Source of the DNA: Penicillus capitatus
Taxonomy: Eukaryota > Plantae > Chlorophyta
Assembly: GCA_965649825.1 (NCBI GenBank)
Contig: OZ287699.1
Coordinates: forward strand, 836,477-900,476
Reading direction: 5' to 3'
Length of the DNA stretch: 64,000 bases
Below are positions 1-64,000 of this stretch, piece after piece. Positions within the stretch are counted from its first letter, which is position 1. Each line of letters starts with the position of its first letter. The translations under genes were made by a program, and so were the position numbers. The notes under the pieces were generated by a model that worked only from the letters and a program-made list of their open reading frames with translations, searched no databases and had not been told where the DNA came from.

Positions 1-1813
1 CCTCGGTGCCGACGTTGAAGCAGGCCGGCTCCTTGTAGGACAGGAAGGGCGACGGGAGGACGCGTCCGCGGATCTGCTTCATGGCGGGCTCCAGCGCCGA
101 GAGCTGGAAGTCCGGGACCTTCTGCATCCGGTTGATGTCGGCGTCCTCCCTGATCAGGCCGTTCAGGTAGCGCTCCTTCTCGTCGGGCCTCTGGGCGGCG
201 AAGCGGATCATCTGCTCCTGGTGGCGCTCCGTGATCTTGTTCACGAACTGGGCGTGGGCGATCCTGCGGGGAAGAGGCCGTCGACGTCAGCAAGCGACCG
301 GCGGCGGGTGCTCGGCGTTACCGTGCGTACTCCGGAGGCAGGAAGCAGACCTTTCTGCCCCTCGAGCAGTCCAGGCAGGGGAGCTCGGGGTAGTGGAGGG
401 GACAGTCCATCCTCCCGTAGTACTCGGCGACGGTGATCTCTCCGTGCTCCCTGTGCTCGAAGCTGAGGCGCGTCGGCGGATCCAGCAGCCCGACGACCTT
501 CTTCCGCATCCTCCCGCGCACCAGACTCACCTAGAGCGGCCGCCCGTCTCCGCGCGGCGCGCGGGCGAGAGAGGGCGTCACCGTCAGGTTCTTCATGACG
601 CCTCTGACGATCGACTTCTGCTGGTTGGTGAGCTCGCGCGGGACGTGCTGCTGGCCGAGGATCTCGGCGATGAACTCGGAGACGAGCATCGGCTTGTAGA
701 ACGGGGCGCACGCGCTGTCGATGTTCAGGAACAGTCCGTTCTGGCAGGGACGGATGCTCTGGTGGTACCCCAGCCACGCCTGCAGCAGCAGCAATCGCTC
801 ACGGATCCGATCGCGGCGCAGCGGATCGAACCTCGGCTCCGTGTCCGATGTCGCGCTTGTTGGCCTGCGCGTCGACGAAGACGCTCTTCCTGTGGAGGAC
901 CCTGTCCGGCATCAGGGACGCGGCGTGGGACAGCAGGATCTCCAGCACGCGGACGGGCTCTGCCGGAAACTCGGCTCGGCTGCGCTGGACGTACTCCGTC
1001 AGGTGGCTCATGCGCACCACGGTCGTCTGGGTCAGCTTGATCTTGTACTGGCGAGACCTAGGACCCTGCTCCAGCTCGACGGTCTCCTCGCGCTCGTCGG
1101 TCGATATGATCTGCCCGGCCGTGTAGAGGGCGTTCTTGCCGTCGAAGATCCACCCCGGAGGCCAGTCCTCCCTCCTGGCCAGCTCAGCGAGCAGCAGGTG
1201 CTCCAGTCCCTGATTGAACTCGCACTCTGTCGCACGCACACGCGCTGCAGCTCGTCCGGCGTCGAGGTGCCTCACCGATCGTCACGTTGTACTGGAAGGC
1301 GCTGTTCAGCCGACAGTCCAGCTGGAAGTAGTTCGCCGCGAGCTGGGCCTGCGTGCCGATGGTGCCCGGCGGATAGGACGGCGCGTCCGGACTGTCGATG
1401 CTCTCCTGCGAGGCACACGCCTTCGGATCGCGGCGATGCGGCAGCGGGGTTCCCTACCGAGATGCACGGCTGTCCGATGCGAAAAGACGACGCGATCTGT
1501 TCGACCTGGCGGCGCCCTTCGGCCTCCGGCACGGCGCGGAAGTCGCCGCGACCTTCAACGCGAGACACCGGTGAGGGAGCAGCACGAGCGACGGCGCGAA
1601 CGGCGCACCTCCTCCTCTTCCGCCGAAGCGACCTCTTCCGCGGTCCCTGCCGCGGTCCCTGCCGCGACCTACAACAGATCGGCCCACCGTCAGAACGACG
1701 CGGTTCGCCTTCGGCGTTCGGCAGTTGGTGCCGAGACGCGTGTGCCGCCGAGCGCGAAGGCGTGCGAGCCTACCTCCATAGCCACCGCGTCCTCCGCCTC
1801 CTCTGCCCGACAT
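1..1813 (-). CDS. AGO: Argonaute, second copy (5' part: RGG tail, N, L1, PAZ, L2; remainder outside the window), multi-exon
   Basis: Inverted near-identical copy of 15855-17667. ATG at 1813 (MSGRGGGG), GT-AG introns conserved, no stops or frameshifts seen in the exons. Confidence 0.92.
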
Positions 1814-2113
1814 CGAACTCGGACGTGAACGAACAAACGCACCGACAACGCCGGACGGGAAGGAAGACGAGCAGGGAGACGCCGAACGGGGACAACGAAT
1901 GCGGACAGCGGTCGATTGGGTTCGAACGCAGACTGCCGCGCTCGGAAAAGAAACGATCGGCGAGACGAGAGTTCGCGCTCGATGGAGAAGGACGAAACAG
2001 TTTGTCGCCCTTCGTAATGGACGATCAAGGACGCCGAGACCGACGAAATGGAACTGTCGCGTCATCGTCGATCGATTTCCAGGACGCGGATCGTTCGGCG
2101 GCGACGCATCGGC

Positions 2114-2525
2114 ATGGACGTCCGGCAGCAGGTTCGAATCGAAACGCGTCGCACAGGCGCGATCCGTCCCGACAGGTGAAGAACTACCGTGCGACCCAGC
2201 GCCATGCGGGAAGGGGCGAGGCACGTGTGGATCATCGCATCGGGACGTCGATGTGCGTTCCGCTGCAGTGGGTCGCGCACGAGGCGTCCGCGGACGAGGA
2301 GGCGCATCGACAGGCGCTGCAGAGACTGGCCAACGGCGACGACGTCTCCTACCAGAGCACCCTGCGAGTGGTGAGGGTGGACGCATCTCGGTTCCCGAGA
2401 GACCAGAATCCTCCGGTCGAGCGCAACCCGGTGCAGCCGTTCACCCCTCTCTGCAGACGGGACGTCGGCGCATGTGGCTCCAGGGCTACGCTCGAAACGA
2501 GAGCGGAGGGTTCTTCACCTCCTAG
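2114..2525 (+). CDS. Unannotated 77-aa protein, 4 exons: MDVRQQVKNYRATQRHAGRGEWVAHEASADEEAHRQALQRLANGDDVSYQSTLRVTGRRRMWLQGYARNESGGFFTS
   Basis: Three phase-0 introns (GT, GC at 2221-2268, GT) join into an open frame ending in TAG at 2523-2525. Retained intact in both arms while the flanking DNA diverges. Confidence 0.65.
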
Positions 2526-2647
2526 ATCGCGAGGCCGGGCGATGCGGCACCGCGGACGTCGGTCACATCACTGCCGTCGCTCGGCCTTTCACTGAGAGTG
2601 GGGTTTGTTACGCATCGCCCTGTTCCGGAGTGTAAATCGATTCGGTC

Positions 2648-3619
2648 ATGGGTCCGCTCACCAACGCGTTCGTTCGCACGGTGCCCGTGCTTCGCGGCGT
2701 CCGGCCGTCGAAGGTCAGCGACTGCGTTCGGTCGCCCGGTCGCCCGCTTGTCGAGGCTGTCGCCGCAGCCACCGAAGTCGTTCTTCTGCCCCCAACGTGG
2801 AGTGATCCGACAGGTCGCTGCATCGAGAAGGGTCGCAGAGTGGTCGCGATCGGCGTCCCTTGCGCCGGGATGCCTCATCTCCCATCGCCGTCGGAGAACC
2901 ATCCCTCGACAGCCAAAGCGCTCGGTCCTTCGATTCTCCGTACGGCGATCTCGCCCCGCACCTGCTGCGATCGCTCTCGCCTGTTCAGTACATCGACGAG
3001 GACCTGTACGGAGACGACGATGACGACCTCGACGACGACGAGGTGATGGGGTTCGGAACCGACCTCGGCGGAGACGAGGACGAAGCCACGGATCCCAGCG
3101 AAGCGATGGAGGCGCTGCTTGACGAGGAGGAGGAGGAGACGGATGCCGACGAAGAGGAGGAGGCAGAGATCTCGGCCGACACCGAACAGGACCCGCCATC
3201 CGGATGCCCGAAGGGCTTCGCGCTGAGCTTCCTGTGGCTGGACAAGTACATCGCGTTCGCCGTGGACCAGATCTTCGGAAACGCAAGCGATCCGAACGCC
3301 GTCCATTCCTTGCGACCAAGCGACCTTGTGCGTGTAGAGAAAGCGTATTCCGCTGACGGAGTACTTCATCTGGCCGAGGACCGATGCCTGGGAGGAGCTC
3401 CGGCAGAGACTGAGCGAGAACGCGTGGATCGACGAAACGGATCAGGCGAGTGACGCGCCGAGCCGAACGACTGCGCACTGACGCTTCTGTCGCTATGCCC
3501 AGATCCTGCTGCTGAACCGGGCCACGCAGGTGATCAACTTCTGGCAAGACGAAGAGCAGGGCCGCTCACTGGACGACGCGAGACGGCAGTTCCCGGACTG
3601 CGTTTTCATGGGATCTTAG
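2648..3619 (+). CDS. PSRP3: Plastid-specific 30S ribosomal protein 3 (Ycf65 family), left copy; transit peptide plus acidic linker
   Basis: Spliced [39 protein letters not shown]...[13 protein letters not shown] matches the Ycf65 signature. GC-AG introns at 3283-3337 and 3446-3502. Confidence 0.9.
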
Positions 3620-3735
3620 ACGCACGCCTGCATTCCGACGGACACCTCTCTGTTCGCACACCGGGAAATGTTTTGAGAGCCGACTCTCTGTCTGTCTGCG
3701 GCCGCGGGAATCGAACGCGATGTCGTCGACACGCG

Positions 3736-3909
3736 TCAGTATCCGTCGTCGTATCCTCCCTGAAGTCCCTCGTCCATCTGCATCGGAACACCGTCGGTCC
3801 CCTGCGCCTCCGCCTTGATCGCTCGCCGAATGTCCTTCAGCTTCGACGCCAGGATGTCGATGGACTGCATCAGCACTTCGGCAGCGTTGAGCACGCCGGT
3901 CGTCTCCAG
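3736..3909 (-). pseudogene. RPB3: Orphan duplicate of the RPB3 terminal exon
   Basis: 174-nt exon with 3 differences from 13756-13929 (LETTGVLNAAEV vs LETTGVLDAAEV). CAG acceptor retained; upstream exons absent because the arm ends inside the intron. Confidence 0.85.
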
Positions 3910-3952
3910 CTGCGGCACAGGAAGATCGCATTGCTTCTGTTTCTTCTCACAG

Positions 3953-4024
3953 AACAGGTCAAAGACGAAGGAGTTGTTGAAGAAGCTACCCATGTGTATT
4001 GCCAACGACGCCCTGCGGCGCTGA
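3953..4024 (+). other. Possible stranded terminal exon (NRSKTKELLKKLPMCIANDALRR*) of an unidentified gene cut by the duplication junction
   Basis: Pyrimidine tract plus CACAG acceptor 22 nt from the arm boundary, followed by an open frame to TGA at 4022-4024. Confidence 0.35.
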
Positions 4025-4364
4025 CTTGGACGTGTCGTCGCTCCTTTAACTTCTCTCGGAGTAACGCGTCAACTTCGATGCCGTGTTCTTCAGCTCTTTC
4101 TTTTTTGTTGCGGCAATCATTGTACAGATATAGTATTATATGCATTCTCCTTTCGCAAACGGGCGACATATCGAACACTTCGTTCTTGAATAAGCTAAAT
4201 CTGCAGCCGCCATTTCGTGCTAATCACTACGTGCACCGTCATTAAGACATGCAGTACAGAAACGCCGCCCTTACCGATCGTGGTCAAAGCGATATGACGA
4301 AAAGACAGGACGTGGTTAAGATGTCTTTGTTCTTCAAGACTGTAACTTTATCATTTTGTTACAT

Positions 4365-5688
4365 CTAAGCATCCTTTGGGTCATCGCCAGTTGGAGGATC
4401 TCCACTTTGTATTTCTTTCTCCGGTGCCGATCGTTTTCGTTCGGCAACTTGTTCATCCGTCAAAGGCAGGTAATAGATAGGGGGCTTTGCCTGTGTTTTA
4501 AAGAACAGGTCCTCCAACTCTAATGCCGGTTTGGAGACGGTTCGTGCTGGTGGAGTTGTGGCAGTTGGATGTGTATTGGGCGGATACGGCATCTGGCGGT
4601 TCTTTTGATAACTTGCCGATCCAGATGCGCGAGCAAACAATGCTTTGGAACGGCCATCTTCAATTGCTTTCTTGGCGTCCTCCACAGAAACGTACTGTGG
4701 TATCAAATGTTTGCCGCTGCGTGGCCAAACAACATTATACGTGCCCAGATAAGCCTCGTGTGCTTGCTCTGTCGTTTCGTACATCACAAAGCAATGCGTC
4801 TTAATAGGCGGCATCCACATGTCCTCAATTGTGCCTGTCAAGATAGTCATTCATCTATATGACGCAGATTATCGCAATTGGGCAACTACCAAAGGCGGAC
4901 AACATTTCTTTGGCGGCCTTTTCTGTGAAAGGACGGACGAAGTTCTGAATACGCAGGGCACACGTTCGATCTTCCTCAGCAATGACTGGCGCCTCGGCAG
5001 GTATTGTCTCCATACCAGATGCTGTCCGTGAAGGTCCCGCCGCTTGGTCAGTAGACGCCTCAGCTTCTTTCGCTTCTCCTGCCAAACGTCACATCATCAC
5101 CAAACAACGATACCGTCGAGCGGACGCCGACCTTGAGGTGCTTCAAAATCTACAAGATCGTCATCGGCTGGTTTCTTCTCGGCTGCTTTTGTCGATGGAG
5201 ATGCCTCTTCAGCCGTTTTCTCTCCGCTGAATGGTTGATCGCCTTTCGTTTCGGCTGTTTCCAGTTTTTGTTTCTTTCTCGTTGGCTTTTCAGCCTCGAA
5301 ATCAAACTCCAGATCATCTTTACCATCGCCCAGCAATTCATTGAGACCACCCTTCACCTCTTTCTTCTCATCCGCTTCGTCCGACCCCATCGTTTCTTCT
5401 TCGACGCCTTGCATCTCTGAAACAAACGTCGTCACTATCAACCTCCTGCCACAAGGTCGATTACCGTCCCCTTGTGGTTCTTCCGCCTCTTCCTTTTTCT
5501 CGGCTTGCTGCAGAAAACGTCTAGAGATCCATTTCTACGCTGTAGACGGCATGTACTTGTTCAGCAAGTTTGGTTTTAAGACGCTCCACTAAGACGACTT
5601 TCTTTCCCGTTGCGTTTTCTCCGAGTTCTTTCAATTTCTTGCGCAGTTCCACGACTTTCAATTCGTCAACCCAAGAGAGTTCCGACAT
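4365..5688 (-). CDS. ACIN1: Acinus-like protein (SAP domain, RRM, RSB motif), multi-exon
   Basis: N-terminal VDELKVVELRKKLKELGENATGKKVVLVERL (SAP); RRM ALRIQNFVRPFT...IKTHCFVMY; LEDLFFKTQAKPPIYYLPLTDEQV (RNPS1/SAP18-binding motif). Confidence 0.88.
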
Positions 5689-5895
5689 CTACATGAATCC
5701 GCGTCAACGATTTCGTGTTTGTAAACGCGCAGCGCCGATCGTCGTCGGGCGACCGGTGACACAACCAACGGTATCTTTCAAGTCCCTAATGCCATTTGTA
5801 TCATTCCTTATCTCACCTTGCCACTGTGTCGCGTCACGTAGCACCAGAGGGGACGTCGAGTGTTTGCACTTCGATTGGGATACCGCCTTCCGGTT

Positions 5896-6843
5896 ATGAC
5901 GATGACGATGATGAGCAGCGACGTCACATCATTCTCCTCTGCAAGAACAGAACCGATGTCGAGCAGCGACGCCAAACTGCCGCCTTTTGTGGCATCGATC
6001 CGAGAGACGATCGATATCGGCGACGTTATTTCTATCGCCGAAGGCGCCGGACGCGAAATCCTTGACGTCTATAATGTGGAAGACACGACGACTTGGGAAG
6101 TGTGCTCAAAATCCGACAGCTCGCCACTGACGCTTGCCGACCGCAAAGCCAATAGCTTTATCTGCACACGTTTGCAGCAACTGACACCGCATATCCCGAT
6201 CGTCTCCGAAGAGAATGAACAAGTGCCGTACGACATTCGAAAACACTATCAGTTCTTCTGGTGTGTCGATCCACTGGATGGGACAAAGGAGTTTATCAAA
6301 CGCAATGGCCAGTTCACCGTCAACGTTGCTCTGATGCGCAAAGACACACCCATTCTTGGCGTCGTCCATACGCCTGTATCGGGGAAGACCCATTTCGCAA
6401 TGGAACAGCAAGGTGCTTTCATGAAAGAGGATGATGGCAAGGTCAGCTCCATCCAAGCGGCCGAGTTCAGTGAATCAGATTCCGGTTTGACGATCATTGG
6501 ATCGCGTTCGCATGGATCGTCCATGACAGAAGAATTTATGTCTCAATACGATGCACCCAAGTTTGCTTTGCTAGGCAGTTCTCTGAAACTCTTAATGATA
6601 GCCGAGGGGACAGCACATGTCTATCCACGACTGGCACCGACATCGGAATGGGATACTGCTGCAGCGCACGTGATCGTGACAGAGGCTGGCGGGGAAGTGT
6701 TACAAGCTGGAAAATGTGACAACAAAGGACAGCCACTTGAGGATTGGAAAACAGTTCTGGCCCAACAGACGGGCGTCATTTACAACAAAGAGTCCTTTCT
6801 GAATCCATACTTTGTCGTTTATGGAAAACGCAGAGGCGGCTAA
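5896..6843 (+). CDS. cysQ: 3'(2'),5'-bisphosphate nucleotidase, CysQ-like (inositol monophosphatase family), single exon
   Basis: Motifs IVSEE, WCVDPLDGTKEFIKRNGQFTVNVAL, GSSLK, PTSEWDTAAAH. Start codon is uncertain among several Mets. Confidence 0.88.
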   Translation: MTMTMMSSDVTSFSSARTEPMSSSDAKLPPFVASIRETIDIGDVISIAEGAGREILDVYNVEDTTTWEVCSKSDSSPLTLADRKANSFICTRLQQLTPHIPIVSEENEQVPYDIRKHYQFFWCVDPLDGTKEFIKRNGQFTVNVALMRKDTPILGVVHTPVSGKTHFAMEQQGAFMKEDDGKVSSIQAAEFSESDSGLTIIGSRSHGSSMTEEFMSQYDAPKFALLGSSLKLLMIAEGTAHVYPRLAPTSEWDTAAAHVIVTEAGGEVLQAGKCDNKGQPLEDWKTVLAQQTGVIYNKESFLNPYFVVYGKRRGG

Positions 6844-7127
6844 TCTGAAACAGAACTGCTCCCTTTCCTATTTTGTGTCGCGGCTAACAGTCATTCTTGT
6901 GTTATTTACACTTCTGGTTTTGCAATCTCTTGCGCGCTTCACAATGAATGGCGCTGGCCGCATGTCACATAGAAATACAGCTATGAACAGAGCTGATGGA
7001 CGGGCATCACTACAGGGACTCTTCTTTCGAATTGTCTTCGACGATTTGACGATCACTCCCTTTGCGCATAATGCGATCCAGATCTCCAGAAGAGGCACAT
7101 CTAATCACAACGGCACAGGCAACATCG

Positions 7128-8027
7128 TCAAGAGAGAATGAAAAAAGAGGCGTACTTTGTCAAGTAGATACTGGCTTCTTTTCGAAAACGGCCTTTTCTT
7201 GCGAAAAGCATTTCCACATCATCTTCAGATTCGCAAACGGCAATGACTGTCTGATACTTGAACCAAGGGAGTCTATTGGACTGCTCTTTGGATGGACTCC
7301 CAGGAATCCAATACCTTCGACAGTGCATCTATGACACACATGCGCACGTGAACAATGAAACCGTCGACGAAAGAGTAACGGATCCTACTCTTTTCTTTCG
7401 CCCGGCCTCGACAGACCAAATCAGTTCGTGGACAGAGGTATGGAAAGAACAGCTTTGCAGATCGAGACGTCCATACTTGAGAACCATCTCTCGCATACGA
7501 TGGTGAAGTTCTGTTTCCGATTCTCGAAATCGCTGAGGGACATTGAGAAACAGCACGACGCGTTTGTATTCGTGCATCCAGAAGACAGGAAAGAAGCACA
7601 GACGCAGAAAGCGACGCGAACACAGCTCTTCGCGACAGGCCACATGTTCCGAGTGACAGGGATGCAGACGGCTTTCCTGATCCGATGGGCTGTGACAATC
7701 TTCATGAGTTGTCCGTTTACCGCCACGAAAAGACACTTCCACATCCTTCTCTTCACTTTCACCATCTTCCACTCCATTTCCTGGCACTGCAGGTTGAGAT
7801 CTGTCACATCAAGGAGCTTAGGCATCAACCACAGTACCTGTGGCTTTTCCATTGCGGTTGGAACGCAACATTCGGGGAAGGGAAAGGTCGGTAGAAGTCG
7901 TTGAGTGGTGTGAGGACGAAAGGTGTGATGTGAATCGTATTTTCGGGAGTTTGGCGATAGGACTCTTTCGCAGTGTCTCGAAACTTATCCATTCCTGATC
8001 GTCAAACTCCGCTTCGGCAAACATCAT
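7128..8027 (-). CDS. Hypothetical protein, about 3 exons
   Basis: ORFs 7818..8027, 7329..7787 and 7128..7328 can be joined in frame by short GT-AG introns; no recognisable domain. Confidence 0.45.
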
Positions 8028-8431
8028 CGCATTTCGACGAAGTTTTGTCCAAAAACACGTCGTTACGCAGCACTCTTTCAGAATGTCCCTAAAACGCTTT
8101 CTTGTCAGACATGTCGATAAAAGACACGTAAGCGCGTTCTAAAGTCAGTGCGGCGTGGCGCAGGGTCGACCTGTGCATTTTTGAAATGAGCCCAAAGGCC
8201 TGTAGGTTCTGAGGAAAGAGGCCATGCGCCGCGATCAGTTTCCATACGGTATAATACCGGTCTTTTTCTTTTTCGACCGCCATTCACATTACAATGTGTC
8301 AACCGTTGATGCGAAACGCCTTCAATTGCAATTTCCTGCTCAAACGAGGACGACAGCGACGATGACATCGATGATCGATCCCACAATCGAAAGACGAACC
8401 CATACAAACAGCAGAACGCACAGATGAATCC

Positions 8432-9205
8432 TCAGATCTTGTTTCGCTTGGCACGATGTGAAGGCATCATGGTATCGACATCATCACCAAAGAGCTCGTG
8501 CAATGACAGCAGATGTGGATCCGGCGACTCACAGAAATCGGATGGCCAACTGCGCAGTCCTGCCTTCTCTGCCCATTCCTCTTGAAAATCCGGCGATTCG
8601 TGGGACATCGGTAGCAATGCAGAGGATGTCAAATCGGGTGGCGGTGGGCTCGAAACAACCATGCATCTTGAATCCTCCCTGTCTGATGGACTCAGCATCC
8701 CTGTACAATCATTCATACCGTCACACAAATCTCACACAATCCCATTCGGCAACTCTCACCGGATGAGGGAGGACGTACAGCATGAAGGGGGTCTAGGACA
8801 GTCGGAGGTGCCAGAGGATCCGATTGAAAAGCGAGATAGACTTCGGAATGGAGACCATTCATGGCCGACCGTGTCCTCATTTCTCCATGACCATTTGAAA
8901 AGGACGCGTCTCCATTGAAGGGCATCTGTGAGGCGCGTCTCTGCTTGAGTTCTGCGATTTCTTGTTGCGTGGCATTGAGCAGCTGCTCTTGGCGTCGGGA
9001 AATGTCGACGTATTGAGCGAGTCTCTGCGTGAGAACCTGATGGGACTTCTTCAGTGATTGATGTCGGCCTCGCAGTTGAATCAGTTCTTCGGCTGCAGCT
9101 TCGCTATCCACCTTCATTCTATCTACCTGCAGCACGACGACGTCGAGCGAGAGAGAAGTCGACATTTCTCACTTTGCGTTCCAGCTCGGCAATAAACTCC
9201 ATCAT
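8432..9205 (-). CDS. Hypothetical coiled-coil protein
   Basis: MMEFIAELERK spliced to VDRMKVDSEAAAEELIQLRGRHQSLKKSHQVLTQRL shows a heptad pattern. The terminal exon 8432..8728 is tentative. Confidence 0.5.
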
Positions 9206-10317
9206 TGCCGACCAGCTTGAAGTTTGAACGGAGAAGGCGACAAAGCGCCGGAAATTCTGAAGTGCGTGGCCGGAAGAGATCGGTCGAGCGGAACAAAAAC
9301 GCCGGCGCAGACGTTTGGACAAATGCAGAGGGGAGAGTAAGAGTACGGCGACTAAATAGTGGGACGAGGTTTTGCGTGGAATTCTACGTGACGCTCCGGT
9401 CGTTGACTTTTCGGTTCAACAACAAATCCGAATCGATTTCTGTCACGATAATGCCATGATGGATTGCTTAAGTCATCGACTCGCTTAGGGATCGTCAAAA
9501 CTTATCGCACGGTGATCGATCAGGATTGACAATAATGATCGCTTCCAGACGATGACAAGAATTTGACGAAGATCCTTGACGGCGTCGAAAGCGATTGGCA
9601 CGATCGTAGACGGTGTCCATCGAGAAGGAAGCGACATCGAAGTCTCGGCGATCCAATGGAGATAAATATCTATCCAGTTCGCTCCAGCAGATATCATGCC
9701 TGCCTTGGTGCCATTGACGATAGATGCTGAATTGCTGGTCATGTATCGTCATGAGGAAATGGATGGGGTGCTGGCTTGGTCTTTGACTGCTGATGGGACA
9801 GCGGGCGCCAGTCCACGATCGGCTTAGGAACTTCTTGCGAAAATGTACAAGGCCCCTATGGCTGTATCCCGAATACCGCGGTCTCTTTCTTATGATCTGC
9901 GTTTCGAACGATGGGCGGCATTCGTCGAGCATTGGCGAAGAAGCAAAGAGCCAGCGAGACCCGCGCGAACTTGCCGGAAGCTTCACGGAGTCCAGAAGCA
10001 TTCTGCCGTCACTTCATTGCTCCGAACAGTGCCCGCCACCTGCAGATAGGTACGCAACAAAAACGATTCACAGCTCTGCGTTTCCGTGCTGACGTGGTAC
10101 CCACGCCGTTTCGGTGGCAGGTTGAAAAAGAGAAAAGTAGCACGTCGACGACAAACACGAGAAATCGAAATACGTGACATCAAGTGGATGTCGCCATCAT
10201 CGCTTTTCTTTCACTCCGCGTGTAAGAGGCGGACATAATGTTGTCTTTGCCCGCATTCCATCATGGCTTCGCTTTCATCCACGATGCCGTAGATGATGGG
10301 CACTGGGACACCAGCGC

Positions 10318-10391
10318 GCTTCTTTAGCTCAGTTGGTTAGAGCACCCGTTTAGTAAGCGGGAGGTCCAGAGTTCAAATCTCTGAGGAAGCA
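10318..10391 (+). tRNA. trnT-AGT: tRNA-Thr(AGT)
   Basis: Cloverleaf: acceptor GCTTCTT/AGGAAGC, D arm GCTC/GAGC, anticodon arm CCCGT-TTAGTAA-GCGGG, T arm CAGAG-TTCAAAT-CTCTG. No encoded CCA; TTTT follows at about 10396. Confidence 0.96.
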
Positions 10392-10430
10392 GCCCTTTTC
10401 ATCATCCGTTGTGTCTCGCGTTATTGGCGG

Positions 10431-10962
10431 ATGTCTGCTGCACGTTCAAGCTACCGGTCTCTGCTGAGAGTCATCCATACGAGTCCACCCTTTTTGCTCG
10501 CCTTATCCTGCTTAATAAGAAGCGATGTGCCAAGGATTCAAGGGAGACAAAGAAATGATCAGCAAGGCCGTGGAGAATGTCCGCGGACGCTACGAAGTAA
10601 GCGCATCTTCTCAGATCTTACGTCTAGAATAGCGATAGGGATTACTGCCATCTCACTCTTTGCCTTTACTGTATACCACGTAGGCTTACCGAAAGGAAAA
10701 GGACAAGAAGATCGTACAGGAGAAACTCGAAGAAGCCCGAGAGGCGGTGCGGTTTCTGAGGGACTTCGTCGTGCAATCCGAACAGGGGAAAGACGGACAA
10801 TTTCGTACATCGATCTCATGGACATTCCTGTTTGTGTGATGTCTGTCGTACGATCGTTCTCTAGGGATCAAATTGACGGCTCAACAAGTGGCTTCCATGC
10901 AAGAAGAGACAAAGGAACGCGCGGATAGCAAGACACAGACGCCTCGTTCGTTTAAGTCATGA
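10431..10962 (+). CDS. LYRM7: LYR-motif protein, complex III assembly factor MZM1/LYRM7-like, 4 exons
   Basis: Spliced YRSLL...QGFKGDKEMISKAVENVRGRYE-AYRKEKD...EEAREAVRFLRDFVVQ fits the LYRM7 pattern. The donor of intron 1 is ambiguous. Confidence 0.7.
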
Positions 10963-11168
10963 TCTCTGTGACTTCATTTACTTTCTTTAACTGAGTTTGA
11001 TGCCTCACACAACGACAACGCCAACAACTTTAATAAAGAAATCACACATCTCACCGACCCAACAATGAAGCAATGCATAATCCGTTCATGCCAAGCATAG
11101 TTTGGGGGAGAAGGAGAGAAAAAATAGAAGGAATGTTTTTAAGGCACATCATGGATTGTGTGTGCAGT

Positions 11169-12503
11169 TCAGTATTGGTATCCCTTCTCATACATGCCGA
11201 CGGCGGCCTCGGCAGATTCTTCAGAGGGATCATACTTGCCAAGCTGTGCCATGCTGTTCGCTCTGGCACGCTTGAGCAATGCTTCTTGTGCCGGTTTCTC
11301 ATTCGCCTCATCCCCTTGCCACGTTTGCAGCACAGAGTTCTGCAGAGCACGCGCATAGGAGAAAGAGACATGCCACGGATTGGTCTCTTGGTTCATCGCG
11401 TTGAGATTCAATGTCGCTTCGAGTTCCGATTGGCCACCGGACAAAAACATAATGCCTATATTCAGATCCTCTCACTCTTCTCACTCATCAATACGACTTG
11501 CTTACCGGGTACGGCAGGGGGGACACGTCTTTTCAGCATCCGCAGAGTATATTCCGCCACGCGTTCTGGCGATTCTTTCTTAGAGCTGTCTGCTCCGGGT
11601 GTGACCATGGAAGGTTTGAGAAGCATGCCCTCGAACAGAACGCCGTTGTCGGCAAGATACTTAAATGTCTCGGCCCAGATGTCCATAGCCACAGCCAGTG
11701 TCCTGTCAATGTCATGATCGCCATCTAATAGCACTTCTGGCTCGACGATGGGGACCAAGCCAGCAGATTGGGCAATGGCCGCATAACGTGCCAGTCCATA
11801 GGCACAATCGCGCAAGGCAATGATCGAAGGACCCGATGGAATACTAATAACAGATCTCCACTTAGCAAAGCGTGCGCCTGCTTGGTAATACTCTGCACAT
11901 CTAAGATCACACAGATCACTGTTTTAATAAAGATCCCAAAAGATGATGATCATCACCGTGCCGCCAATCCGTCCAGTCCCTGACACCAGCTCTCTTCGTT
12001 GGCGTTAATCAAAGGCGACAGTCCTTTGTCGACTTTAATACCCGGTACGATTCCTTGTGCTTTCAAGCAGTCGACAAACGGCTTTCCGTCGCGTGCCGAT
12101 TGATAAAGCGTTTCTTCGAAGAGAATCGCGCCGGAGATATATTGACCGAGACCCTCTGTCGTCAACAGCAGTTCGCGGTACGTGCGTCTGTTCGGCTCGG
12201 TATTGTCGACGCCAATCGACGCAAGACGCTTTCCGCATGTCGCATTCGATTCATCCATCGCCAAGATGCCACGACCGGGAGACGCGATCTGTTTCTAAGC
12301 ATCACAACGAGTACAAGGCTTAAGATCCATCGGTCCACCGACACGGTGACGGGACGTACTGCTGTGGCAACAAGTTCATCGTCATAAGCGCCGGCACGTG
12401 TCACAACGCGCGTTCTTTGAGGACGAACAAGACGAGCACGTGTTGGTGCGTGCGGTCTTCGCAGAAATACAGCTTTCCTTGTAGCGAGAAGAGACGTTGC
12501 CAT
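11169..12503 (-). CDS. FBA: Plastid class I fructose-bisphosphate aldolase, 4 exons
   Basis: Transit peptide, [56 protein letters not shown]-terminal GMYEKGYQY. Confidence 0.97.
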
Positions 12504-12694
12504 CTTGCGCGACAGAGGTATGCCAATGCAGTAGAACGTAAAGAGACGAAGAAACGCGAGAACCAAAGGTTGCACCCCTTGATGACCGTCTGTTTAAAAG
12601 GGATCAGGACAGTGGGTGCCACGTGGAGCGGACCGTATACGAAGCATATACGGTTGGAAGGCAGGACGTTGGGACGCCAGAGCACCAACCATCC

Positions 12695-13929
12695 ATGCAA
12701 AGGCATCCGATTATCACGATGCGTTCCTGCACGGAACTCTCGGCGGAGTTCGTGCTGTCCGGCACAGATGCTTCCGTCGCCAATGCTCTGAGGCGCATCA
12801 TGATTGGCGAGATACCGACGATCGCGATCGAACTCGTCGAAATCGAGACCAACACGACCGTGCTGACGGACGACTTCCTGGCACATCGACTGGGACTCAT
12901 CCCCCTGTCCTCTCTGCGTCGGCATCCTCCGTCCCTGCGACGTGGGTTCTGATGGGACGTCTCTGTTCAGAGGCCGCCAAGATGGTGGGCGCCTACGACA
13001 ACGCCGAGGAAGACATCGACGAGATCGAGCTGTTTCTGGACGTGCACTGCACGGAGGAAGAGCGAACGGTGCGGTCATGAGCATCCCTGCATCGCTGCAC
13101 GGGGATGCTGTTCGCAGATGCTGGTCACATCGAAAGACCTGTCCGTGGGGACGCCCAACGTCGACGTGGTCCCCATCGGCCATCCGGGGTTCTGCTTCGA
13201 CGACATAGCGAACATCCCGGTCACCGTCGTCAAACTGAGACAGGGACAGTCTCTCAAACTGAGGGCCATCGCCGTGAAGGTTCGCTCTCTTGTGTCCTCC
13301 CTGCATCGCCCGTGATCAGGTTTCTGCGCGAGACCAGGGAATCGGGAGAGACCACAGCAAGTGGAGCCCCGTCTCCGCCGCTTCCTTCACGAATATGCCC
13401 GAGATTGCCTTCAACGAATACGTCCTGGCCGGATGGTCCCCACAGCGCAAGATCGAGCTGTTCGAGGAGCTGGCCGAGTGCTTTCCGGTCGGGCGAAACC
13501 CCTTCTGCCTCGACCTGCCGGCCAAAAAGGTCGGTTCTCTCTGCCACACCCACCCGCCGACAAGTGCAGACCGACTGCCGCAGATGATTCTCAAGCCGGA
13601 GCTGTACAACTTTGACGACGCGCACGTTGCCGTGCTGGAGAAGCACGGGGTCCCGGACCTCTTCAAGATACAGTCGGTGCCGGGCACCTTCATCTTCAAA
13701 GTGCGTGTCCGCGATCAGATGCCGACGCGTTGCGATCTTCCTGTGCCGCACGCAGCTGGAGACGACCGGCGTGCTCGACGCCGCCGAAGTGCTGATGCAG
13801 TCCATCGACATCCTGGCGTCGAAGCTGAAGGACATTCGGCGAGCGATCAAGGCGGAGGCGCAGGGGACCGACGGTGTTCCGATGCAGATGGACGAGGGAC
13901 TTCAGGGCGGATACGACGACGGATACTGA
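12695..13929 (+). CDS. RPB3: RNA polymerase II subunit RPB3, multi-exon
   Basis: DASVANALRRIMIGEIPTIAIELVEIETNTTVLTDDFLAHRLGLIPL, VKLRQGQSLKL, GIGRDHSKWSP, FIFK-LETTG. Last intron 13701-13755. Confidence 0.95.
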
Positions 13930-14045
13930 CGCGTGTAGACGACGTCGCGTTCGATTCCCGCGGCCGCAGACAGACAGAGAGTCGGCTCTCAAAACATTTC
14001 CCGGTGTGCGAACAGAGAGGTGTCCGTCGGAATGCAGGCGTGCGT

Positions 14046-15017
14046 CTAAGATCCCATGAAAACGCAGTCCGGGAACTGCAGTCTCGCGTCGTCCAGTGAG
14101 CGGCCCTGCTCTTCGTCTTGCCAGAAGTTGATCACCTGCGTGGCCCGGTTCAGCAGCAGGATCTGGGCATAGCGACAGAAGCGTCAGTGCGCAGTCGTTC
14201 GGCTCGGCGCGTCACTCGCCTGATCCGTTTCGTCGATCCACGCGTTCTCGCTCAGCCTCTGTCGGAGCTCCTCCCAGGCATCGGTCCTCGGCCAGATGAA
14301 GTACTCCGTCAGCGGAATGCGCTTTTTCTACACGCACAAGGTCGCTTGGTCGCAAGGAATGGACGGCGTTCTGATCGCTTGCGTTTCCGAAGATCTGGTC
14401 CACGGCGAACGCGATGTACTTGTCCAGCCACAGGAAGCTCAGCGCGAAGCCCTTCGGGCATCCGGATGGCGGGTCCTGTTCGGTGTCGGCCGAGATCTCT
14501 GCCTCCTCCTCGTCGTCGGCATCCGTCTCCTCCTCCTCGTCGTCCAGCAGCGCCTCCATCGCTTCGCTGGGATCCGCGGCTTCGTCCTCGTCTCCGCCGA
14601 GATCGGCTCCGAACCCCATCACCTCGTCGTCGTCGAGGTCGTCATCGTCGTCTCCGTACAGGTCCTCGTCGATGTACTGGACAGGCGAGAGCGATCGCAG
14701 CAGGTGCGGGGCGAGATCGCCGTACGGAGAAGCGGAGGACCGAGCGCCTTGGCTGTCGAGGGATTGTTGTCCGACGGCGATGGGAGATGAGGCATCCCGG
14801 AGCAAGGGACGCCGATCGCGGCAACTCCGGGACCCTTCTCGATGCAGCGACCTGTCGGATCACACCACGTCGAGGCGGAAGAGCGACTTCGGTGGCTGCG
14901 GCGACAGCCTCGACAATCGAGCGACCGGGCGACCGAACGCAGTCGGCTGACCTTCGACGGCCGGACGCCGCGAGGCACGGGCACCGTGCGAACGGACGCG
15001 TTGGTGAGCGGACCCAT
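14046..15017 (-). CDS. PSRP3: Plastid-specific 30S ribosomal protein 3 (Ycf65 family), right copy
   Basis: Same exon structure as 2648-3619 with an intact frame; several amino-acid differences in the transit peptide and acidic linker. Confidence 0.9.
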
Positions 15018-15139
15018 GACCGAATCGATTTACACTCCGGAAGAGGGCGATGCGTAACAAACCCCACTCTCAGTGAAAGACCGAGCGACGGCAGTGACGT
15101 GACCGACGTCCGCGGTGCCGCATCGCCCGGCCTCGCGAT

Positions 15140-15551
15140 CTAGGAGGTGAAGAACCCTCCGCTCTCGTTTCGAGCGTAGCCCTGGAGCCACATGCGCCGA
15201 CGTCCCGTCTGCAGAGAGGGGTGAACGGCTGCACCGGGTTGCGCTCGACCGGAGGATTCTGGTCTCTCGGGAACCGAGATGCGTCCACCCTCACCACTCG
15301 CAGGGTGCTCTGGTAGGAGACGTCGTCGCCGTTGGCCAGTCTCTGCAGCGCCTGTCGATGCGCCTCCTCGTCCGCGGACGCCTCGTGCGCGACCCACTGC
15401 AGCGGAACGCACATCGACGTCCCGATGCGATGATCCACACGTGCCTCGCCCCTTCCCCCATGGCGCTGGGTCGCACGGTAGTTCTTCACCTGTCGGGACG
15501 GATCGCGCCTGTGCGATGCGTTTCGATTCGAACCTGCTGCCGGACGTCCAT
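15140..15551 (-). CDS. Unannotated 77-aa protein, right copy, divergent from AGO
   Basis: Mirror of 2114-2525 with the same length (412 nt) and same splice sites; ATG lies 303 nt from the AGO ATG. Confidence 0.65.
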
Positions 15552-15854
15552 GCCGATCGATGCGTCGCCGCCGAACGATTCGCGTCCTGGAAATCGATCG
15601 ACGATGACGCGACAGTCTCATTTCGTCGGTCTCGGCGGCCTTGATCGTCCATTACGAAGGGCGACAACTGTTTCGTCCTTCTCCATCGAGCGCGAACTCT
15701 CGTCTCGCCGATCGTTACTTTTCAGAGCGCGGCAGTCTGCGTTCGAACCCAATCGACCGCTGTCCGCATTCGTTGTCTTTGTTCGGCGTCTCCCTGCTCG
15801 TCTTCCTTCCCGTCCGGCGTTGTCGGTGCGTTTGTTCGTTCGCGTCCGAGTTCG

Positions 15855-18800
15855 ATGTCGGGCAGAGGAGGCGGAGGACGCGGTGGCTATGGAGGTAGGC
15901 TCGCACGCCTTCGCGCTCGGCGGCACACGCGTCTCGGCACCAACTGTCGAACGCCGAAGGCGAACCGCGTCCTTCTGACGGTGGGCGGATCTGTTGTAGG
16001 TCGCGGCAGGGACCGCGGCAGGGACCGCGGAAGAGGTCGCTTCGGCGGAAGAGGAGGAGGTGCGCCGTTCGCGCCGTCGCTCGTGCTGCTTCCTCACCGG
16101 TGTCTCGCGTTGAAGGTCGCGGCGACTTCCGCGCCGTGCCGGAGGCCGAAGGGCGTCGCCAGGTCGAGCAGATCGCGTCGTCTTTTCGCATCGGACAGCC
16201 GTGCATCTCGGTAGGGAACCCCGCTGCCGCATCGCCGCGATCCGAAGGCGTGTGCCTCGCAGGAGAGCATCGACAGTCCGGACGCGCCGTCCTATCCGCC
16301 GGGCACCATCGGCACGCAGGCCCAGCTCGCGGCGAACTACTTCCAGCTGGACTGTCGGCTGAACAGCGCCTTCCAGTACAACGTGACAATCGGTGAGGCA
16401 CCTCGACGCCGGACGAGCTGCAGCGCGTGTGCGTGCGACAGAGTGCGAGTTCAATCAGGGACTGGAGCACCTGCTGCTCGCTGAGCTGGCCAGGAGGGAG
16501 GACTGGCCTCCGGGGTGGATCTTCGACGGCAAGAACGCCCTCTACACGGCCGGGCAGATCATATCGACCGACGAGCGCGAGGAGACCGTCGAGCTGGAGC
16601 AGGGTCCTAGGTCTCGCCAGTACAAGATCAAGCTGACCCAGACGACCGTGGTGCGCATGAGCCACCTGACGGAGTACGTCCAGCGCAGCCGAGCCGAGTT
16701 TCCGGCAGAGCCCGTCCGCGTGCTGGAGATCCTGCTGTCCCACGCCGCGTCCCTGATGCCGGACAGGGTCCTCCACAGGAAGAGCGTCTTCGTCGACGCG
16801 CAGGCCAACAAGCGCGACATCGGACACGGAGCCGAGGTTCGATCCGCTCCGCCGCGATCGGATCCGTGAGCGATTGCTGCTGCTGCAGGCGTGGCTGGGG
16901 TACCACCAGAGCATCCGTCCCTGCCAGAACGGACTGTTCCTGAACATCGACAGCGCGTGCGCCCCGTTCTACAAGCCGATGCTCGTCTCCGAGTTCATCG
17001 CCGAGATCCTCGGCCAGCAGCACGTCCCGCGCGAGCTCACCAACCAGCAGAAGTCGATCGTCAGAGGCGTCATGAAGAACCTGACGGTGACGCCCTCTCT
17101 CGCCCGCGCGCCGCGCGGAGACGGGCGGCCGCTCTAGGTGAGTCTGGTGCGCGGGAGGATGCGGAAGAAGGTCGTCGGGCTGCTGGATCCGCCGACGCGC
17201 CTCAGCTTCGAGCACAGGGAGCACGGAGAGATCACCGTCGCCGAGTACTACGGGAGGATGGACTGTCCCCTCCACTACCCCGAGCTCCCCTGCCTGGACT
17301 GCTCGAGGGGCAGAAAGGTCTGCTTCCTGCCTCCGGAGTACGCACGGTAACGCCGAGCACCCGCCGCCGGTTGCTTGCTGACGTCGACGGTCGCTTCCCC
17401 GCAGGATCGCCCACGCCCAGTTCGTGAACAAGATCACGGAGCGCCACCAGGAGCAGATGATCCGCTTCGCCGCCCAGAGGCCCGACGAGAAGGAGCGCTA
17501 CCTGAACGGCCTGATCAGGGAGGACGCCGACATCAACCGGATGCAGAAGGTCCCGGACTTCCAGCTCTCGGCGCTGGAGCCCGCCATGAAGCAGATCCGC
17601 GGACGCGTCCTCCCGTCCCCCTTCCTGTCCTACAAGGAGCCGGCCTGCTTCAACGTCGGCACCGAGGGGCAGTGGAACCTCGGGGGGATGACGATGAACT
17701 TCTTCAAGGCGAAGAAGCTCAAGTCCTGGGCGCTGCTGTCGCTGGCGCAGGAGCGTTACATCAACAGGCCCGGCGAGAACGGCATCCAGTCGTTCCTGCA
17801 CGAGCTCTACGAGGCCCTGAGGGCGCACACGGTCATCCCGTCCTCGGTCGACCTGTCGAGGCCGCCGATCGTCTACACAAGCGACTCCAACTTCATCCAG
17901 GACATGGAGCAGGCCAAGGCGCGGGCGCGTGATGCCTACGGCAGGGATCCGGACATCATCCTCTGTCTCATCCCCCGGAGAAGTGCGCGCTCTCATCTGC
18001 GCGGCCCCGATCGGACGCCTTCTGTGCCTCCGCAGATACGCGCCTGTACAAGATCGTCAAGCGGACGTCGGACGTCCACGTCGGCATTCCGACGCAGTGC
18101 TTCGCGGGGGACAAGTCCGGAGTCGGCGACAATCGGCCTCCGAGGGGACGCATGCAGTACTGCGCCAACCTGGCGCTCAAGATCAACGTGAAGGTATTTC
18201 CCTTCCCCTCTCCTCTCCGCGGAACGCAGGGATCGATGCTCCGTAGGTGGGCGGCACCAACTCGGTCCTGCTGGGGACGACGCAGTGCGGACTGCCCATG
18301 GTGCACCAGCGCCGACCCTACATCGTCCTGGGGGCGGACGTGTCGCACGCCTCGCCGGGCTCGCATCTCTCGTCGATCGCCGCCGTGGTGGGCAGCGTCG
18401 ATCCCATGGCGTCCCGCTACTCCAGCCGCATCACGTCACAGCCGCCGCGCGAGGAGATCATCATCGACATGAAGGAGTCCGTCAAGGGACTCCTGCGCGA
18501 CTTCTACGAGCACAACCACCAGAAGAAGCCCGAGTCCATCGTCGTGTTCCGGGACGGCGTGTCGGAGGGCTTCTTCAGCCGGGTGCTGACGCACGAGTAC
18601 AGGGCCATCCGAGAGGCCTGCGGCGAGATGGGCGATCCGGCGGCGGACTACGCGCCGCCCATCACCTACATCATCATCCAGAAGAGGCACCACACGCGTC
18701 TGTTTCCGAAGGGGCAGAACGTCGCCCACCGGAGCGGGAACGTGAAGCCCGGGACGGTGGTGGACTCGGAGATCACCAGTCCCTACGGCCACGACTTCTT

Positions 18801-19107
18801 TCTCTGCTCCCAGGCGGGAATCCAGGGAACCGTGCGCCCCGCGCACTACCACGTGCTGGTGGACGAGAACAGATTCGGTTCGGACGCCATCCAGGTCATG
18901 TGCTACTGGATGTGCTACATGCAGTGCAGATGCACCAAGCCGATCTCGGTGCCGGCTCCGGCGAACTACGCCCATCTGGCGGCGCTGCGTGCGAGGCTGA
19001 TCGCGGGCGAGGAGACGGACGACGAGACGAGCAGCATCGCATCGGGATCCGGGCCGTCGGCCGGACCAGCTTTCGGAGCTTCCCAGGCCAAGATGTACTA
19101 CGTCTAA
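15855..19107 (+). CDS. AGO: Eukaryotic Argonaute (RGG-N-PAZ-MID-PIWI), about 10 exons, slicer tetrad intact
   Basis: AWLGYHQSIRP, PAZ ITVAEYY...YPELPCL...FLPPE, MID LYKIVK...GIPTQC...YCANLALKINVK, PIWI GADVSH / PREEII / FRDGVSEG / HHTRLFP / NYAHLAALRAR (D-E-D-H), ending MYYV-TAA. Confidence 0.97.
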
Positions 19108-19977
19108 TGCGCGTGCGTCGGCGGCATCCATCGATCGTCCTTCTCGACAGGACGCATTTTCCTGTTCTCCTAAGTACCTTCTTTTCTCGTGTTCTCGGCG
19201 CAGCTCTAGTCGCGGAAATCATCGACGACGTGCACTTATCCTCTGGCCGATGTGCTGTTGAGAGTCTTTGACTTCGATAGTGAGGGGGATGGATACCAGT
19301 CGGAAGGATGGCGATGTCATTTGTCAACGTACTGTTTTTTGACAATTTTCGATCGTGGGCAAGCAGAAGGGTGTTCTTAAAAGGGAGAGGGAAATGAATG
19401 GAGTGTTTAAGAAATGAGATATCTATCGGGAGTCGTCTCACAGACATGAGGCCAGAAATGCCTCAGTTCTGTCCCTCGCGATCCACAACGGCGCACCGTC
19501 GTTCGCCGTTTCATAACCGTGCCCGCATCCGCGTCAGCAGCTTACATGCACACTGCATGGCATCGACACCCGACTGCGTGTTCAGGACACCTGCAGTCCA
19601 TCGCGGTTGTCGCCTCGACCTCGTTGGCGCCTTCGTCTAACCGCCATTCGTACCTGACGGAGAGCCAAAACGCCGTGCAGCTGCCGCCGAGATATTGGCA
19701 GCACCTTATCCCGTCTCCAAAAAGGGTCTTCGTGCCATTACCTGCGTCTAAACATCTGCGTCGACGGTTGGACCTTCCTCGCTCTCTGCGTCTCTATTGG
19801 TCTCATCGCTACCGAGGCCATCACTTCCAAGCTAGTCCTTTGACGGTCCATCGACAGCTCGTCTTTACCATCCCACGCTTCAACCATTGCCATTCCGCGG
19901 CACCTCGTAACACACCGGGCGGAAGACCCCTCCCTGACGGCGTCGTCGTTGTTTCAGGAAGAACCGGTCGTTGAAGC

Positions 19978-21842
19978 ATGGACACGGGATTAATCGACGT
20001 GCATATCTCCCCAGAAGACCTGGCGCTGTGCACGCAGGATAGCTTTCTTGCGCCATTCGTTCCGAACGATCTTTCGACCGATTCCGCTTCGACGACGCAG
20101 CTCACGAGTGGAGGCGGTCCTTTGTGCTACAGCCAGAGCTATCCGCTTTCCCCCGCATTCGGAAATCTTCAGGCGCACGAGTTCCAGACGACGCCGATGG
20201 CCGAGGGGTGTGGATTCTTTGACGAGTGTCCAGGACTGTACAGCCAGCCCTTGACGACGCAATGTCCCTTTCAGAACGCCAGCAGTGGAAGCTCGCCCCC
20301 TCCCATGTCAGGAGACCGCATGTACGACGACCTGACCGACTCACTCGATCCCGCCTCGGCGAGGACATTCACAAAGTCCGTCATTCGATTCTCCCAAACC
20401 CCCATCGATGGATGTTCTCAGGGATTACTTGACAACGGCGGCGAGTCTGCACCAGGAAGCCCAGGCGTCCGTGGGGAGTCTGCAGCAGCTGCACGTGGCC
20501 GCATCGAACCGACTGCTGATCACAGACTTCGACAGGTCATTGCCGTCCGACGCCTTCCACGTGTCGAAGACGCTGCCGCCGACACTATCGAGCCAACCGC
20601 AGCAGATGGAGCATCCCACCCATCGATGTGGTGCGGGACTGTTCGAGCCATCTCTTGCGATTCGCAGCGCGTCGTGGAATGAGCCTGTCGTCAAGGAAGA
20701 GATGACATCACAGCGCGCCTCACCTCAGCGTCGGAGCGAAGACTCGTGCGGCACGGCGCCCAAGAACAGATGGAAGCCGAACAACACGCAGCTTCATCAT
20801 CTGGAGCAACACTTTCGAACAGGCACGCCGATCCTCGCCATCTGACACGCAGTCGACCGAAGGGATGCCCTGCTGTTGCAGGATACACCAAGGCAACGCC
20901 AGAGCTGTTTCGGGCTGTGCAGGAGGCAGGTCCGGTGACGGAGCTGCAGGTGTCTGTGTGGCTGAAGAACAGACTCGCACGATACAAGCGTGATCCAATC
21001 AAGGTGCGATCCCGGCGGCGCCGTATGACGCTGACGGCGAGCGAATGCATGTCTGCAGCAAAGCGAACCTCGTTCCGAGGAATCAAGCACTTTCGACTCC
21101 GACAACATTGATGCACCGATGATGATTGGGAACAAGAGAGAAAGACAGGAGGACAGGAGGAATGAAGACTTTGGCTACGTGCAGTCAGCTGTGCTCGATG
21201 AATTGTCCACAATTCTTCAGTCTGTCGACCCTCGAGATGTGACAGGACTAGCGCGTGCGATTCGAGATGCCAATCGCATTTGCTGCTATGGCGTCGGCCG
21301 AGAAGGACTCGTTCTGAAAGCCTTTGCCATCAATCTGCACAACCTGGGTTTCAAGGCCTACTTCGTGGGAGATACCAACACCCCTGCGCTGACGACCGGC
21401 GATCTCTTCGTAGTCGCGGCTGGACCGAGTTACTACAGCACGGTATCCCACGCCCCCTTTTCCTGATCTTGTGGGACTGAGCGTGGATGGTGCGTGCGTG
21501 TTGCTCTAGGTGAATGCGCTGTCCCTGGAGGCACTGAGGTCGAGAGCACGCGTGGTTGCGTTCACGGCGCACAAGACGGCTCCCTTGCCATTCGTGGATG
21601 GCGTGATACGCATCGCATCGCAGACGTTGCCGCCCTCTATGCCGGTCATGAACAGAAAGCTTGGAGGTCTGGACGCGGAGATGGTGTCCTCGCTGCCGGA
21701 GGGAAGGATGAGCATCATGCAGATGGGTGCCTCCTTCGAGACGGCTCTGTCCCTCGTCCTGGAGAGTCTCTGCGTGATGCTCCGAAAGAAGCTGCGCATC
21801 TCTTCGAATGACATGGCCATCAGAGGAAGCAATCTCCACTAG
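19978..21842 (+). CDS. WOX-like homeodomain fused to a 6-phospho-3-hexuloisomerase-like SIS domain (predicted 545 aa, 5 exons)
   Basis: Exons 19978-20317, 20364-20822, 20882-21003, 21059-21442 and 21510-21842 sum to 1638 nt in one open frame. Homeodomain RWKPNNTQLHHLEQHFRTG...GPVTELQVSVWLKNRLARYKR; SIS ICCYGVGREGLVLKAFAINLHNLG...GDTNTPALTTGDL. Exon 1 is less certain. Confidence 0.78.
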
Positions 21843-23189
21843 AAAGTCAGTTCTCCGCTGCGAGCGTCATGCATGAACGCTGAATGTGTGTGTGATTTTG
21901 ATCTCTGCCTCCCACCCAACCTGTGATACATATCTGTCGTGCAAGGATTTCTTCTTTTTATTCGTTCATGAGTCCTACCTATCAGTGATCGACTGCATCT
22001 GATTTTCGATCTCGTTGTCCAGAGGCTTTACCTCGTCGTATGTATGAATAGGAGGCATCGATTGACTTTGCGTAGTAGGTCCTGCTTTAGAAATAAGCTC
22101 CGTTTTCAGTTCACACTGTTTTTAATAATGCACTGCGTGGCGTTGAATCTGGATGCGCTTTCCACCGTCTGTTTCTTTTCGAATTCATTCATGATGTTTC
22201 TAAGAAGAGCTGACAGAATCAGTGACCGATCTTTAAATCAATTAACGTAGATCTCACTCCTGTGTGGCATTTGATTCAGCATTTCATATCTATCACAACT
22301 GACAGCTTTTCAAGCTCAGAAACAACAATAATGGCAACATCTTCTGTTACCTAGAATAAGTACCATGCGTCGTCGTCAAGATTGGCTGCGAATCACAGAT
22401 GTCCTCAGGCACACCGTAGATGCCATTCTTTTACTTTTCTCGGTCCACATTAATTCTTAGTCGTTCGTCTTCGTTGTCTGGATGCCCGTTTCGCGTTCGT
22501 CCCTGATGAACAGGTTTGGGCGAGGCGTCGACTGAATTCGGAAGTGCTGTCGTCCATGAATGCTCAGAAGCTGTTGATGGTGCCCCCTCTGTCTGCGAAC
22601 GTTGAAAACCTGCTGGATATTTCTTTTTGTACGGGTTCTTTCTCCAGTTGTGCTTATTTAACAACAACAACAACTTCTATCGATTTCTGAACAAAGACCA
22701 TTCGTCAATCGTCCCTACGTGCAGTGACAGGTTGTGGTTCAGTCCGGGATCGCCCCGAAATCAAGTCCTGGCAAATGCGGCGGGTCACCAAGGGACACCG
22801 GGTATGTCACTCTTCCTACTGTTGGTGTGATTCCCTTTTGCCATTGGGCCGCTGAAGGCTTCCCGTGCAAAGCAAGCTTTCGTGTAGCGTTGACGGAATT
22901 GAGAGACAACATTTGAAAAGAAAATTAAGAAAGAAGCTGCAACTTGTTATTCTTGGCCGTGGCCGCTGAGCAGTATCAATACTCCGATTATTGAATCGAA
23001 TGACAGAGCGATCAAATCGAAGAGGATGGCCAAAGTTAGTGCAATGTGACATTATACGGCGGGAGATATTTGAGATCGGATGGATCGACTACATAAGCAG
23101 TCTTGCTTCGTAATCTTGATCGATTGTTGCAACTGCGATTTATGGGTGAACGGCAACAGGCGATCGATGGTTCGACGATAGTCGACACC

Positions 23190-23560
23190 CGCTTGATCAT
23201 CCGATGAGAGTTTCGTTCGATCGATTGAGTGTAGGCCTCTTCAGAATCACTGATTGTTTCGAGAAATAACCGAGCACGATAGGTAAATCATCCGATGCGA
23301 GTTTCGTTCGATCGATTGAGCGTAGGCCTCTTCAGAATCACTGATTGTTTCGTGAAAACCCGACCACGGTTCGATCAATCGATAAGAGTCTCGATCAAAC
23401 GATCGAAGGGTTCTTTCGAATCACTCACTGACTGTGTCGAGAAATAATCTATCATGATTTGTGGTTCAATCGATACGAGCTTTGGACGATCGATCGATCG
23501 ATCGATCGATCGAAGGATTTTTTCGAAACACTCATTGACTGTCTGGATGGAGAAACAGTC
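23190..23560. repeat. Degenerate tandem repeat, about 90-bp unit x4, GATC/CGAT-rich, containing a (GATC)n run near 23488-23512
   Basis: Unit starts near 23201 (ccgatgagagtttcgttcgatcgattgag), 23292, 23380 and 23471; the first two copies are nearly identical over about 60 nt. Confidence 0.8.
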
Positions 23561-23861
23561 AGTCTATCACATTTCGATCATCCAATCGATGAATCGAAAA
23601 TTCGATCAATTCTTAACAGATGTATAATAAACTGTGAAACCTGAGATGGATTTTCAAATCTATCGCTCACATGCGTAAAATAATCGGATCATATGAAGGG
23701 TACTCTAAAAAGTGTGATTGAGTGCTCGTGTATTCTAATCGCTCTTCTTGGGTTTCATTGCGCCTATCGTCTTTTCACGTCTGACAATGATGCGACGTCT
23801 GGAATCGAACGGCTTCAGTGGTCCAGACGTTCGCTACAAAAATTGGTGCCGCAGAGTTATA

Positions 23862-24942
23862 ATGACATCACCAACACAGCAACTTCTCAAGGCCCTCGGC
23901 GGCATCGATCATGAAGATCGAGAATGTGACGACAGCGTGACTTTTCCTCCCTTTTCTATGTGCGGTACTGATAGATGTCGATGAAGCCTGTCTTCAACGA
24001 TATCTGCAGGCAGCATTTGGCGACGTTAGGTAAGCGAACTAACCGATTTTTCACGAGTAATGTGATTCGAGACAGGGCGGCAGCATTACAGTTAAAGGGC
24101 ACATTACAATGGCGGAAAGATTTCAAACCTGGTAGTGCTTTCTAAGGCAGGTACATCTAACTGCATCTCCCATGTATGGACAGATGAAACCATTACACCC
24201 GAAATCGAAAGCTTTGTCCTCAGAGAGAAGCATTATTTCGCAGGGGTCACATCAAGTCGCCTTCCTGTCATGGTTCTGCCGACGATCCCTCTCCAAATCT
24301 GCAGAAAGCCATTCTGCAGGTTACGCGGAAGAGAACACAACGTCTGCTGCCTGAAGATGAGGATGGCTATCTTCGCTATCTCGTCTACACGATAGAAAAA
24401 GTGATTCGCGCCATGGAGGATGACATCGACCAATGGGTCTGGATTCTTGATCTGAAAGGCATCTGTCCCTGTTTGGTAAAGTACTGTGGTGACTGTGTGA
24501 TGTGTGACAGGTTACAAATCTGGAAACTCCCCTAGGCTTTCGATGACAAAGAAGGTTGCCAGGGTTTTGGCGGATCACTACCCAGTAGTCATCTATGCCA
24601 TTTTGCTGTCGCCTATTCTCTGCTCTGTTCGCAGGAGCGTTTGAAAAGAGCTTACATTGTGGATGCTCCTACCGTCTTCTATGTTCTATACAAGGTTCCC
24701 CTCCCCTCCCATCCATCCTTAAGTCATATCCGTGTTAGGTCATACATCCTTTTCTGGACAAACCCACACAAGAGAAGATTGCGTTTGTCTATTCAGCGAA
24801 CTATGACGAGAATGGACAACCACTAACAGGAAAGGATGACTCTTCTAACTTTGCACTTTACTATAGCCTCTACGCGAAAAACTACGACTCGGAGATCTAC
24901 CTTTCAAATTTAAAAGAAAAAGAGCGATCGTTAGAGGAGTGA
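23862..24942 (+). CDS. CRAL-TRIO (Sec14-like) lipid-binding protein, multi-exon
   Basis: Spliced CLQRYLQAAFGDVR-AAALQLKGTLQWR, VWILDLKG-YKSGNSP, VLADHYP-ERLKRAYIVDAPTVFYVLYK-VIHPFLDKPTQEKIAF. Start uncertain. Confidence 0.85.
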
Positions 24943-25050
24943 AAATAGCCCGCATTTTTGTTAAATGAAAATAGTGCTGGGAAAGGATGACCCCATCCCT
25001 TTAGAGCTATTATGCACTGTTGCTGCTGTCCGTCTTTCAATAGACTCATC

Positions 25051-26772
25051 TCAGAGTAACTTTCCAGCTGCTAATTCTTTCATGATCAAAATTCTGTAGA
25101 GTTGCATCTCGTCTGTCGTGTAGAGCAGAGCGTTCTGTCCACTCAATGCTTTTGCTGTGCGTACCATATATACTCCACAATCACATGAGTTGTGCTGTTG
25201 GGGCATTTCTCTTGCTATCTCAAACACAAAATCGTCTTCTTTCCATTCTGCCTTAAGTTTATCTGCTGCTTCGTCCACGAGATACTTGCAAATATTCTTC
25301 AAAAGCATGTATGTTTCATTGTCCTGTTTGTACTCAAATTGCAAAACAGTGGAAAAGAGTTGAGATGTTACCGTATCGGGGATGTTTGTTCCAAGGGAGT
25401 CATAGTAACGGAGTGTCTTCTTAGTAAGATCGGCCACAACTAACACCCAGTGAGATGCATGAAGATGCACAGGAAAAAACACATAATCGCAGTCCAGAAT
25501 TGTTGCCTTCGACTGACCCCAGTTCTTCAGTCTTCTAGCCGATGTCCACTTGCGAACGGCATTGTATTTATACTCAGGGTAAATGTTTGTCGTCAGGAAC
25601 GTCTTCTGAAAATGGCACGATGGCCCATCTGTCTTTTCAGAATCTCTCACTTGAAGCAATTTCATGTATCCATTCACCACGTTGTCGTTGATCCATTTGC
25701 CAGGCTTGAGGGTATAAAGATCTCTAGGAGTAAAGTCGCAGTTGTCCACAGAAACGCGGACGCCATTGCTGTCTGTATCTGTGACGCCATCGTAGACTTT
25801 TATGTCTTCTTCGGTGATCATCTCACAGCGAAAAGCCGGAACACCAGAACTCGGTGGGATCTTTGGCGCACTGTCCGTGATCGGCTTCTCCACATCACCA
25901 TCGATTTTGATCGACGCCCTCGTCTCCACATTCAGATACTTGGATACAGTTTGGAGCGTCTCGGCAGAAATGTCGACGTCCATGAAGGGACTGTCGATCG
26001 GGAGCTCAGCTGGGGGTGCCATGGTACTGGAAATCTGATACATCAGCTTGGTGTTAGAAGTCGTGGGCTCATCGGAGTCCGTTTCAGCAATCGAGAGCAG
26101 TTGATCCGTTGGAGGTTCTGTCAAGCTGTTCGCCAGGTGACTCGACACCTCGTGCTGTGCTTTGCTCAAAGCTCTGTCCCATTTAGATGTCTTCTTTCTG
26201 TCTTCGGCTGTCAGTCCATCCCACATGCCGGTGGGAACCACATCCAAATCCATAGCGTCCAAGACAGCATTCTTCTTTTCTTGCTCCTCCATGCGTTTCT
26301 TATATGCCTTGTAGGCTTCATCTGTGACCGTAGGGAGTTTTGGTTGTTTTATGGGGGCGACGGCTTCATAATGGCGGAGGTAATCTTCCATCTTGGGGAG
26401 AAGGTGATGGTGGCTGACGTTGAGGATATCGACTCGCGTTTCTCTCATCCTTGCCTCCAATTCGCGTTCCCTATATCATCGTCTTAGGCATAGTGTGTCG
26501 TTTGGAAGGCAGAAAGGATACCTCTTGTTCACGGGCAAGGACTCCTTTTGGCGTCTGCGGTTACTGGCTTCTGCTGCAGCGGCGAGAGCTGCGCGGGGCC
26601 CCATTGGCTTCGTGTCGCGACGACGTCGTTTAGCAGAGGGCATAGACGCAGTGGCGTCGGCATTGCTTTCGGAAGGAAGTGGACCAAAAGGAAACGGGCG
26701 TTTTAACGGAGGAATGGCGGCAGCAACGTTTAGAATGCATTCGTAAACGAACACAACGATGTCTTCGAGCAT
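25051..26772 (-). CDS. ULP1: Ulp1/SENP-family SUMO protease (peptidase C48), 2 exons
   Basis: WINDNVVNGYM, FFPVHLHASHWVLVVAD, QQHNSCDCGVY (His-Asp-Cys triad). Confidence 0.92.
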
Positions 26773-27129
26773 TGCGTTTAGAGCAAGAGAGCGCAAAAAG
26801 TCAAAAGTGCGTAAAGCGTTACTCGCGTTAAGCGATCTCGCAAACAGTAGCCATTAGAAGGACCACGACGGAATTTGTGGGGGTCCGCGAGATGTGACGG
26901 TGCGAGTCGCTGATGTGACTGCGCGAGGAGAGAACGACGCGATCTGCGAAGACTGACGCGACAGTGAGAAGTGGAGCGGGACAGATGACCAGATTGTAGA
27001 AAATTAACGGGAAGTCATAAAGCCCGTATCAAAGATACAACCCGTCACCCATCGAAGAAACCTCTCCCGAATCAAGAAACAAGCAGAATTCTCCCATATT
27101 TATCATATGAATACCATCTCCACAGATCG

Positions 27130-27743
27130 ATCGAGCACCAACGTCTTTAACTTCATCTGCAGCATTTTTAGGTCTGTAGACCGAGACTCTAGCCATTCGA
27201 ACCTATAAGAAGCAGTTAGCAGACCTACCTGTGCTTGACGCCAGAGTGATGTGACCTGTGTGACGGTATTAACGGCGATCAAACAGATTTAGTGTCTTGA
27301 GAAAGAGGCCTTCAGTGTTGGTTCCATGTCAGCAAATGAAAGAAAATGTTTACATCTTAAGACAGGAAGCCTCTACAGCGTCGATTAGCGAAAGCCGACA
27401 TCGACATCGTTCTTTACAGGGCACCGTCAATGCGCCAATCCAGTTCGCACGAGAAGTCAGTCACGTACTGAAGGTACTGGATCGCATCGCACGTTCGCAT
27501 TGAACTCGACGTAGACAAACCCAGTGTTTGCGAACTCGAAGCAGGGCGTCCATCCGTTTCCAACCATGCCGACGACCTGCTTCGCGATCTGATCATCTGT
27601 GAGAGGTGACAGATAAGAAAGCGCTTTGAAAACCCTTGGGCGAGTGGCGGCTCGAAAATCCGTGTCCAGACATACACTATGTGCTCACATATGTCGTTGA
27701 TGGGTGTCCACTTTTCACCGACGCGCTTTGCAACCGTTTGAGA
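27130..27743 (-). pseudogene. rbcS: Unprocessed RuBisCO small subunit pseudogene
   Basis: Reconstructs KWTPIND / VFKALSYLSPLTDDQIAKQVVGMVGNGWTPCFEF / R*STL*RLPV / H*ICLIAVNTVTQ / VRMARVSVYRPK. Three in-frame stops (27385-87, 27373-75, 27289-91), a 2-nt frameshift before intron 1, and no ATG or transit peptide found. Confidence 0.85.
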
Positions 27744-28043
27744 CTGTGTGGGCGGGGAATAGCGAACGTGTTGGGGTGTTCGTTAAAGTGAGAATGATGC
27801 CTTAGTCGTAAATCAAGGCGCTAGTTGGGTTCAAAACCTTCGTTGTCCTAGAGCCGTTTCCAATGCAATCTAAGATGTGCGTTCAAAGGAAGTAACGGGC
27901 AAACTGAAGACATGAAGAGCCAAATCCGAGAAGTATGACAAGGGCCGACGGCTTCCTCTGATTCGAACCTCGCTAACGGCAGACCAACGAACGGAAAGAG
28001 ATTCTAAGGTCGACAGGTCTCGGATCCGCACACGTCACATCAA

Positions 28044-29773
28044 ATGGACAAAGGCGTACGCGTCGAAAAAACACACGAGCGGGGACGGCATCTCGTTGCG
28101 CGGCGTTCTTTCGAGCCAGGCGACGTGGTGGTGTCCCAATGGCCTTACGCGGCGGTCTTGTTCAATGCAGAAATCTCACGTTTTTGTAACTATTGTTTTC
28201 GGTCGGCTACAAACCTACGACGTTGCAGTCGTTCAAAGTTCGCAAGCTACTGCTCAAGAGAATGCCAACTCAGGGACTGGAAAGAAGGCTACCGTAACGA
28301 ATGCGATTTCTTAGTCCAGTCTGCTCCACGTATACCTCCCGCCTCTGTCCGCTTGGCAGCTCATGTCGCTTGGAAGTATAAGAAGGAACTTGAACACTCG
28401 TTAGAGAAGACAGATATGTGGAACAGCTACCTCGGCGTCGAGTCATTGGTGGATCACTGGGATCATCTACCCGATGCAAAGCTGAAGGCCTTTGCAGAGA
28501 TGGGATTCTTCATCACCAAGTGTGAAACACTTTGCTGGTCTGCTATGAGGACTGACTGTCCTTGTGTAGCATCTGTCCGCATCTTCCTGAAGAAGGTCTG
28601 TCCCTCGATGAACCTATCGCCAAGTCTTTTGCACGACTGCTGGCCAAGTTTACATTCAATAATCACACCATCAGCAGTGCTAGCACCACCAATCTGGGCT
28701 GCGGTGTCTATCCTCTGCTGGCAATGGCCAACCATTCCTCATGGCCAAACTGCATTCAGCGTTTCGATGGAAAACTCTGCGAACTTAGGTCAGTGCATTG
28801 CTGATGAGGCGCTTGAAGAAACAAACGTGCGTTATGGTTCAGGGCAATTCGTCCGATCCGAGCAGGAGAAGAGATTACGATTACGTACGTGGACCTGATG
28901 AACACGTCCATCGAGATGCACGAGATTTTGAAGAAGGACTACCTCTTTGACCTCATTCCTTCCATCAAAGAGACGAGGAATGAGAAATGGATTGCGATTG
29001 ACAAGGTATTGACTGCCAGAGTATGGAAAAGAGGACAGCCTTCTTGGATTCTGACAGAAAAAGATCATCGGCTGACCAGCGTTGTCCGCAGCCCTGATGC
29101 CAAGGCAGTCGGTGGCGTCATGGTCCTAGCTTATGAAGAAACAGAAACGGAACCGTCTGAATGGGAGATGGATTCCACCGAAATGTCCAAAAAACCAACA
29201 CCGAATACACAGCGTTCTATGACGGTGTGTTTTTGGGGGGACTGGTTCCCAAAGCGAAACGACATTGTTATTGAAATTGCAAAGAAACTCAAAGACATCC
29301 AGGATTCTTTTTTCAAGGGACAGGAGCTCTATGATCAGTCATTCTTCAAAGAAGCTGCATCCGTTGCCCAAGAATCTATGAGACTGTGTGATGACACTCT
29401 GTACGGAGACGTCTCTCTGGCAGAAACGCACATCCTGTGCATCCGTATTCTTGATTTAGTCCGAAAGGCCACAATTGACGAGGGCTGGAATTGGAGACTC
29501 GTTTTGGACTGCTATCGAAGCATGATCCATCATCATGACACACTCTTCCCGCACTACTGGTCAGAAAGGGGTTCGCATCTGGCTGCCCTGGCGAAGCTGG
29601 AGAGTAGTTATGGTGGCATAAAAAAAGCGATCCAATCTGCCCAAGAAGCCATTCATGTGCTTAGAATAACCGATGGCAGCGGCGAAGTTCTGGAAGAGAT
29701 GAAGAAGCTTGAGAAAAACTTGCACCACGAGATCAATTTTAGAGAGCAGGAGAATTTAGAATTAAAGATTTAG
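28044..29773 (+). CDS. SMYD/ASHR1-like SET-MYND protein, multi-exon
   Basis: RGRHLVARRSFEPGDVV, CNYCF...RCSRSKFASYCSRECQLRDWK (MYND), LLAMANHSSWPNC (SET), helical C-terminal domain. Confidence 0.85.
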
Positions 29774-29877
29774 GTTATCATCAAAACCGACCGATTTCTT
29801 TGGTAAAATCTCCGATCCCTCTTTCATTTCTGTCTCGCCCTCAGAGAACTGATCTTCTTGGCATACTGTATTCAGTA

Positions 29878-32800
29878 TTATTCTAGCATCGCTTTAAGAC
29901 GAACATCTTCTCGAAGTCTGCGATCAAGAATAATATATCTCTGCAAAGCCTGTTCCTCATGGCGCTTTAGCCTTTTCTCAAGAACGCATATCCTGCATCG
30001 AGCATGCACACCATATCCCCGATGAGACTGAGATCACCGGAATCGCGTGGAACTGCATTGCTGCTCATGTTCGTGCACTTGTTCGATGGTCATCTGATCC
30101 TTGTCTCGGTTGTAGTTCGTCATCAGCTTGTTAAGAGAACGCGTTTCGTCATCGTAGCGCATTTGCATGACGTTGGCTCTCTCGATCAACCTCTCCTTCA
30201 GGGAGCGCAAGCACTTCTCTCGTACGAGGAAGGCTTGATCCCTGGATGAAAATTCGGACTAGACTTATGCAAAGGGCGATCGACTTGCTCAATGGGGCAT
30301 CCGACATCGCATTGGGCAAGTATGCACTGAGGTAGTCATATTCGGCCTCTGTGGTGCTATCTCCATCTTCGTCCGTTGGAAAACGAACGACATCGCGAGA
30401 TGCATCGTAGTACGGCGTCACCAGTTTGACATGGAGATCCTGGTTTTGACACTCCGTCAGGATCTCCCGCATTTCTTTTTCTGAATCTCGCACAGACTGG
30501 ACACGCATCGGAGAACATGCACAGGCCAAAGTGATCGCACCTGTAGAGCATTCTTTTCGGCAGTCAACAATTGATGGAACTCCTCTTGTAAGAACAAAGG
30601 CGTCAGTTTTGGAGACGCTGGATCGACCTGCCTCTCCCAAAGTATCGAACGATGTTGTCAACAGGGATCCCTCCACCTGGACGATCTGACTGTGACCTTC
30701 CTTGTGAAACACCCTCGATGAACGCGTGATTCTGCCTTCTCCGAAATGAAAATCCAGACGGATGCGATCCTCTGTCAAGTAGAAGACGCGTTTCGCGACA
30801 TCGGCGTCGCAGTTGCGCGTATCATCTCTCGAGAACTTCTCCGTCAGTTTTCTGATCTCTAATGGTCGCGGATGCTGTTCTGTCTCGCCAGTTTTTTCTT
30901 CGGTAGCTGTCCTGTATGTCACAGAGCGGTAGATTAACCGATCTCGACGATTGGCATAGAGCTCGATGGTTTTCTTCCCAAGAATCTCCTCTCTCGAAAT
31001 CATGCCATCCAATCGAGACTCCGGATAAAACACGAGAACGTTTCGTTCTCCTGCTGTTCTTCGCATTGTTTTCAGAGCGTGCGGATTGCCTGGCAGAAAC
31101 ATCTCCTAGAGAGCACTTCTTTCATGTAAGATGGCAGGGGTGGTGGGGACGACGTAGGTATCGATGACGGTTTCTCCGCTGAGTCTTGTGCATTTTCTCG
31201 CAAGTCTGTCCTTTCTTCTCTTGTAGAGATGGTCCATTCGGACAGCTTGTTTTCGATTCTCATCTTGGTCATAATAGCTCAGGCGGTCGACGAGTCCATC
31301 CCAACGTGCACATTCTCCAAACAGGGCGAACTTCTCATGCGAGCAGTTTCTGTACTTGATCCTCTTGTATCCCTATACAGCGGGCGCCGCCGTGGACTCA
31401 ATCTCAACATTGTGGAGACATACTCTTGGACATCTCATGTTGAGGACATCCTGAGCGAGGTGCAGTCTGAACACCCACGAAGAAGGGATCTCTAAATGCG
31501 AGAGCGGCTGCAGATTAGGGGTACAGCCCGGTCCTTCGGCATCGGGATGCGATGCATCGGGTCCCTGTCGCATATTCGCCATCGCCGACAATATCGTGTG
31601 GAGAAACAACGCTACCGTCGGATGCCTTCTTGGCAGGACGCGTTCCCACTCGGACGGATGATCTAAATCGAAATGTATCTTCGAAGGAATGGCTCTTGCA
31701 TCGGAATCCGGCGATGGCAATTGCATGCAGATCCATAAGTTTTCGTGATTGAAAACAAACTCGATGCCTTCGTAGGGAGAATCATCGATGCGATATATCT
31801 TCCCTGTGCTCGGTTCAATCATTAGACGCTCGGAGATCTGCACAAGGTAGCACCGCTGAAAACTGCAGGAAACGGACGGGCTCTAACTTCTCTCTCCGAT
31901 GGAGCGATCATGATCCATGCGTGAACAAACTTGCTCTTCTCCTGCATCCGTTCTGGACATTCCTGCACAACATGGACGCTGGAATCTCGTGCCTCGCTGG
32001 ATCGGCGAGATCTGCCATCCGTCTCCTCTATCTCTGCAGAAGGAACTGCAAAATCCGATGTCTCGTGCAATTGGGCGCACGTTTGGAGAGAATGCGCTGG
32101 TCTATTTGCTTTGGTTGGTATCGCTTGGATGTCTCCGTGATCGTATTCTTAGCGTTATTCTTCGGTGGGAGTGGCTCTTCGTCAGAGGCCAGCATCTCTG
32201 CCCAACTGTGAGATCCATGAACGATGCGGGTTTGATCGTGGAAGACAATTTCGCTCGGAGCGTAGCCCACACAGACAAACGCATCATAGCCGACTCCTTT
32301 GAGCAGCGAAGCCGAGAGAACTGCTATATCGAAGGCATCGCCCGTTTGCCACTTTAATGTCGTCGTTGGCGACGTCCAGTATCGAGGCAAGACGAGCGGG
32401 TTCTCCAGTTTTTCATACTGAATCGCATCGGATACGAAATTTATGATATCCTCGAGATCATAGAGCTCCTTGTAGTGAAGTTTCGTCGGCCGAATAAAGC
32501 TGCATATAAATTTCTCGACGCCACACTCGTTCATTGGCGACAACACTGGTTGTCGGCGGTGACCATACAATGCAAAGAAAGTGTCCGCGAATCTCCTGGA
32601 ATACTCAAGGAGCTTGCACTCTTTGGGAGTCTGCATTGTGTATGCCCGTGGCATTTTTCCGAGAATCGTTTTAGTGTGTTCAATTCTGCAAAGCTTTGGA
32701 TTTCTTGGCTGTAGAGATACGGAGTCGAGTCTCTTCTCTTTGAGCTGCTGAAGCGAGACCGTTTTGTAAACATCCCAATGCACCAGGCCCTTCTCGATGT

Positions 32801-34989
32801 TGTCTGCCGAAGGACTGCCCAACGAACGACTGCCCACTTGGAAGATGCCGAGGCGGCCTTGGTAGAAAACGGACGTTCTCGAACTGTTGATCTCCAATTC
32901 AGAATCCAGCTCTTTCCAGACAAGACTCTGCTGAACCAGAGAAACGTCTGGATCAATAGAGAGTGCGAAAATGGAATGGGCGATGGCACCCAGCTCATCC
33001 ACGCCGCCAAAAAGATACACACATCCCTCGAAGAAGCACATGTGATGACTGTGTCTCGGAGGTGGACTCTGTCCCTTGGCATCGAGAGGACTCCACGTCC
33101 TCGACTGTCATCGAATGTAAACGCACAACACTTACGACCAGTGGAACACGTGTTGTGCTTACGATGAGATCGAAGACATAGAGGTCATCCAAAACAAAGT
33201 GATTTTGCCCTCCGTGCAGCAGGAGCTGTGTCGCATTGGCGATGCAAAGGGCAGCAGACTGACGCGGAGACGGAGCGCTACCCGAAATGGGAGGCTGACT
33301 CCACGTCATCGTACTCACTTCCAGCAAATGGAGATCGTTCAGACGCGATACTGCACTCAGCCCGCCTATCGCCAAACCGTATGCAACAGACAGATGACAC
33401 ACTCTATTCTACCGAAGACCAAGATCTGTTCCGCCCAGTATACTGCAGAAGCATGTTCTCGAGGAAGGGGTGCTGCCCCGGACGCGCCAACCTTCTTCCA
33501 GGCCATGCAGCCAATGTCCAAGACGAAAAGATCGTTGCACCGTTTCTTGTGCTGCATAGGCAGATGGTTCACAAATATCGATACGATCGACACGCACTTC
33601 TGATTTTCCACCAAAGACGATCAGACGCTTGCCGTCAGGATCGCCAACACAGTTGTGTCCCTGTCGAGCTGGTGGTTTGTCTCCTGATGTGACAGGCACT
33701 TTGTTCCATTCCATGCGATCCGTCGATATCCAAAACAGATCGCTGCTCACACTTCCGTCCTTCGACATCACCCCGCCGTAAACATACATCCGATTTTCGA
33801 ACTAGAAGAAATCCGGCGTTTGGTTCAGGTGTTGTGCGGCTGAGTGTTGTCGACTTGATGAATGGAGTGCGCTGTACGAATCCAGCACCGATTGTCTGTG
33901 CACGTCATTCCATGTGCATCCTTTTCAATCCGCTTCGAATCTGCCTTGCAACGATATTCGAGGTAAGATCCGACCTGCTCACACAAGAAAGGACAGTTCT
34001 GTAAAAGAGCGACAAAACATCTCATGACTTGCGTGCCAATTGGCCTCTGTCTTTCAATTTCGGCAAGCCTCTCGCGTTCGTGTTCTTCACGTAAGAAAGC
34101 GAGAAACTTTGACAGTCCTTCGTCGATCTTCGCTTTATACATCGCTTCCAGATTATTGGACCTGAACAGCGTCGTGGATGGATGCCAGCCGCCAGCATCG
34201 ACGCGAAGCTGTCCGACCTCAAGTTGAACTCTTTGAGGCCTTTAAGGAAGCCCATTTCCGGCGGGACCGTCGTCAGGAGATTGTTCGCGCAATTGATTCG
34301 CTGAAGCTTTTTCAGCGTCACCATCGATTTGGGCAGCGCTCTGAGTGCATTGGTGCTGAGATTGATTTTTACGAGGGTCTTGAGAGAACCAATATTGACA
34401 GGCAGTTCCTGTATCTTATTGTGCTCGACGTGCAAAACCTGTTCCACACTTCTCCAGACCACTTACTCAATCTCGGCTTTCTTCGCACCTCGAGGCGTGG
34501 CATCTTACAGAGATCCTCCGGCAGACTGCTGATACGATTGCCGGACAGATCGAGTTCTTTGACGGCAGAGAAGTCCTTTACGAAATCGTCGACGACTTGA
34601 ATCTGATTCCCACTGAGCTCCAGTATCGTCAGATACTTCAAACGGAGTAGAACCCTCGGCAGAGATTGCAGCGCATTGTATTTGAGTCGCACGACGGTCA
34701 AGTGCCGAAAGACATGGAGATCCCCAGGCAAAGCACACAGTCGATTGCTACACAGTCAAGAATTGCTACATCGATAGCAGGATCGTTTGTCGACCTGGAA
34801 AGATCGAGCTCCCGAATGCGGATGTTGTGTTTCTCGACGTATTCCAGACATGAGGGCGGAAGTTCTTCCAGTCCTGCGTAGCTGCGCCACCCGTTATTTG
34901 TACAGCGCCTCTGTCGATTCTGGCGTTTACCTGAGATTGAGTTTCCGTGTCTGGCGTGCCTCTTCGAAGCGATCTGTGAAGAGTGCCAT
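29878..34989 (-). CDS. DRC7: Dynein regulatory complex subunit 7 (CCDC135/FAP50-like) with N-terminal LRRs and Kelch repeats
   Basis: PVLSPMNECGVEKFICSFIRPTKL, SPTTTLKWQTGDAFDIAVLSASLLKGVGYDAFVCVGYAP, C-terminal LEKRLKRHEEQALQRY...DVRL. LRR and Kelch exons join in frame (HSIHQ|FENRMYVYGG). Confidence 0.85.
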
Positions 34990-35100
34990 GCAGACGATCG
35001 ATGGCGTATAGCGGTCACGTCACATCATCTCGTCTATCTTTCGGTGCGGGCCCCGTCTTCCGTCTTGTGCGACCTCGCGGTTATTCACTTATCGTCGACC

Positions 35101-37436
35101 ATGTCCGCCAATGACCATGTCTCATCGTCCCGTGTCGTCGGCCGCTCCGTGCGACAGATCATAGAGATGGGTTTGGAGCTTGAAAAAACACTGGGCCCAC
35201 ATTCATCGCCTCCACCTGCCCAAGCCACTGCTCCGACAGCCGACGTCCTGAACATTCCGTCCGTCACCTTTGCAAGACGCGATCCCATACCTTTCAAGTT
35301 CGACGGCTATCCCACGATAGTCGGAGAAGAGCCGCAATCGACGAATGGTCTGACTCGAACGCGTCAGACAGAGACGCTCGTCATTCCTCCTATGGATGAA
35401 GCCTATATCATGGAAACGAGTGATCTGTTGAAGTCCTATCGTGAGGAAAGAAGGCCCAACGCTTTCGAAAGCTACCTGTATGCCATTCCAGACAACGAAA
35501 GCGACAGATTGGTCGGTCATGTTTGGAAGATACTGCATATTATGAGTAAGCATCATCGAGAGGGAACGCCTCTTGTGATGAATCTCTTGATCGGTGCCCG
35601 GCAGCTGTTTGAAAAGAGATTCAAAGACCATCTGAAAGAGACGACGAGTTCTGCACTTCTGAGATGCAAGAATGGAATGGAAATGGATGCCACAGATCTC
35701 TATCTCTCTTTTGTTCGATCTCAGAACCGAGACAGTTTGATCACTTTCATGGCGCCGAACGACGTCGCTGTCGATCGAGCTCTGCAGAAATGGCACGTTC
35801 TTTATGTGGCGCTACGAGCTGGAGATTTTGAAGCGGCAGAGATTCTGGCACGGGGACTGGTCTTCCCTACGGGCACCTTACAGCACTCGCCTGCTCATAT
35901 CTTGAGAACGTGGAAGCACGGAGGAGGGCGTCTTCCTTTGCCAATGATTACCGAAGTTATGACGCTATGTCATGGTTTACTGGCGCAGCCAACGACGCTC
36001 ACTGTCAACGATCACTACCTCATTCGGACGATGTCTTTCCTTTGTGGCCACGTGGCGACGGTCGACAAGCTCATGACCAAGACCTCTGCCCGGTGGGATT
36101 CGGCTGAGGAGTTCTTGTGGTTTCTCTTGGGCTGTGTTCGCTATCTGCCAACATCAAACGGAGAGCAGTGGATCTTCAGTTTAAGAAACTTTCAGGAGAG
36201 AATCCGCACGTATGCACAACGTCTGCTGGAACAGAAGGAACGTAGAAGCAATATCTACATCGTCGCATTACTGTCCTCTCTGCAATTCAAGACAGCCCTG
36301 AAACATCTGCTGGGCCAAAAAGAAAACCATCGTTGGTATGTGCATGGTGTGCACTTGGTGATTGCCCTTGAGTACATGGGAATGTTGGATCTGGGAGGAG
36401 ATTTGGATGAACGTGCCTTTCCGAGGACGCAGATCGCACAACTGCTCAATCAGTATGCAACCATCTTCCGTCACAACAATACCGTTACCAACTTTCAGTA
36501 TCACTTCTTTGCGAACAAACTGGGATCCGGTTCTCCTCAGTCCATGGAGGAAGCCATGAAGGAGAACATCGCCGAATACCTGCTGCAAGACCAACATCGA
36601 CCAGGTGAGATGAAATCCACTCGCTTTTGATGAGAGACGTTGCATCGGTGATCGATCTCAGGACTGGAATTGTCATCCGAAAGCGTCCAAGTCATCAAGA
36701 CCTATGGCGCACGGGCTCGGTATCCACGTCATCTTTTCCGTGATGTTGCGAAGTATCTAAAAGAGAAGGGGCATTTGGAATCTGCTTACAAGTGCTATAA
36801 AGCAGGAGGTTTCCATTCGCTTGCCATTGCGACTCTCAGTCAACTGGTACCACCAGACCTGTGGTTGTGTCCATCGATCAATGCCTTGGGACTTAGGTGG
36901 CTACGAAATTGAGTGATATGATCTCTGAGAAGATCAATGAACGAGGAGAGCGGTTTGTCGAGAACAAGCGGCACGTTGCCGTATTGTTGGATCTGTTTAA
37001 GACGATGCATCACGAATTGCCTCGTGGGGCAGCAGCAGATCAGTCCGAAATCGAGTCCCTCTGTGAAGAGGTCTGTCAACTGCAACAGGTGTCCAAGATG
37101 GTCCAGGCATACCACAGTCATCACTTTGATGCCGTTATTGAACATTTTCAGAAGTTTCCATACATCCCCAATGACGATTACGCATTGGAGTCCTGTGCCA
37201 AGAAACTGTGTGAGAAATATAAGCAGCACTTGGGCATTCTGCATAAGCTCATCGAACTCTACTGCAAAGCGCTCATTCTACAGGCCAGGACTCGAAATGG
37301 AGGACGGAGTAGAGATCACGGAGATACGCTGAGACTCTATCATCTGTTGGTTCAGCGTCTACCGGAAACGTATAGCTTCAAGGGACAGATCAGTTCGGAG
37401 CTGTCCAAGACCAGTCGTGCACTGGCAGCGATCTGA
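35101..37436 (+). CDS. NUP93: Nucleoporin Nup93/Nic96-like
   Basis: WHVLYVALRAG, AEEFLWFLL, LLSSLQFKTALKHL, VHLVIALEYMGML, QLLNQYATIF...FQY follow the Nic96 pattern. Confidence 0.75.
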
Positions 37437-37897
37437 TCACACGAAGAATCCGCTTTCGATGTGTTCAGAGAGATGTCGTGTGTGTCATGACAGTTTTATA
37501 GTACTTTATGAAAGAGTACATCATCTTGGGAGAAGCGAAAATAGGAGACGAACTAATTTGCAGCCAGTCAGCCGCGTTTAATAGGACTGCCATTTAAACC
37601 AATCTTGGCGAAACGCGCGATCGTCCGTCCAAGCGTCCGGCTGTATCAAATCTGTGATAGACGTGAAGGAACGTTGAATCTGAGCGGTACGTGGTGTGCA
37701 TTCAAGATGAAGCGACAGCATCTTGTCACTCGGATGCAGTCCCATCGGTCGGATGGTTAACTGGATGACCCCGCACACCTGTTTTTCACAGATCTGTTTC
37801 TCCGTTACAGTAGATCCAACAAATCGAAATGCGTTTTCTTCAACACACAATAGGTATACTCATAGAATTGCCAACTTCTGTCGACGATTCAAATATG

Positions 37898-38153
37898 TCA
37901 CGAAAGAATCTCTGCTTGTTTTCCGGTCTTGGAAACCGTTTCGAGAACTTCTTGCGGCGTCAGGGTGCTCTTGACGGTTACCGTTTGCTTTTCCAGCTGA
38001 ACATCGAAGCTGTCAACACCAGGCTTCTTGTTCAAAACGCGCGAAACGGCGCCAACGCAGCCTAGAAACACTCCCATCTGCAAAGAACGTCATCGTTCCC
38101 ACCGACGCCGGACCTTCACAAGTCATCTCGACTTTTAACACCACTTCGTTCAT
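37898..38153 (-). CDS. ATX1: Copper chaperone ATX1/CCH (HMA domain), 2 exons
   Basis: [14 protein letters not shown]|CVGAVSRVL...TVSKTGK (MxCxxC motif, KTGK). Confidence 0.93.
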
Positions 38154-39706
38154 TGTCTATCCGGTAAAGCAGCAAAACACGCAGAGCCACGTCAACATCT
38201 CGACAGAAAAATTGTCCATTTAACGTCGCAAAATGCCGACGACCTAACGACGATCGCCGCTGCGCCGATAAAGACGCCAAAGGGAGAGATACGGACCAGT
38301 GGAAGTGGCGATGTGTGGGTGCCATGGATGAAAAGCTACGCCATTCAGGGTGTCCGATGACACAGGAATGCGGGCAGCTTCTTCGCCAGTCTTAAGATCG
38401 AAAACCAGAACTTCACCGTTCTCGCCTCCCGTCACCAGATGGCGGCCAGAAATGGGGTCAATGTCGAAATGAATGCGTTGGGTTGTTGTTTGCGTGTGTC
38501 TTCGAAGATGATAGACAGGTTGATAGGTCGCACGGATGTCCCAGCACAGCAGACTCCCGTCACATCGCGCACCCGAATAGAGATAGCAACCATCCCCAGA
38601 AAACATCGCCTAATCCAAACCAAAGGCACACTTCTCATACATCCCCTCACGTGGTCGCCTACTTTCGTAATACCACCCGTGTGACCCAACAGACGCAGCA
38701 GGATCGTGTCCGTTTCGGTGGAGAAGACACCGAGTGAGCCATCGTAGGATCCCACAGCATAGATGCGTGGATCTGCCTTCGAAAAAGCCAACGCTGAGAC
38801 AATGCCCCGCATTCCGCCATCTGCTTTCGGGAATGTCGACACAAAGGTGTAGTCCCGTCCCGGACGAGCGATATCAAAGATGTATAGACTGTTCTTAGCA
38901 CCACAGTAGATTTTGGATCCATCGGCTGAAAAGCCAAGGGACGCACACGATCGAATCTCGTCCTGAGCATCGTAACATCGATACGTGGCACGAATACTGG
39001 CAGCATGGGCGTCCCAAAGATGCACAGGGTGATCCTGCCGCCCCAGTCATGACCTTCCGAAGTAAATGCAGGGGCAGCTCTTACTCGAGAGGTTGATAAA
39101 AAACAATAAGTTTGTGGGTTGGATGCATCGGCATAGGGATACCAACAATAATCGAAAATCATCTCTCCTTCGGTGATTTCTAACACTGGCTTTGCAGCCT
39201 GTATCCCTTGGGACTCTTGTGGCATGGCAACGTCGAAGATTCGAAATCTAGAACACACACGTCACATCATGCGGCATGACATACGGACCCCTCTGCCACC
39301 TTTGGTCGGCACTCGCTGTCAACAGACGACCTCCATCTGGGCACCATTGAACTCCATTCAAGTAGTTCGAATGCGGCGTCCGTCTTCCCCCATCGACGAA
39401 GACGTCTTTTGCCTCAAATATCCATTTTGGCTCTTTCCGAAAATCGATAGCCATTTCCATCGAGTCAATAATCAAATGCTGTTTTCTCTCTTTTCGCCGC
39501 GACCACTGACAGAAGAGCAGCTGCGTCAAATCCATCTTCGATGTCGTTCCGTTCTCAATGCCTTCGACGTCTGTCGAAGAGCCAACGCAAATGACGTCGC
39601 TCCCTGTCTCTACCTCGAAACCAGTGCCATCTCCTGCGTCGCTGCGATCTGCTGCCGGCCGACCCTGCAGAACTACGAGCGCTGTGTGCGGGATTCGACA
39701 GACCAT
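38116..39706 (-). CDS. WRAP53: WD40 protein TCAB1/WRAP53-like, multi-exon
   Basis: NYLNGVQWCPDG, EGEMIFDYCWYP, DHPVHLWDA...RATY, LYSGARCD..LLCWDIR, ATSTG|RRHF. Both ends uncertain. Confidence 0.85.
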
Positions 39707-39786
39707 GTCAGTCTGGACAAATGCTCAAGCCATTTAAACAAGATGAAGCGCTGTCTCGAACGCTACGGGCAATATCCCTTTGCGCC

Positions 39787-40560
39787 TTAGACTCGGTTAA
39801 TCTTGTTCGTCGAATTAAAGAACCTCTGAACGGCGTAGACTTGAAAGAGACTTGCCGAAACGAGTGCGAGCGTCAGCAGACCGGACCAAACGAGTGTCCT
39901 GCGATGTGTGCTTTGAACAGTCTTCATATGCCTCTCTGTCCGCAACCTTAAATGATGCCCCATCTGACGCAACGTCGTGAGTTGCAGATTGGATGACCGC
40001 AGTCCTGACACCACTTTGCCCAGATCTTCGGACTTGGCCAGAGAATCGACGTCGACGTCGATACTGATCGACATGTCGCCCTGGGTGTTGTCTTTGGATT
40101 TCTCGTGTTCGGTTCCGATGAGGGCGCGCATGTTGACAGTGAAGTAGCTCAGTTCGATCGTGAGGGGCTGTGTGCCGCCTTCTGTGCTGGAAATCTTGAA
40201 ACAGACCTCCCATCCTTCAGGCGGCCCGCGACTGACGACGCTGAAAGTGTCTTCCTTGACGCCCGTGTTGCTGTAGATGATGTCGCCACCAGCAGAGCGA
40301 GCTGTCACATCAACTGCACCTCGCGCTGTTTCGCCGCCGTATCGATTCGTGACGAGGAAACCGACGTCGACGGCGACGTTGAGTTTTTCTGGAAGCTCCG
40401 AGTTTCGTCGGCGAAAGGACTCGCGTAACATCTCAAGTTGATTTTCGGGAATAGACTCTGTGATGCAGTCTTCACGTCCGACAAAGATGCGCCAGCTCAT
40501 GGCCGAAACGTGCGCGATAGAGGCAACTAAGAGCATGCATCGCAACAAGAACGTCGACAT
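39787..40560 (-). CDS. p24/emp24 (GOLD) cargo receptor
   Basis: Signal peptide, Cys pair (EDCITE, WEVCF), coiled region, TM segment (LVWSGLL...LFQVYAVQRFF), basic tail. Confidence 0.85.
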   Translation of the reverse strand: MSTFLLRCMLLVASIAHVSAMSWRIFVGREDCITESIPENQLEMLRESFRRRNSELPEKLNVAVDVGFLVTNRYGGETARGAVDVTARSAGGDIIYSNTGVKEDTFSVVSRGPPEGWEVCFKISSTEGGTQPLTIELSYFTVNMRALIGTEHEKSKDNTQGDMSISIDVDVDSLAKSEDLGKVVSGLRSSNLQLTTLRQMGHHLRLRTERHMKTVQSTHRRTLVWSGLLTLALVSASLFQVYAVQRFFNSTNKINRV

Positions 40561-40854
40561 CTGAAACGTTCAGCTGCAAAACGGCAATTGTTAGATGATG
40601 CCATTCCGAAGGACGATGACAGTGATACCCACCCGTCCGTGCTAATGCTGCTTTCGCTTCCTTGCGCGCAATTCTCCGAATGCGATTCCAAGCAGAGCGA
40701 CGTAATGCCCAACGAAACAACCGAGACAGCAAGGAAGAGGCCATCGCTGAGAAGCAACCGATGGTGTTGAGAGTCAGAGCTTAGAGATGTCCTAGCTCAC
40801 TTGCCAGGGACGCTCCCAGTCGAGCAGGAGAATGGGCGCTCCACTCGCGGTTCC

Positions 40855-41542
40855 CTATATACCATCAGGCGTCAACGGACGTCTAGGGCAGACGAACGGC
40901 ATCACGATAATGGCACCCCAGATTAACAGATTCTCATCCGGCGTTCTGAAAAGGGACAAACGGAACGGATGTCCTAGGGGCATCTCTCTTGAGAGGTGCT
41001 GGCGGTACTTATCAATCAGAATGGTGTCTATGATGTCTCCCTGAACACCGTTGTCGTGCTTTTGTGTCGACGCCACCTGAAGGCATATCTTTCTCGGTAT
41101 GTATCTGAGACGGAATGCGGAAGGCGCTGACTAAGAGTCCCGCTAATTGAATGGCCATTAGAGTCGTCTCCCATGGCATTCTGTCACCAGTCTGCTTTTG
41201 GTAACTGGAAAGCACTCGATCACGATAGTACTCACACAAACGCACTAAGACTGCAGAAACCGATTCCCAGAAAACAGATGACGATCAGAACCACCCAACG
41301 CAACACATCGCGCCAAACAACAGACAGCGATCCGTGGGACCATTCTTTCTCAATGATCACGCAGCTCACCTATGCACACGACGTCTCTTTTAGACATCCA
41401 TACCGCACTGCCCCGAACACACCGTCACGAGCATGACATATCTCCATGTCTCGTTCACGACAGCATCCACAGGATTCTTGCTCCACAACAGGAGCGCTAG
41501 GACAATGAGCAAGAGCACCAAAGACTTCGTTGACGATGACAT
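40855..41542 (-). CDS. Possible small secreted or membrane hypothetical protein
   Basis: MSSSTKSLVLLLIVLALLLWSK signal-like start with plausible short introns; exon joins and 3' end are tentative. Confidence 0.3.
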
Positions 41543-41587
41543 ATCACGCCGAGCCGCATCTATGCCGAATGGATTTCATTAACCGAC

Positions 41588-43158
41588 ATGTCCTTCGGGC
41601 CGCAGGAAGTCGGATGGGAGAAGTGCGTATCTGCCGCTTAGAAAAACGGTCCCTGATGCTCGCCGCCTGTCCTGTGTCGTGGGTATAGTTTAGACAAGAA
41701 GAAATTCTATACCCTCGGCATCGGAATCTTCACCGTCTGTCCTTACAGAAGACGTCATTTGGCTCGATGCAGTGTGTAGGGTGTGACAACCTGTCTTTAT
41801 CCTTTGACCGTTATCAAGACTCGCCAAATCGCTGGACCATTGCATCTCTCCGGATTGGCGGTCCGTTTTTCGAAGCCTTAGACTGTAGGCGACTCTCTGA
41901 CTGTTCAGGGTGTCCAGCATACGGTCCTGGAGGTCTGGAGGAATGATAGAATTCGTGGTTTCTATAAGGGATTCGGTACAGTGTGTTTTGGAGCCATTCC
42001 AGCACGAATCGTCTACATGTCAGGACTGGAACTCGTCAAAAGGTACGACTCCGACGAAACGGCAAGGATGACATGCGCAAACGTCCTCGATTAGTGGTCT
42101 ACACGGAAGCCTGAACAAACTGGGAATCTCTGATGTTGCGACAAATGGTGCCATCAACTTCTTTGCGGGGGCCTCTGCTGCTCTGGCGAGCCAGATTGCC
42201 TATGTGCCAATCGATGTGGTCTCTCTTACTCCTCTCTTTGCCTTTCGTCCGCTGAAAGGTCATTGCAGGTAAGTCAGAGACTCATGGTACTTAACAGAAG
42301 TGCGGAGAAAACGGCAACGCGAATGCACGGACTGTCGATGGCGCGTCTCATTGTTCAGCAAGAAGGACTGCGAGGCCTGTGGAAAGGATTGTTTGCTTCG
42401 ATAGGTCTGTTCAGCTTCTCGATGCCTTACTGACTTTTGCACGTGGTCAGGGACTTACGTGCCGAACAGTGCTGTTTGGTGGGGGTCCTACGGATTTCTC
42501 CAGAAGCTTCTGTGGAGACAGTTGGACTGGATTCGGTGATACTCCTGACAATCTCCTCTGCGTTCTCTCGTGAGACGGAGTGCTATGTAGAGAAGAGAGG
42601 ATCAAGGATTCGACCCCGTTGCCTTGGAAGTTTATGGCTGTGTCAGATTCCGTGGAAGCAGGGCAGAAACGGAGCTCCAATGGCACTACCGGAAGCACGC
42701 GCTACTCAACGAATGACGTCGTCGCTGTGCAAACGACAGCAGCACTTCTCTCAGGCGACGACGGAATGTGTGTCATTATTAGCGTCTCACACTTTTTCTG
42801 GACATGATAGGAGTGACAGCTGCTTTCTTTACGACTCCCTTAGATGTTATCAAGACACGGATGCAGCTCACGGTCAATGAGAAAGGTGCGGAATCGTCAT
42901 CTGTTGCTCCGTGGCATCCCGTCTTGCTTGTTTCAGGAAAAGGAAGGGTCACATCACTGCACGTGTGTCGTCAGATTTGGATGGAACATGGACCGGCCGG
43001 ATTCATGCGAGGCCTCTTGCCAAGAGCGGCCAATGTCGCTTTGTGGGGGACCTGCATGGTACGTCATCCACTTAGTATTGTCCACTCCTATGCAGGCGTG
43101 CCGTGCTCAGGTCTCTGCCTATGAATTCCTTAAACGCGCTTCTGCCTTTCCTAGCTGA
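41588..43158 (+). CDS. Mitochondrial carrier, SLC25A44-like, multi-exon
   Basis: VGWE|SLDKKKFY, YPLTVIKTR, AYVPIDV, TTPLDVIKTRMQL, RGLLPRAANV, AYEFLKR. Confidence 0.85.
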
Positions 43159-43173
43159 GACAATGCTGTTGCA

Positions 43174-43950
43174 TCATTCTTTGTATTGTTCATTGAACAT
43201 GCGATCTGTTAAGAAAACCTTCCTGTTAAAGATCCCCTTGCTCTGTCCGTCAGGCTCATGAACACGGTCTCTCTTCTCTGTACCATCAGCGGTCTTTCTC
43301 ATCTGCGGACATCGACGTCTGCAGGACACTCTGTTTGGAAACGACGAGGTCACCTCGATCGAGGATTTGGGCATAGGATGAGCATCGCATCCAGTATAGT
43401 GCGTGACAGTTTGATGACATTCTACAGATCGACGGCGTCCGGTGTTCATTGCTTAGATGGAATCCGAATCGGACGGGTTACCTGAGTGGCGATACTCGGA
43501 TCTGCAGTTCCTTCTTCAGACATCTCCAGTTCCTCAACGCCGCACTGCGTTCGTTCTGCAGCGAAGCAGTGGCCTGTCTGCTGGTGACACGTGTCGAGAC
43601 GCCTCGTTCTGCCGTTCTTCGCAGAATGGCCATACAGGAGGCAATCGAGGAACGTCTGAACACACGCGTCATTATTATTCTTTATCATCGACGCAGCCGA
43701 AATGTATCGCCAAGTCGGTCGAGTCGCTGTGCGATCGCTCCGACGCGTCATGACGCATTCCTGCGAGTCCTATCAAGGCGCTCCACTTGTCCGCAGAGGA
43801 GGCAGCTACGAAGCGCGACGTGCGCTGAACTCCTCGTCGTTGCAGATGTTTATCGATCACGATCGGCACGATCACGATCGAATCGCCCGCTTTCGATCGA
43901 TGCGATATCTCTAGGGCAATGATCGCGATGAAGTGTGGCCTGACGGTCAG
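43174..43950 (-). CDS. Possible hypothetical protein
   Basis: ORFs 43446..43751 and 43174..43449 can be joined through short GT-AG introns; no domain recognised. Confidence 0.3.
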
Positions 43951-44273
43951 CACAGCGCAGGAGATTCAACGACGGCGGTCCCTGTCAGGTTTCACCTTCA
44001 ACGGTAAGGCCCTATATCATCTTCCTCCGTTCCCTCAGCGCACCACGTTTTGGGCCAGAGGACGGTGATCGATAATGTTTGTTTCAGATAATGATGATGA
44101 TCTGTGAGTGTTTGTCCCAGATGCTATTTTGAACGACAGGTGATGTCTGTTTGTCTTCAGATGAGGATGGCACTTAGTGGAAAAGAGCATGAAGGAAGCT
44201 TCCTTTAAACAAACCATGCCTCCATCCTTATGACGTCTGTCAATTTAAATCCTCGATCATCTTGTCTCTCTTT

Positions 44274-47200
44274 CTAGCTCAATCGATTTTGGATGTTGCG
44301 GTGAACGGAGCATAGATACTCTACGTAAGACTGGCCAATGGCATGTCGATCGTCGACCAAGCAGCTCAGAAATTTGGCTTCGGCCGGCGTCGATCGTAAA
44401 GCCACACGTAAAGACATGTAGGAACCCGCTTGTACCCTAAAGGGAAGTTTAGAGAAGCACGTCCCATGAGAGGTATCCATCACCTGATGCTGTTCAGCAG
44501 TTTTTGAACCCTGACGCTGATCGGATGATCCGATACGATGAGTGACGGCTCTGGTCCCTTGATATTGACTTGGGAGAAACCGAACAGAGCTTGGAGGATC
44601 TCCGAAGGTACCTGCAAAAAACGGGCCCTGTGGCATGGAAGAGGATACGGAGCAGACGGACCAAGGATTCCACTTTGATGAGAATCTCTTGTCCGTTTTC
44701 GAAGAGGTAGAGATGCGACTCATGAAGATGTTCACTGGACAGCGGCAGCGATTCCGGAATGGCCACCTAGAGAACATCTCCTCCTCTCCGTTACTCCTTC
44801 TGTGGACAGCAGACCTCGTCTGACTCAAAAACGGAATCCAGCATGAAGAACCTTCCGTAGACCAGTTTCAGAATCTGTCATAAATCAACGCTTTTCGGCA
44901 CGATGGGGTCAAATTCTGCATGCCTTGGAACATGGAAGAGAGAGCAGGAGTGAGAGGAAGGCAGATTTTTCATCAGGTTTGGCATCTATTCGAAACGGAA
45001 TGCTCTTCATGAGTCCCAAAGTATACAACGGCAATAGTTTCATCGAATCCGGCAAAATCAACTGACCACCTGCGAGACAAACATGCCTTAGACACCAGCT
45101 CCCTTGTGAAATGGTCGTCTCACTGGAAGAAGAGGATACGGCGCACCATCTACGGTATGCTGTCAAGACACCTGTGCATCCATTCTTGATCATCTCCCGG
45201 GCTTGATGCATCGTATTGCCTACACAATTCATACAGACCTTGCACGATGCATGCAGAGAGGAGTGAGCAGATGCATACCGGGAAGTGTGACAGATACTTT
45301 TCGCGCTAGATAGTTCATATAGGATTCCATATCGGCCCCACGGAAGACTTGATTTGCAGCAGCGGTCACAGGAACGCCCATCGTGCTCACCCGGATGCGC
45401 CGTTGGCCTAGTTGCCTGTCATGGAGTGGAGGCGGTTTGAAGAATGTCACCTGATGTCGTGGTATATAGCAATGCACATTGGAAGAACGCTTCTGTTCCT
45501 TCCTGTACTTTGTCATCGTACAGCATCTTGGCCATGATCGACTTATCGCAATCGACGGCAGCCAGTTCAATCTCGTGCTGGTTTCGAAGATTCATCGATC
45601 CTGTACAGACAGATGTTGCACCAGTCTGCTCAAGGATTCACTTTTCTGCACCTAAGTAATTCTCAATTTCAAGTCCGGCACTGCATCGGAGCCTTAAGAC
45701 AGCCTCGAATCCTTGTGGTCGACTCACATTCCACCTTCATCACCAAACATCCACAGAACGAGGAGGAGGATCGACGAGGACCTCAGATCGTTGAGAAATT
45801 GCTGGGCACAGTGCTGCACTGTGAATTTCTCGTAGTGGTAGACACTGCCGCCCGTCATGTGACTCAGAACGCCACAAGTGCTGATGTCCACATAGTTCTG
45901 TGACAAACAGAAAAGATCGATACATACAGACACCTCGGCCGCCCTCAATCCCAACGTCCTGTATGCCCATTGCCCTATGCGTGCATCAATGCGTGAGGTA
46001 GGGGATACCTGTAGGTATTGTCCTGAGGTAACAGAATCATCTGCCGTTCCTTTTCTGCTTTGTCTTGTGCTTGAGAGATCGGCGTGTCACGGGGCTTCAG
46101 CGCACGACTTCCCTTTGTTGGCCGAGTGGTGAGTATGACATGCAGTTTCCCTCCTGTAGGCTTAAGAACCTCTACAGCAGCCTAGATCGTCCATCAACAT
46201 ATCCACAATGTCAGCAGAGCGCATGGCACCTCAATTGCCGCTCCAGCACACGATTCTCCGTTTGTCTGATGCTCATGGAGCTTTGGAATCAGTTCCAGGA
46301 TTTGTAGAATGGAATCTAAGAATGCAATCCAGATGAAGTGGCGGCGCCATCTGGGGAGGAGACCTTTGTTATCTTTGAGCGGCATCAGGAGAGAGGGTGA
46401 TGGAGAGAAGACCTCCGTGATGTCCGTCATCGTCATCACCTGAGGCGAGCCGTCGCCACTCTTTGCATAATAGAACTGAATAGTCGCATCAAATGTCGCT
46501 ATGCCAATGAAGGCACGATCTGGACCTGTACAATCCATCCTTCATACATAGCGCCATGTGCTATCACAGAAGTGCCAAAGAAGAACCTTGAATCGCGTCC
46601 ATGACAGCCTTGACGTTGCTGCAGATGTTGTGCAGTGCACCAGAAGTGACAGAGGAGAAGCTGGCATCTATCAGGAAGAAGTGCACTGGGGGCATAGGAG
46701 GACGCACCATGAAAGAAGGCGGTGCTACAAATTCGACAGTTCCCTCAACATTGCCTTTCAAATGTCGGCGACCTCTTTGAGAAATCTCACCTTTGACAGT
46801 TCTGGACGTTCACTCGCATCTCTGCGTTTTCCATCGTGGCCCAGATAGCAGAAGTAATCGGTAGGCGTCTCGTTCTTAACATTGCAGAACGGACAGACGA
46901 AACTCTTGCCGCCATCTTGAAAGTACATGAATGGATTCATGTATGCGCCACAACGTCCACATCTCACCGGACCACCTTCGCCGAAATCCACAACCTAATA
47001 CCCGTGCATAAGTGATCGCCATGGCATTCTATCTTCTGTACGGGGATGGGTTCCTCTTCAGGTTTTTGCAGAGCAAGAGGCTGTATGAAGGCCACGAGGG
47101 GTATGGCGACATTGGTACAGAGCGTGAGATTTGATGGAATGTGATTCATGGACAGGCGCATGAATTTGGGATCGCAGTTTCCCGTGTCTTTGCAGATGTA

Positions 47201-48028
47201 ATTGGTAGCTGCTCCTGGTGGGATATTGTGCTGGCCATTGATTCGAGTCTCGAAACTGATCGATGGATCTGATTCGTTGATGCTGGGTCTTGGGATCTGA
47301 GATGGGTCGATTCTTGGAGAGGATGGTCTGGAAGAACGCGGAGCAAAAGGCCCCGGAGGTGGTTGTGTTGGTATGGGACCAGATGGAGGGACAGGAGGAG
47401 CAGTTGGAGGCCCCGGTTGAAAATGCTGGCTTCCACCGGTCGGCGGAGGAACATATGAAGGTGGCATCATCGGAGACTGAGATCCAGGCGGAAACGCCTG
47501 TCCATTGGACGCGGGAGAATAATCAGGACGCGGAGGTGGCGCTCCAAAAGGAGGTCCTGGTGGCGCTCCAAAAGGAGGCCGTGAAGGCGGCGCTCCGAAA
47601 GGAGGTCGGGAAGGAGGTGGTGCTCCGAAAGGAGGTGCTGCGGGCGGTGCTGGGCCTCCAGGAGGACGAAAGCCCGGATGCATATTCGGTGTTCCTTGTG
47701 GTGGAGGTCCAGGAGGACGAAAGCCTGGAGGCATATTCGGTGTTCCTTGAGGCGGAGGTCCAGGAGGACGAAAGCCTGGAGGCATCGCACCACCATCTAA
47801 TGGAGCGGGCCGCGGTGGCGGCATGAAAGCACCCGGTGCTCCAGATTGGGGAGCTGCTGCCGAAAACGGCCGAACGGGTCGAGGTGGTCCAGGTGGAGTA
47901 CCTGGTGGCCGAGTGGGTCTTCCTCCGGAATCGCTCCCCGCTACAACATACTCAGAAACACCGCATGCCAATCACGATTCGTTCGTACGTGGACGAAAGG
48001 GCGGAGGAATGGACGGTGGTCGATACAT
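44274..48028 (-). CDS. SEC24: COPII coat protein Sec24 (C/D-like), multi-exon, Pro-rich N-terminus
   Basis: Zn finger RCGRCGAYMNPF...FVCPFC, FFLIDAS, KLLPLYTLGLMKS, C-terminal YVEYLCSVHRNIQ. Exon 1 MYRPPSIPPPFRP at 48028. Confidence 0.93.
47658..47785. repeat. 51-bp coding tandem repeat (about 2.5 copies) in the Sec24 N-terminus
   Basis: Encodes PPGFRPPGPPPQGTPNM repeats. Confidence 0.85.
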
Positions 48029-48235
48029 CTCCAGTCAAGAAAGGCAGCTGCTTTTCCTTCGCTGCACCGCGTTGTCAACGGACAGACGTTACGGAAGGAT
48101 CAAAACGAAGAGGACACGTGTTTCGCTCGCTTTCACTGAATAAGACGTTAATAGCGCTTCACAAACACCGTTGCTCGTACACGACGTCGTTAACAGCAAC
48201 ATCTAGCACAAGACGGAACCATCCGTCTCCGTTGT

Positions 48236-49574
48236 TCAAGGCGATGGGGTGCTTCTTGGTTTCCACTCGTTTCGCGATTGCAGAAGAGTGACCAGCTTTT
48301 CCTGCGTTTCGATACTGAGCAGCGTGCCATGCATCTTGAGTGAGCGAATCCCTGCGGAAGAGATGGTGAGGGTGAGAGAGAAAGGCACAGTCATTGCCTG
48401 TGTTTGTCGACAGAGCCGCCAAAAGCGCCGCCGCCGATTGCTCTGTCACATTGTTGTTGCTCAAATCGATCGCAATCAAACCGTTGTTATCGCAGACGCC
48501 TTCACAGAACGCAGAGAGACCGATGTCTGTCATGCCAGTGTGGTGAAGCACGAGTTGCGTTAGAACCTAAACCAAAAGGCTCGACGCTTCTGCAGGAAAG
48601 CCAAAGCGAAAACCTCGTTCTCAGACAGTGCCTCGGCAAGAGCCGATATGCTGTTGTCTTTCAGACCATTCCAGGAGACGTCGAGATCTCTCATTGTTCT
48701 GTGAGACTTTAGGGCTTGACACAGTGCAGCAAAACCGTGCGCACCAAATAAGTTCCATGCCAAGTTGAGAGAGACGAGTGCGTCATCTTTCTGTCAGGAC
48801 ACGAACTCCGGACATGTATGTGTGGTACCTTACAAGACGGACTTCGAGGTAGTGGCTGAGAGCGAGCGCTGTTCGGTTTGATAAGTGATTGCGGCTCAGA
48901 TTTAGACTTTGCAGTTTGAGAAGGCCGTCGTTGAGCGAGCGGCAGAGACTGGCACCTGATCTGTCATCAAGCTGTGTGGCCGAGAGGTTCAACCATGTCA
49001 ACGAGCACTGTTGCGCAGATGACATGCGCTTCGGCACCGGAGAGGAATGGACCTGTTGGCTAAGGTATCGCTCAAAGCTGGGCACGACGTCGGCGGAGAT
49101 CTTGTTTTGCGAAATGTCGAGAATGCGCACGGTTTTGTTTTTCTCGAGGGCCCCAAAGAGTTGAACGAGACAGGGCCCATGCAGATTGTTGTCTGCAAGG
49201 TTTAGATGCTCGAGCTTCGAACGGAACTGCGCGTCAGGCATTCGGCATTTAGGTCGTCTTAACGCAGGGGTATTACTGGCAAGACAGTCACGAGTGCTTG
49301 CAGTCCACGAGGACCCATTCCATAACGCGCCAGAGAGAGATTTTCACTGTCGATGGCGGACAGAAACTGCAAGAGGCCACGAATGACGAGTGTTCACTGT
49401 TCAACAGCATTTCTGTGCTGGAACCTGCGAAACGGGTGGAACATTGGCAGCCACACAGGCGATTCGATAGTGCTCTCGGCCGTTGGGCTCGTCCACAAAC
49501 GGTTGGCCTGAGACGTTGTCGGACATTCGCGTAACTGGCGGTATCCTCTCGTCATCCGTGCAATCCTCTCTCAT
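48236..49574 (-). CDS. RNI-like leucine-rich repeat protein
   Basis: Repeats LEHLNLADNNL, VRILDISQNKI, LQSLNLSRNHL, MRDLDVSWNGL, LIAIDLSNNNV; GC-AG intron at 48352-48397. Confidence 0.85.
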
Positions 49575-49727
49575 GCCAGAAGCCTGTCACTTAAACGACG
49601 TGCGCGCGAATCTTCTGTCGACGTCCGTTTCTGACAGACACGGCAAACGTTGAGTTCGATGCTTTCATTTTCACATGTCCCTCGTTTTTGGCTCGAAACC
49701 GATTCTGCCTATAACAGGACTACAGTA

Positions 49728-51008
49728 TCATGCATCGAAGTTATTCGCCAAAGGAGACAAAGCATGGCGATAGTGCACTGTAAAGATGTCTTCGATGTCA
49801 TCGTGATGGGGAAACCAGAATTCATCGTAGGCTTCTATCAACGTCATCTCTGCATAAGGACACGTCGAGATCAAAACATCATGGCAGTACAGCTCGAGGT
49901 GGTGGAGCTGAAACCTCTGCTCCAGATAGAAACAAAACTGATTGATGGACATGCACTCAGGTGCGTAGAAATAGTTGTCATCCAACTCCTCACTCGCCTC
50001 TCCGTCGGCTGGGAACACCGCCAGCGTAATGTACTGCTGCTGTACATGGTGGTCTGGTTCCTGAACAGCAGTTCCCGAAGAAAAGCTCATACCACTACTC
50101 TCTGCGACGGGGTCAGCCTGTGGGGATTGTTTGGCTTGAATACGTCTAAGGGGTCCGATGTCATCGATCCAGGCAAATTTCGGATAGTAGTTCGGAAGGA
50201 GTCGACGGCCTTGATGCAGCATCGCTTCGTTGACATCGTTCACGACTCCACGGCTGTAGAGTTTTGTGATCAAGACGGACAGCGTCGCGTCTTTAACGAT
50301 GCATTGATGTTTTCCTTGCAGAGGATGTCTGCCGAGGCTTGTTGGCTGAAAGCCTTCTGTCGTCATACATCCACAGCCAGGAACTGGACATGTCTTTTCT
50401 CCAGCTTCCCCCTTCACCGCTTCTTTAATGCATTGGTAACAAAATGTATGCAAGCAAATCAGTGAAGTGTAAGGATTCTGTAGTCTGAAGCGACAGAGAT
50501 CACAGGACAAACACTGAGTCAGCTTCGTTGCGTTCATCATCCTTGGCTCCGTCGTGTCGAAAAATGGACGTGAGAGACGATCTGCGTTTTGGCCACAATT
50601 CATATCGTTCAATACAGTCGTGAGCGAACGAATAAGCCCTTTGAAGTCCCCGCCAATGCAAGGATAAGGAGGTTCGAAGCGTCTGTTATCGGCGTTCCGA
50701 GACGGCAGGAGTCTCGGCTCGACGGGACATCGCCCGATGGGATTTCCGACATCGCAGTTGGAAATGCAGCCAGCTTCGAGATAAGAACGGAGATTGGCGG
50801 CCAAATAAGGCAGTGTATCGACGATACTGCCAGATTCGGCGACAGGTCCTTCAGAGACTAAAGTACTGTGAGACGACCTCTGCGGTGCCCGTTGAAAAGG
50901 AAGTAACAATGCATCCCGTGACGCATCGACCAGGGCAGTCGTGTACAATTTCTCCTCTCGTTTGTCGCCGTCTTTCCAAACGACGTTTCTTTTTCCTTTG
51001 TCATTCAT
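49728..51008 (-). CDS. RING + RAWUL protein, BMI1/PCGF/DRIP-like, single exon
   Basis: LSCDLC...ICLHTFCYQCI...CPVPGC RING, then DATLSVLITKLY, then a C-terminal ubiquitin-like region (YLEQRF..LELYC..TL). Confidence 0.72.
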   Translation of the reverse strand: MNDKGKRNVVWKDGDKREEKLYTTALVDASRDALLLPFQRAPQRSSHSTLVSEGPVAESGSIVDTLPYLAANLRSYLEAGCISNCDVGNPIGRCPVEPRLLPSRNADNRRFEPPYPCIGGDFKGLIRSLTTVLNDMNCGQNADRLSRPFFDTTEPRMMNATKLTQCLSCDLCRFRLQNPYTSLICLHTFCYQCIKEAVKGEAGEKTCPVPGCGCMTTEGFQPTSLGRHPLQGKHQCIVKDATLSVLITKLYSRGVVNDVNEAMLHQGRRLLPNYYPKFAWIDDIGPLRRIQAKQSPQADPVAESSGMSFSSGTAVQEPDHHVQQQYITLAVFPADGEASEELDDNYFYAPECMSINQFCFYLEQRFQLHHLELYCHDVLISTCPYAEMTLIEAYDEFWFPHHDDIEDIFTVHYRHALSPLANNFDA

Positions 51009-51226
51009 ACCGCAACGACAACTGGTTGTCCTAAACGGTTAAGTACGTGTCAACACAGCATCCTCCTGAATCCAAGCGAATGTGGTCGACTCGGCACGTT
51101 TCGATCGTTTGCGAGCAGAGGCGCTTTTCTAAAGGAGCTTTTCCCCCGGGTCATCCACGTTAGGTATAAGAATACGGTGATCCGGGAAAGTATGAAATGC
51201 AGATTCCACAGGCAGCATGGAATGAA

Positions 51227-53004
51227 TTAACTGGCCAGTGCAACGTCGGGGCAATTATGGTGGCGTTGATCGTACTCTTGTTTGGCTTTGGCACGATCAC
51301 AGGCATCTTCGACCTCCTTTACCAGTAGCCGAACCAGTTCGTAGGTACCGAACGAAACGATGGCCATCGGAATCACTCTTGCCGAGGCGGCACCCAGACC
51401 TCGATACAAACCGCCGACGCCTTCTGTTCGAACGACGTCTTGGAAACAAGACATGAAGCCGAGCTGTCCACCGGACGTCGCTCCCTTCATGCCTTGGATC
51501 TGCATTCGACGAGAGACTGTTTCGAGAGGGTACGCCACGACTTGGCCCATAAAGGCCGACCATACGCCAAAAGACAGCGATGCCAGTACTCCGGGCTCTC
51601 GTCCAGTGACACTTGCATACGCCTTTTTGGAGAGATCGAAGAGACCGTACACAATAGCTGCTTCCGGCAGGATAGCGGCGACACTCGGACCGACACCGCG
51701 ATACAGTCCGGTAACGCCTTCTTTCTTGGCAATCTTCTGAAAAGCGTCCAGAACGCCTCTGTATGTTCCTGAGTGGCAGCACGTCATGATGAGAAGACAA
51801 CAGAAGAAAGCAGGAGCTAACCTGCAGAGTCAACAGTGAGACGACTGCGGACGACTTCTAATGGATATAGAATAACGTTGCTCGTCGCTCCAGCCATACC
51901 GGCGGCCGCGAATGTGCGCAGCGGACCGGGATCTTGTCCATGACGATCTCCCAGTAGTCTCTTGAAAGCATCGAACGCGAAAAAATCCAATGCCTTTTGC
52001 GGCGCCGATCTCAAGACGTTTGTCAGATTCCCTTTGTAAAGTGATCTCCATCCCTGTGTCTCACAGACGCTTCGAGCAGCTTGCATGGTGGATAGCTCAG
52101 CAGGAATGGCCCCCGTCATGGCACTGAGTCTGAGGGTTTCCAGAGGAGCCGTCGCTGTTCGCGATGCTGCTCCGGCAAAGGCACCGGCAAACAGATGTCC
52201 CCACGGATTCGTGTCGCGCGTTTTGCGTCCCCCATGCTTCTCTCCATCATGAATCACCACACAGCCGCCAACGTCACATCGCTCATTGCACTTTGCATTG
52301 ACCCAGTAGTTTACCAACTCATCGTTCTGAGGAAGCAGCATAAAGAATTTGCGAAACTCCCAAAACTCAATCTGCTTGTCATTGTTCACGTCCACCTTCG
52401 CAACGAGATCTCGAATGCAGTCCTTGCGACATCGATATGTACAGGAGCTCTTGGGACAACACACCCGAACGTGTGACAGAGAGAGCTCCAAGTCCAGCGC
52501 ATCAATGCGACCATTGCCATCCACATCAAACAGACCAAAGGCACGACGCAGAGCAGCTTCTTTGCTGGAGACAAATTGACGAAACTCTTCAAATCTCACA
52601 TGTCCAGTCGTAGAGGTCTTTCCCTTTATCCCGGAGAAGAATGCGTCGACGTACTCTGTCGGCAAGAAGTTATTCGAGGCATAACGACGGAGGTCGTCTT
52701 TTGTGATTGCCCCGCGATTCTCAGCGTCAATTTCTCGAAATGTTTGGCGCAACTGTCCATAAGACGGTCGATTGGAGGAGGCAAGGGAGAGGAAAGAGAA
52801 CCATCTACGGCGTCTCTTTGGTGGTCGACGGTGGAACATAACAGAAGAATCAAATTCGAAATCGAAGAGTGGTGTTTGGAATTCTTGATTCAGTGCATCG
52901 TGCAGGGAGACGCCAACAGCGGCGACGACAGGCTTCTTTCCAAGAAATTCATCTTCGTCCTCACGAAGTTGGACGAGAGGAATGTCAGAAAAAACGTATT
53001 TCAT
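51227..53004 (-). CDS. EF-hand Ca2+-binding mitochondrial carrier (SCaMC/APC-like), 2 exons
   Basis: EF hands FDVDGNGRID and VDVNNDKQIEF; carrier motifs TAPLETLR, YPLEVVRSRL, YPLETVSRRMQ. Confidence 0.92.
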
Positions 53005-53391
53005 GGATATGCTGTTGTGCAGAGTACGTAAGGTTTTGACTCAAAGGTTGAATGCGGAAATCACTCGACAGACGCAATAAATAATATTTCCCAGCGGGAG
53101 GAAGACTTTTACGGGTGGACAGGAAGACGATGACATGAACATCGCGTAATGGATGGAAAGCAGGGCGATGGGTGTAAAATGTTGTACGACAACGACGAGG
53201 CAGATGACAGATGCTTTCGCGGTTGAGCTGCTTGCGACATGCATTGAGAACATGGCCAGCTGTCTGCCGCCTCTCAAAGGTACCACAGTACCTCCTGTTC
53301 TGTACAAACTGAACGGCAGGGGTGTGCCGAGCAGCGCCGAGAGGGTAAGGCGATAGAGACGAGTTGGTTTGTTCAGAAGAGAGCATTACAT

Positions 53392-54328
53392 ATGGAAGAT
53401 CCAGAGTTTCATCGCGTCGTCCAAATACTCTATCTGGAATCGAGCAAGATCTTACTGGATTGTATCTTTACCCCGGAGAAGCCAACAAACACAAGTGGCC
53501 CTGTCGTGGGCGGTGTACACGATGCCCTGAGACGACTGCGGTATCATTGGGAAGGTACGGCGAAGCTGCGGATGATGGGACTTGAGTGGGATAGACATGT
53601 GGGGTGCACGTAGGGACGGCATGGCTGCTCAAGATCGATCTGCTTGGTCTCGACAGACTCCTTTACAGCCCACTCCTGCAACAAAGCATAAGCGCCAAAG
53701 TGGAGCTTCTTGATGTGACAGCATAGTAAAGGAGCTGGCTGCAGGTAGAGCCTGGAAAACTGATGTCGACGATTCAGCGGATGGGTGGTGCCAATGCAAT
53801 GCTGTCTCAAACACTGGCTGACATTCAACTTCAGCAGTTGGATCGCCTGATCGCCCAGATCCAGTACGATTGCCAAGCACAACGCAACAGACGCATTCAT
53901 CCCATCATCAAACGGTCTCACTCTTCTGTCACTTCTTATCCCAATGATGCCCAACAGTGCTCCGGAGCTGCTGGATCCAGCATCCATCAAGGAAACGAAA
54001 TTCGAACAGTTTGGGGCCTTGACGGTGGGAGACAAGAATTTCGTGCGCATTCGTTACGTCCGTCACGAAAACGAGATTCTCATCGGTGTGTTGTGTGGGA
54101 ACCGGAAGGGGCGATCGATGGTTTTGTTTAGGGATTGCATCGAATCGGATCTTCGCGGAGAGGGTCAGTCAAAGAATCTGTTCTTATCTCTCGGACTCGC
54201 TCAAGATCGAGTTTCAGTCGAATCTGACGCATGTGTCGGAAGGACCTCCGATGTTCCTTGGCATACGTGTGTCTCCCTATGCCGCGACGAAATTTGCAAG
54301 GCAAGTGCTATTGTGTGAGAATCTCTGA
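53392..54328 (+). CDS. Hypothetical protein, multi-exon
   Basis: Successive ORF pieces separated by short GT-AG gaps (HWE|GTAWLLKIDLL, LLD|VEPGKLM, IH|APELLDPAS); no domain recognised. Confidence 0.4.
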
Positions 54329-54989
54329 TGACTCTGCGGGCACAGGCGATTCGTTCGGGAGCTCGAGAGTCGACGCCGCATTCGAAAACGCGTGATGCTC
54401 CGTGCAGCTCAGCGCGAAGCGGCATGGAACAATAAACTCCGCAAAGTACGCATCGACACTCTTTTCTCACTATTACTGTAGTCCATGATCGTCATCAGCT
54501 GGCGCTGTCGGCGTTGGCTACTGGGATCAAGAAGACGCGTCTCGTCTTAGGACCGAGAAATGCAAAATATGCTTTGAGAGACAAGTGCACCGATCTGGCG
54601 CATAAGTTCATTCTGAATCCCGTTTGCGCCCCTCCAAACTTTCACCTCTCCAGACGTCTCTGTATTTCTAGGCCAATGCTGATGTCTGTCGGGAACTTTT
54701 GCGCGACGCGGAGAAAATCGAAAGGACGTTTGCCGAGGAACTCGGATGGATCTCTCTTCCGGTCGAAGTGCGCCGAGCACATGAGCATCTCACAGCCGTC
54801 CTGCGCAAACACATTCAGTCTATGCGATAGCTCGGTTGTGATGTGACGGGTCGAGTGGATGAAACGTGTAGGATGATGAAATCTCTATCTACGTTGGTTG
54901 TCTTCTGAGATTGCCGTCGTGGGCAGATTTGCATTTTGCGTTTTGTGCCCGACCGCGTCTTCTCCCTCCACGACGCTCGATCTTTCACG

Positions 54990-56034
54990 ATGGCCCTCTC
55001 ATCCACCGTCACAAAGAACGCATTGAGTGCCAAAGCGCCGGCAGCGCGACCAAGGTAAGAAGCATCCGACATACGAGGCGAGATCGCTGCGTCGTCGACT
55101 GTGGGTCAGGAGAGAATCTCACGTCTTGTCGTGTCTTTAGTCGTTCGATGCGCACTGTCGTCTGTTCGGCGCACAACGGGAAGGATGTCGTGAAGAAGGT
55201 CGCCGAAACGGCAGCGGCCTTTGCCGCCACTGCCCTCATCGCAGGAGTGCGCCACTGCCATAGTATGACGCTCGATTATGTGTACTCCCTGTTTTCTAGT
55301 CGGCTCATGCTCTGACATACGACGAGCTTCAAGGACTGACATACCTCCAAGTAAAGGGCACAGGTGTTGCCAATACCTGCAGCACATTGAAACCGGAATC
55401 GGCCGGGGAACCCGGCAAAATCAAGAGCGGCACCTATACGATCGATAACATGTGCATCGAACCATCCACTATTCAAGTGAAAGAAGAATCGCCCGGAGGA
55501 GGAGAGGAGTTTGTGGACACGCTCCTAATGACGCGAAATACTTACACATTAGATGGCCTCTCCGGCAAATTCACGGTCGGATCTGGGGGATCCGTGGAAT
55601 TCGACAAAGCTGACGAAGGCATTGACTTTGCCCCGACGACCGTGCAGCTTCCCGGTGGAGAACGCGTTCCATTTCTCTTCACTTTCAAAAATATGAAGCT
55701 CAAGGGCAGTCTGGATGGCTTCTCTGGCGAATTCGCTGTGCCTTCTTACCGCGGATCGACATTTTTGGATCCCAAAGGACGCGGAGGATCTACCGGATAC
55801 GACACTGCTGTTGCTCTACCAGCTGCAGGCGATCGCGACGAGCTGGCCAAAGAGAATCTGAAATCGACAGCAGTCCTCAAAGGATCTGCCGCGTTCTCCG
55901 TTGCACAGTTTGATGCAGGGAGCGGTGAAGTCGCTGGTGTTTTTGAAAGCATTCAGCCATCGGATACAGATCTGGGAGCAAAGGAACCGAAGGAGGTGAG
56001 GATCACAGGCACCTGGTATGGACAGCTCACTTGA
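54990..56034 (+). CDS. psbO: Photosystem II oxygen-evolving enhancer protein 1, 3 exons
   Basis: Bipartite transit peptide, LTYDELQGLTYLQVKGTGVANTC, LMTRNTYTL, PGGERVPFLFT, YRGSTFLDPKGRGGSTGYD. Confidence 0.98.
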
Positions 56035-56087
56035 AAACTGAGCGTCCCTGTCGGTCAGATCTCTGCTATTGAGAAGAATGCGAGAAA

Positions 56088-58850
56088 ATGTGTATGATTG
56101 ATTTTGTGCACTTCGGCGAATGTGTAGCCATTGATCATTTTGAAACTTGGGGATCGTCCTCGGCGTCTTACGCATCTCTTGACGCGACGGCGAAGGGTCG
56201 ATTGACAGGGGATCATGCGAAGCATCTTCGAGTGCGAGCTGCGGACGAAGCTTCGTGCGATCCAGTCCTATGCGGTATATACTCGGGCACTTCTTATGGA
56301 AGATCTCGAACCCTGTTACGCCACAATAGCGTTGACGAAGTCCTGTCTATATAGTGGCATTATAAAGAGTACTTTCGAACGGTCGAGTGCTTGCGGCAAA
56401 CGTGTGCATGGGAATCGCGCTGTCCAAGACCAAGCGTGAAAGACCCCTGCATTATCTCGATCTCGTCCGGTCGCAGATTCCGTCATGGATCGTCTCGGTG
56501 CGATTCGACCATGTCCTCGTAGAAAGAGAGACTGTTGTACAGGACCGGCTTCCATTTCACAAGAGTGAACCTGATGGACTTCAGACAGCCACATGAGTGG
56601 TATTCTATGTGCCGATCGATCAAGAGACGCATTATTTATCATTCAGGCAAAGACTGTAGCGGTTCCCTTTTCCACTCAACACGACGGTGGTATGCCAGGA
56701 CCGACAAACAGTGGCAAGACACATGCTGCCCTAGAGAGGCTGAAGAAAAGCCGCCAGGGACTCTACTGTGCACCTCTGAGGCTACTAGCTATAGAGATCT
56801 ATGAAAACCTCAACCGACAAGGAATCTATTGTGATCTACTGACAGGCACGATGGTTGGCAGATGGAGCATCACCGTTCGATGCTGGATGGCATTTGACAG
56901 GACAGGAGAGAAAAAAGATACCTGGATCACGCATCACCTCGGCAACAGTCGAAATGATCGATCTCCAGAAACTCTATGATGTGGCAGTGGTGGACGAGAT
57001 ACAGGTAAATGTACCGCCGTTATCGAGAAGATCGATTTCGCGCCGTTTCTGCTGTGTTTAGCAAGTGGGAGACAAAGGACGTGCTTCTGCGTGGACGCGT
57101 GCATTGCATGGATTGCCTGCTGCAGAGTTGCATCTCTGTGGAGATCCATCTGCAAAATCACTCGTTCGTCAGATCTGTGAAGAAATGGACGAGGAATTCG
57201 AATCGCTGGATTACGAACGGATGACGCCTCTGGTGATGGATACCGAATCGGTAGAGACATTTGCAGATGTGCAGCCCGGAGATTGCATCGTTACTTTCTC
57301 TCGGCCAAAGATCTATGAGATCAAACAAGTGAGAACCCAGCCCGCTTTGAACCTATCTGAAAAATGACATCTTTCGGAGCACATTGAGTACAACACCGAC
57401 TACAAAGTGGCCATTATATATGGATCACTGCCGCCGGAAGTTCGTCGGCGACAGGCCACACTCTTCAATACACCAGGAAATGGGTATTGTGTTAAGCCTC
57501 TCTGTAGCGTTAGGGGATGATACGTTGGGGTATGTGTTAGATATGATGTCATGGTGGCGACAGATGCCATCGGTATGGGGCTGAATCTCAACATCCGTCG
57601 CATCATCTTTCACACCTTGGTGAAATTTGATGGCGTGGGAAAACGTGACATTTCTCTGACACAGATCAAACAGATCTCGGGACGTGCTGGTCGTCGCAGC
57701 AGGTGCCATCCATCGTTTTCCTTCAGCCGTTCTAGATAAGACATCTCTGTTATGCAGTATCTATCCAGTCGGCAAAGTGACATGTCTTTCCTCTTTGGAT
57801 CTTCTGATGACTCAGAAGGCATTGAATCTTCCAGTCGATAGGCTTCAGACACAGCGAGCAGGTCTCTTTCCCGAAATTCAACACATTGAACAAATTGCAC
57901 GGGAACTTCGGAGTGATATCTCCATTTGTGCCTCTTTACATGACATATGTATTCTGTGGACAGCGGAAGACTTGAATATCATTCTGCAAAGAATCAAAGA
58001 GAAAGCGATTCTTGACGAGCCGTACTTCCTCTGTAAGGATACAGATATTCGGATGATTGCTGGAGCCATCAAAGACGTGAAACGCTGAGTTGTTTCTTTC
58101 TGTTCCATACATGGGTGTGTGTACCGCAGGTCCCCCTGAGTCTACAGGACCAATGCACTTTCTGCATGTCACCCGTCGATACACGGAACCCCCCAATCAT
58201 GGCAGCACTGCGAGAATTTGCATCTGTCTATTCCAAAGGACATGTCGTTCCCTGTCGTCTGGTTCTCCCCGAAGAGCCACCAATATTTCTCCAGCAGCTC
58301 AAGTCTTTAGAAACAGCCTATGAAGTAACCCTTTTCCCTATCTATGCGCCGATAATCTGCCTCTGCTTCTGAAGATCGCTTCGCTATGGATGTGGCTCTC
58401 CTATCGTCTGGGCGTAGAGCAGTTTCCAATGAGATCCGATACAGAAAACAAACTTCGTCTGATCAACGAGATGTTCGAGAGCGGGCTTCGGCAAATCACT
58501 GTACCCTCCCGCGGCCGTCAAGAGGTTCGGTCTTTACACTCTTCTCACTCTTTTGACTCCCTTTGTGAAGCTTCTGCGAGAGGAAGAGATACTTGCTCGC
58601 CGTAAGAAGAATGCAAAGCCTCTCATTCCGTGCGATGATGATTCGACATCGTCTCTGTTGTCCTGATCGACGGCGCCATGGGCATCGAGAAGAAAAAGCG
58701 AAACAGAATGCCAGGAAAGAAACGAAACAATTCAGCCGTGGCAGTTGACGCGCGCGCCGAAACGCCAAAACGAAAATCGAAAAGCGCAAAGTGAAAACAA
58801 CCGACTGATCTTCTTCGACAGACATCTCTCGTTCGCCTTTATTCTTTAGA
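56088..58850 (+). CDS. SUV3: SUV3-like DExH organellar RNA helicase, multi-exon
   Basis: IIYHS|[61 protein letters not shown]. Both ends approximate. Confidence 0.92.
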
Positions 58851-59441
58851 GTCACGCGAACAGGGACACCCGCAGAAAGACGGATGGATATGGCGCATTT
58901 GTTGAAGGAGGACGCGCTGCAACATTCCAACGCGGAACTCTGGCTCATTCAGATTCCTTCTCAAGTGCGACCGTATCGCAGCGCTGTGTTGCATGAAACT
59001 TACTGACTCTTCGTAGATTTCGGATTTGGATCGATTGGCATCAGGCCATTGGTCCCTGCAAGGGTCCACATCTAAATCAGGGACTCTTGGGCAGGTGGTT
59101 CTGGATGAAGGTATGCTCCCTTTGCTTTGCAGTGGAAAATGTGAGATGCAGATCAGAAGTATGAGATTCGGGTAGAAGAGGATGAACTCGTCCAAAACAC
59201 GACGGTTGTATCGGAGAATGAGCGCACTCTTCGTGTGGCCAAGGCCATCACATTGCATTGCCTCTCGAAAGACGACGAGGTTCTGTATGCCTGTTTCTGT
59301 GTCCGTTGATAAAAGACACGCTCAGGGACATGAGGAGGACGAGAGTGAATAAGCCTGAACCCATTAGGCTTGCTCTCTTAAATCGCATCCATTTAATCCA
59401 CCCTTCATCACTTGGCGGCTCTTTCGCGTCGACTCTGCACA

Positions 59442-59699
59442 ATGGAAGCTGCCGCGCCGAAGAAAGCGATTGTCGTCAAAGTCATTGGCCGAACGGGATC
59501 CCGTGGCCAAGTATGTGCCGTTCATTAGCGGGTCACTCTCACCACCACGCGCTGTATCGCTCAGGTGACGCAAGTCCAGGTGAAGTTCTTGGACACGACA
59601 GAGGACCGTCACATTATGCGCAATGTCAAGGGACCCGTACGCGAAGGAGATATCCTTACCCTTCTCGAGTCTGAACGGGAAGCGAGGCGTCTGAGATGA
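59442..59699 (+). CDS. RPS28: 40S ribosomal protein S28, 2 exons
   Basis: [12 protein letters not shown]|VTQVQV...[26 protein letters not shown]. Confidence 0.98.
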
Positions 59700-59876
59700 A
59701 TCATAAACAGTCGAAGTTGGTTCTCTGGGGGTGAGGGACGAAGTATCTAATGCGTTCATGTAATGCGCATTTACGCGTTCGACGCACAGAGGCTTCGAAA
59801 CAGAGCGCGTCGTTTCTTTACCGACGGCGCGAACATCCATTCCTTCCGCGTGATTGGACGTTTGTATTTTTGAGCC

Positions 59877-60592
59877 ATGGCGAATCAATCCGAAAAACGA
59901 CGATTGGAAGCGAACAGAAGACGTCTACAACTGATGTTCCGTTGTATCGTTGGCGCCAACGTTTCTGCGACGCAACGATGGAGGCTTCATTTGGGATCCG
60001 TCTCTGTGTACAGGTTTGGCAGCTTCTGCTGCGGTTTTGGCTGCAAAGAAGTTCGCTCTTCTGGTTCAACTACGCCACGTTCATAGCATCGAACACCGTT
60101 CACTTCATTGCTTACAGTATCCTCAAAGGGGCAGCACGTCCGTCGCTGTTCATCCCGAAAGTCCGACTCAAAACGAGTGTCCTGTCTGCAGAGCCGCGCT
60201 ATGGTCCTTCTGGAGATCTCATTTCTGGGGGAACCGATTTGAAGATGCGTGGTTTCGTAGAGTACGTCACCGATGCCATCATCCTGACGATAATTCTACA
60301 GGTTGTGTCAGTTGTGGGTCTCTTTGGACGTCAGTGCATGTCCTGTTTTACAGATTCTGGGTGGTCTTTCAGATTGGGCTTGGTTGTTGATCTTAATCGC
60401 TCCTACGTATGCTGGCTATGTTGCATGGACCTACTACCAGCAATTCAGCACTGCACAAAAACAGGTCACTGCATTTCGACACCTGACGGCGATTTGTCCA
60501 TCGGCGGTCTTCTGTAGAATTGGCAAGGTTTGGGATTACGTGAAAGTCAAGAGAAGGTCAGTAGGAGACGCGAACAAAGACGCCGGAGATAG
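59877..60592 (+). CDS. TMEM208: TMEM208/SND2 family protein, multi-exon
   Basis: MANQSEKRRLEAN..., PRYGPSGDLISGGTDL..G.VEYVTDAI, basic C-terminus SRRREQRRRR. Confidence 0.85.
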
Positions 60593-60630
60593 CGTTATGG
60601 AAGACGTAAACAGAGAATAACTGCTGTGCA

Positions 60631-61093
60631 TTAATCGAAAAGTCCAAACATTGCCTCAGATCCGGAGTTTTCGGAATCCTCTTCTTCAGCCTCTTTCTTC
60701 TCTTCTTCCTTCGCTCCACTATCCGCTGCTGCAGCTCCACCGCCGCCTCCTGAGACGAAGAGAAATGGGATGGGGAAGGATAGAGATCATAGACAACCTG
60801 CCGCAACGGCCATAGCGGCGCCTCCAATTGCAAATTGGTAGATAGCTGTCTTGGGCGTGATCCACGAAAAGCACGAAGACACGCCTCCGCCACTCGCGCG
60901 ATCGATAGATGCCTGTTTGTCGTCATTTTATGCGTGCGGTGCAGTGGACGGCGTTACGGCTTACCTGCTTCAGGAGCTTCTCTAGCTCCCAACGGTCATC
61001 AGCCTTCATCTCCGGCACCGCATCGTTATTGCAGCACTTCGCGGACCATCCACTTTTGGACGTTGTGCAAACAAAACTCAGAACGCTCGCCAT
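60631..61093 (-). CDS. RPLP3: 60S acidic ribosomal protein P3, 3 exons
   Basis: MASVLSFVC..KSGWSAK, GGGVSSCFSWITPKTAIYQ, Gly/Ala hinge, acidic tail ending MFGLFD. Confidence 0.85.
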
Positions 61094-61780
61094 GGATTGT
61101 GAAGGCAGACGACAGCGACGGTGTCACGGCACGTAGATGATATTGAAAATCATCAAATCGCCTGTCGTCGAAAATCGCTAGCGTCGTAGTGTCAGCGATG
61201 AAAGGCGCCTGTGAACCCTCTCTGGCATAAGTGATACGTTTGGTTTGTATTGTTCCTTCTCGTTTGCCTCACTTGAGCTGATTTCCCTATACAAAATTGT
61301 TCTTGTTCTACGACTCAGCGCGGCGGAAACGTGACTCTTCCTCAAATTCCTCTCCCAAAGGGAGAATGAGGGTCAATTAAGAAAGGCTAGAGTAGTTGTC
61401 GAGATATGCGCGTAAGACATTGCAGAAATCGAGTTCTAATTAGAGTGCGGGGCAGAAAGTGAGTAGAAAACTCAACACCAGAACGGAGAAAGACAAGTTA
61501 GATAAGCAAACAAAGAACTCGAGGAGAAGTTTAATTACCCAGTGCTACCTCAAGAAGCAAGAAGTCCTTCAGAGCTTAAAACAGAACTTCTCCACGAGCT
61601 TTAGGTAACCGGAAAAGCTCAAGCAACCCGGCCACAAGCTGCACTTCGTAACTAGTCGATCCTTTAGTCTTCTAGGCTTCAGCTAACTGAACCTCTGGTT
61701 CAATTGGCTTTGCATCATCCGTCAGTTACAAAAGTTCGTTTATGTTACGCTCTCGCTTTAATGACTGCATTCAATCTAGT

Positions 61781-62182
61781 GGGGCGATGTCGGGGGTCCC
61801 CGGGGCGATGTCGGGGGTCCCCGGGGCGATGTCGGGGGTCCCCGGGGCGATGTCGGGGGTCCCCGGGGCGATGTCGGGGGTCCCCGGGGGTCCCCGGGTG
61901 GCCGGCGATGTCGGGGGTCCCCGGGGCGATGTCGGGGGTCCCCGGGGCGATGTCGGGGGTCCCCGGGGCGATGTCGGGGGTCCCCGGGGCGATGTCGGGG
62001 GTCCCCGGGGCGATGTCGGGGGTCCCCGGGGCGATGTCGGGGGTCCCCGGGTGGCCGGCGATGTCGGGGGTCCCCGGGTGGCCGGCGATGTCGGGGGTCC
62101 CCGGGTGGCCGGCGATGTCGGGGGTCCCCGGGTGGCCGGCGATGTCGGGGGTCCCCGGGTGGCCGGCCCTGTCGGGGGTCCC
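61781..62182. repeat. GC-rich minisatellite: 21-bp unit GGGGCGATGTCGGGGGTCCCC x11 and 27-bp unit GGGTGGCCGGCGATGTCGGGGGTCCCC x5 plus one variant
   Basis: Order A5, partial unit, B, A6, B4, B'; counted directly from the sequence. Confidence 0.97.
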
Positions 62183-63438
62183 GATAGTTGATGTGATTAT
62201 TGAAATGTCGTCGTAGTACGTTTGATTTCGGATTTTGTGTTTTTCTTATCCTTTTTTTCGCATTGTGCCCGCTTAACAGCGCTTACTAAGGATCCGCGAC
62301 TTTTAAGAAGCCTATTTTCTAGTTTTGAAAGCGTGATGACTCACCTGTCTAGTAAAGTCCCATTAAACTGGTGATATGAATCAGTGTTTTTGAACCTTGA
62401 AACAACCCTGCTCTGTAAAGTTAAATAGTCTTCCGCTCTTAATTTCTGAAGCGCAGCGCAGCCGGCGCGACAGTTTAGAAACTCAATGCACCCCCTTCTG
62501 TCATATCAGCGCCGTCGACGCAATGCATTTTTCAGCAACGCCTATTCTTCACAGCGACTCATTTAAGACGGAAACAAATAAATACCTCTAGATACAAATT
62601 AGGTTCATTTACCAGGATTCATGCTTATCGTCGGCTCATGCGGGCATTTTTGATTGGGATGGAAAAGAATGCAACTCTGATGTTAATCTCTCCTATAGAT
62701 TCCAGAGACTTCGCCAGTTTCTGTAACAGCCTTGTAACTCGATTTCTGTGAACTCTCTCTCGCTCATCCCGTCGAGTATTTCTCCTCGTCTTTGACGAGT
62801 CCCGGTGTATATCGAGATTCATTTAAATATGTTTTATCGGTGGAAACATTTGGTCAGTGGAAGGTCATAAGTTAAAGAAAACGACGCCCGACAGAGGAAT
62901 TCTTTATGAGCGGTCCTCAGACTTAGGGTGGTAAGAGAAAGGTCGAGTCAGTTTCCGATTCGCACTGAACCGACTTTAAAGTGCTGCTGCTTCTTCCTGG
63001 TGACACGGACTCCAATATCTCTGTTTTCTGCGACACCACAGTGTCCAGGCATTTTTCTGATGACGTTGGAACTGTGATGTTTCGAGTCGACTACGACGCC
63101 GAGACATCGGCGTCTCAGCGTCGTGCGTAAATGTGCACAAGAAGAACACGACATCGCATGATTGCAGGGCGTCCATTGGGTGATTCGACCCTCCGCCTAG
63201 TTGTCCCTGTACTGCTAGCGTTTCTTTCGACGGTCCTTCGCAAAGCGGAAAGGCCGCATTGACCCAGGAGACAGGGCGTCGACCATAAAGTCATTTCTCG
63301 TAGTCGATGTACACAGCAGATCGATTTCTGTCGGCTGCTCGACTAGCAATATGACCGGTGACGTTTGATTCCAAAAAAGCCGATTTGGACGGTGGATAAC
63401 ACGTTCTAAAAAGTTGCAACATACTGGTGTGATGTAAA

Positions 63439-64000
63439 TCAGGTGCTTTGTGTCCTGAAATCAATGAGGTCGCGTTCGAGTTGCTTTACGAGTTTCCGGA
63501 GGGCTCTGCGATTTCGAACGACCCTCATTGTCAAAGTATCAGGCATAATATTCTCCCTTGCCATCTGATCGATAAACTCTTCTGCCTGATCTGTATCTCT
63601 TCGTGCCGCACAGATCTCTAACAGAGTATTGTAAACAGCTAAAAGCAGCACAGTCACACAGGGCTGTTATAGAGAAGATGTGCAAACTGATCGTGCGCTT
63701 CAGTGAAAACTCTTTCTCCATGCGTTCGAGAATTCGAAGAATCTCGTTCCATCTAAAATTTTCTGTTTGACTGCCATATCCACGAATTAGAGAACAGAAA
63801 GTCACGTCATCTGGAGTCACGTACTCCCCTGTCCAGTCTCTCTCCATCAAACGGAGACATTATTTGAGGAGATGTTACCAAAGAGATCGTCAAAGAGTGT
63901 CTCTGCCAATTCCATTTTTCGATTGCGTGCACAGACATCCACAAGCGTCGTCGCCATCTGATCATTAAGATCTGCGGTGAGGGTCTGAAATCTCTTAGGC
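63439..64000 (-). CDS. Pentatricopeptide-repeat protein, 3' end (5' part beyond the window)
   Basis: PDDVTFCSLIRGY and VYNTLLEICAA...EEFIDQMARENIMPD are PPR motifs. Confidence 0.8.

Follow-up and report, generated by a model that had tools for sequence, protein, structure and literature searches.

A stretch of the Penicillus capitatus genome in which an Argonaute (AGO) gene appears twice, in opposite orientations around a spacer, raises the question of whether this palindrome-like arrangement is real and, if so, what keeps its copies alike. The reading we favour, with a probability of about 80%, is that of a conserved chlorophyte palindrome, older than the split between the organism and a sister taxon, whose arms have been homogenised by gene conversion. 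The stretch analysed (the window) comprises 64,000 nt of the forward strand of OZ287699.1 (836,477-900,476), and coordinates below are window positions.

The inverted duplication and its counterpart in a sister taxon

Repeat search and BLAST self-comparison of the window returned a single inverted match, between 1-3930 and 17667-13731, with 98.1% identity (3939 alignment columns, 64 mismatches and five indel events of 1, 4, 1, 1 and 4 bp). Barring a minisatellite at 61.8 kb, these inverted arms are the sole long repeat of the window, which contains zero Ns, and the unique spacer that they enclose measures 9800 bp, in agreement with the 9.8 kb given by the sequence-only reading. The match begins at base 1, so that the left arm is truncated by the window edge.

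The same structure was found in a sister taxon represented by one metagenome assembly (ENA ERZ26696514; locus L003), with ~85% nucleotide identity to the window. It lies there on two haplotype contigs (ctg303748 and ctg303767, of 824 and 960 kb), 98.9% identical to each other, each at ~188x and each bearing both arms. The sister arms are 10.25 kb long and 98.0-98.4% identical, and they enclose spacer genes that match those of the window in identity and orientation; they are equivalent in extent to window positions 12632-22708 and hold complete RPB3, PSRP3, AGO, homeobox and PHI/SIS-like genes. The inverted segmental duplication proposed from the sequence is therefore borne out by the high identity of the window arms and by the sister palindrome, and is not an assembly artefact. 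Its proposed arm size, at least 3.9 kb, holds for the visible part, but to judge from the sister the window arm is almost certainly far longer. The main features of the locus are as follows.

1-3930, minus strand: left arm, cut by the window edge, with the 5' half of AGO, the small ORF, PSRP3 and an orphan last exon of RPB3; GC 0.649
1-1813, minus: left Argonaute, limited to its 5' part, which encodes the N, L1 and PAZ domains and enters the following exon; the remainder lies beyond the window
2248-2525, plus: small conserved ORF, left copy, identical to the right copy
2806-3619, plus: PSRP3, left copy
3736-3909, minus: RPB3 last exon, orphan duplicate
3931-13730, no strand: unique spacer, 9.8 kb, collinear with the sister locus at 86.7% identity
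4617-4823 (RSB) and 5620-5664 (SAP), minus: Acinus-like gene, in the spacer
5923-6843, plus: SAL1/CysQ nucleotidase, in the spacer
10318-10391, plus: tRNA-Thr, in the spacer
11172-12270, minus: class-I FBA, in the spacer
12632-13730, plus: "ex-arm" footprint, single-copy in the window and within both arms in the sister; GC 0.60
from 12695, plus: RPB3 exons 1-4, in the spacer
13731-17667, plus: right arm, portion matchable within the window; ancestral-context copy, collinear with L001 on both sides
13756-13929, plus: RPB3 last exon, right copy, part of the complete gene at 12695-13929
14046-14859, minus: PSRP3 (Ycf65-type plastid ribosomal protein), right copy; PF04839, E = 1e-20
15140-15417, minus: small conserved ORF, right copy, with tblastx conservation in L001
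15855-19107, plus: right Argonaute
17668-22708, plus: predicted rest of the right arm, deduced from the 10.25-kb sister arms, with an outer boundary that is sharp in the sister; contains the 3' half of AGO, a homeobox gene (~19975-21000) and a PHI/SIS-like gene (~21035-21842)

The left-arm counterpart of 17668-22708 would sit before the window start, and it is from the sister that we deduce both the probable full length of the left arm and the probable intactness of its AGO copy. Two further relatives, L001 and L004, served as outgroups. L001 is collinear for RPB3-PSRP3-ORF-AGO-homeobox and also on either side of the right copy (the upstream RPB3 exons and the downstream gene), and by this collinearity the right copy is the one in the ancestral context. 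No inverted copy was found within 8.5 kb of Acinus in L004.

Argonaute and its neighbours in the arms

The presence of AGO, PSRP3 and the RPB3 last exon in both arms was confirmed, with only the 5' half of AGO visible on the left. The right AGO model, whose start ATG at 15855 is provisional and precedes an RGG-rich N-terminus, comprises from 16112 onwards eight exons separated by seven GT-AG introns of 49-58 bp. Pfam assigned ArgoN, ArgoL1, PAZ, ArgoMid and Piwi domains to it, corresponding to the full N-L1-PAZ-MID-PIWI architecture, and alignment with human AGO2 (D597, E637, D669, H807) bore out the complete D-E-D-H tetrad noted earlier; the PIWI exon is 18247-19107. By its domains and tetrad the protein is a slicer-type member of the AGO clade, with slicing predicted.

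Over the 431 modelled codons visible in both window copies, four synonymous and no non-synonymous differences were counted, with neither stops nor frameshifts. In the sister, an 876-codon model was intact in 4/4 arm copies, any two copies differing synonymously at 12-20 codons and non-synonymously at 1-4, and the PIWI exons, intact in both copies, were 95% identical to that of the window. The window and the sister differ at ~130 synonymous versus 56 non-synonymous AGO codons. These codon differences and the intactness of all copies indicate that AGO is under purifying selection. Intact frames in both arms, as claimed earlier, were thus found for the visible half of AGO, PSRP3 and the small ORF, the rest of the left AGO lying outside the window; on the same evidence two working AGO copies are plausible, the PIWI half of the left one being unseen. 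A second copy may confer some selective benefit. Prokaryote-style gene callers applied to the GC-rich arms missed true exons and called antisense ORFs, which explains why the sister AGO is absent from protein databases.

Among the neighbours of AGO, PSRP3 differs between the window arms by two amino acids in its conserved domain. The small ORF, described earlier as a 77-aa gene, is conserved in relatives, but a Pfam search gave no match and its exon model transfers imperfectly to the sister taxon. RPB3 contains an RNA_pol_L domain, and its top PDB matches are subunit 3 of Pol II/IV/V. The arm boundary of the window falls inside the last RPB3 intron, 25 nt before the acceptor. All that survives of RPB3 on the left is one exon, the leftover of a formerly complete duplicate: in the window lineage 1.1 kb has gone from the inner end of the left arm, and a GC-rich footprint remains on the right at 12632-13730.

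Concerted evolution and base composition of the arms

If the arms are kept alike by conversion, they should group by species rather than by side, and this is what was observed. The distance between left and right arms was 0.016 in the window and 0.010-0.017 in the sister, compared with 0.16-0.18 between window and sister, so that this orthologous palindrome has arms closer within than between species. All 564 informative sites grouped the arms by species and none by side (564 : 0 : 0), leaving no orthology signal by side. The arm-to-arm gene conversion proposed from the sequence predicts this pattern and is supported by it.

Comparison of the four sister arms revealed 67 two-versus-two sites, of which 21 were arm-specific, 11 haplotype-specific and 35 "cross" (L1=R2 | L2=R1). 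Variants at 46/67 of these sites are therefore common to both arms, within the scope of two haplotypes from one assembly; possible phase-switch errors could inflate the haplotype and cross classes but would not cause the deficit of arm-specific sites. The site classes are interleaved along the arm, and arm-to-arm divergence equals allelic divergence in each 1-kb bin. Judged from these shared variants, exchange between the sister arms is demonstrably active. The outer 0.9 kb is the part converted least, as arm-specific variants gather there.

The arms also stand out in composition, with a GC content of 0.61-0.65, compared with 0.50 in the spacer (0.498 up to 12631) and 0.46-0.48 in the flanks. 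In the sister this step in GC falls at the inner arm boundary, and in the window it falls at the corresponding position, 12632. Arm introns reach 0.70 and arm intergenic parts 0.61-0.66. GC3 of arm genes is 0.74-0.92 versus 0.37-0.60 in the outgroups L001 and L004, while that of spacer genes is 0.49-0.60 versus 0.39-0.49. The enrichment does not span the whole arm: it stops where the last gene ends, ~0.9 kb inside the outer boundary, and the outermost 0.9 kb has a GC content of 0.42-0.49. Unconverted differences between the window arms comprise 24 S>W and 17 W>S; W>S changes are thus not in excess, and the count carries no information on GC bias. The overall pattern fits GC-biased gene conversion.

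Origin of the palindrome and comparable systems

An assembly artefact, either a reverse-joined haplotig or a fold-back chimeric read, would account for an arm divergence (1.6-1.9%) of the same order as allelic divergence in the sister (1.1-2%) and for a left junction at an arbitrary point of an intron. It is nevertheless extremely improbable, given that the architecture recurs in the assembly of another species, on two long and well-covered contigs with both arms on each, and that the gap-free window joins imperfect copies across a 9.8-kb gene-bearing spacer unlike fold-back artefacts. Independent recent inverted duplications in the two lineages, with arm likeness reflecting youth and not conversion, would agree with the unlike inner boundaries (13731 in the window versus a sister position corresponding to 12632), with left arms that never group across species and with the recurrent production of local inverted duplications by fold-back or template switching. 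Yet both duplications would have had to arise in the same orientation and on the same side of Acinus, starting 25 bp (window) and 2.7 kb (sister) from the point where window-sister homology ends. The polymorphism shared between sister arms also speaks against them, low divergence being no sign of youth where conversion is active. Moreover, a GC block absent in outgroups occurs in both taxa and coincides in extent with the arms, including 12632-13730, and a rise in GC3 from ~0.5 to ~0.9 requires much more time than 1.6% divergence permits. We consider this origin improbable.

The high GC of the arms might instead be unrelated to the palindrome, if the duplication happened to take in a block that was already GC-rich, highly expressed or recombination-hot. 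Highly expressed genes in some algae can show high GC3, and the enrichment halts with the last gene, ~0.9 kb short of the outer boundary; that outer 0.9 kb, however, is also the least converted part. Introns and intergenic arm sequence are as GC-rich as the genes, the L001 and L004 orthologues are not GC-rich, spacer genes differ little between taxa and GC changes on the inner side just where the arm begins, all of which makes this account doubtful. Compatible with conversion would be an actively flipping element, with crossovers between the arms and coexisting isomers, as the sequence-only reading had suggested for the spacer. With 98% identity over at least 3.9-10 kb, the inverted arms are suitable substrates for this, the 35 cross sites could partly reflect past even-numbered crossovers, and rare inversions occur at human Y palindrome P6 (PMC3723533). 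However, the window and both sister haplotypes have the spacer turned the same way with respect to the right flank despite ~16% divergence, with the Peptidase_C48/CRAL_TRIO flank adjoining the FBA-side arm in each; no second orientation was seen among these three assemblies, although rare inversions are possible. Cross and arm-specific sites are interleaved at 0.1-1 kb, better matching short conversion tracts than a pair of crossovers, and the locus contains no recombinase gene. Flipping into two isomers is thus not supported and seems unlikely.

Under the favoured reading of a conserved palindrome homogenised by conversion, an inverted duplication of ~10 kb would have copied RPB3, PSRP3, the small ORF, the slicer-type AGO, the homeobox gene and the PHI/SIS-like gene before the window organism and the sister split. 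The copy would have landed beyond the Acinus-SAL1-FBA block, turning that block into a spacer of ~9-10 kb. The arms would then have served as reciprocal repair templates in non-crossover gene conversion, probably of the SDSA type, and evolved in concert, resulting in near-identical arms within a genome, 16% divergence between species and two intact AGO copies. Biased mismatch repair of heteroduplexes towards GC may have brought the arms to 61-65% GC, with GC3 up to 0.9, while spacer, flanks and single-copy orthologues in outgroups would have remained at 42-50%. In the window lineage a deletion would have taken RPB3 exons 1-4, the innermost 1.1 kb of the left arm, along with adjacent sequence, leaving the orphan last exon on the left and the GC-rich ex-arm, now part of the spacer, on the right. 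Because no orthology signal by side survives, the probable single origin of the palindrome is argued from position, orientation and GC footprint rather than from shared derived characters.

The two copies of the plastid inverted repeat are kept identical by copy correction and form flip-flop isomers. The algal locus resembles it in having inverted copies around single-copy sequence and a geometry that permits flip-flop; the plastid repeat is, however, organellar, subject to recombination-dependent replication and routinely present as both isomers, whereas the palindrome described here is nuclear and was seen in one orientation. Drosophila Hsp70Aa/Ab is a small autosomal inverted gene pair in concerted evolution by gene conversion, which differs in having one gene per arm and a short spacer; we know of no report of a comparable compositional shift there.

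Primate palindromes (P1-P8 on the Y and 12 conserved on the X; PMC8327919, PMC8981503, PMC3723533, PMC8600007) show the same conversion pattern, including stretches that belong to the arm in one species and to the spacer in another (PMC8981503, PMC3723533, PMC8327919). They share with the algal locus inverted gene-bearing arms around a unique spacer, orthologous palindromes with arms more alike within species, arm GC above that of the flanks, boundary shifts and rare inversions. The algal arms are smaller (10 kb versus tens to hundreds of kb or more), and against the operational threshold for the primate X (arms of at least 8 kb, identity of at least 99%) the sister arms reach the length with 10.25 kb but fall short with 98.0-98.4% identity, primate arms exceeding 99%. 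The GC excess of the algal arms is roughly threefold that of primate arms (~13-17 versus ~5 points), the cargo consists of housekeeping and RNAi genes instead of testis gene families, and the host is a green alga without known sex linkage. Palindromes with gene conversion on the willow W chromosome are likewise non-mammalian and of the plant lineage (PMC7023750), although far larger and set in a non-recombining sex-determination region.

It is very unlikely that the palindrome lies in a mating-type or sex-linked region with suppressed recombination, of which it would be a sign, and in which conversion between arms would replace meiotic recombination and preserve AGO, the homeobox regulator and, in the sister, RPB3, or that read-through transcription across the arms yields a long hairpin RNA that would feed AGO's own pathway and make AGO its own small-RNA target. 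The locus represents a palindrome that is compact, resolved in full at the sequence level and found outside the sex chromosomes of animals and plants, and in which all the hallmarks of conversion (arms evolving in concert, polymorphism shared between them, edge effects and eroded boundaries) can be read in three assemblies. With an uncommonly strong compositional effect and sharp block edges, it offers a natural experiment for quantifying GC-biased gene conversion in green algae, GC3 having moved from ~0.5 to ~0.9 over a 10-kb block. Chlamydomonas Cr-AGO2 and Cr-AGO3 share 89-90% amino-acid identity and differ in their roles (PMC6668577), whereas the window copies are ~100% identical in protein over the visible part; conversion would therefore prevent such subfunctionalisation here, and can hold two Argonaute genes identical.

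Gene content of an inverted duplication

The segment at 1-3930 is the reverse complement of 13731-17667, with 98.1% identity over 3939 aligned columns (64 mismatches and 5 small indels), and this inverted pair, which flanks a spacer of 9800 bp, is the sole long repeat in the window. Because the match starts at base 1, the left arm is cut by the window edge. The inner arm boundary falls within the last intron of RPB3, 25 nt 5' of the acceptor, and the left arm therefore holds only an orphan last exon of this gene. The genes of the right arm and of the spacer are as follows.

Genes of the right arm and spacer
13756-13929, + strand: RPB3 last exon (Pfam and PDB sequence searches)
14046-14859, - strand: PSRP3 (Pfam and PDB sequence searches)
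15140-15417, - strand: small conserved ORF (exon model provisional)
15855-19107, + strand: AGO, right copy, from a provisional ATG at 15855 to the stop at 19107; it continues beyond the matched arm end, and its 5' end between 15855 and 16112 is tentative
Spacer: Acinus-like SAP/RSB protein
Spacer: SAL1/CysQ nucleotidase
10318-10391, mid-spacer: tRNA-Thr (AGU)
Spacer: class-I fructose-bisphosphate aldolase (FBA)
Spacer: RPB3 exons 1-4

The AGO model comprises 876 codons in 8 exons separated by 7 GT-AG introns of 49-58 bp, and contains the Pfam domains ArgoN, ArgoL1, PAZ, ArgoMid and Piwi, with the PIWI D-E-D-H residues aligned with D597, E637, D669 and H807 of human AGO2. All seven modelled introns (16211-18246) are very short, and they have about 70% GC. 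The best named matches were green algal, namely Bryopsis for SAL1 (62%) and Auxenochlorella, Tetraselmis and Apatococcus for AGO, and neither AGO nor SAL1 of the window had a match above 93% in a collection of 5.8 billion proteins. The green algal matches and the nuclear-encoded PSRP3 point to a chlorophyte as the source of the window.

All features of the right arm are mirrored in the left. The 431 visible codons of the left AGO differ from the right copy by four synonymous changes only, two residues set apart the conserved domains of the nuclear-encoded PSRP3 copies, and the two small ORFs are identical. Differences between the arms are unevenly spread, from about 0.5% in AGO coding sequence to as much as 2.8-4% around the PSRP3 upstream region. 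Upstream of AGO the copies differ by a 4-bp indel (15558-15561), a 1-bp indel (15668) and a GGG/AAA triple substitution (15778-15780), which could be copy-specific markers or differences between the promoters. A 4-bp CGCA insertion (13751-13754) lies in the acceptor region of the last intron of the functional, right RPB3 and is missing from the left RPB3 remnant and from all four arms of the sister taxon described below.

Other features were recorded near the arms and further along the window. A homeobox gene at about 19975-21000, within the part that belongs to the arms of the sister taxon, gave a homeodomain match just short of the Pfam cut-off (E = 1e-4), with an RW.P...Q...LE motif resembling WOX proteins. 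The last gene before the GC drop (about 21035-21842) resembles 6-phospho-3-hexuloisomerases of the SIS fold (YckF, MJ1247), with PDB matches down to 1e-15 and no Pfam match at E ≤ 0.01. A 91-bp tandem repeat of about 2 copies (23196-23393) lies just past the arm-equivalent region, repeats of 24 bp and 51 bp (47534-47785) occur within a block of high-GC3 ORFs at 47.3-47.9 kb, and a GC-rich minisatellite (periods of 21 bp and 27 bp, about 17 copies, 91-98% matches) spans 61781-62182. A tRNA-like T-arm motif just beyond the right outer boundary was called by neither ARAGORN nor Rfam and was dropped.

The palindrome in a sister taxon

Three relatives of the locus were recovered. The 7.3-kb Logan contig L001 (74% amino-acid identity in the AGO PIWI domain) is collinear with window 13226-20830 from RPB3 and PSRP3 through the small ORF and AGO to the gene that follows, which places the right copy in the ancestral context. 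The 141-kb Logan contig L004, with a SAL1 71% identical, has the order Acinus-SAL1-FBA-RPB3-PSRP3, and no inverted copy was found within 8.5 kb of its Acinus gene. When L004 was searched by tblastx as an empty-site test, only Acinus, RPB3 and PSRP3 matched, with nothing homologous to the left flank of the sister or to a 2.7-kb sequence labelled Z. In this more distant relative an alpha-amylase-like gene, not AGO, comes after PSRP3 (L004 17976-20879), so the linkage of PSRP3 to AGO that the window, the sister and L001 share is not universal.

The closest relative, and the sister taxon here, is ENA assembly ERZ26696514 (SAL1 93% identical in amino acids, DNA about 85% identical), in which the locus lies on contigs ctg303748 (824 kb, 188.21x) and ctg303767 (960 kb, 188.38x). 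Being 98.9% identical at the locus, the two were read as haplotypes. The gene calls stored for the arms of these ENA contigs (L003, L005, L006, L007 and L008) consist largely of long ORFs that are antisense or off frame, for which reason the sister AGO exons are missing from the protein database and went undetected by the AGO search; the four sister arms were retrieved via cluster members of ORFs called within the arms. On each contig the left and right arms measure about 10.25 kb, are 98.0-98.4% identical and extend, with both edges sharp, from 63 bp 5' of the RPB3 ATG (window equivalent 12632) to window equivalent 22708. They carry complete RPB3, PSRP3, the small ORF, complete AGO, the homeobox gene and the 6-phospho-3-hexuloisomerase-like gene. 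Haplotype 1 carries, between its left arm and Acinus, an LTR retrotransposon (L003 2147-6523, equivalent to L006 at about 3480-7860) with RVT_1, RNase H and integrase domains and identical 110-bp LTRs; given this identity and its absence from haplotype 2 (L008), it is a recent polymorphic insertion.

The same palindrome thus occurs in the assembly of another species, on two separate long contigs, which rules out a haplotig mis-join or fold-back chimera as the source of the architecture. The inverted duplication proposed by the sequence-only reading is therefore real, a conclusion that for the window rests on comparison with the sister assembly. In the window as in both sister haplotypes, the arm on the FBA side is bordered by the right flank, which carries Peptidase_C48 and CRAL_TRIO genes; the sister's left flank (L006 19320 onward) has a different sequence. 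A single spacer orientation was seen in these three instances; the inversion isomers suggested by the sequence-only reading are possible in principle and unsupported.

Arm-to-arm exchange and GC composition

When the two window arms were aligned with those of the sister, distances were 0.016 between the window arms, 0.010-0.017 among the sister arms and 0.16-0.18 between taxa. All 564 parsimony-informative four-sequence sites grouped the arms by species, with no site pairing the left arms or the right arms across the taxa. Among the four sister arms (two arms on two haplotypes), 67 two-versus-two sites comprised 21 arm-specific, 11 haplotype-specific and 35 cross sites, although phase switches in the metagenome assembly could shift sites between the latter two classes. 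Such switches cannot explain the scarcity of arm-specific sites. The three classes are interleaved on a 0.1-1 kb scale, and in each 1-kb bin the arms differ from one another as much as the alleles do, so that the four sister copies act as one exchangeable pool, which requires ongoing arm-to-arm exchange. Arm-specific variants accumulate in the outer 0.9 kb of the sister arms, the expected edge effect of conversion tracts. Comparative evidence, namely the 564 to 0 partition of sites and the exchange among sister arms, hence supports the earlier proposal that gene conversion keeps the arms similar.

The GC content is 0.65 in the window arms and 0.61 in the sister arms, against 0.50 in the spacers and 0.46-0.48 in the flanks, and the enrichment extends to arm introns (0.70) and intergenic stretches (0.61-0.66). 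With two AGO exons (AGO_mid and AGO_N) left out because their values had been calculated out of phase, GC3 in the window and sister is 0.74-0.92 for arm genes and 0.49-0.60 for spacer genes, compared with 0.37-0.60 and 0.39-0.49, respectively, in the outgroups L001 and L004. The GC step coincides with the inner arm boundary in the sister; in the window it lies at the equivalent position 12632 instead of at today's boundary (13731). Only the outer 0.9 kb of the arm departs from the GC enrichment (0.42-0.49), and this is also where conversion is least. Polarised with the sister as outgroup, the 64 differences between the window arms gave 24 S>W and 17 W>S changes, but these are unconverted new mutations and hence uninformative for GC bias.

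Inferred history and known palindromes

These observations are consistent with one inverted duplication, about 10 kb long, that arose before the window and sister taxa separated, with conversion continuing ever since. A later deletion in the window lineage would have taken 1.1 kb from the inner end of the left arm as well as the stretch found between arm and Acinus in the sister. Putative traces of this deletion are a 25-nt junction filler, the left orphan RPB3 exon and, on the right, the GC-rich, now single-copy former arm sequence at 12632-13730; none of the sister loci contains a sequence matching the filler (3931-3955). The differing inner boundaries would also follow from independent duplications in the two lineages, but these would need two same-orientation events within 3 kb of one site and hardly explain the shared GC block, and we consider them unlikely.

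By structural and evolutionary criteria the locus resembles the palindromes that undergo gene conversion on the sex chromosomes of mammals and willow (PMC8327919, PMC3723533, PMC7023750), although the identity of its arms lies below the threshold of at least 99% applied to those. In the palindromes of PMC8981503, where arm sequence of one species may be spacer in another, the arm GC excess is about 5 points (46.3% vs 41.2%); that observed here is about three times larger. The AGO copies also contrast with Chlamydomonas AGO2 and AGO3, which have diverged to about 90% identity and different functions (PMC6668577). Literature searches yielded no description of a green algal palindrome that carries AGO and no mention of ERZ26696514. 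The locus is of note for the strength and sharpness of its GC effect and for its AGO cargo.

Follow-up and report, generated by a model that had tools for sequence, protein, structure and literature searches.

A single spliced gene in the window (the whole 64,000-nucleotide stretch of Penicillus capitatus DNA analyzed here) fuses, judged from its predicted exons, a homeodomain to a sugar-isomerase (SIS) domain that resembles 6-phospho-3-hexuloisomerase (PHI), and the fusion is conserved. In approximately 28 homologues the two domains follow one another in this same sequence, with Ostreobium, Caulerpa, Bryopsis, Trebouxia and Myrmecia as the named genera, and the soda-lake metagenome LFIK01 contains one more family member. 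We define these proteins here as the chlorophyte homeodomain-SIS family: an RW(K/R)P...W(L/M)KNR homeodomain, a linker, and a GVGREGL/AGP(S/G)Y(Y/F) SIS domain in one polypeptide, all of which the window protein possesses. Over the homeodomain-SIS region it shares 41-74% identity with 12 family members. Both domains are strongly constrained in Bryopsidales, where several paralogues occur per genome, and in Trebouxiales. The best overall explanation, to which we give an even chance, is that the protein would be a nuclear transcription factor in which a regulatory, ligand-binding SIS domain gates the homeodomain.

The gene and its parts are as follows, all on the + strand:
19978..21842 (+), homeodomain-SIS gene, coding span from ATG to TAG stop, 5 exons, ∼538-548 aa
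∼20376..20497 (+), switch from frame 1 to frame 2 in the N-terminal region, a short intron or an assembly indel
20756..21003 (+), homeodomain (APKNRWKPN...WLKNRLARYKRDPIK), split by intron 2, Lys50 codon at 20965-20967
20823..20881 (+), intron 2, 59 nt, GC-AG, phase 1, within the Gly codon of HFRTG/YTK inside the homeodomain
21004..21058 (+), intron 3, 55 nt, GT-AG, phase 0, at the homeodomain/linker boundary
21059..21166 (+), acidic and basic linker (QSEPRSEESS...GNKRERQEDRRNE), K-R-x-R motif conserved
21167..21839 (+), PHI-like SIS domain (DFGYVQSAV...RGSNLH), split by intron 4
21290..21310 (+), GVGREGL loop, at the site of the G-x-G-R-S/T-G loop of canonical PHI
21419..21436 (+), AGPSYY loop, at the site of S-G-S/T-G-x-T of canonical PHI
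21443..21509 (+), intron 4, 67 nt, GT-AG, phase 0, inside the SIS domain (YYST/VNAL)
21822..21839 (+), C-terminal RGSNLH, replacing RHTNLE of the subfamily

Both the start (MDTGLIDVHIS...) and the end of the gene align with the full-length homologue P0001, and the alignment runs end to end with 61% identity and 100% coverage; the stop codon occupies 21840-21842 and the protein terminates in RGSNLH. In the genomic sequence, an open reading frame at 20746-21111 stops 7 nt upstream of the ATG that opens the next (21119-21466). Excision of intron 3, in which CTGAC begins at 21031, carries frame 1 into frame 2 and yields the product ...RYKRDPIK/QSEPRSEESSTFDSDNIDAPMMIGN.... The preliminary description had proposed exactly this 55-nt GT-AG intron with its CTGAC and in-frame join, and the proposal holds both on the sequence itself and on homologues that read continuously across the junction (P0003, ...ARCNRYPGKESDPKSEESSCFD...; P0001, ...KRISSKLGELPSDESSTLD...). 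The full gene additionally needs introns 2 and 4. For intron 2, no GT donor precedes the in-frame stop, and homologues there read HFRTGYTK or HFKSGYTK without a break, while the Caulerpa protein model P0003 keeps 20 aa at exactly this site. The Ostreobium quekettii gene shares the position and phase of all three introns: it has a 323-nt GT-AG intron matching intron 2, a 472-nt intron matching intron 3 (after KRQPK) and a 687-nt intron matching intron 4. Furthermore, two short SRA-derived contigs from relatives (L001 and L003, 2.3-3.3 kb) contain both domains in open reading frames that run over all junctions. Because these frames are uninterrupted at every junction, L001 and L003 are most likely spliced mRNAs. 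The shared introns, these two contigs and the homologues uphold the earlier proposal of a single gene.

The N-terminal region is resolved less sharply. Homology to P0001 follows frame 1 to ∼20415 and frame 2 from 20498, and several candidate introns of 37-46 nt score nearly equally (20376-20421, 20414-20459 and 20449-20488 alike); the Ostreobium gene has no intron in this region. The total of 545 aa given in the preliminary description is reached with two of these candidates, but it depends on where the frame switch falls. We rejected an intron 1 at 20536-20602 (67 nt, 538 aa), since frame 2 there is homologous to P0001 (DRSLPSD.FHVS...QQME), and the true first junction lies upstream of it. 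Protein residue numbers such as A421 and E505 are those of the 538-aa gene model. The frame switch has no effect on the homeodomain-SIS join. The N-terminal part of the protein is poorly conserved.

The AlphaFold2 (AF2) model shows two confident domains with a disordered linker between them (mean pLDDT 78.4). The three helices of the homeodomain have pLDDT values of 86-92, the SIS core mostly 84-97, and the linker (model residues 62-99) less than 50. The linker motif KRxR, which is present in 19/28 members, may be a nuclear localization signal.

The homeodomain had been described as WOX-like, a view that is only partly sustained. A single-sequence search of the PDB gave weak, unranked matches (best E ∼1e-3), and a family profile was required: it ranks bicoid first (7.9e-07), followed by STENOFOLIA (1.3e-06) and WUSCHEL (5.5e-06), the latter two ranking highest among the plant proteins of the PDB. 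The family shares with these WOX proteins an RWxP N-terminal arm, the L-E..F..G pattern of helix 1 and the A54-R55 pair. In contrast, WOX homeodomains carry 1-2 plus 4-5 extra residues (5-7), whereas the fused family carries one: the stretch R5-N51 spans 48 residues in 28/28 members, and alignment with STENOFOLIA requires a 4-residue gap in the query. Position 50 is Gln within YWFQN in WOX proteins but Lys within VWLKNR here, and R5, W48, K50, N51 and R55 are invariant, with constant spacing, in 28/28 members. A regular-expression search of the 28 members detected no WUS box (T-L-x-L-F-P) downstream of the homeodomain. Moreover, the phase 1 intron after position 22/23 (20823-20881 in the window) is conserved in Ostreobium, unlike in Arabidopsis WOX genes, whose homeobox contains no intron (PMC2775110, Fig. 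4 legend). Measured against the WOX class features of PMC2775110, the homeodomain sequence falls outside that class and is classified here as an atypical Lys50 type. Position 53 is Leu, the usual residue being Arg, which we count against the best explanation. Plant HD-ZIP III/IV factors, with START (and MEKHLA) domains (PMC2775110), likewise combine a eukaryotic homeodomain with a domain of small-molecule-binding fold, but that fold is START or PAS-like rather than SIS, they possess a leucine zipper and belong to the streptophyte lineage, and they have no kinship by descent with the homeodomain-SIS family.

The SIS part matches PHI, as had been claimed. It is recognized by the HxlB model TIGR03127 (E 5e-30) and by the PDB PHI chains 9lj9/1jeo/1m3s (E 6.5e-17 to 2e-12), and Foldseek places the modeled domain on 1m3s (YckF), 1viv, 1vim (AF1796) and 1jeo (MJ1247) with TM 0.79-0.87 and E 2.7e-14 to 2.2e-12; on the strength of this model, the window protein contains a PHI-type SIS fold. 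Canonical PHIs (YckF 1m3s, MJ1247 1jeo, AF1796 1vim, HPS-PHI 9lj9) are the best match in both sequence and fold, have the same domain length, and have MG.xFE and the C-terminal R-H-x-N-L-E in common with most members of the family. They differ in having GRSG where the fused family has GREG and SGSGxT where it has AGPSYY, and the fused family adds a conserved loop and the homeodomain. Its scores also remain below the NCBIfam equivalog cut-off of 160 bits: 104.7 for the window copy, 107.8 for P0004, 118.9 for P0021, and 105-119 for all fused members tested, as against 185 for P0045, a bacterial protein with GRER/SSGTG motifs.

By its motifs, the domain falls into a separate GVGREGL/SAGPG subfamily, which has stand-alone members as well, among algae, bacteria and land plants (At5g52190 type). 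These stand-alone proteins, its nearest relatives, share GREG and SAGPG with the fused family but have no homeodomain, and their RHTN(L/M)E is invariant. The Glu of the GREG loop is present in 12/13 fused and 21/21 stand-alone proteins, the three canonical PHIs having Thr, Thr and Glu. In the fused family A421, G422 and P423 never vary, where stand-alone relatives read SAGPG(Y/F)F, and GREG, AGP, FTAH.TA, G501, E505, R533 and N536 vary little or not at all. Adjoining the pocket are fixed fused-family changes (GDMT to GDTN, SAGPG to SAGPS, TAQPD to TAHKTA, LPMGS to MQMGA) and a conserved loop of 20-25 residues (QTLPPxMPVMNxKL...SSLPxG). A neighbor-joining tree places the fused SIS domains in the midst of stand-alone copies from algae, Ostreobium P0028 being one example, with 23% bootstrap for their strict monophyly; from the sequences, a single origin of the fusion is likely. 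The plant stand-alone gene is listed as acquired from alpha-proteobacteria (PMC3493653).

The reported loss of the His in the window copy is confirmed, and the final Glu of R-H-x-N-L-E is lost too, so that this copy departs from canonical PHI at both positions. The His loss is not a property of the family, however: Ostreobium, Myrmecia and many other fused members retain RHTNLE, and the loss is thus lineage-specific. Stand-alone proteins (21/21) and canonical PHIs (3/3) all keep the His, as against only 6/13 fused representatives; for the final Glu the corresponding counts are 21/21, 3/3 and only 8/13. The contrast for the His between stand-alone and fused proteins points to a relaxation of catalytic constraint after fusion. 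Because the literature we searched gave no source for the catalytic roles of PHI residues, we describe this His and Glu simply as invariant in non-fused relatives.

The architectural parallel with bacterial RpiR-type regulators drawn in the preliminary description is upheld. After the PHI enzymes, the next-best Foldseek matches are RpiR-family regulators (4ivn, 8k3b, 7en5/7en7 and 3sho), structural matches with bound ligand include NanR with ManNAc-6P, RccR with KDPG and MurR with MurNAc-6P, and NCBIfam gives weak matches to MurR/RpiR models. RpiR, MurR, HexR, NanR and RccR share with the fused family an N-terminal DNA-binding domain of helix-turn-helix type followed by a C-terminal SIS domain; in these regulators the SIS domain is non-catalytic and binds a sugar derivative. 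They differ in that their DNA-binding domain is HTH_6, whereas Pfam finds no HTH_6 in the window protein, only Homeodomain. The SIS domain here comes from the PHI branch rather than from the SIS branch of RpiR, a long disordered linker joins the two domains, and the host is eukaryotic. Given these differences in DNA-binding domain, SIS branch, linker and host, we conclude that the homeodomain-SIS fusion arose independently.

Several other readings must be weighed. That adjacent homeobox and SIS genes have been wrongly spliced together is hardly credible: the genomic reading frames are indeed separate, and the second opens with an ATG at 21119, but ∼28 proteins, spread over five or more named genera, keep a continuous frame, the intron recurs in Ostreobium at the matching position and phase, and the frames of L001 and L003 cover both domains uninterrupted. 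It is also improbable, though less so, that the protein is bifunctional, with the SIS domain still an active PHI-like isomerase to which the homeodomain adds a second function or location. Many members keep RHTNLE together with the conserved Glu of MG.S(F/Y)E, and members with both could still be enzymes; that P0045 passes the HxlB equivalog cut-off also speaks for this reading. Against it, the tested fused members all fall short of that cut-off, Ostreobium retains the separate stand-alone copy P0028, and the His, invariant in the 24 non-fused relatives sampled, is lost in the window copy and at least 3 other lineages. In the window copy in particular, the SIS domain is very likely not an enzyme.

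A further reading takes the SIS domain as an oligomerization scaffold only, joining 2 or 4 homeodomains and raising DNA affinity or bridging sites, with no ligand. PHI crystal entries contain 2-4 chains, the His and terminal Glu have been lost repeatedly in the fused family, and the first pocket loop carries Glu rather than Ser/Thr. We nevertheless consider this rather unlikely: invariance within the fused family is highest in the pocket loops at the strand ends and not just in surface patches, the conserved family-specific loop of 20-25 residues adjoins the pocket, and a simpler coiled coil would suffice for oligomerization. That the pocket motifs appear fixed while residues of catalytic type relax is counted in favor of a ligand-gated factor, together with the intact DNA-binding part, the fixed changes adjoining the pocket, the ligand-bound RpiR-family neighbors and the two confident domains of the AF2 model. 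Pocket-motif conservation is no proof of ligand binding, because pocket motifs of the SIS fold are also structural; ligand sensing by the SIS domain is, on these sequences, plausible.

The explanation we favor, a ligand-gated nuclear transcription factor, can be formulated as follows. The protein would belong to a previously undescribed family of nuclear transcription factors in which a flexible linker connects an atypical Lys50 homeodomain to a SIS domain. The SIS domain would have as its ancestor a PHI-like stand-alone protein from green algae, of a lineage attributed to bacterial transfer (PMC3493653). Its enzyme activity would no longer be needed. SIS proteins oligomerize, and the SIS domain would do so here, forming a regulatory module whose conserved strand-end pocket would bind a small carbohydrate-type ligand. 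Ligand binding would then alter how the tethered homeodomains engage DNA, following the logic of RpiR/MurR/NanR, so that a metabolite may control transcription directly through the fusion protein. Other SIS domains bind phosphate at the first-loop position; the Ser-to-Glu change puts an acidic side chain at this phosphate site, which argues against a simple sugar-phosphate ligand.

No homeodomain-SIS protein had been known to the authors of the preliminary description, and this holds for the literature we searched: combinations of homeobox/homeodomain with SIS/sugar isomerase/hexuloisomerase retrieved no paper describing the architecture, and neither the Caulerpa genome paper nor the plant homeobox classification mentions the family genes. 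Public databases already list the proteins themselves, labeled 'Homeobox domain-containing protein' or 'hypothetical protein'; what is new is the reading of these sequences, not the sequences. The architecture escapes domain calls made at Pfam thresholds. Precomputed Pfam annotations show both domains together on no family member, Pfam SIS matches 3/18 members at E ≤0.01, and on the window copy the SIS domain scores 19.6-21.5 bits against a cut-off of 25 and the homeodomain (PF00046) 20.9 bits, slightly below its cut-off of 22.9. Pfam alone is inadequate here, as it would discard both domains, each lying under its gathering cut-off.

Siphonous and lichen-type green algae both conserve the fusion. 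Direct control of a transcription factor by a metabolite via an enzyme-derived domain is routine in bacteria and rare in eukaryotes. We advance, as a tentative proposal that is possible but falls short of probable, that green algae have independently built a eukaryotic 'one-component' regulator, in which a bacterial-derived, non-catalytic isomerase domain would sense a carbohydrate metabolite and gate a homeodomain directly, and that this family has expanded in the giant single-celled siphonous algae, where at least 3 to 5 copies are found per genome. If true, the RpiR family would have a clean counterpart among eukaryotes in these conserved homeodomain-SIS proteins. The coexistence in related genomes of the stand-alone parent and of fused copies with and without the C-terminal, catalytic-type motif provides a natural experiment on the passage from enzyme to regulator. 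In siphonous algae the family could tie the expression of nuclear genes to metabolic state, and for green algae, coenocytic seaweeds and lichen photobionts included, it would offer a testable connection of carbon status with gene regulation.

The fusion gene, read directly from the sequence, consists of five ORF pieces in differing frames between its ATG and its TAG. We placed the start codon at 19978 because the alignment with P0001, a fused homologue 61% identical to the window protein over its full length, reaches the first residues, MD.xLIDVHI.

Coding features of the fusion gene (window positions)
19978-21842, + strand: coding span, ATG at 19978, TAG at 21840-21842
about 20376-20497, + strand: further frame change in the N-terminal region, with candidates only for its exact placement
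20823-20881, + strand: intron 2, 59 nt, GC-AG, phase 1, splitting the Gly codon of HFRTG/YTK, within the homeodomain
21004-21058, + strand: intron 3, 55 nt, GT-AG, CTGAC at 21031, flanking ORFs 7 nt apart
21443-21509, + strand: intron 4, 67 nt, GT-AG, phase 0, YYST/VNAL, within the SIS domain

Intron 3, whose removal gives the reading RYKRDPIK/QSEPRSEESS, was recovered exactly as the preliminary description had proposed it, in size, GT-AG borders, CTGAC element and spliced junction. The donor of intron 2 is GC (CAG/GCACGC...TTGCAG/GA), while the orthologous Ostreobium intron has a GT donor. For the N-terminal junction, several candidates (37-46 nt) fit the closest homologue about equally well; two of them yield the 545 aa originally given for the protein. 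An intron 1 at 20536-20602 (538-aa model) was rejected, as the homologue codes through that stretch; residue numbers in the SIS analysis below follow the 538-aa model.

The neighboring genes suggest no functional link to the fusion gene. Downstream, an AT-richer gap is followed by Ulp1-type peptidase, zf-MYND and DRC7-like ORFs. Base composition is strongly patchy across the window: gene-dense 1-4000 and 12000-22000 are at 57-66% GC, and the rest is at 45-52%.

Neighboring features (window positions)
10318-10391, + strand: single tRNA gene (Rfam RF00005, 68.4 bits)
13000-19107, + strand: Argonaute gene, ending 870 nt upstream of the fusion gene, in a stretch of 60-66% GC
17424-18191, + strand: Argonaute ArgoMid ORF
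18247-19107, + strand: Argonaute Piwi ORF (265.6 bits)
25051-26460, - strand: Ulp1/C48 peptidase ORF, uninterrupted, 469 aa, 99.4 bits, AT-richer surroundings
28044-28898, + strand: zf-MYND ORF
30149-31102, - strand: DRC7-like MORN ORF

Ulp1/C48-type ORFs are often transposable-element cargo. DRC7 is a subunit of the flagellar dynein regulatory complex, so the DRC7-like ORF suggests that the host makes flagellated cells.

The joining of homeodomain and SIS domain is conserved. Used as a query, the spliced protein retrieved 19 proteins (363-607 aa), each with the homeodomain preceding the SIS domain, and two profile searches, one against 1.84 billion representatives, added further fused members. 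Fused proteins occur in Ostreobium quekettii (at least four paralogues), Caulerpa lentillifera (g474, by EukProt accession; g6850, g5967 and g1823, assigned by matching identifier style), Bryopsis sp. KO-2023 (two copies), three Trebouxia strains and Myrmecia bisecta, and one is common to an MMETSP transcriptome and a hypersaline soda-lake metagenome. The closest relatives by fusion protein are Bryopsidales; across the homeodomain-SIS part, identity to Caulerpa-attributed g6850 is 64%. The protein and profile search lists, in which a two-domain match would have ranked highest, contained no fused member from Chlamydomonas, Chlorella, prasinophytes, Ulva or land plants.

Gene structure and assembled contigs agree with this picture. 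Three introns of the Ostreobium genomic gene (323, 472 and 687 nt) have exactly the positions and phases of window introns 2-4, which are tiny by comparison (55-67 nt). In the Caulerpa model P0003, an extra 20 aa exactly at the position of intron 2 look like a retained intron. Two SRA-derived contigs, L001 (2257 nt, SRR28002480, encoding P0001) and L003 (3273 nt, SRR28002482), read through every junction without a break, in ORFs of 525 and 532 aa; because the Ostreobium gene carries 1.5 kb of introns, they are most simply spliced mRNAs. With homologues, shared introns and junction-spanning ORFs all in agreement, the proposed fusion is real, and a gene-model artefact is essentially excluded.

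The homeodomain scores 20.9 bits in Pfam, slightly below the cut-off of 22.9. Against the PDB, the family profile has its best homeodomain matches in bicoid (7.9e-07), STENOFOLIA (1.3e-06) and WUSCHEL (5.5e-06). The likeness to bicoid lies in the invariant Lys50 of the recognition helix VWLKNRLAR. Lys50 homeodomains recognize TAATCC-type sites, and it is a reasonable guess that the fusion homeodomain would bind such a site. The likeness to WOX lies in the RWKP arm and helix 1. By definition, however, WOX proteins have 1-2 plus 4-5 extra residues and a WUS box, and Arabidopsis WOX genes have no homeobox intron (PMC2775110), whereas in the fusion family the stretch from R5 to N51 is 48 residues long in 28/28 members, giving exactly one extra residue, the WUS box is absent from all 28, and the homeobox intron is conserved between the window and Ostreobium. 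By these criteria the homeodomain is atypical, with some WOX-like features, rather than that of an established WOX member. About 35 residues upstream lies a short motif, G-L-L-E-P-S-L-T (GAGLFEPSLA at about 20630-20650), conserved across Bryopsidales members and missing in Trebouxia.

The SIS part scores 21.5 bits in Pfam, below the cut-off of 25, and only 3/18 members match Pfam SIS at E 0.01 or better. Its PHI-like character, as first described, is nevertheless upheld by NCBIfam HxlB (E 5e-30; 104.7 bits, where the equivalog cut-off is 160), by PDB PHI chains (6.5e-17 to 6e-12) and by structural superposition. The AF2 model (mean pLDDT 78.4; both domains confident, linker below 50) superposes on the PHI structures YckF, MJ1247 and AF1796 with target TM of 0.79-0.87, and the next structural matches after PHI enzymes are effector-bound RpiR-family regulators. 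Judged by sequence, the domain is outside the canonical PHI branch: where the motifs of solved PHI enzymes read G-x-G-R-S-G and S-G-S-G-x-T (with Thr replacing some Ser in related canonical sequences of the alignment), the fused SIS domains have GVGREGL and (S/A)AGP(S/G)Y(Y/F). This subfamily includes stand-alone proteins of about 185-260 aa from Ostreobium (P0028), land plants (Papaver P0088, At5g52190 type) and bacterial-looking sequences; the At5g52190-type gene is given as acquired from alpha-proteobacteria (PMC3493653). In a neighbor-joining tree the fused SIS domains group together, adjoining algal stand-alone copies, with weak support (23% bootstrap). The P0088 model joins its SIS domain to an ARF-like small GTPase, probably a merged annotation, since the same cluster holds a 211-aa member.

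Fusion proteins are already public, labelled only 'Homeobox domain-containing protein', 'SIS domain-containing protein' or 'hypothetical protein'. In line with the earlier remark that no described homeodomain-SIS protein was known, the literature searched gave no description of the fusion; the paper on the Caulerpa genome and the classification of plant homeobox proteins are silent on the family too. In precomputed Pfam annotations, no member carries both domains. Joining a DNA-binding domain to a SIS domain is a bacterial principle. Among plant proteins, HD-START proteins join homeodomains to small-molecule-binding folds (PMC2775110).

What does the SIS domain contribute? We compared column counts in 13 fused, 21 stand-alone and 3 canonical PHI sequences.

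Conservation of the C-terminal R-H-T-N-L-E motif
His: fused 6/13, stand-alone 21/21, canonical PHI 3/3
final Glu: fused 8/13, stand-alone 21/21, canonical PHI 3/3

The RGSNLH reading is correct for the window gene but does not represent what the family had ancestrally. His is missing from the window copy and from P0001, Caulerpa, Bryopsis P0009, Trebouxia and Ostreobium P0016, whereas the paralogue P0017 retains it, and several independent losses are implied. A still-active enzyme joined to a homeodomain, for which the retained His residues would speak, is improbable overall, and unlikely for the window copy. The pocket-forming loops, by contrast, vary little or not at all among fused members: G378, R381 and E382 in the first loop, A421, G422, P423 and Y425 in the second, and further F446-T447-A448-H449, G501, E505, R533 and N536. 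Fused members also have fixed substitutions adjoining the pocket, together with an additional loop, QTLPPxMPVMN...SSLPxG, that is conserved. Such a picture is consistent with a domain that depends on its fold and pocket but has come to dispense with its chemistry. The main rival to a ligand-modulated regulator is that the SIS domain is a ligand-free oligomerization scaffold; with the pocket conserved, we consider it doubtful, though less so than the active enzyme.

It is established that one polypeptide carries the conserved homeodomain, a linker that is flexible and often includes KRxR, and the PHI-like SIS domain, likewise conserved. We infer that it would bind nuclear DNA through its Lys50 homeodomain and oligomerize through its SIS domain, and that a carbohydrate-type ligand in the SIS pocket would modulate its activity in the fashion of RpiR regulators; taken whole, this reading is about evenly poised between right and wrong. 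With Glu in its first loop, the pocket is less likely to be a simple phosphate-binding site, and the putative ligand may therefore be something other than a classical sugar phosphate.
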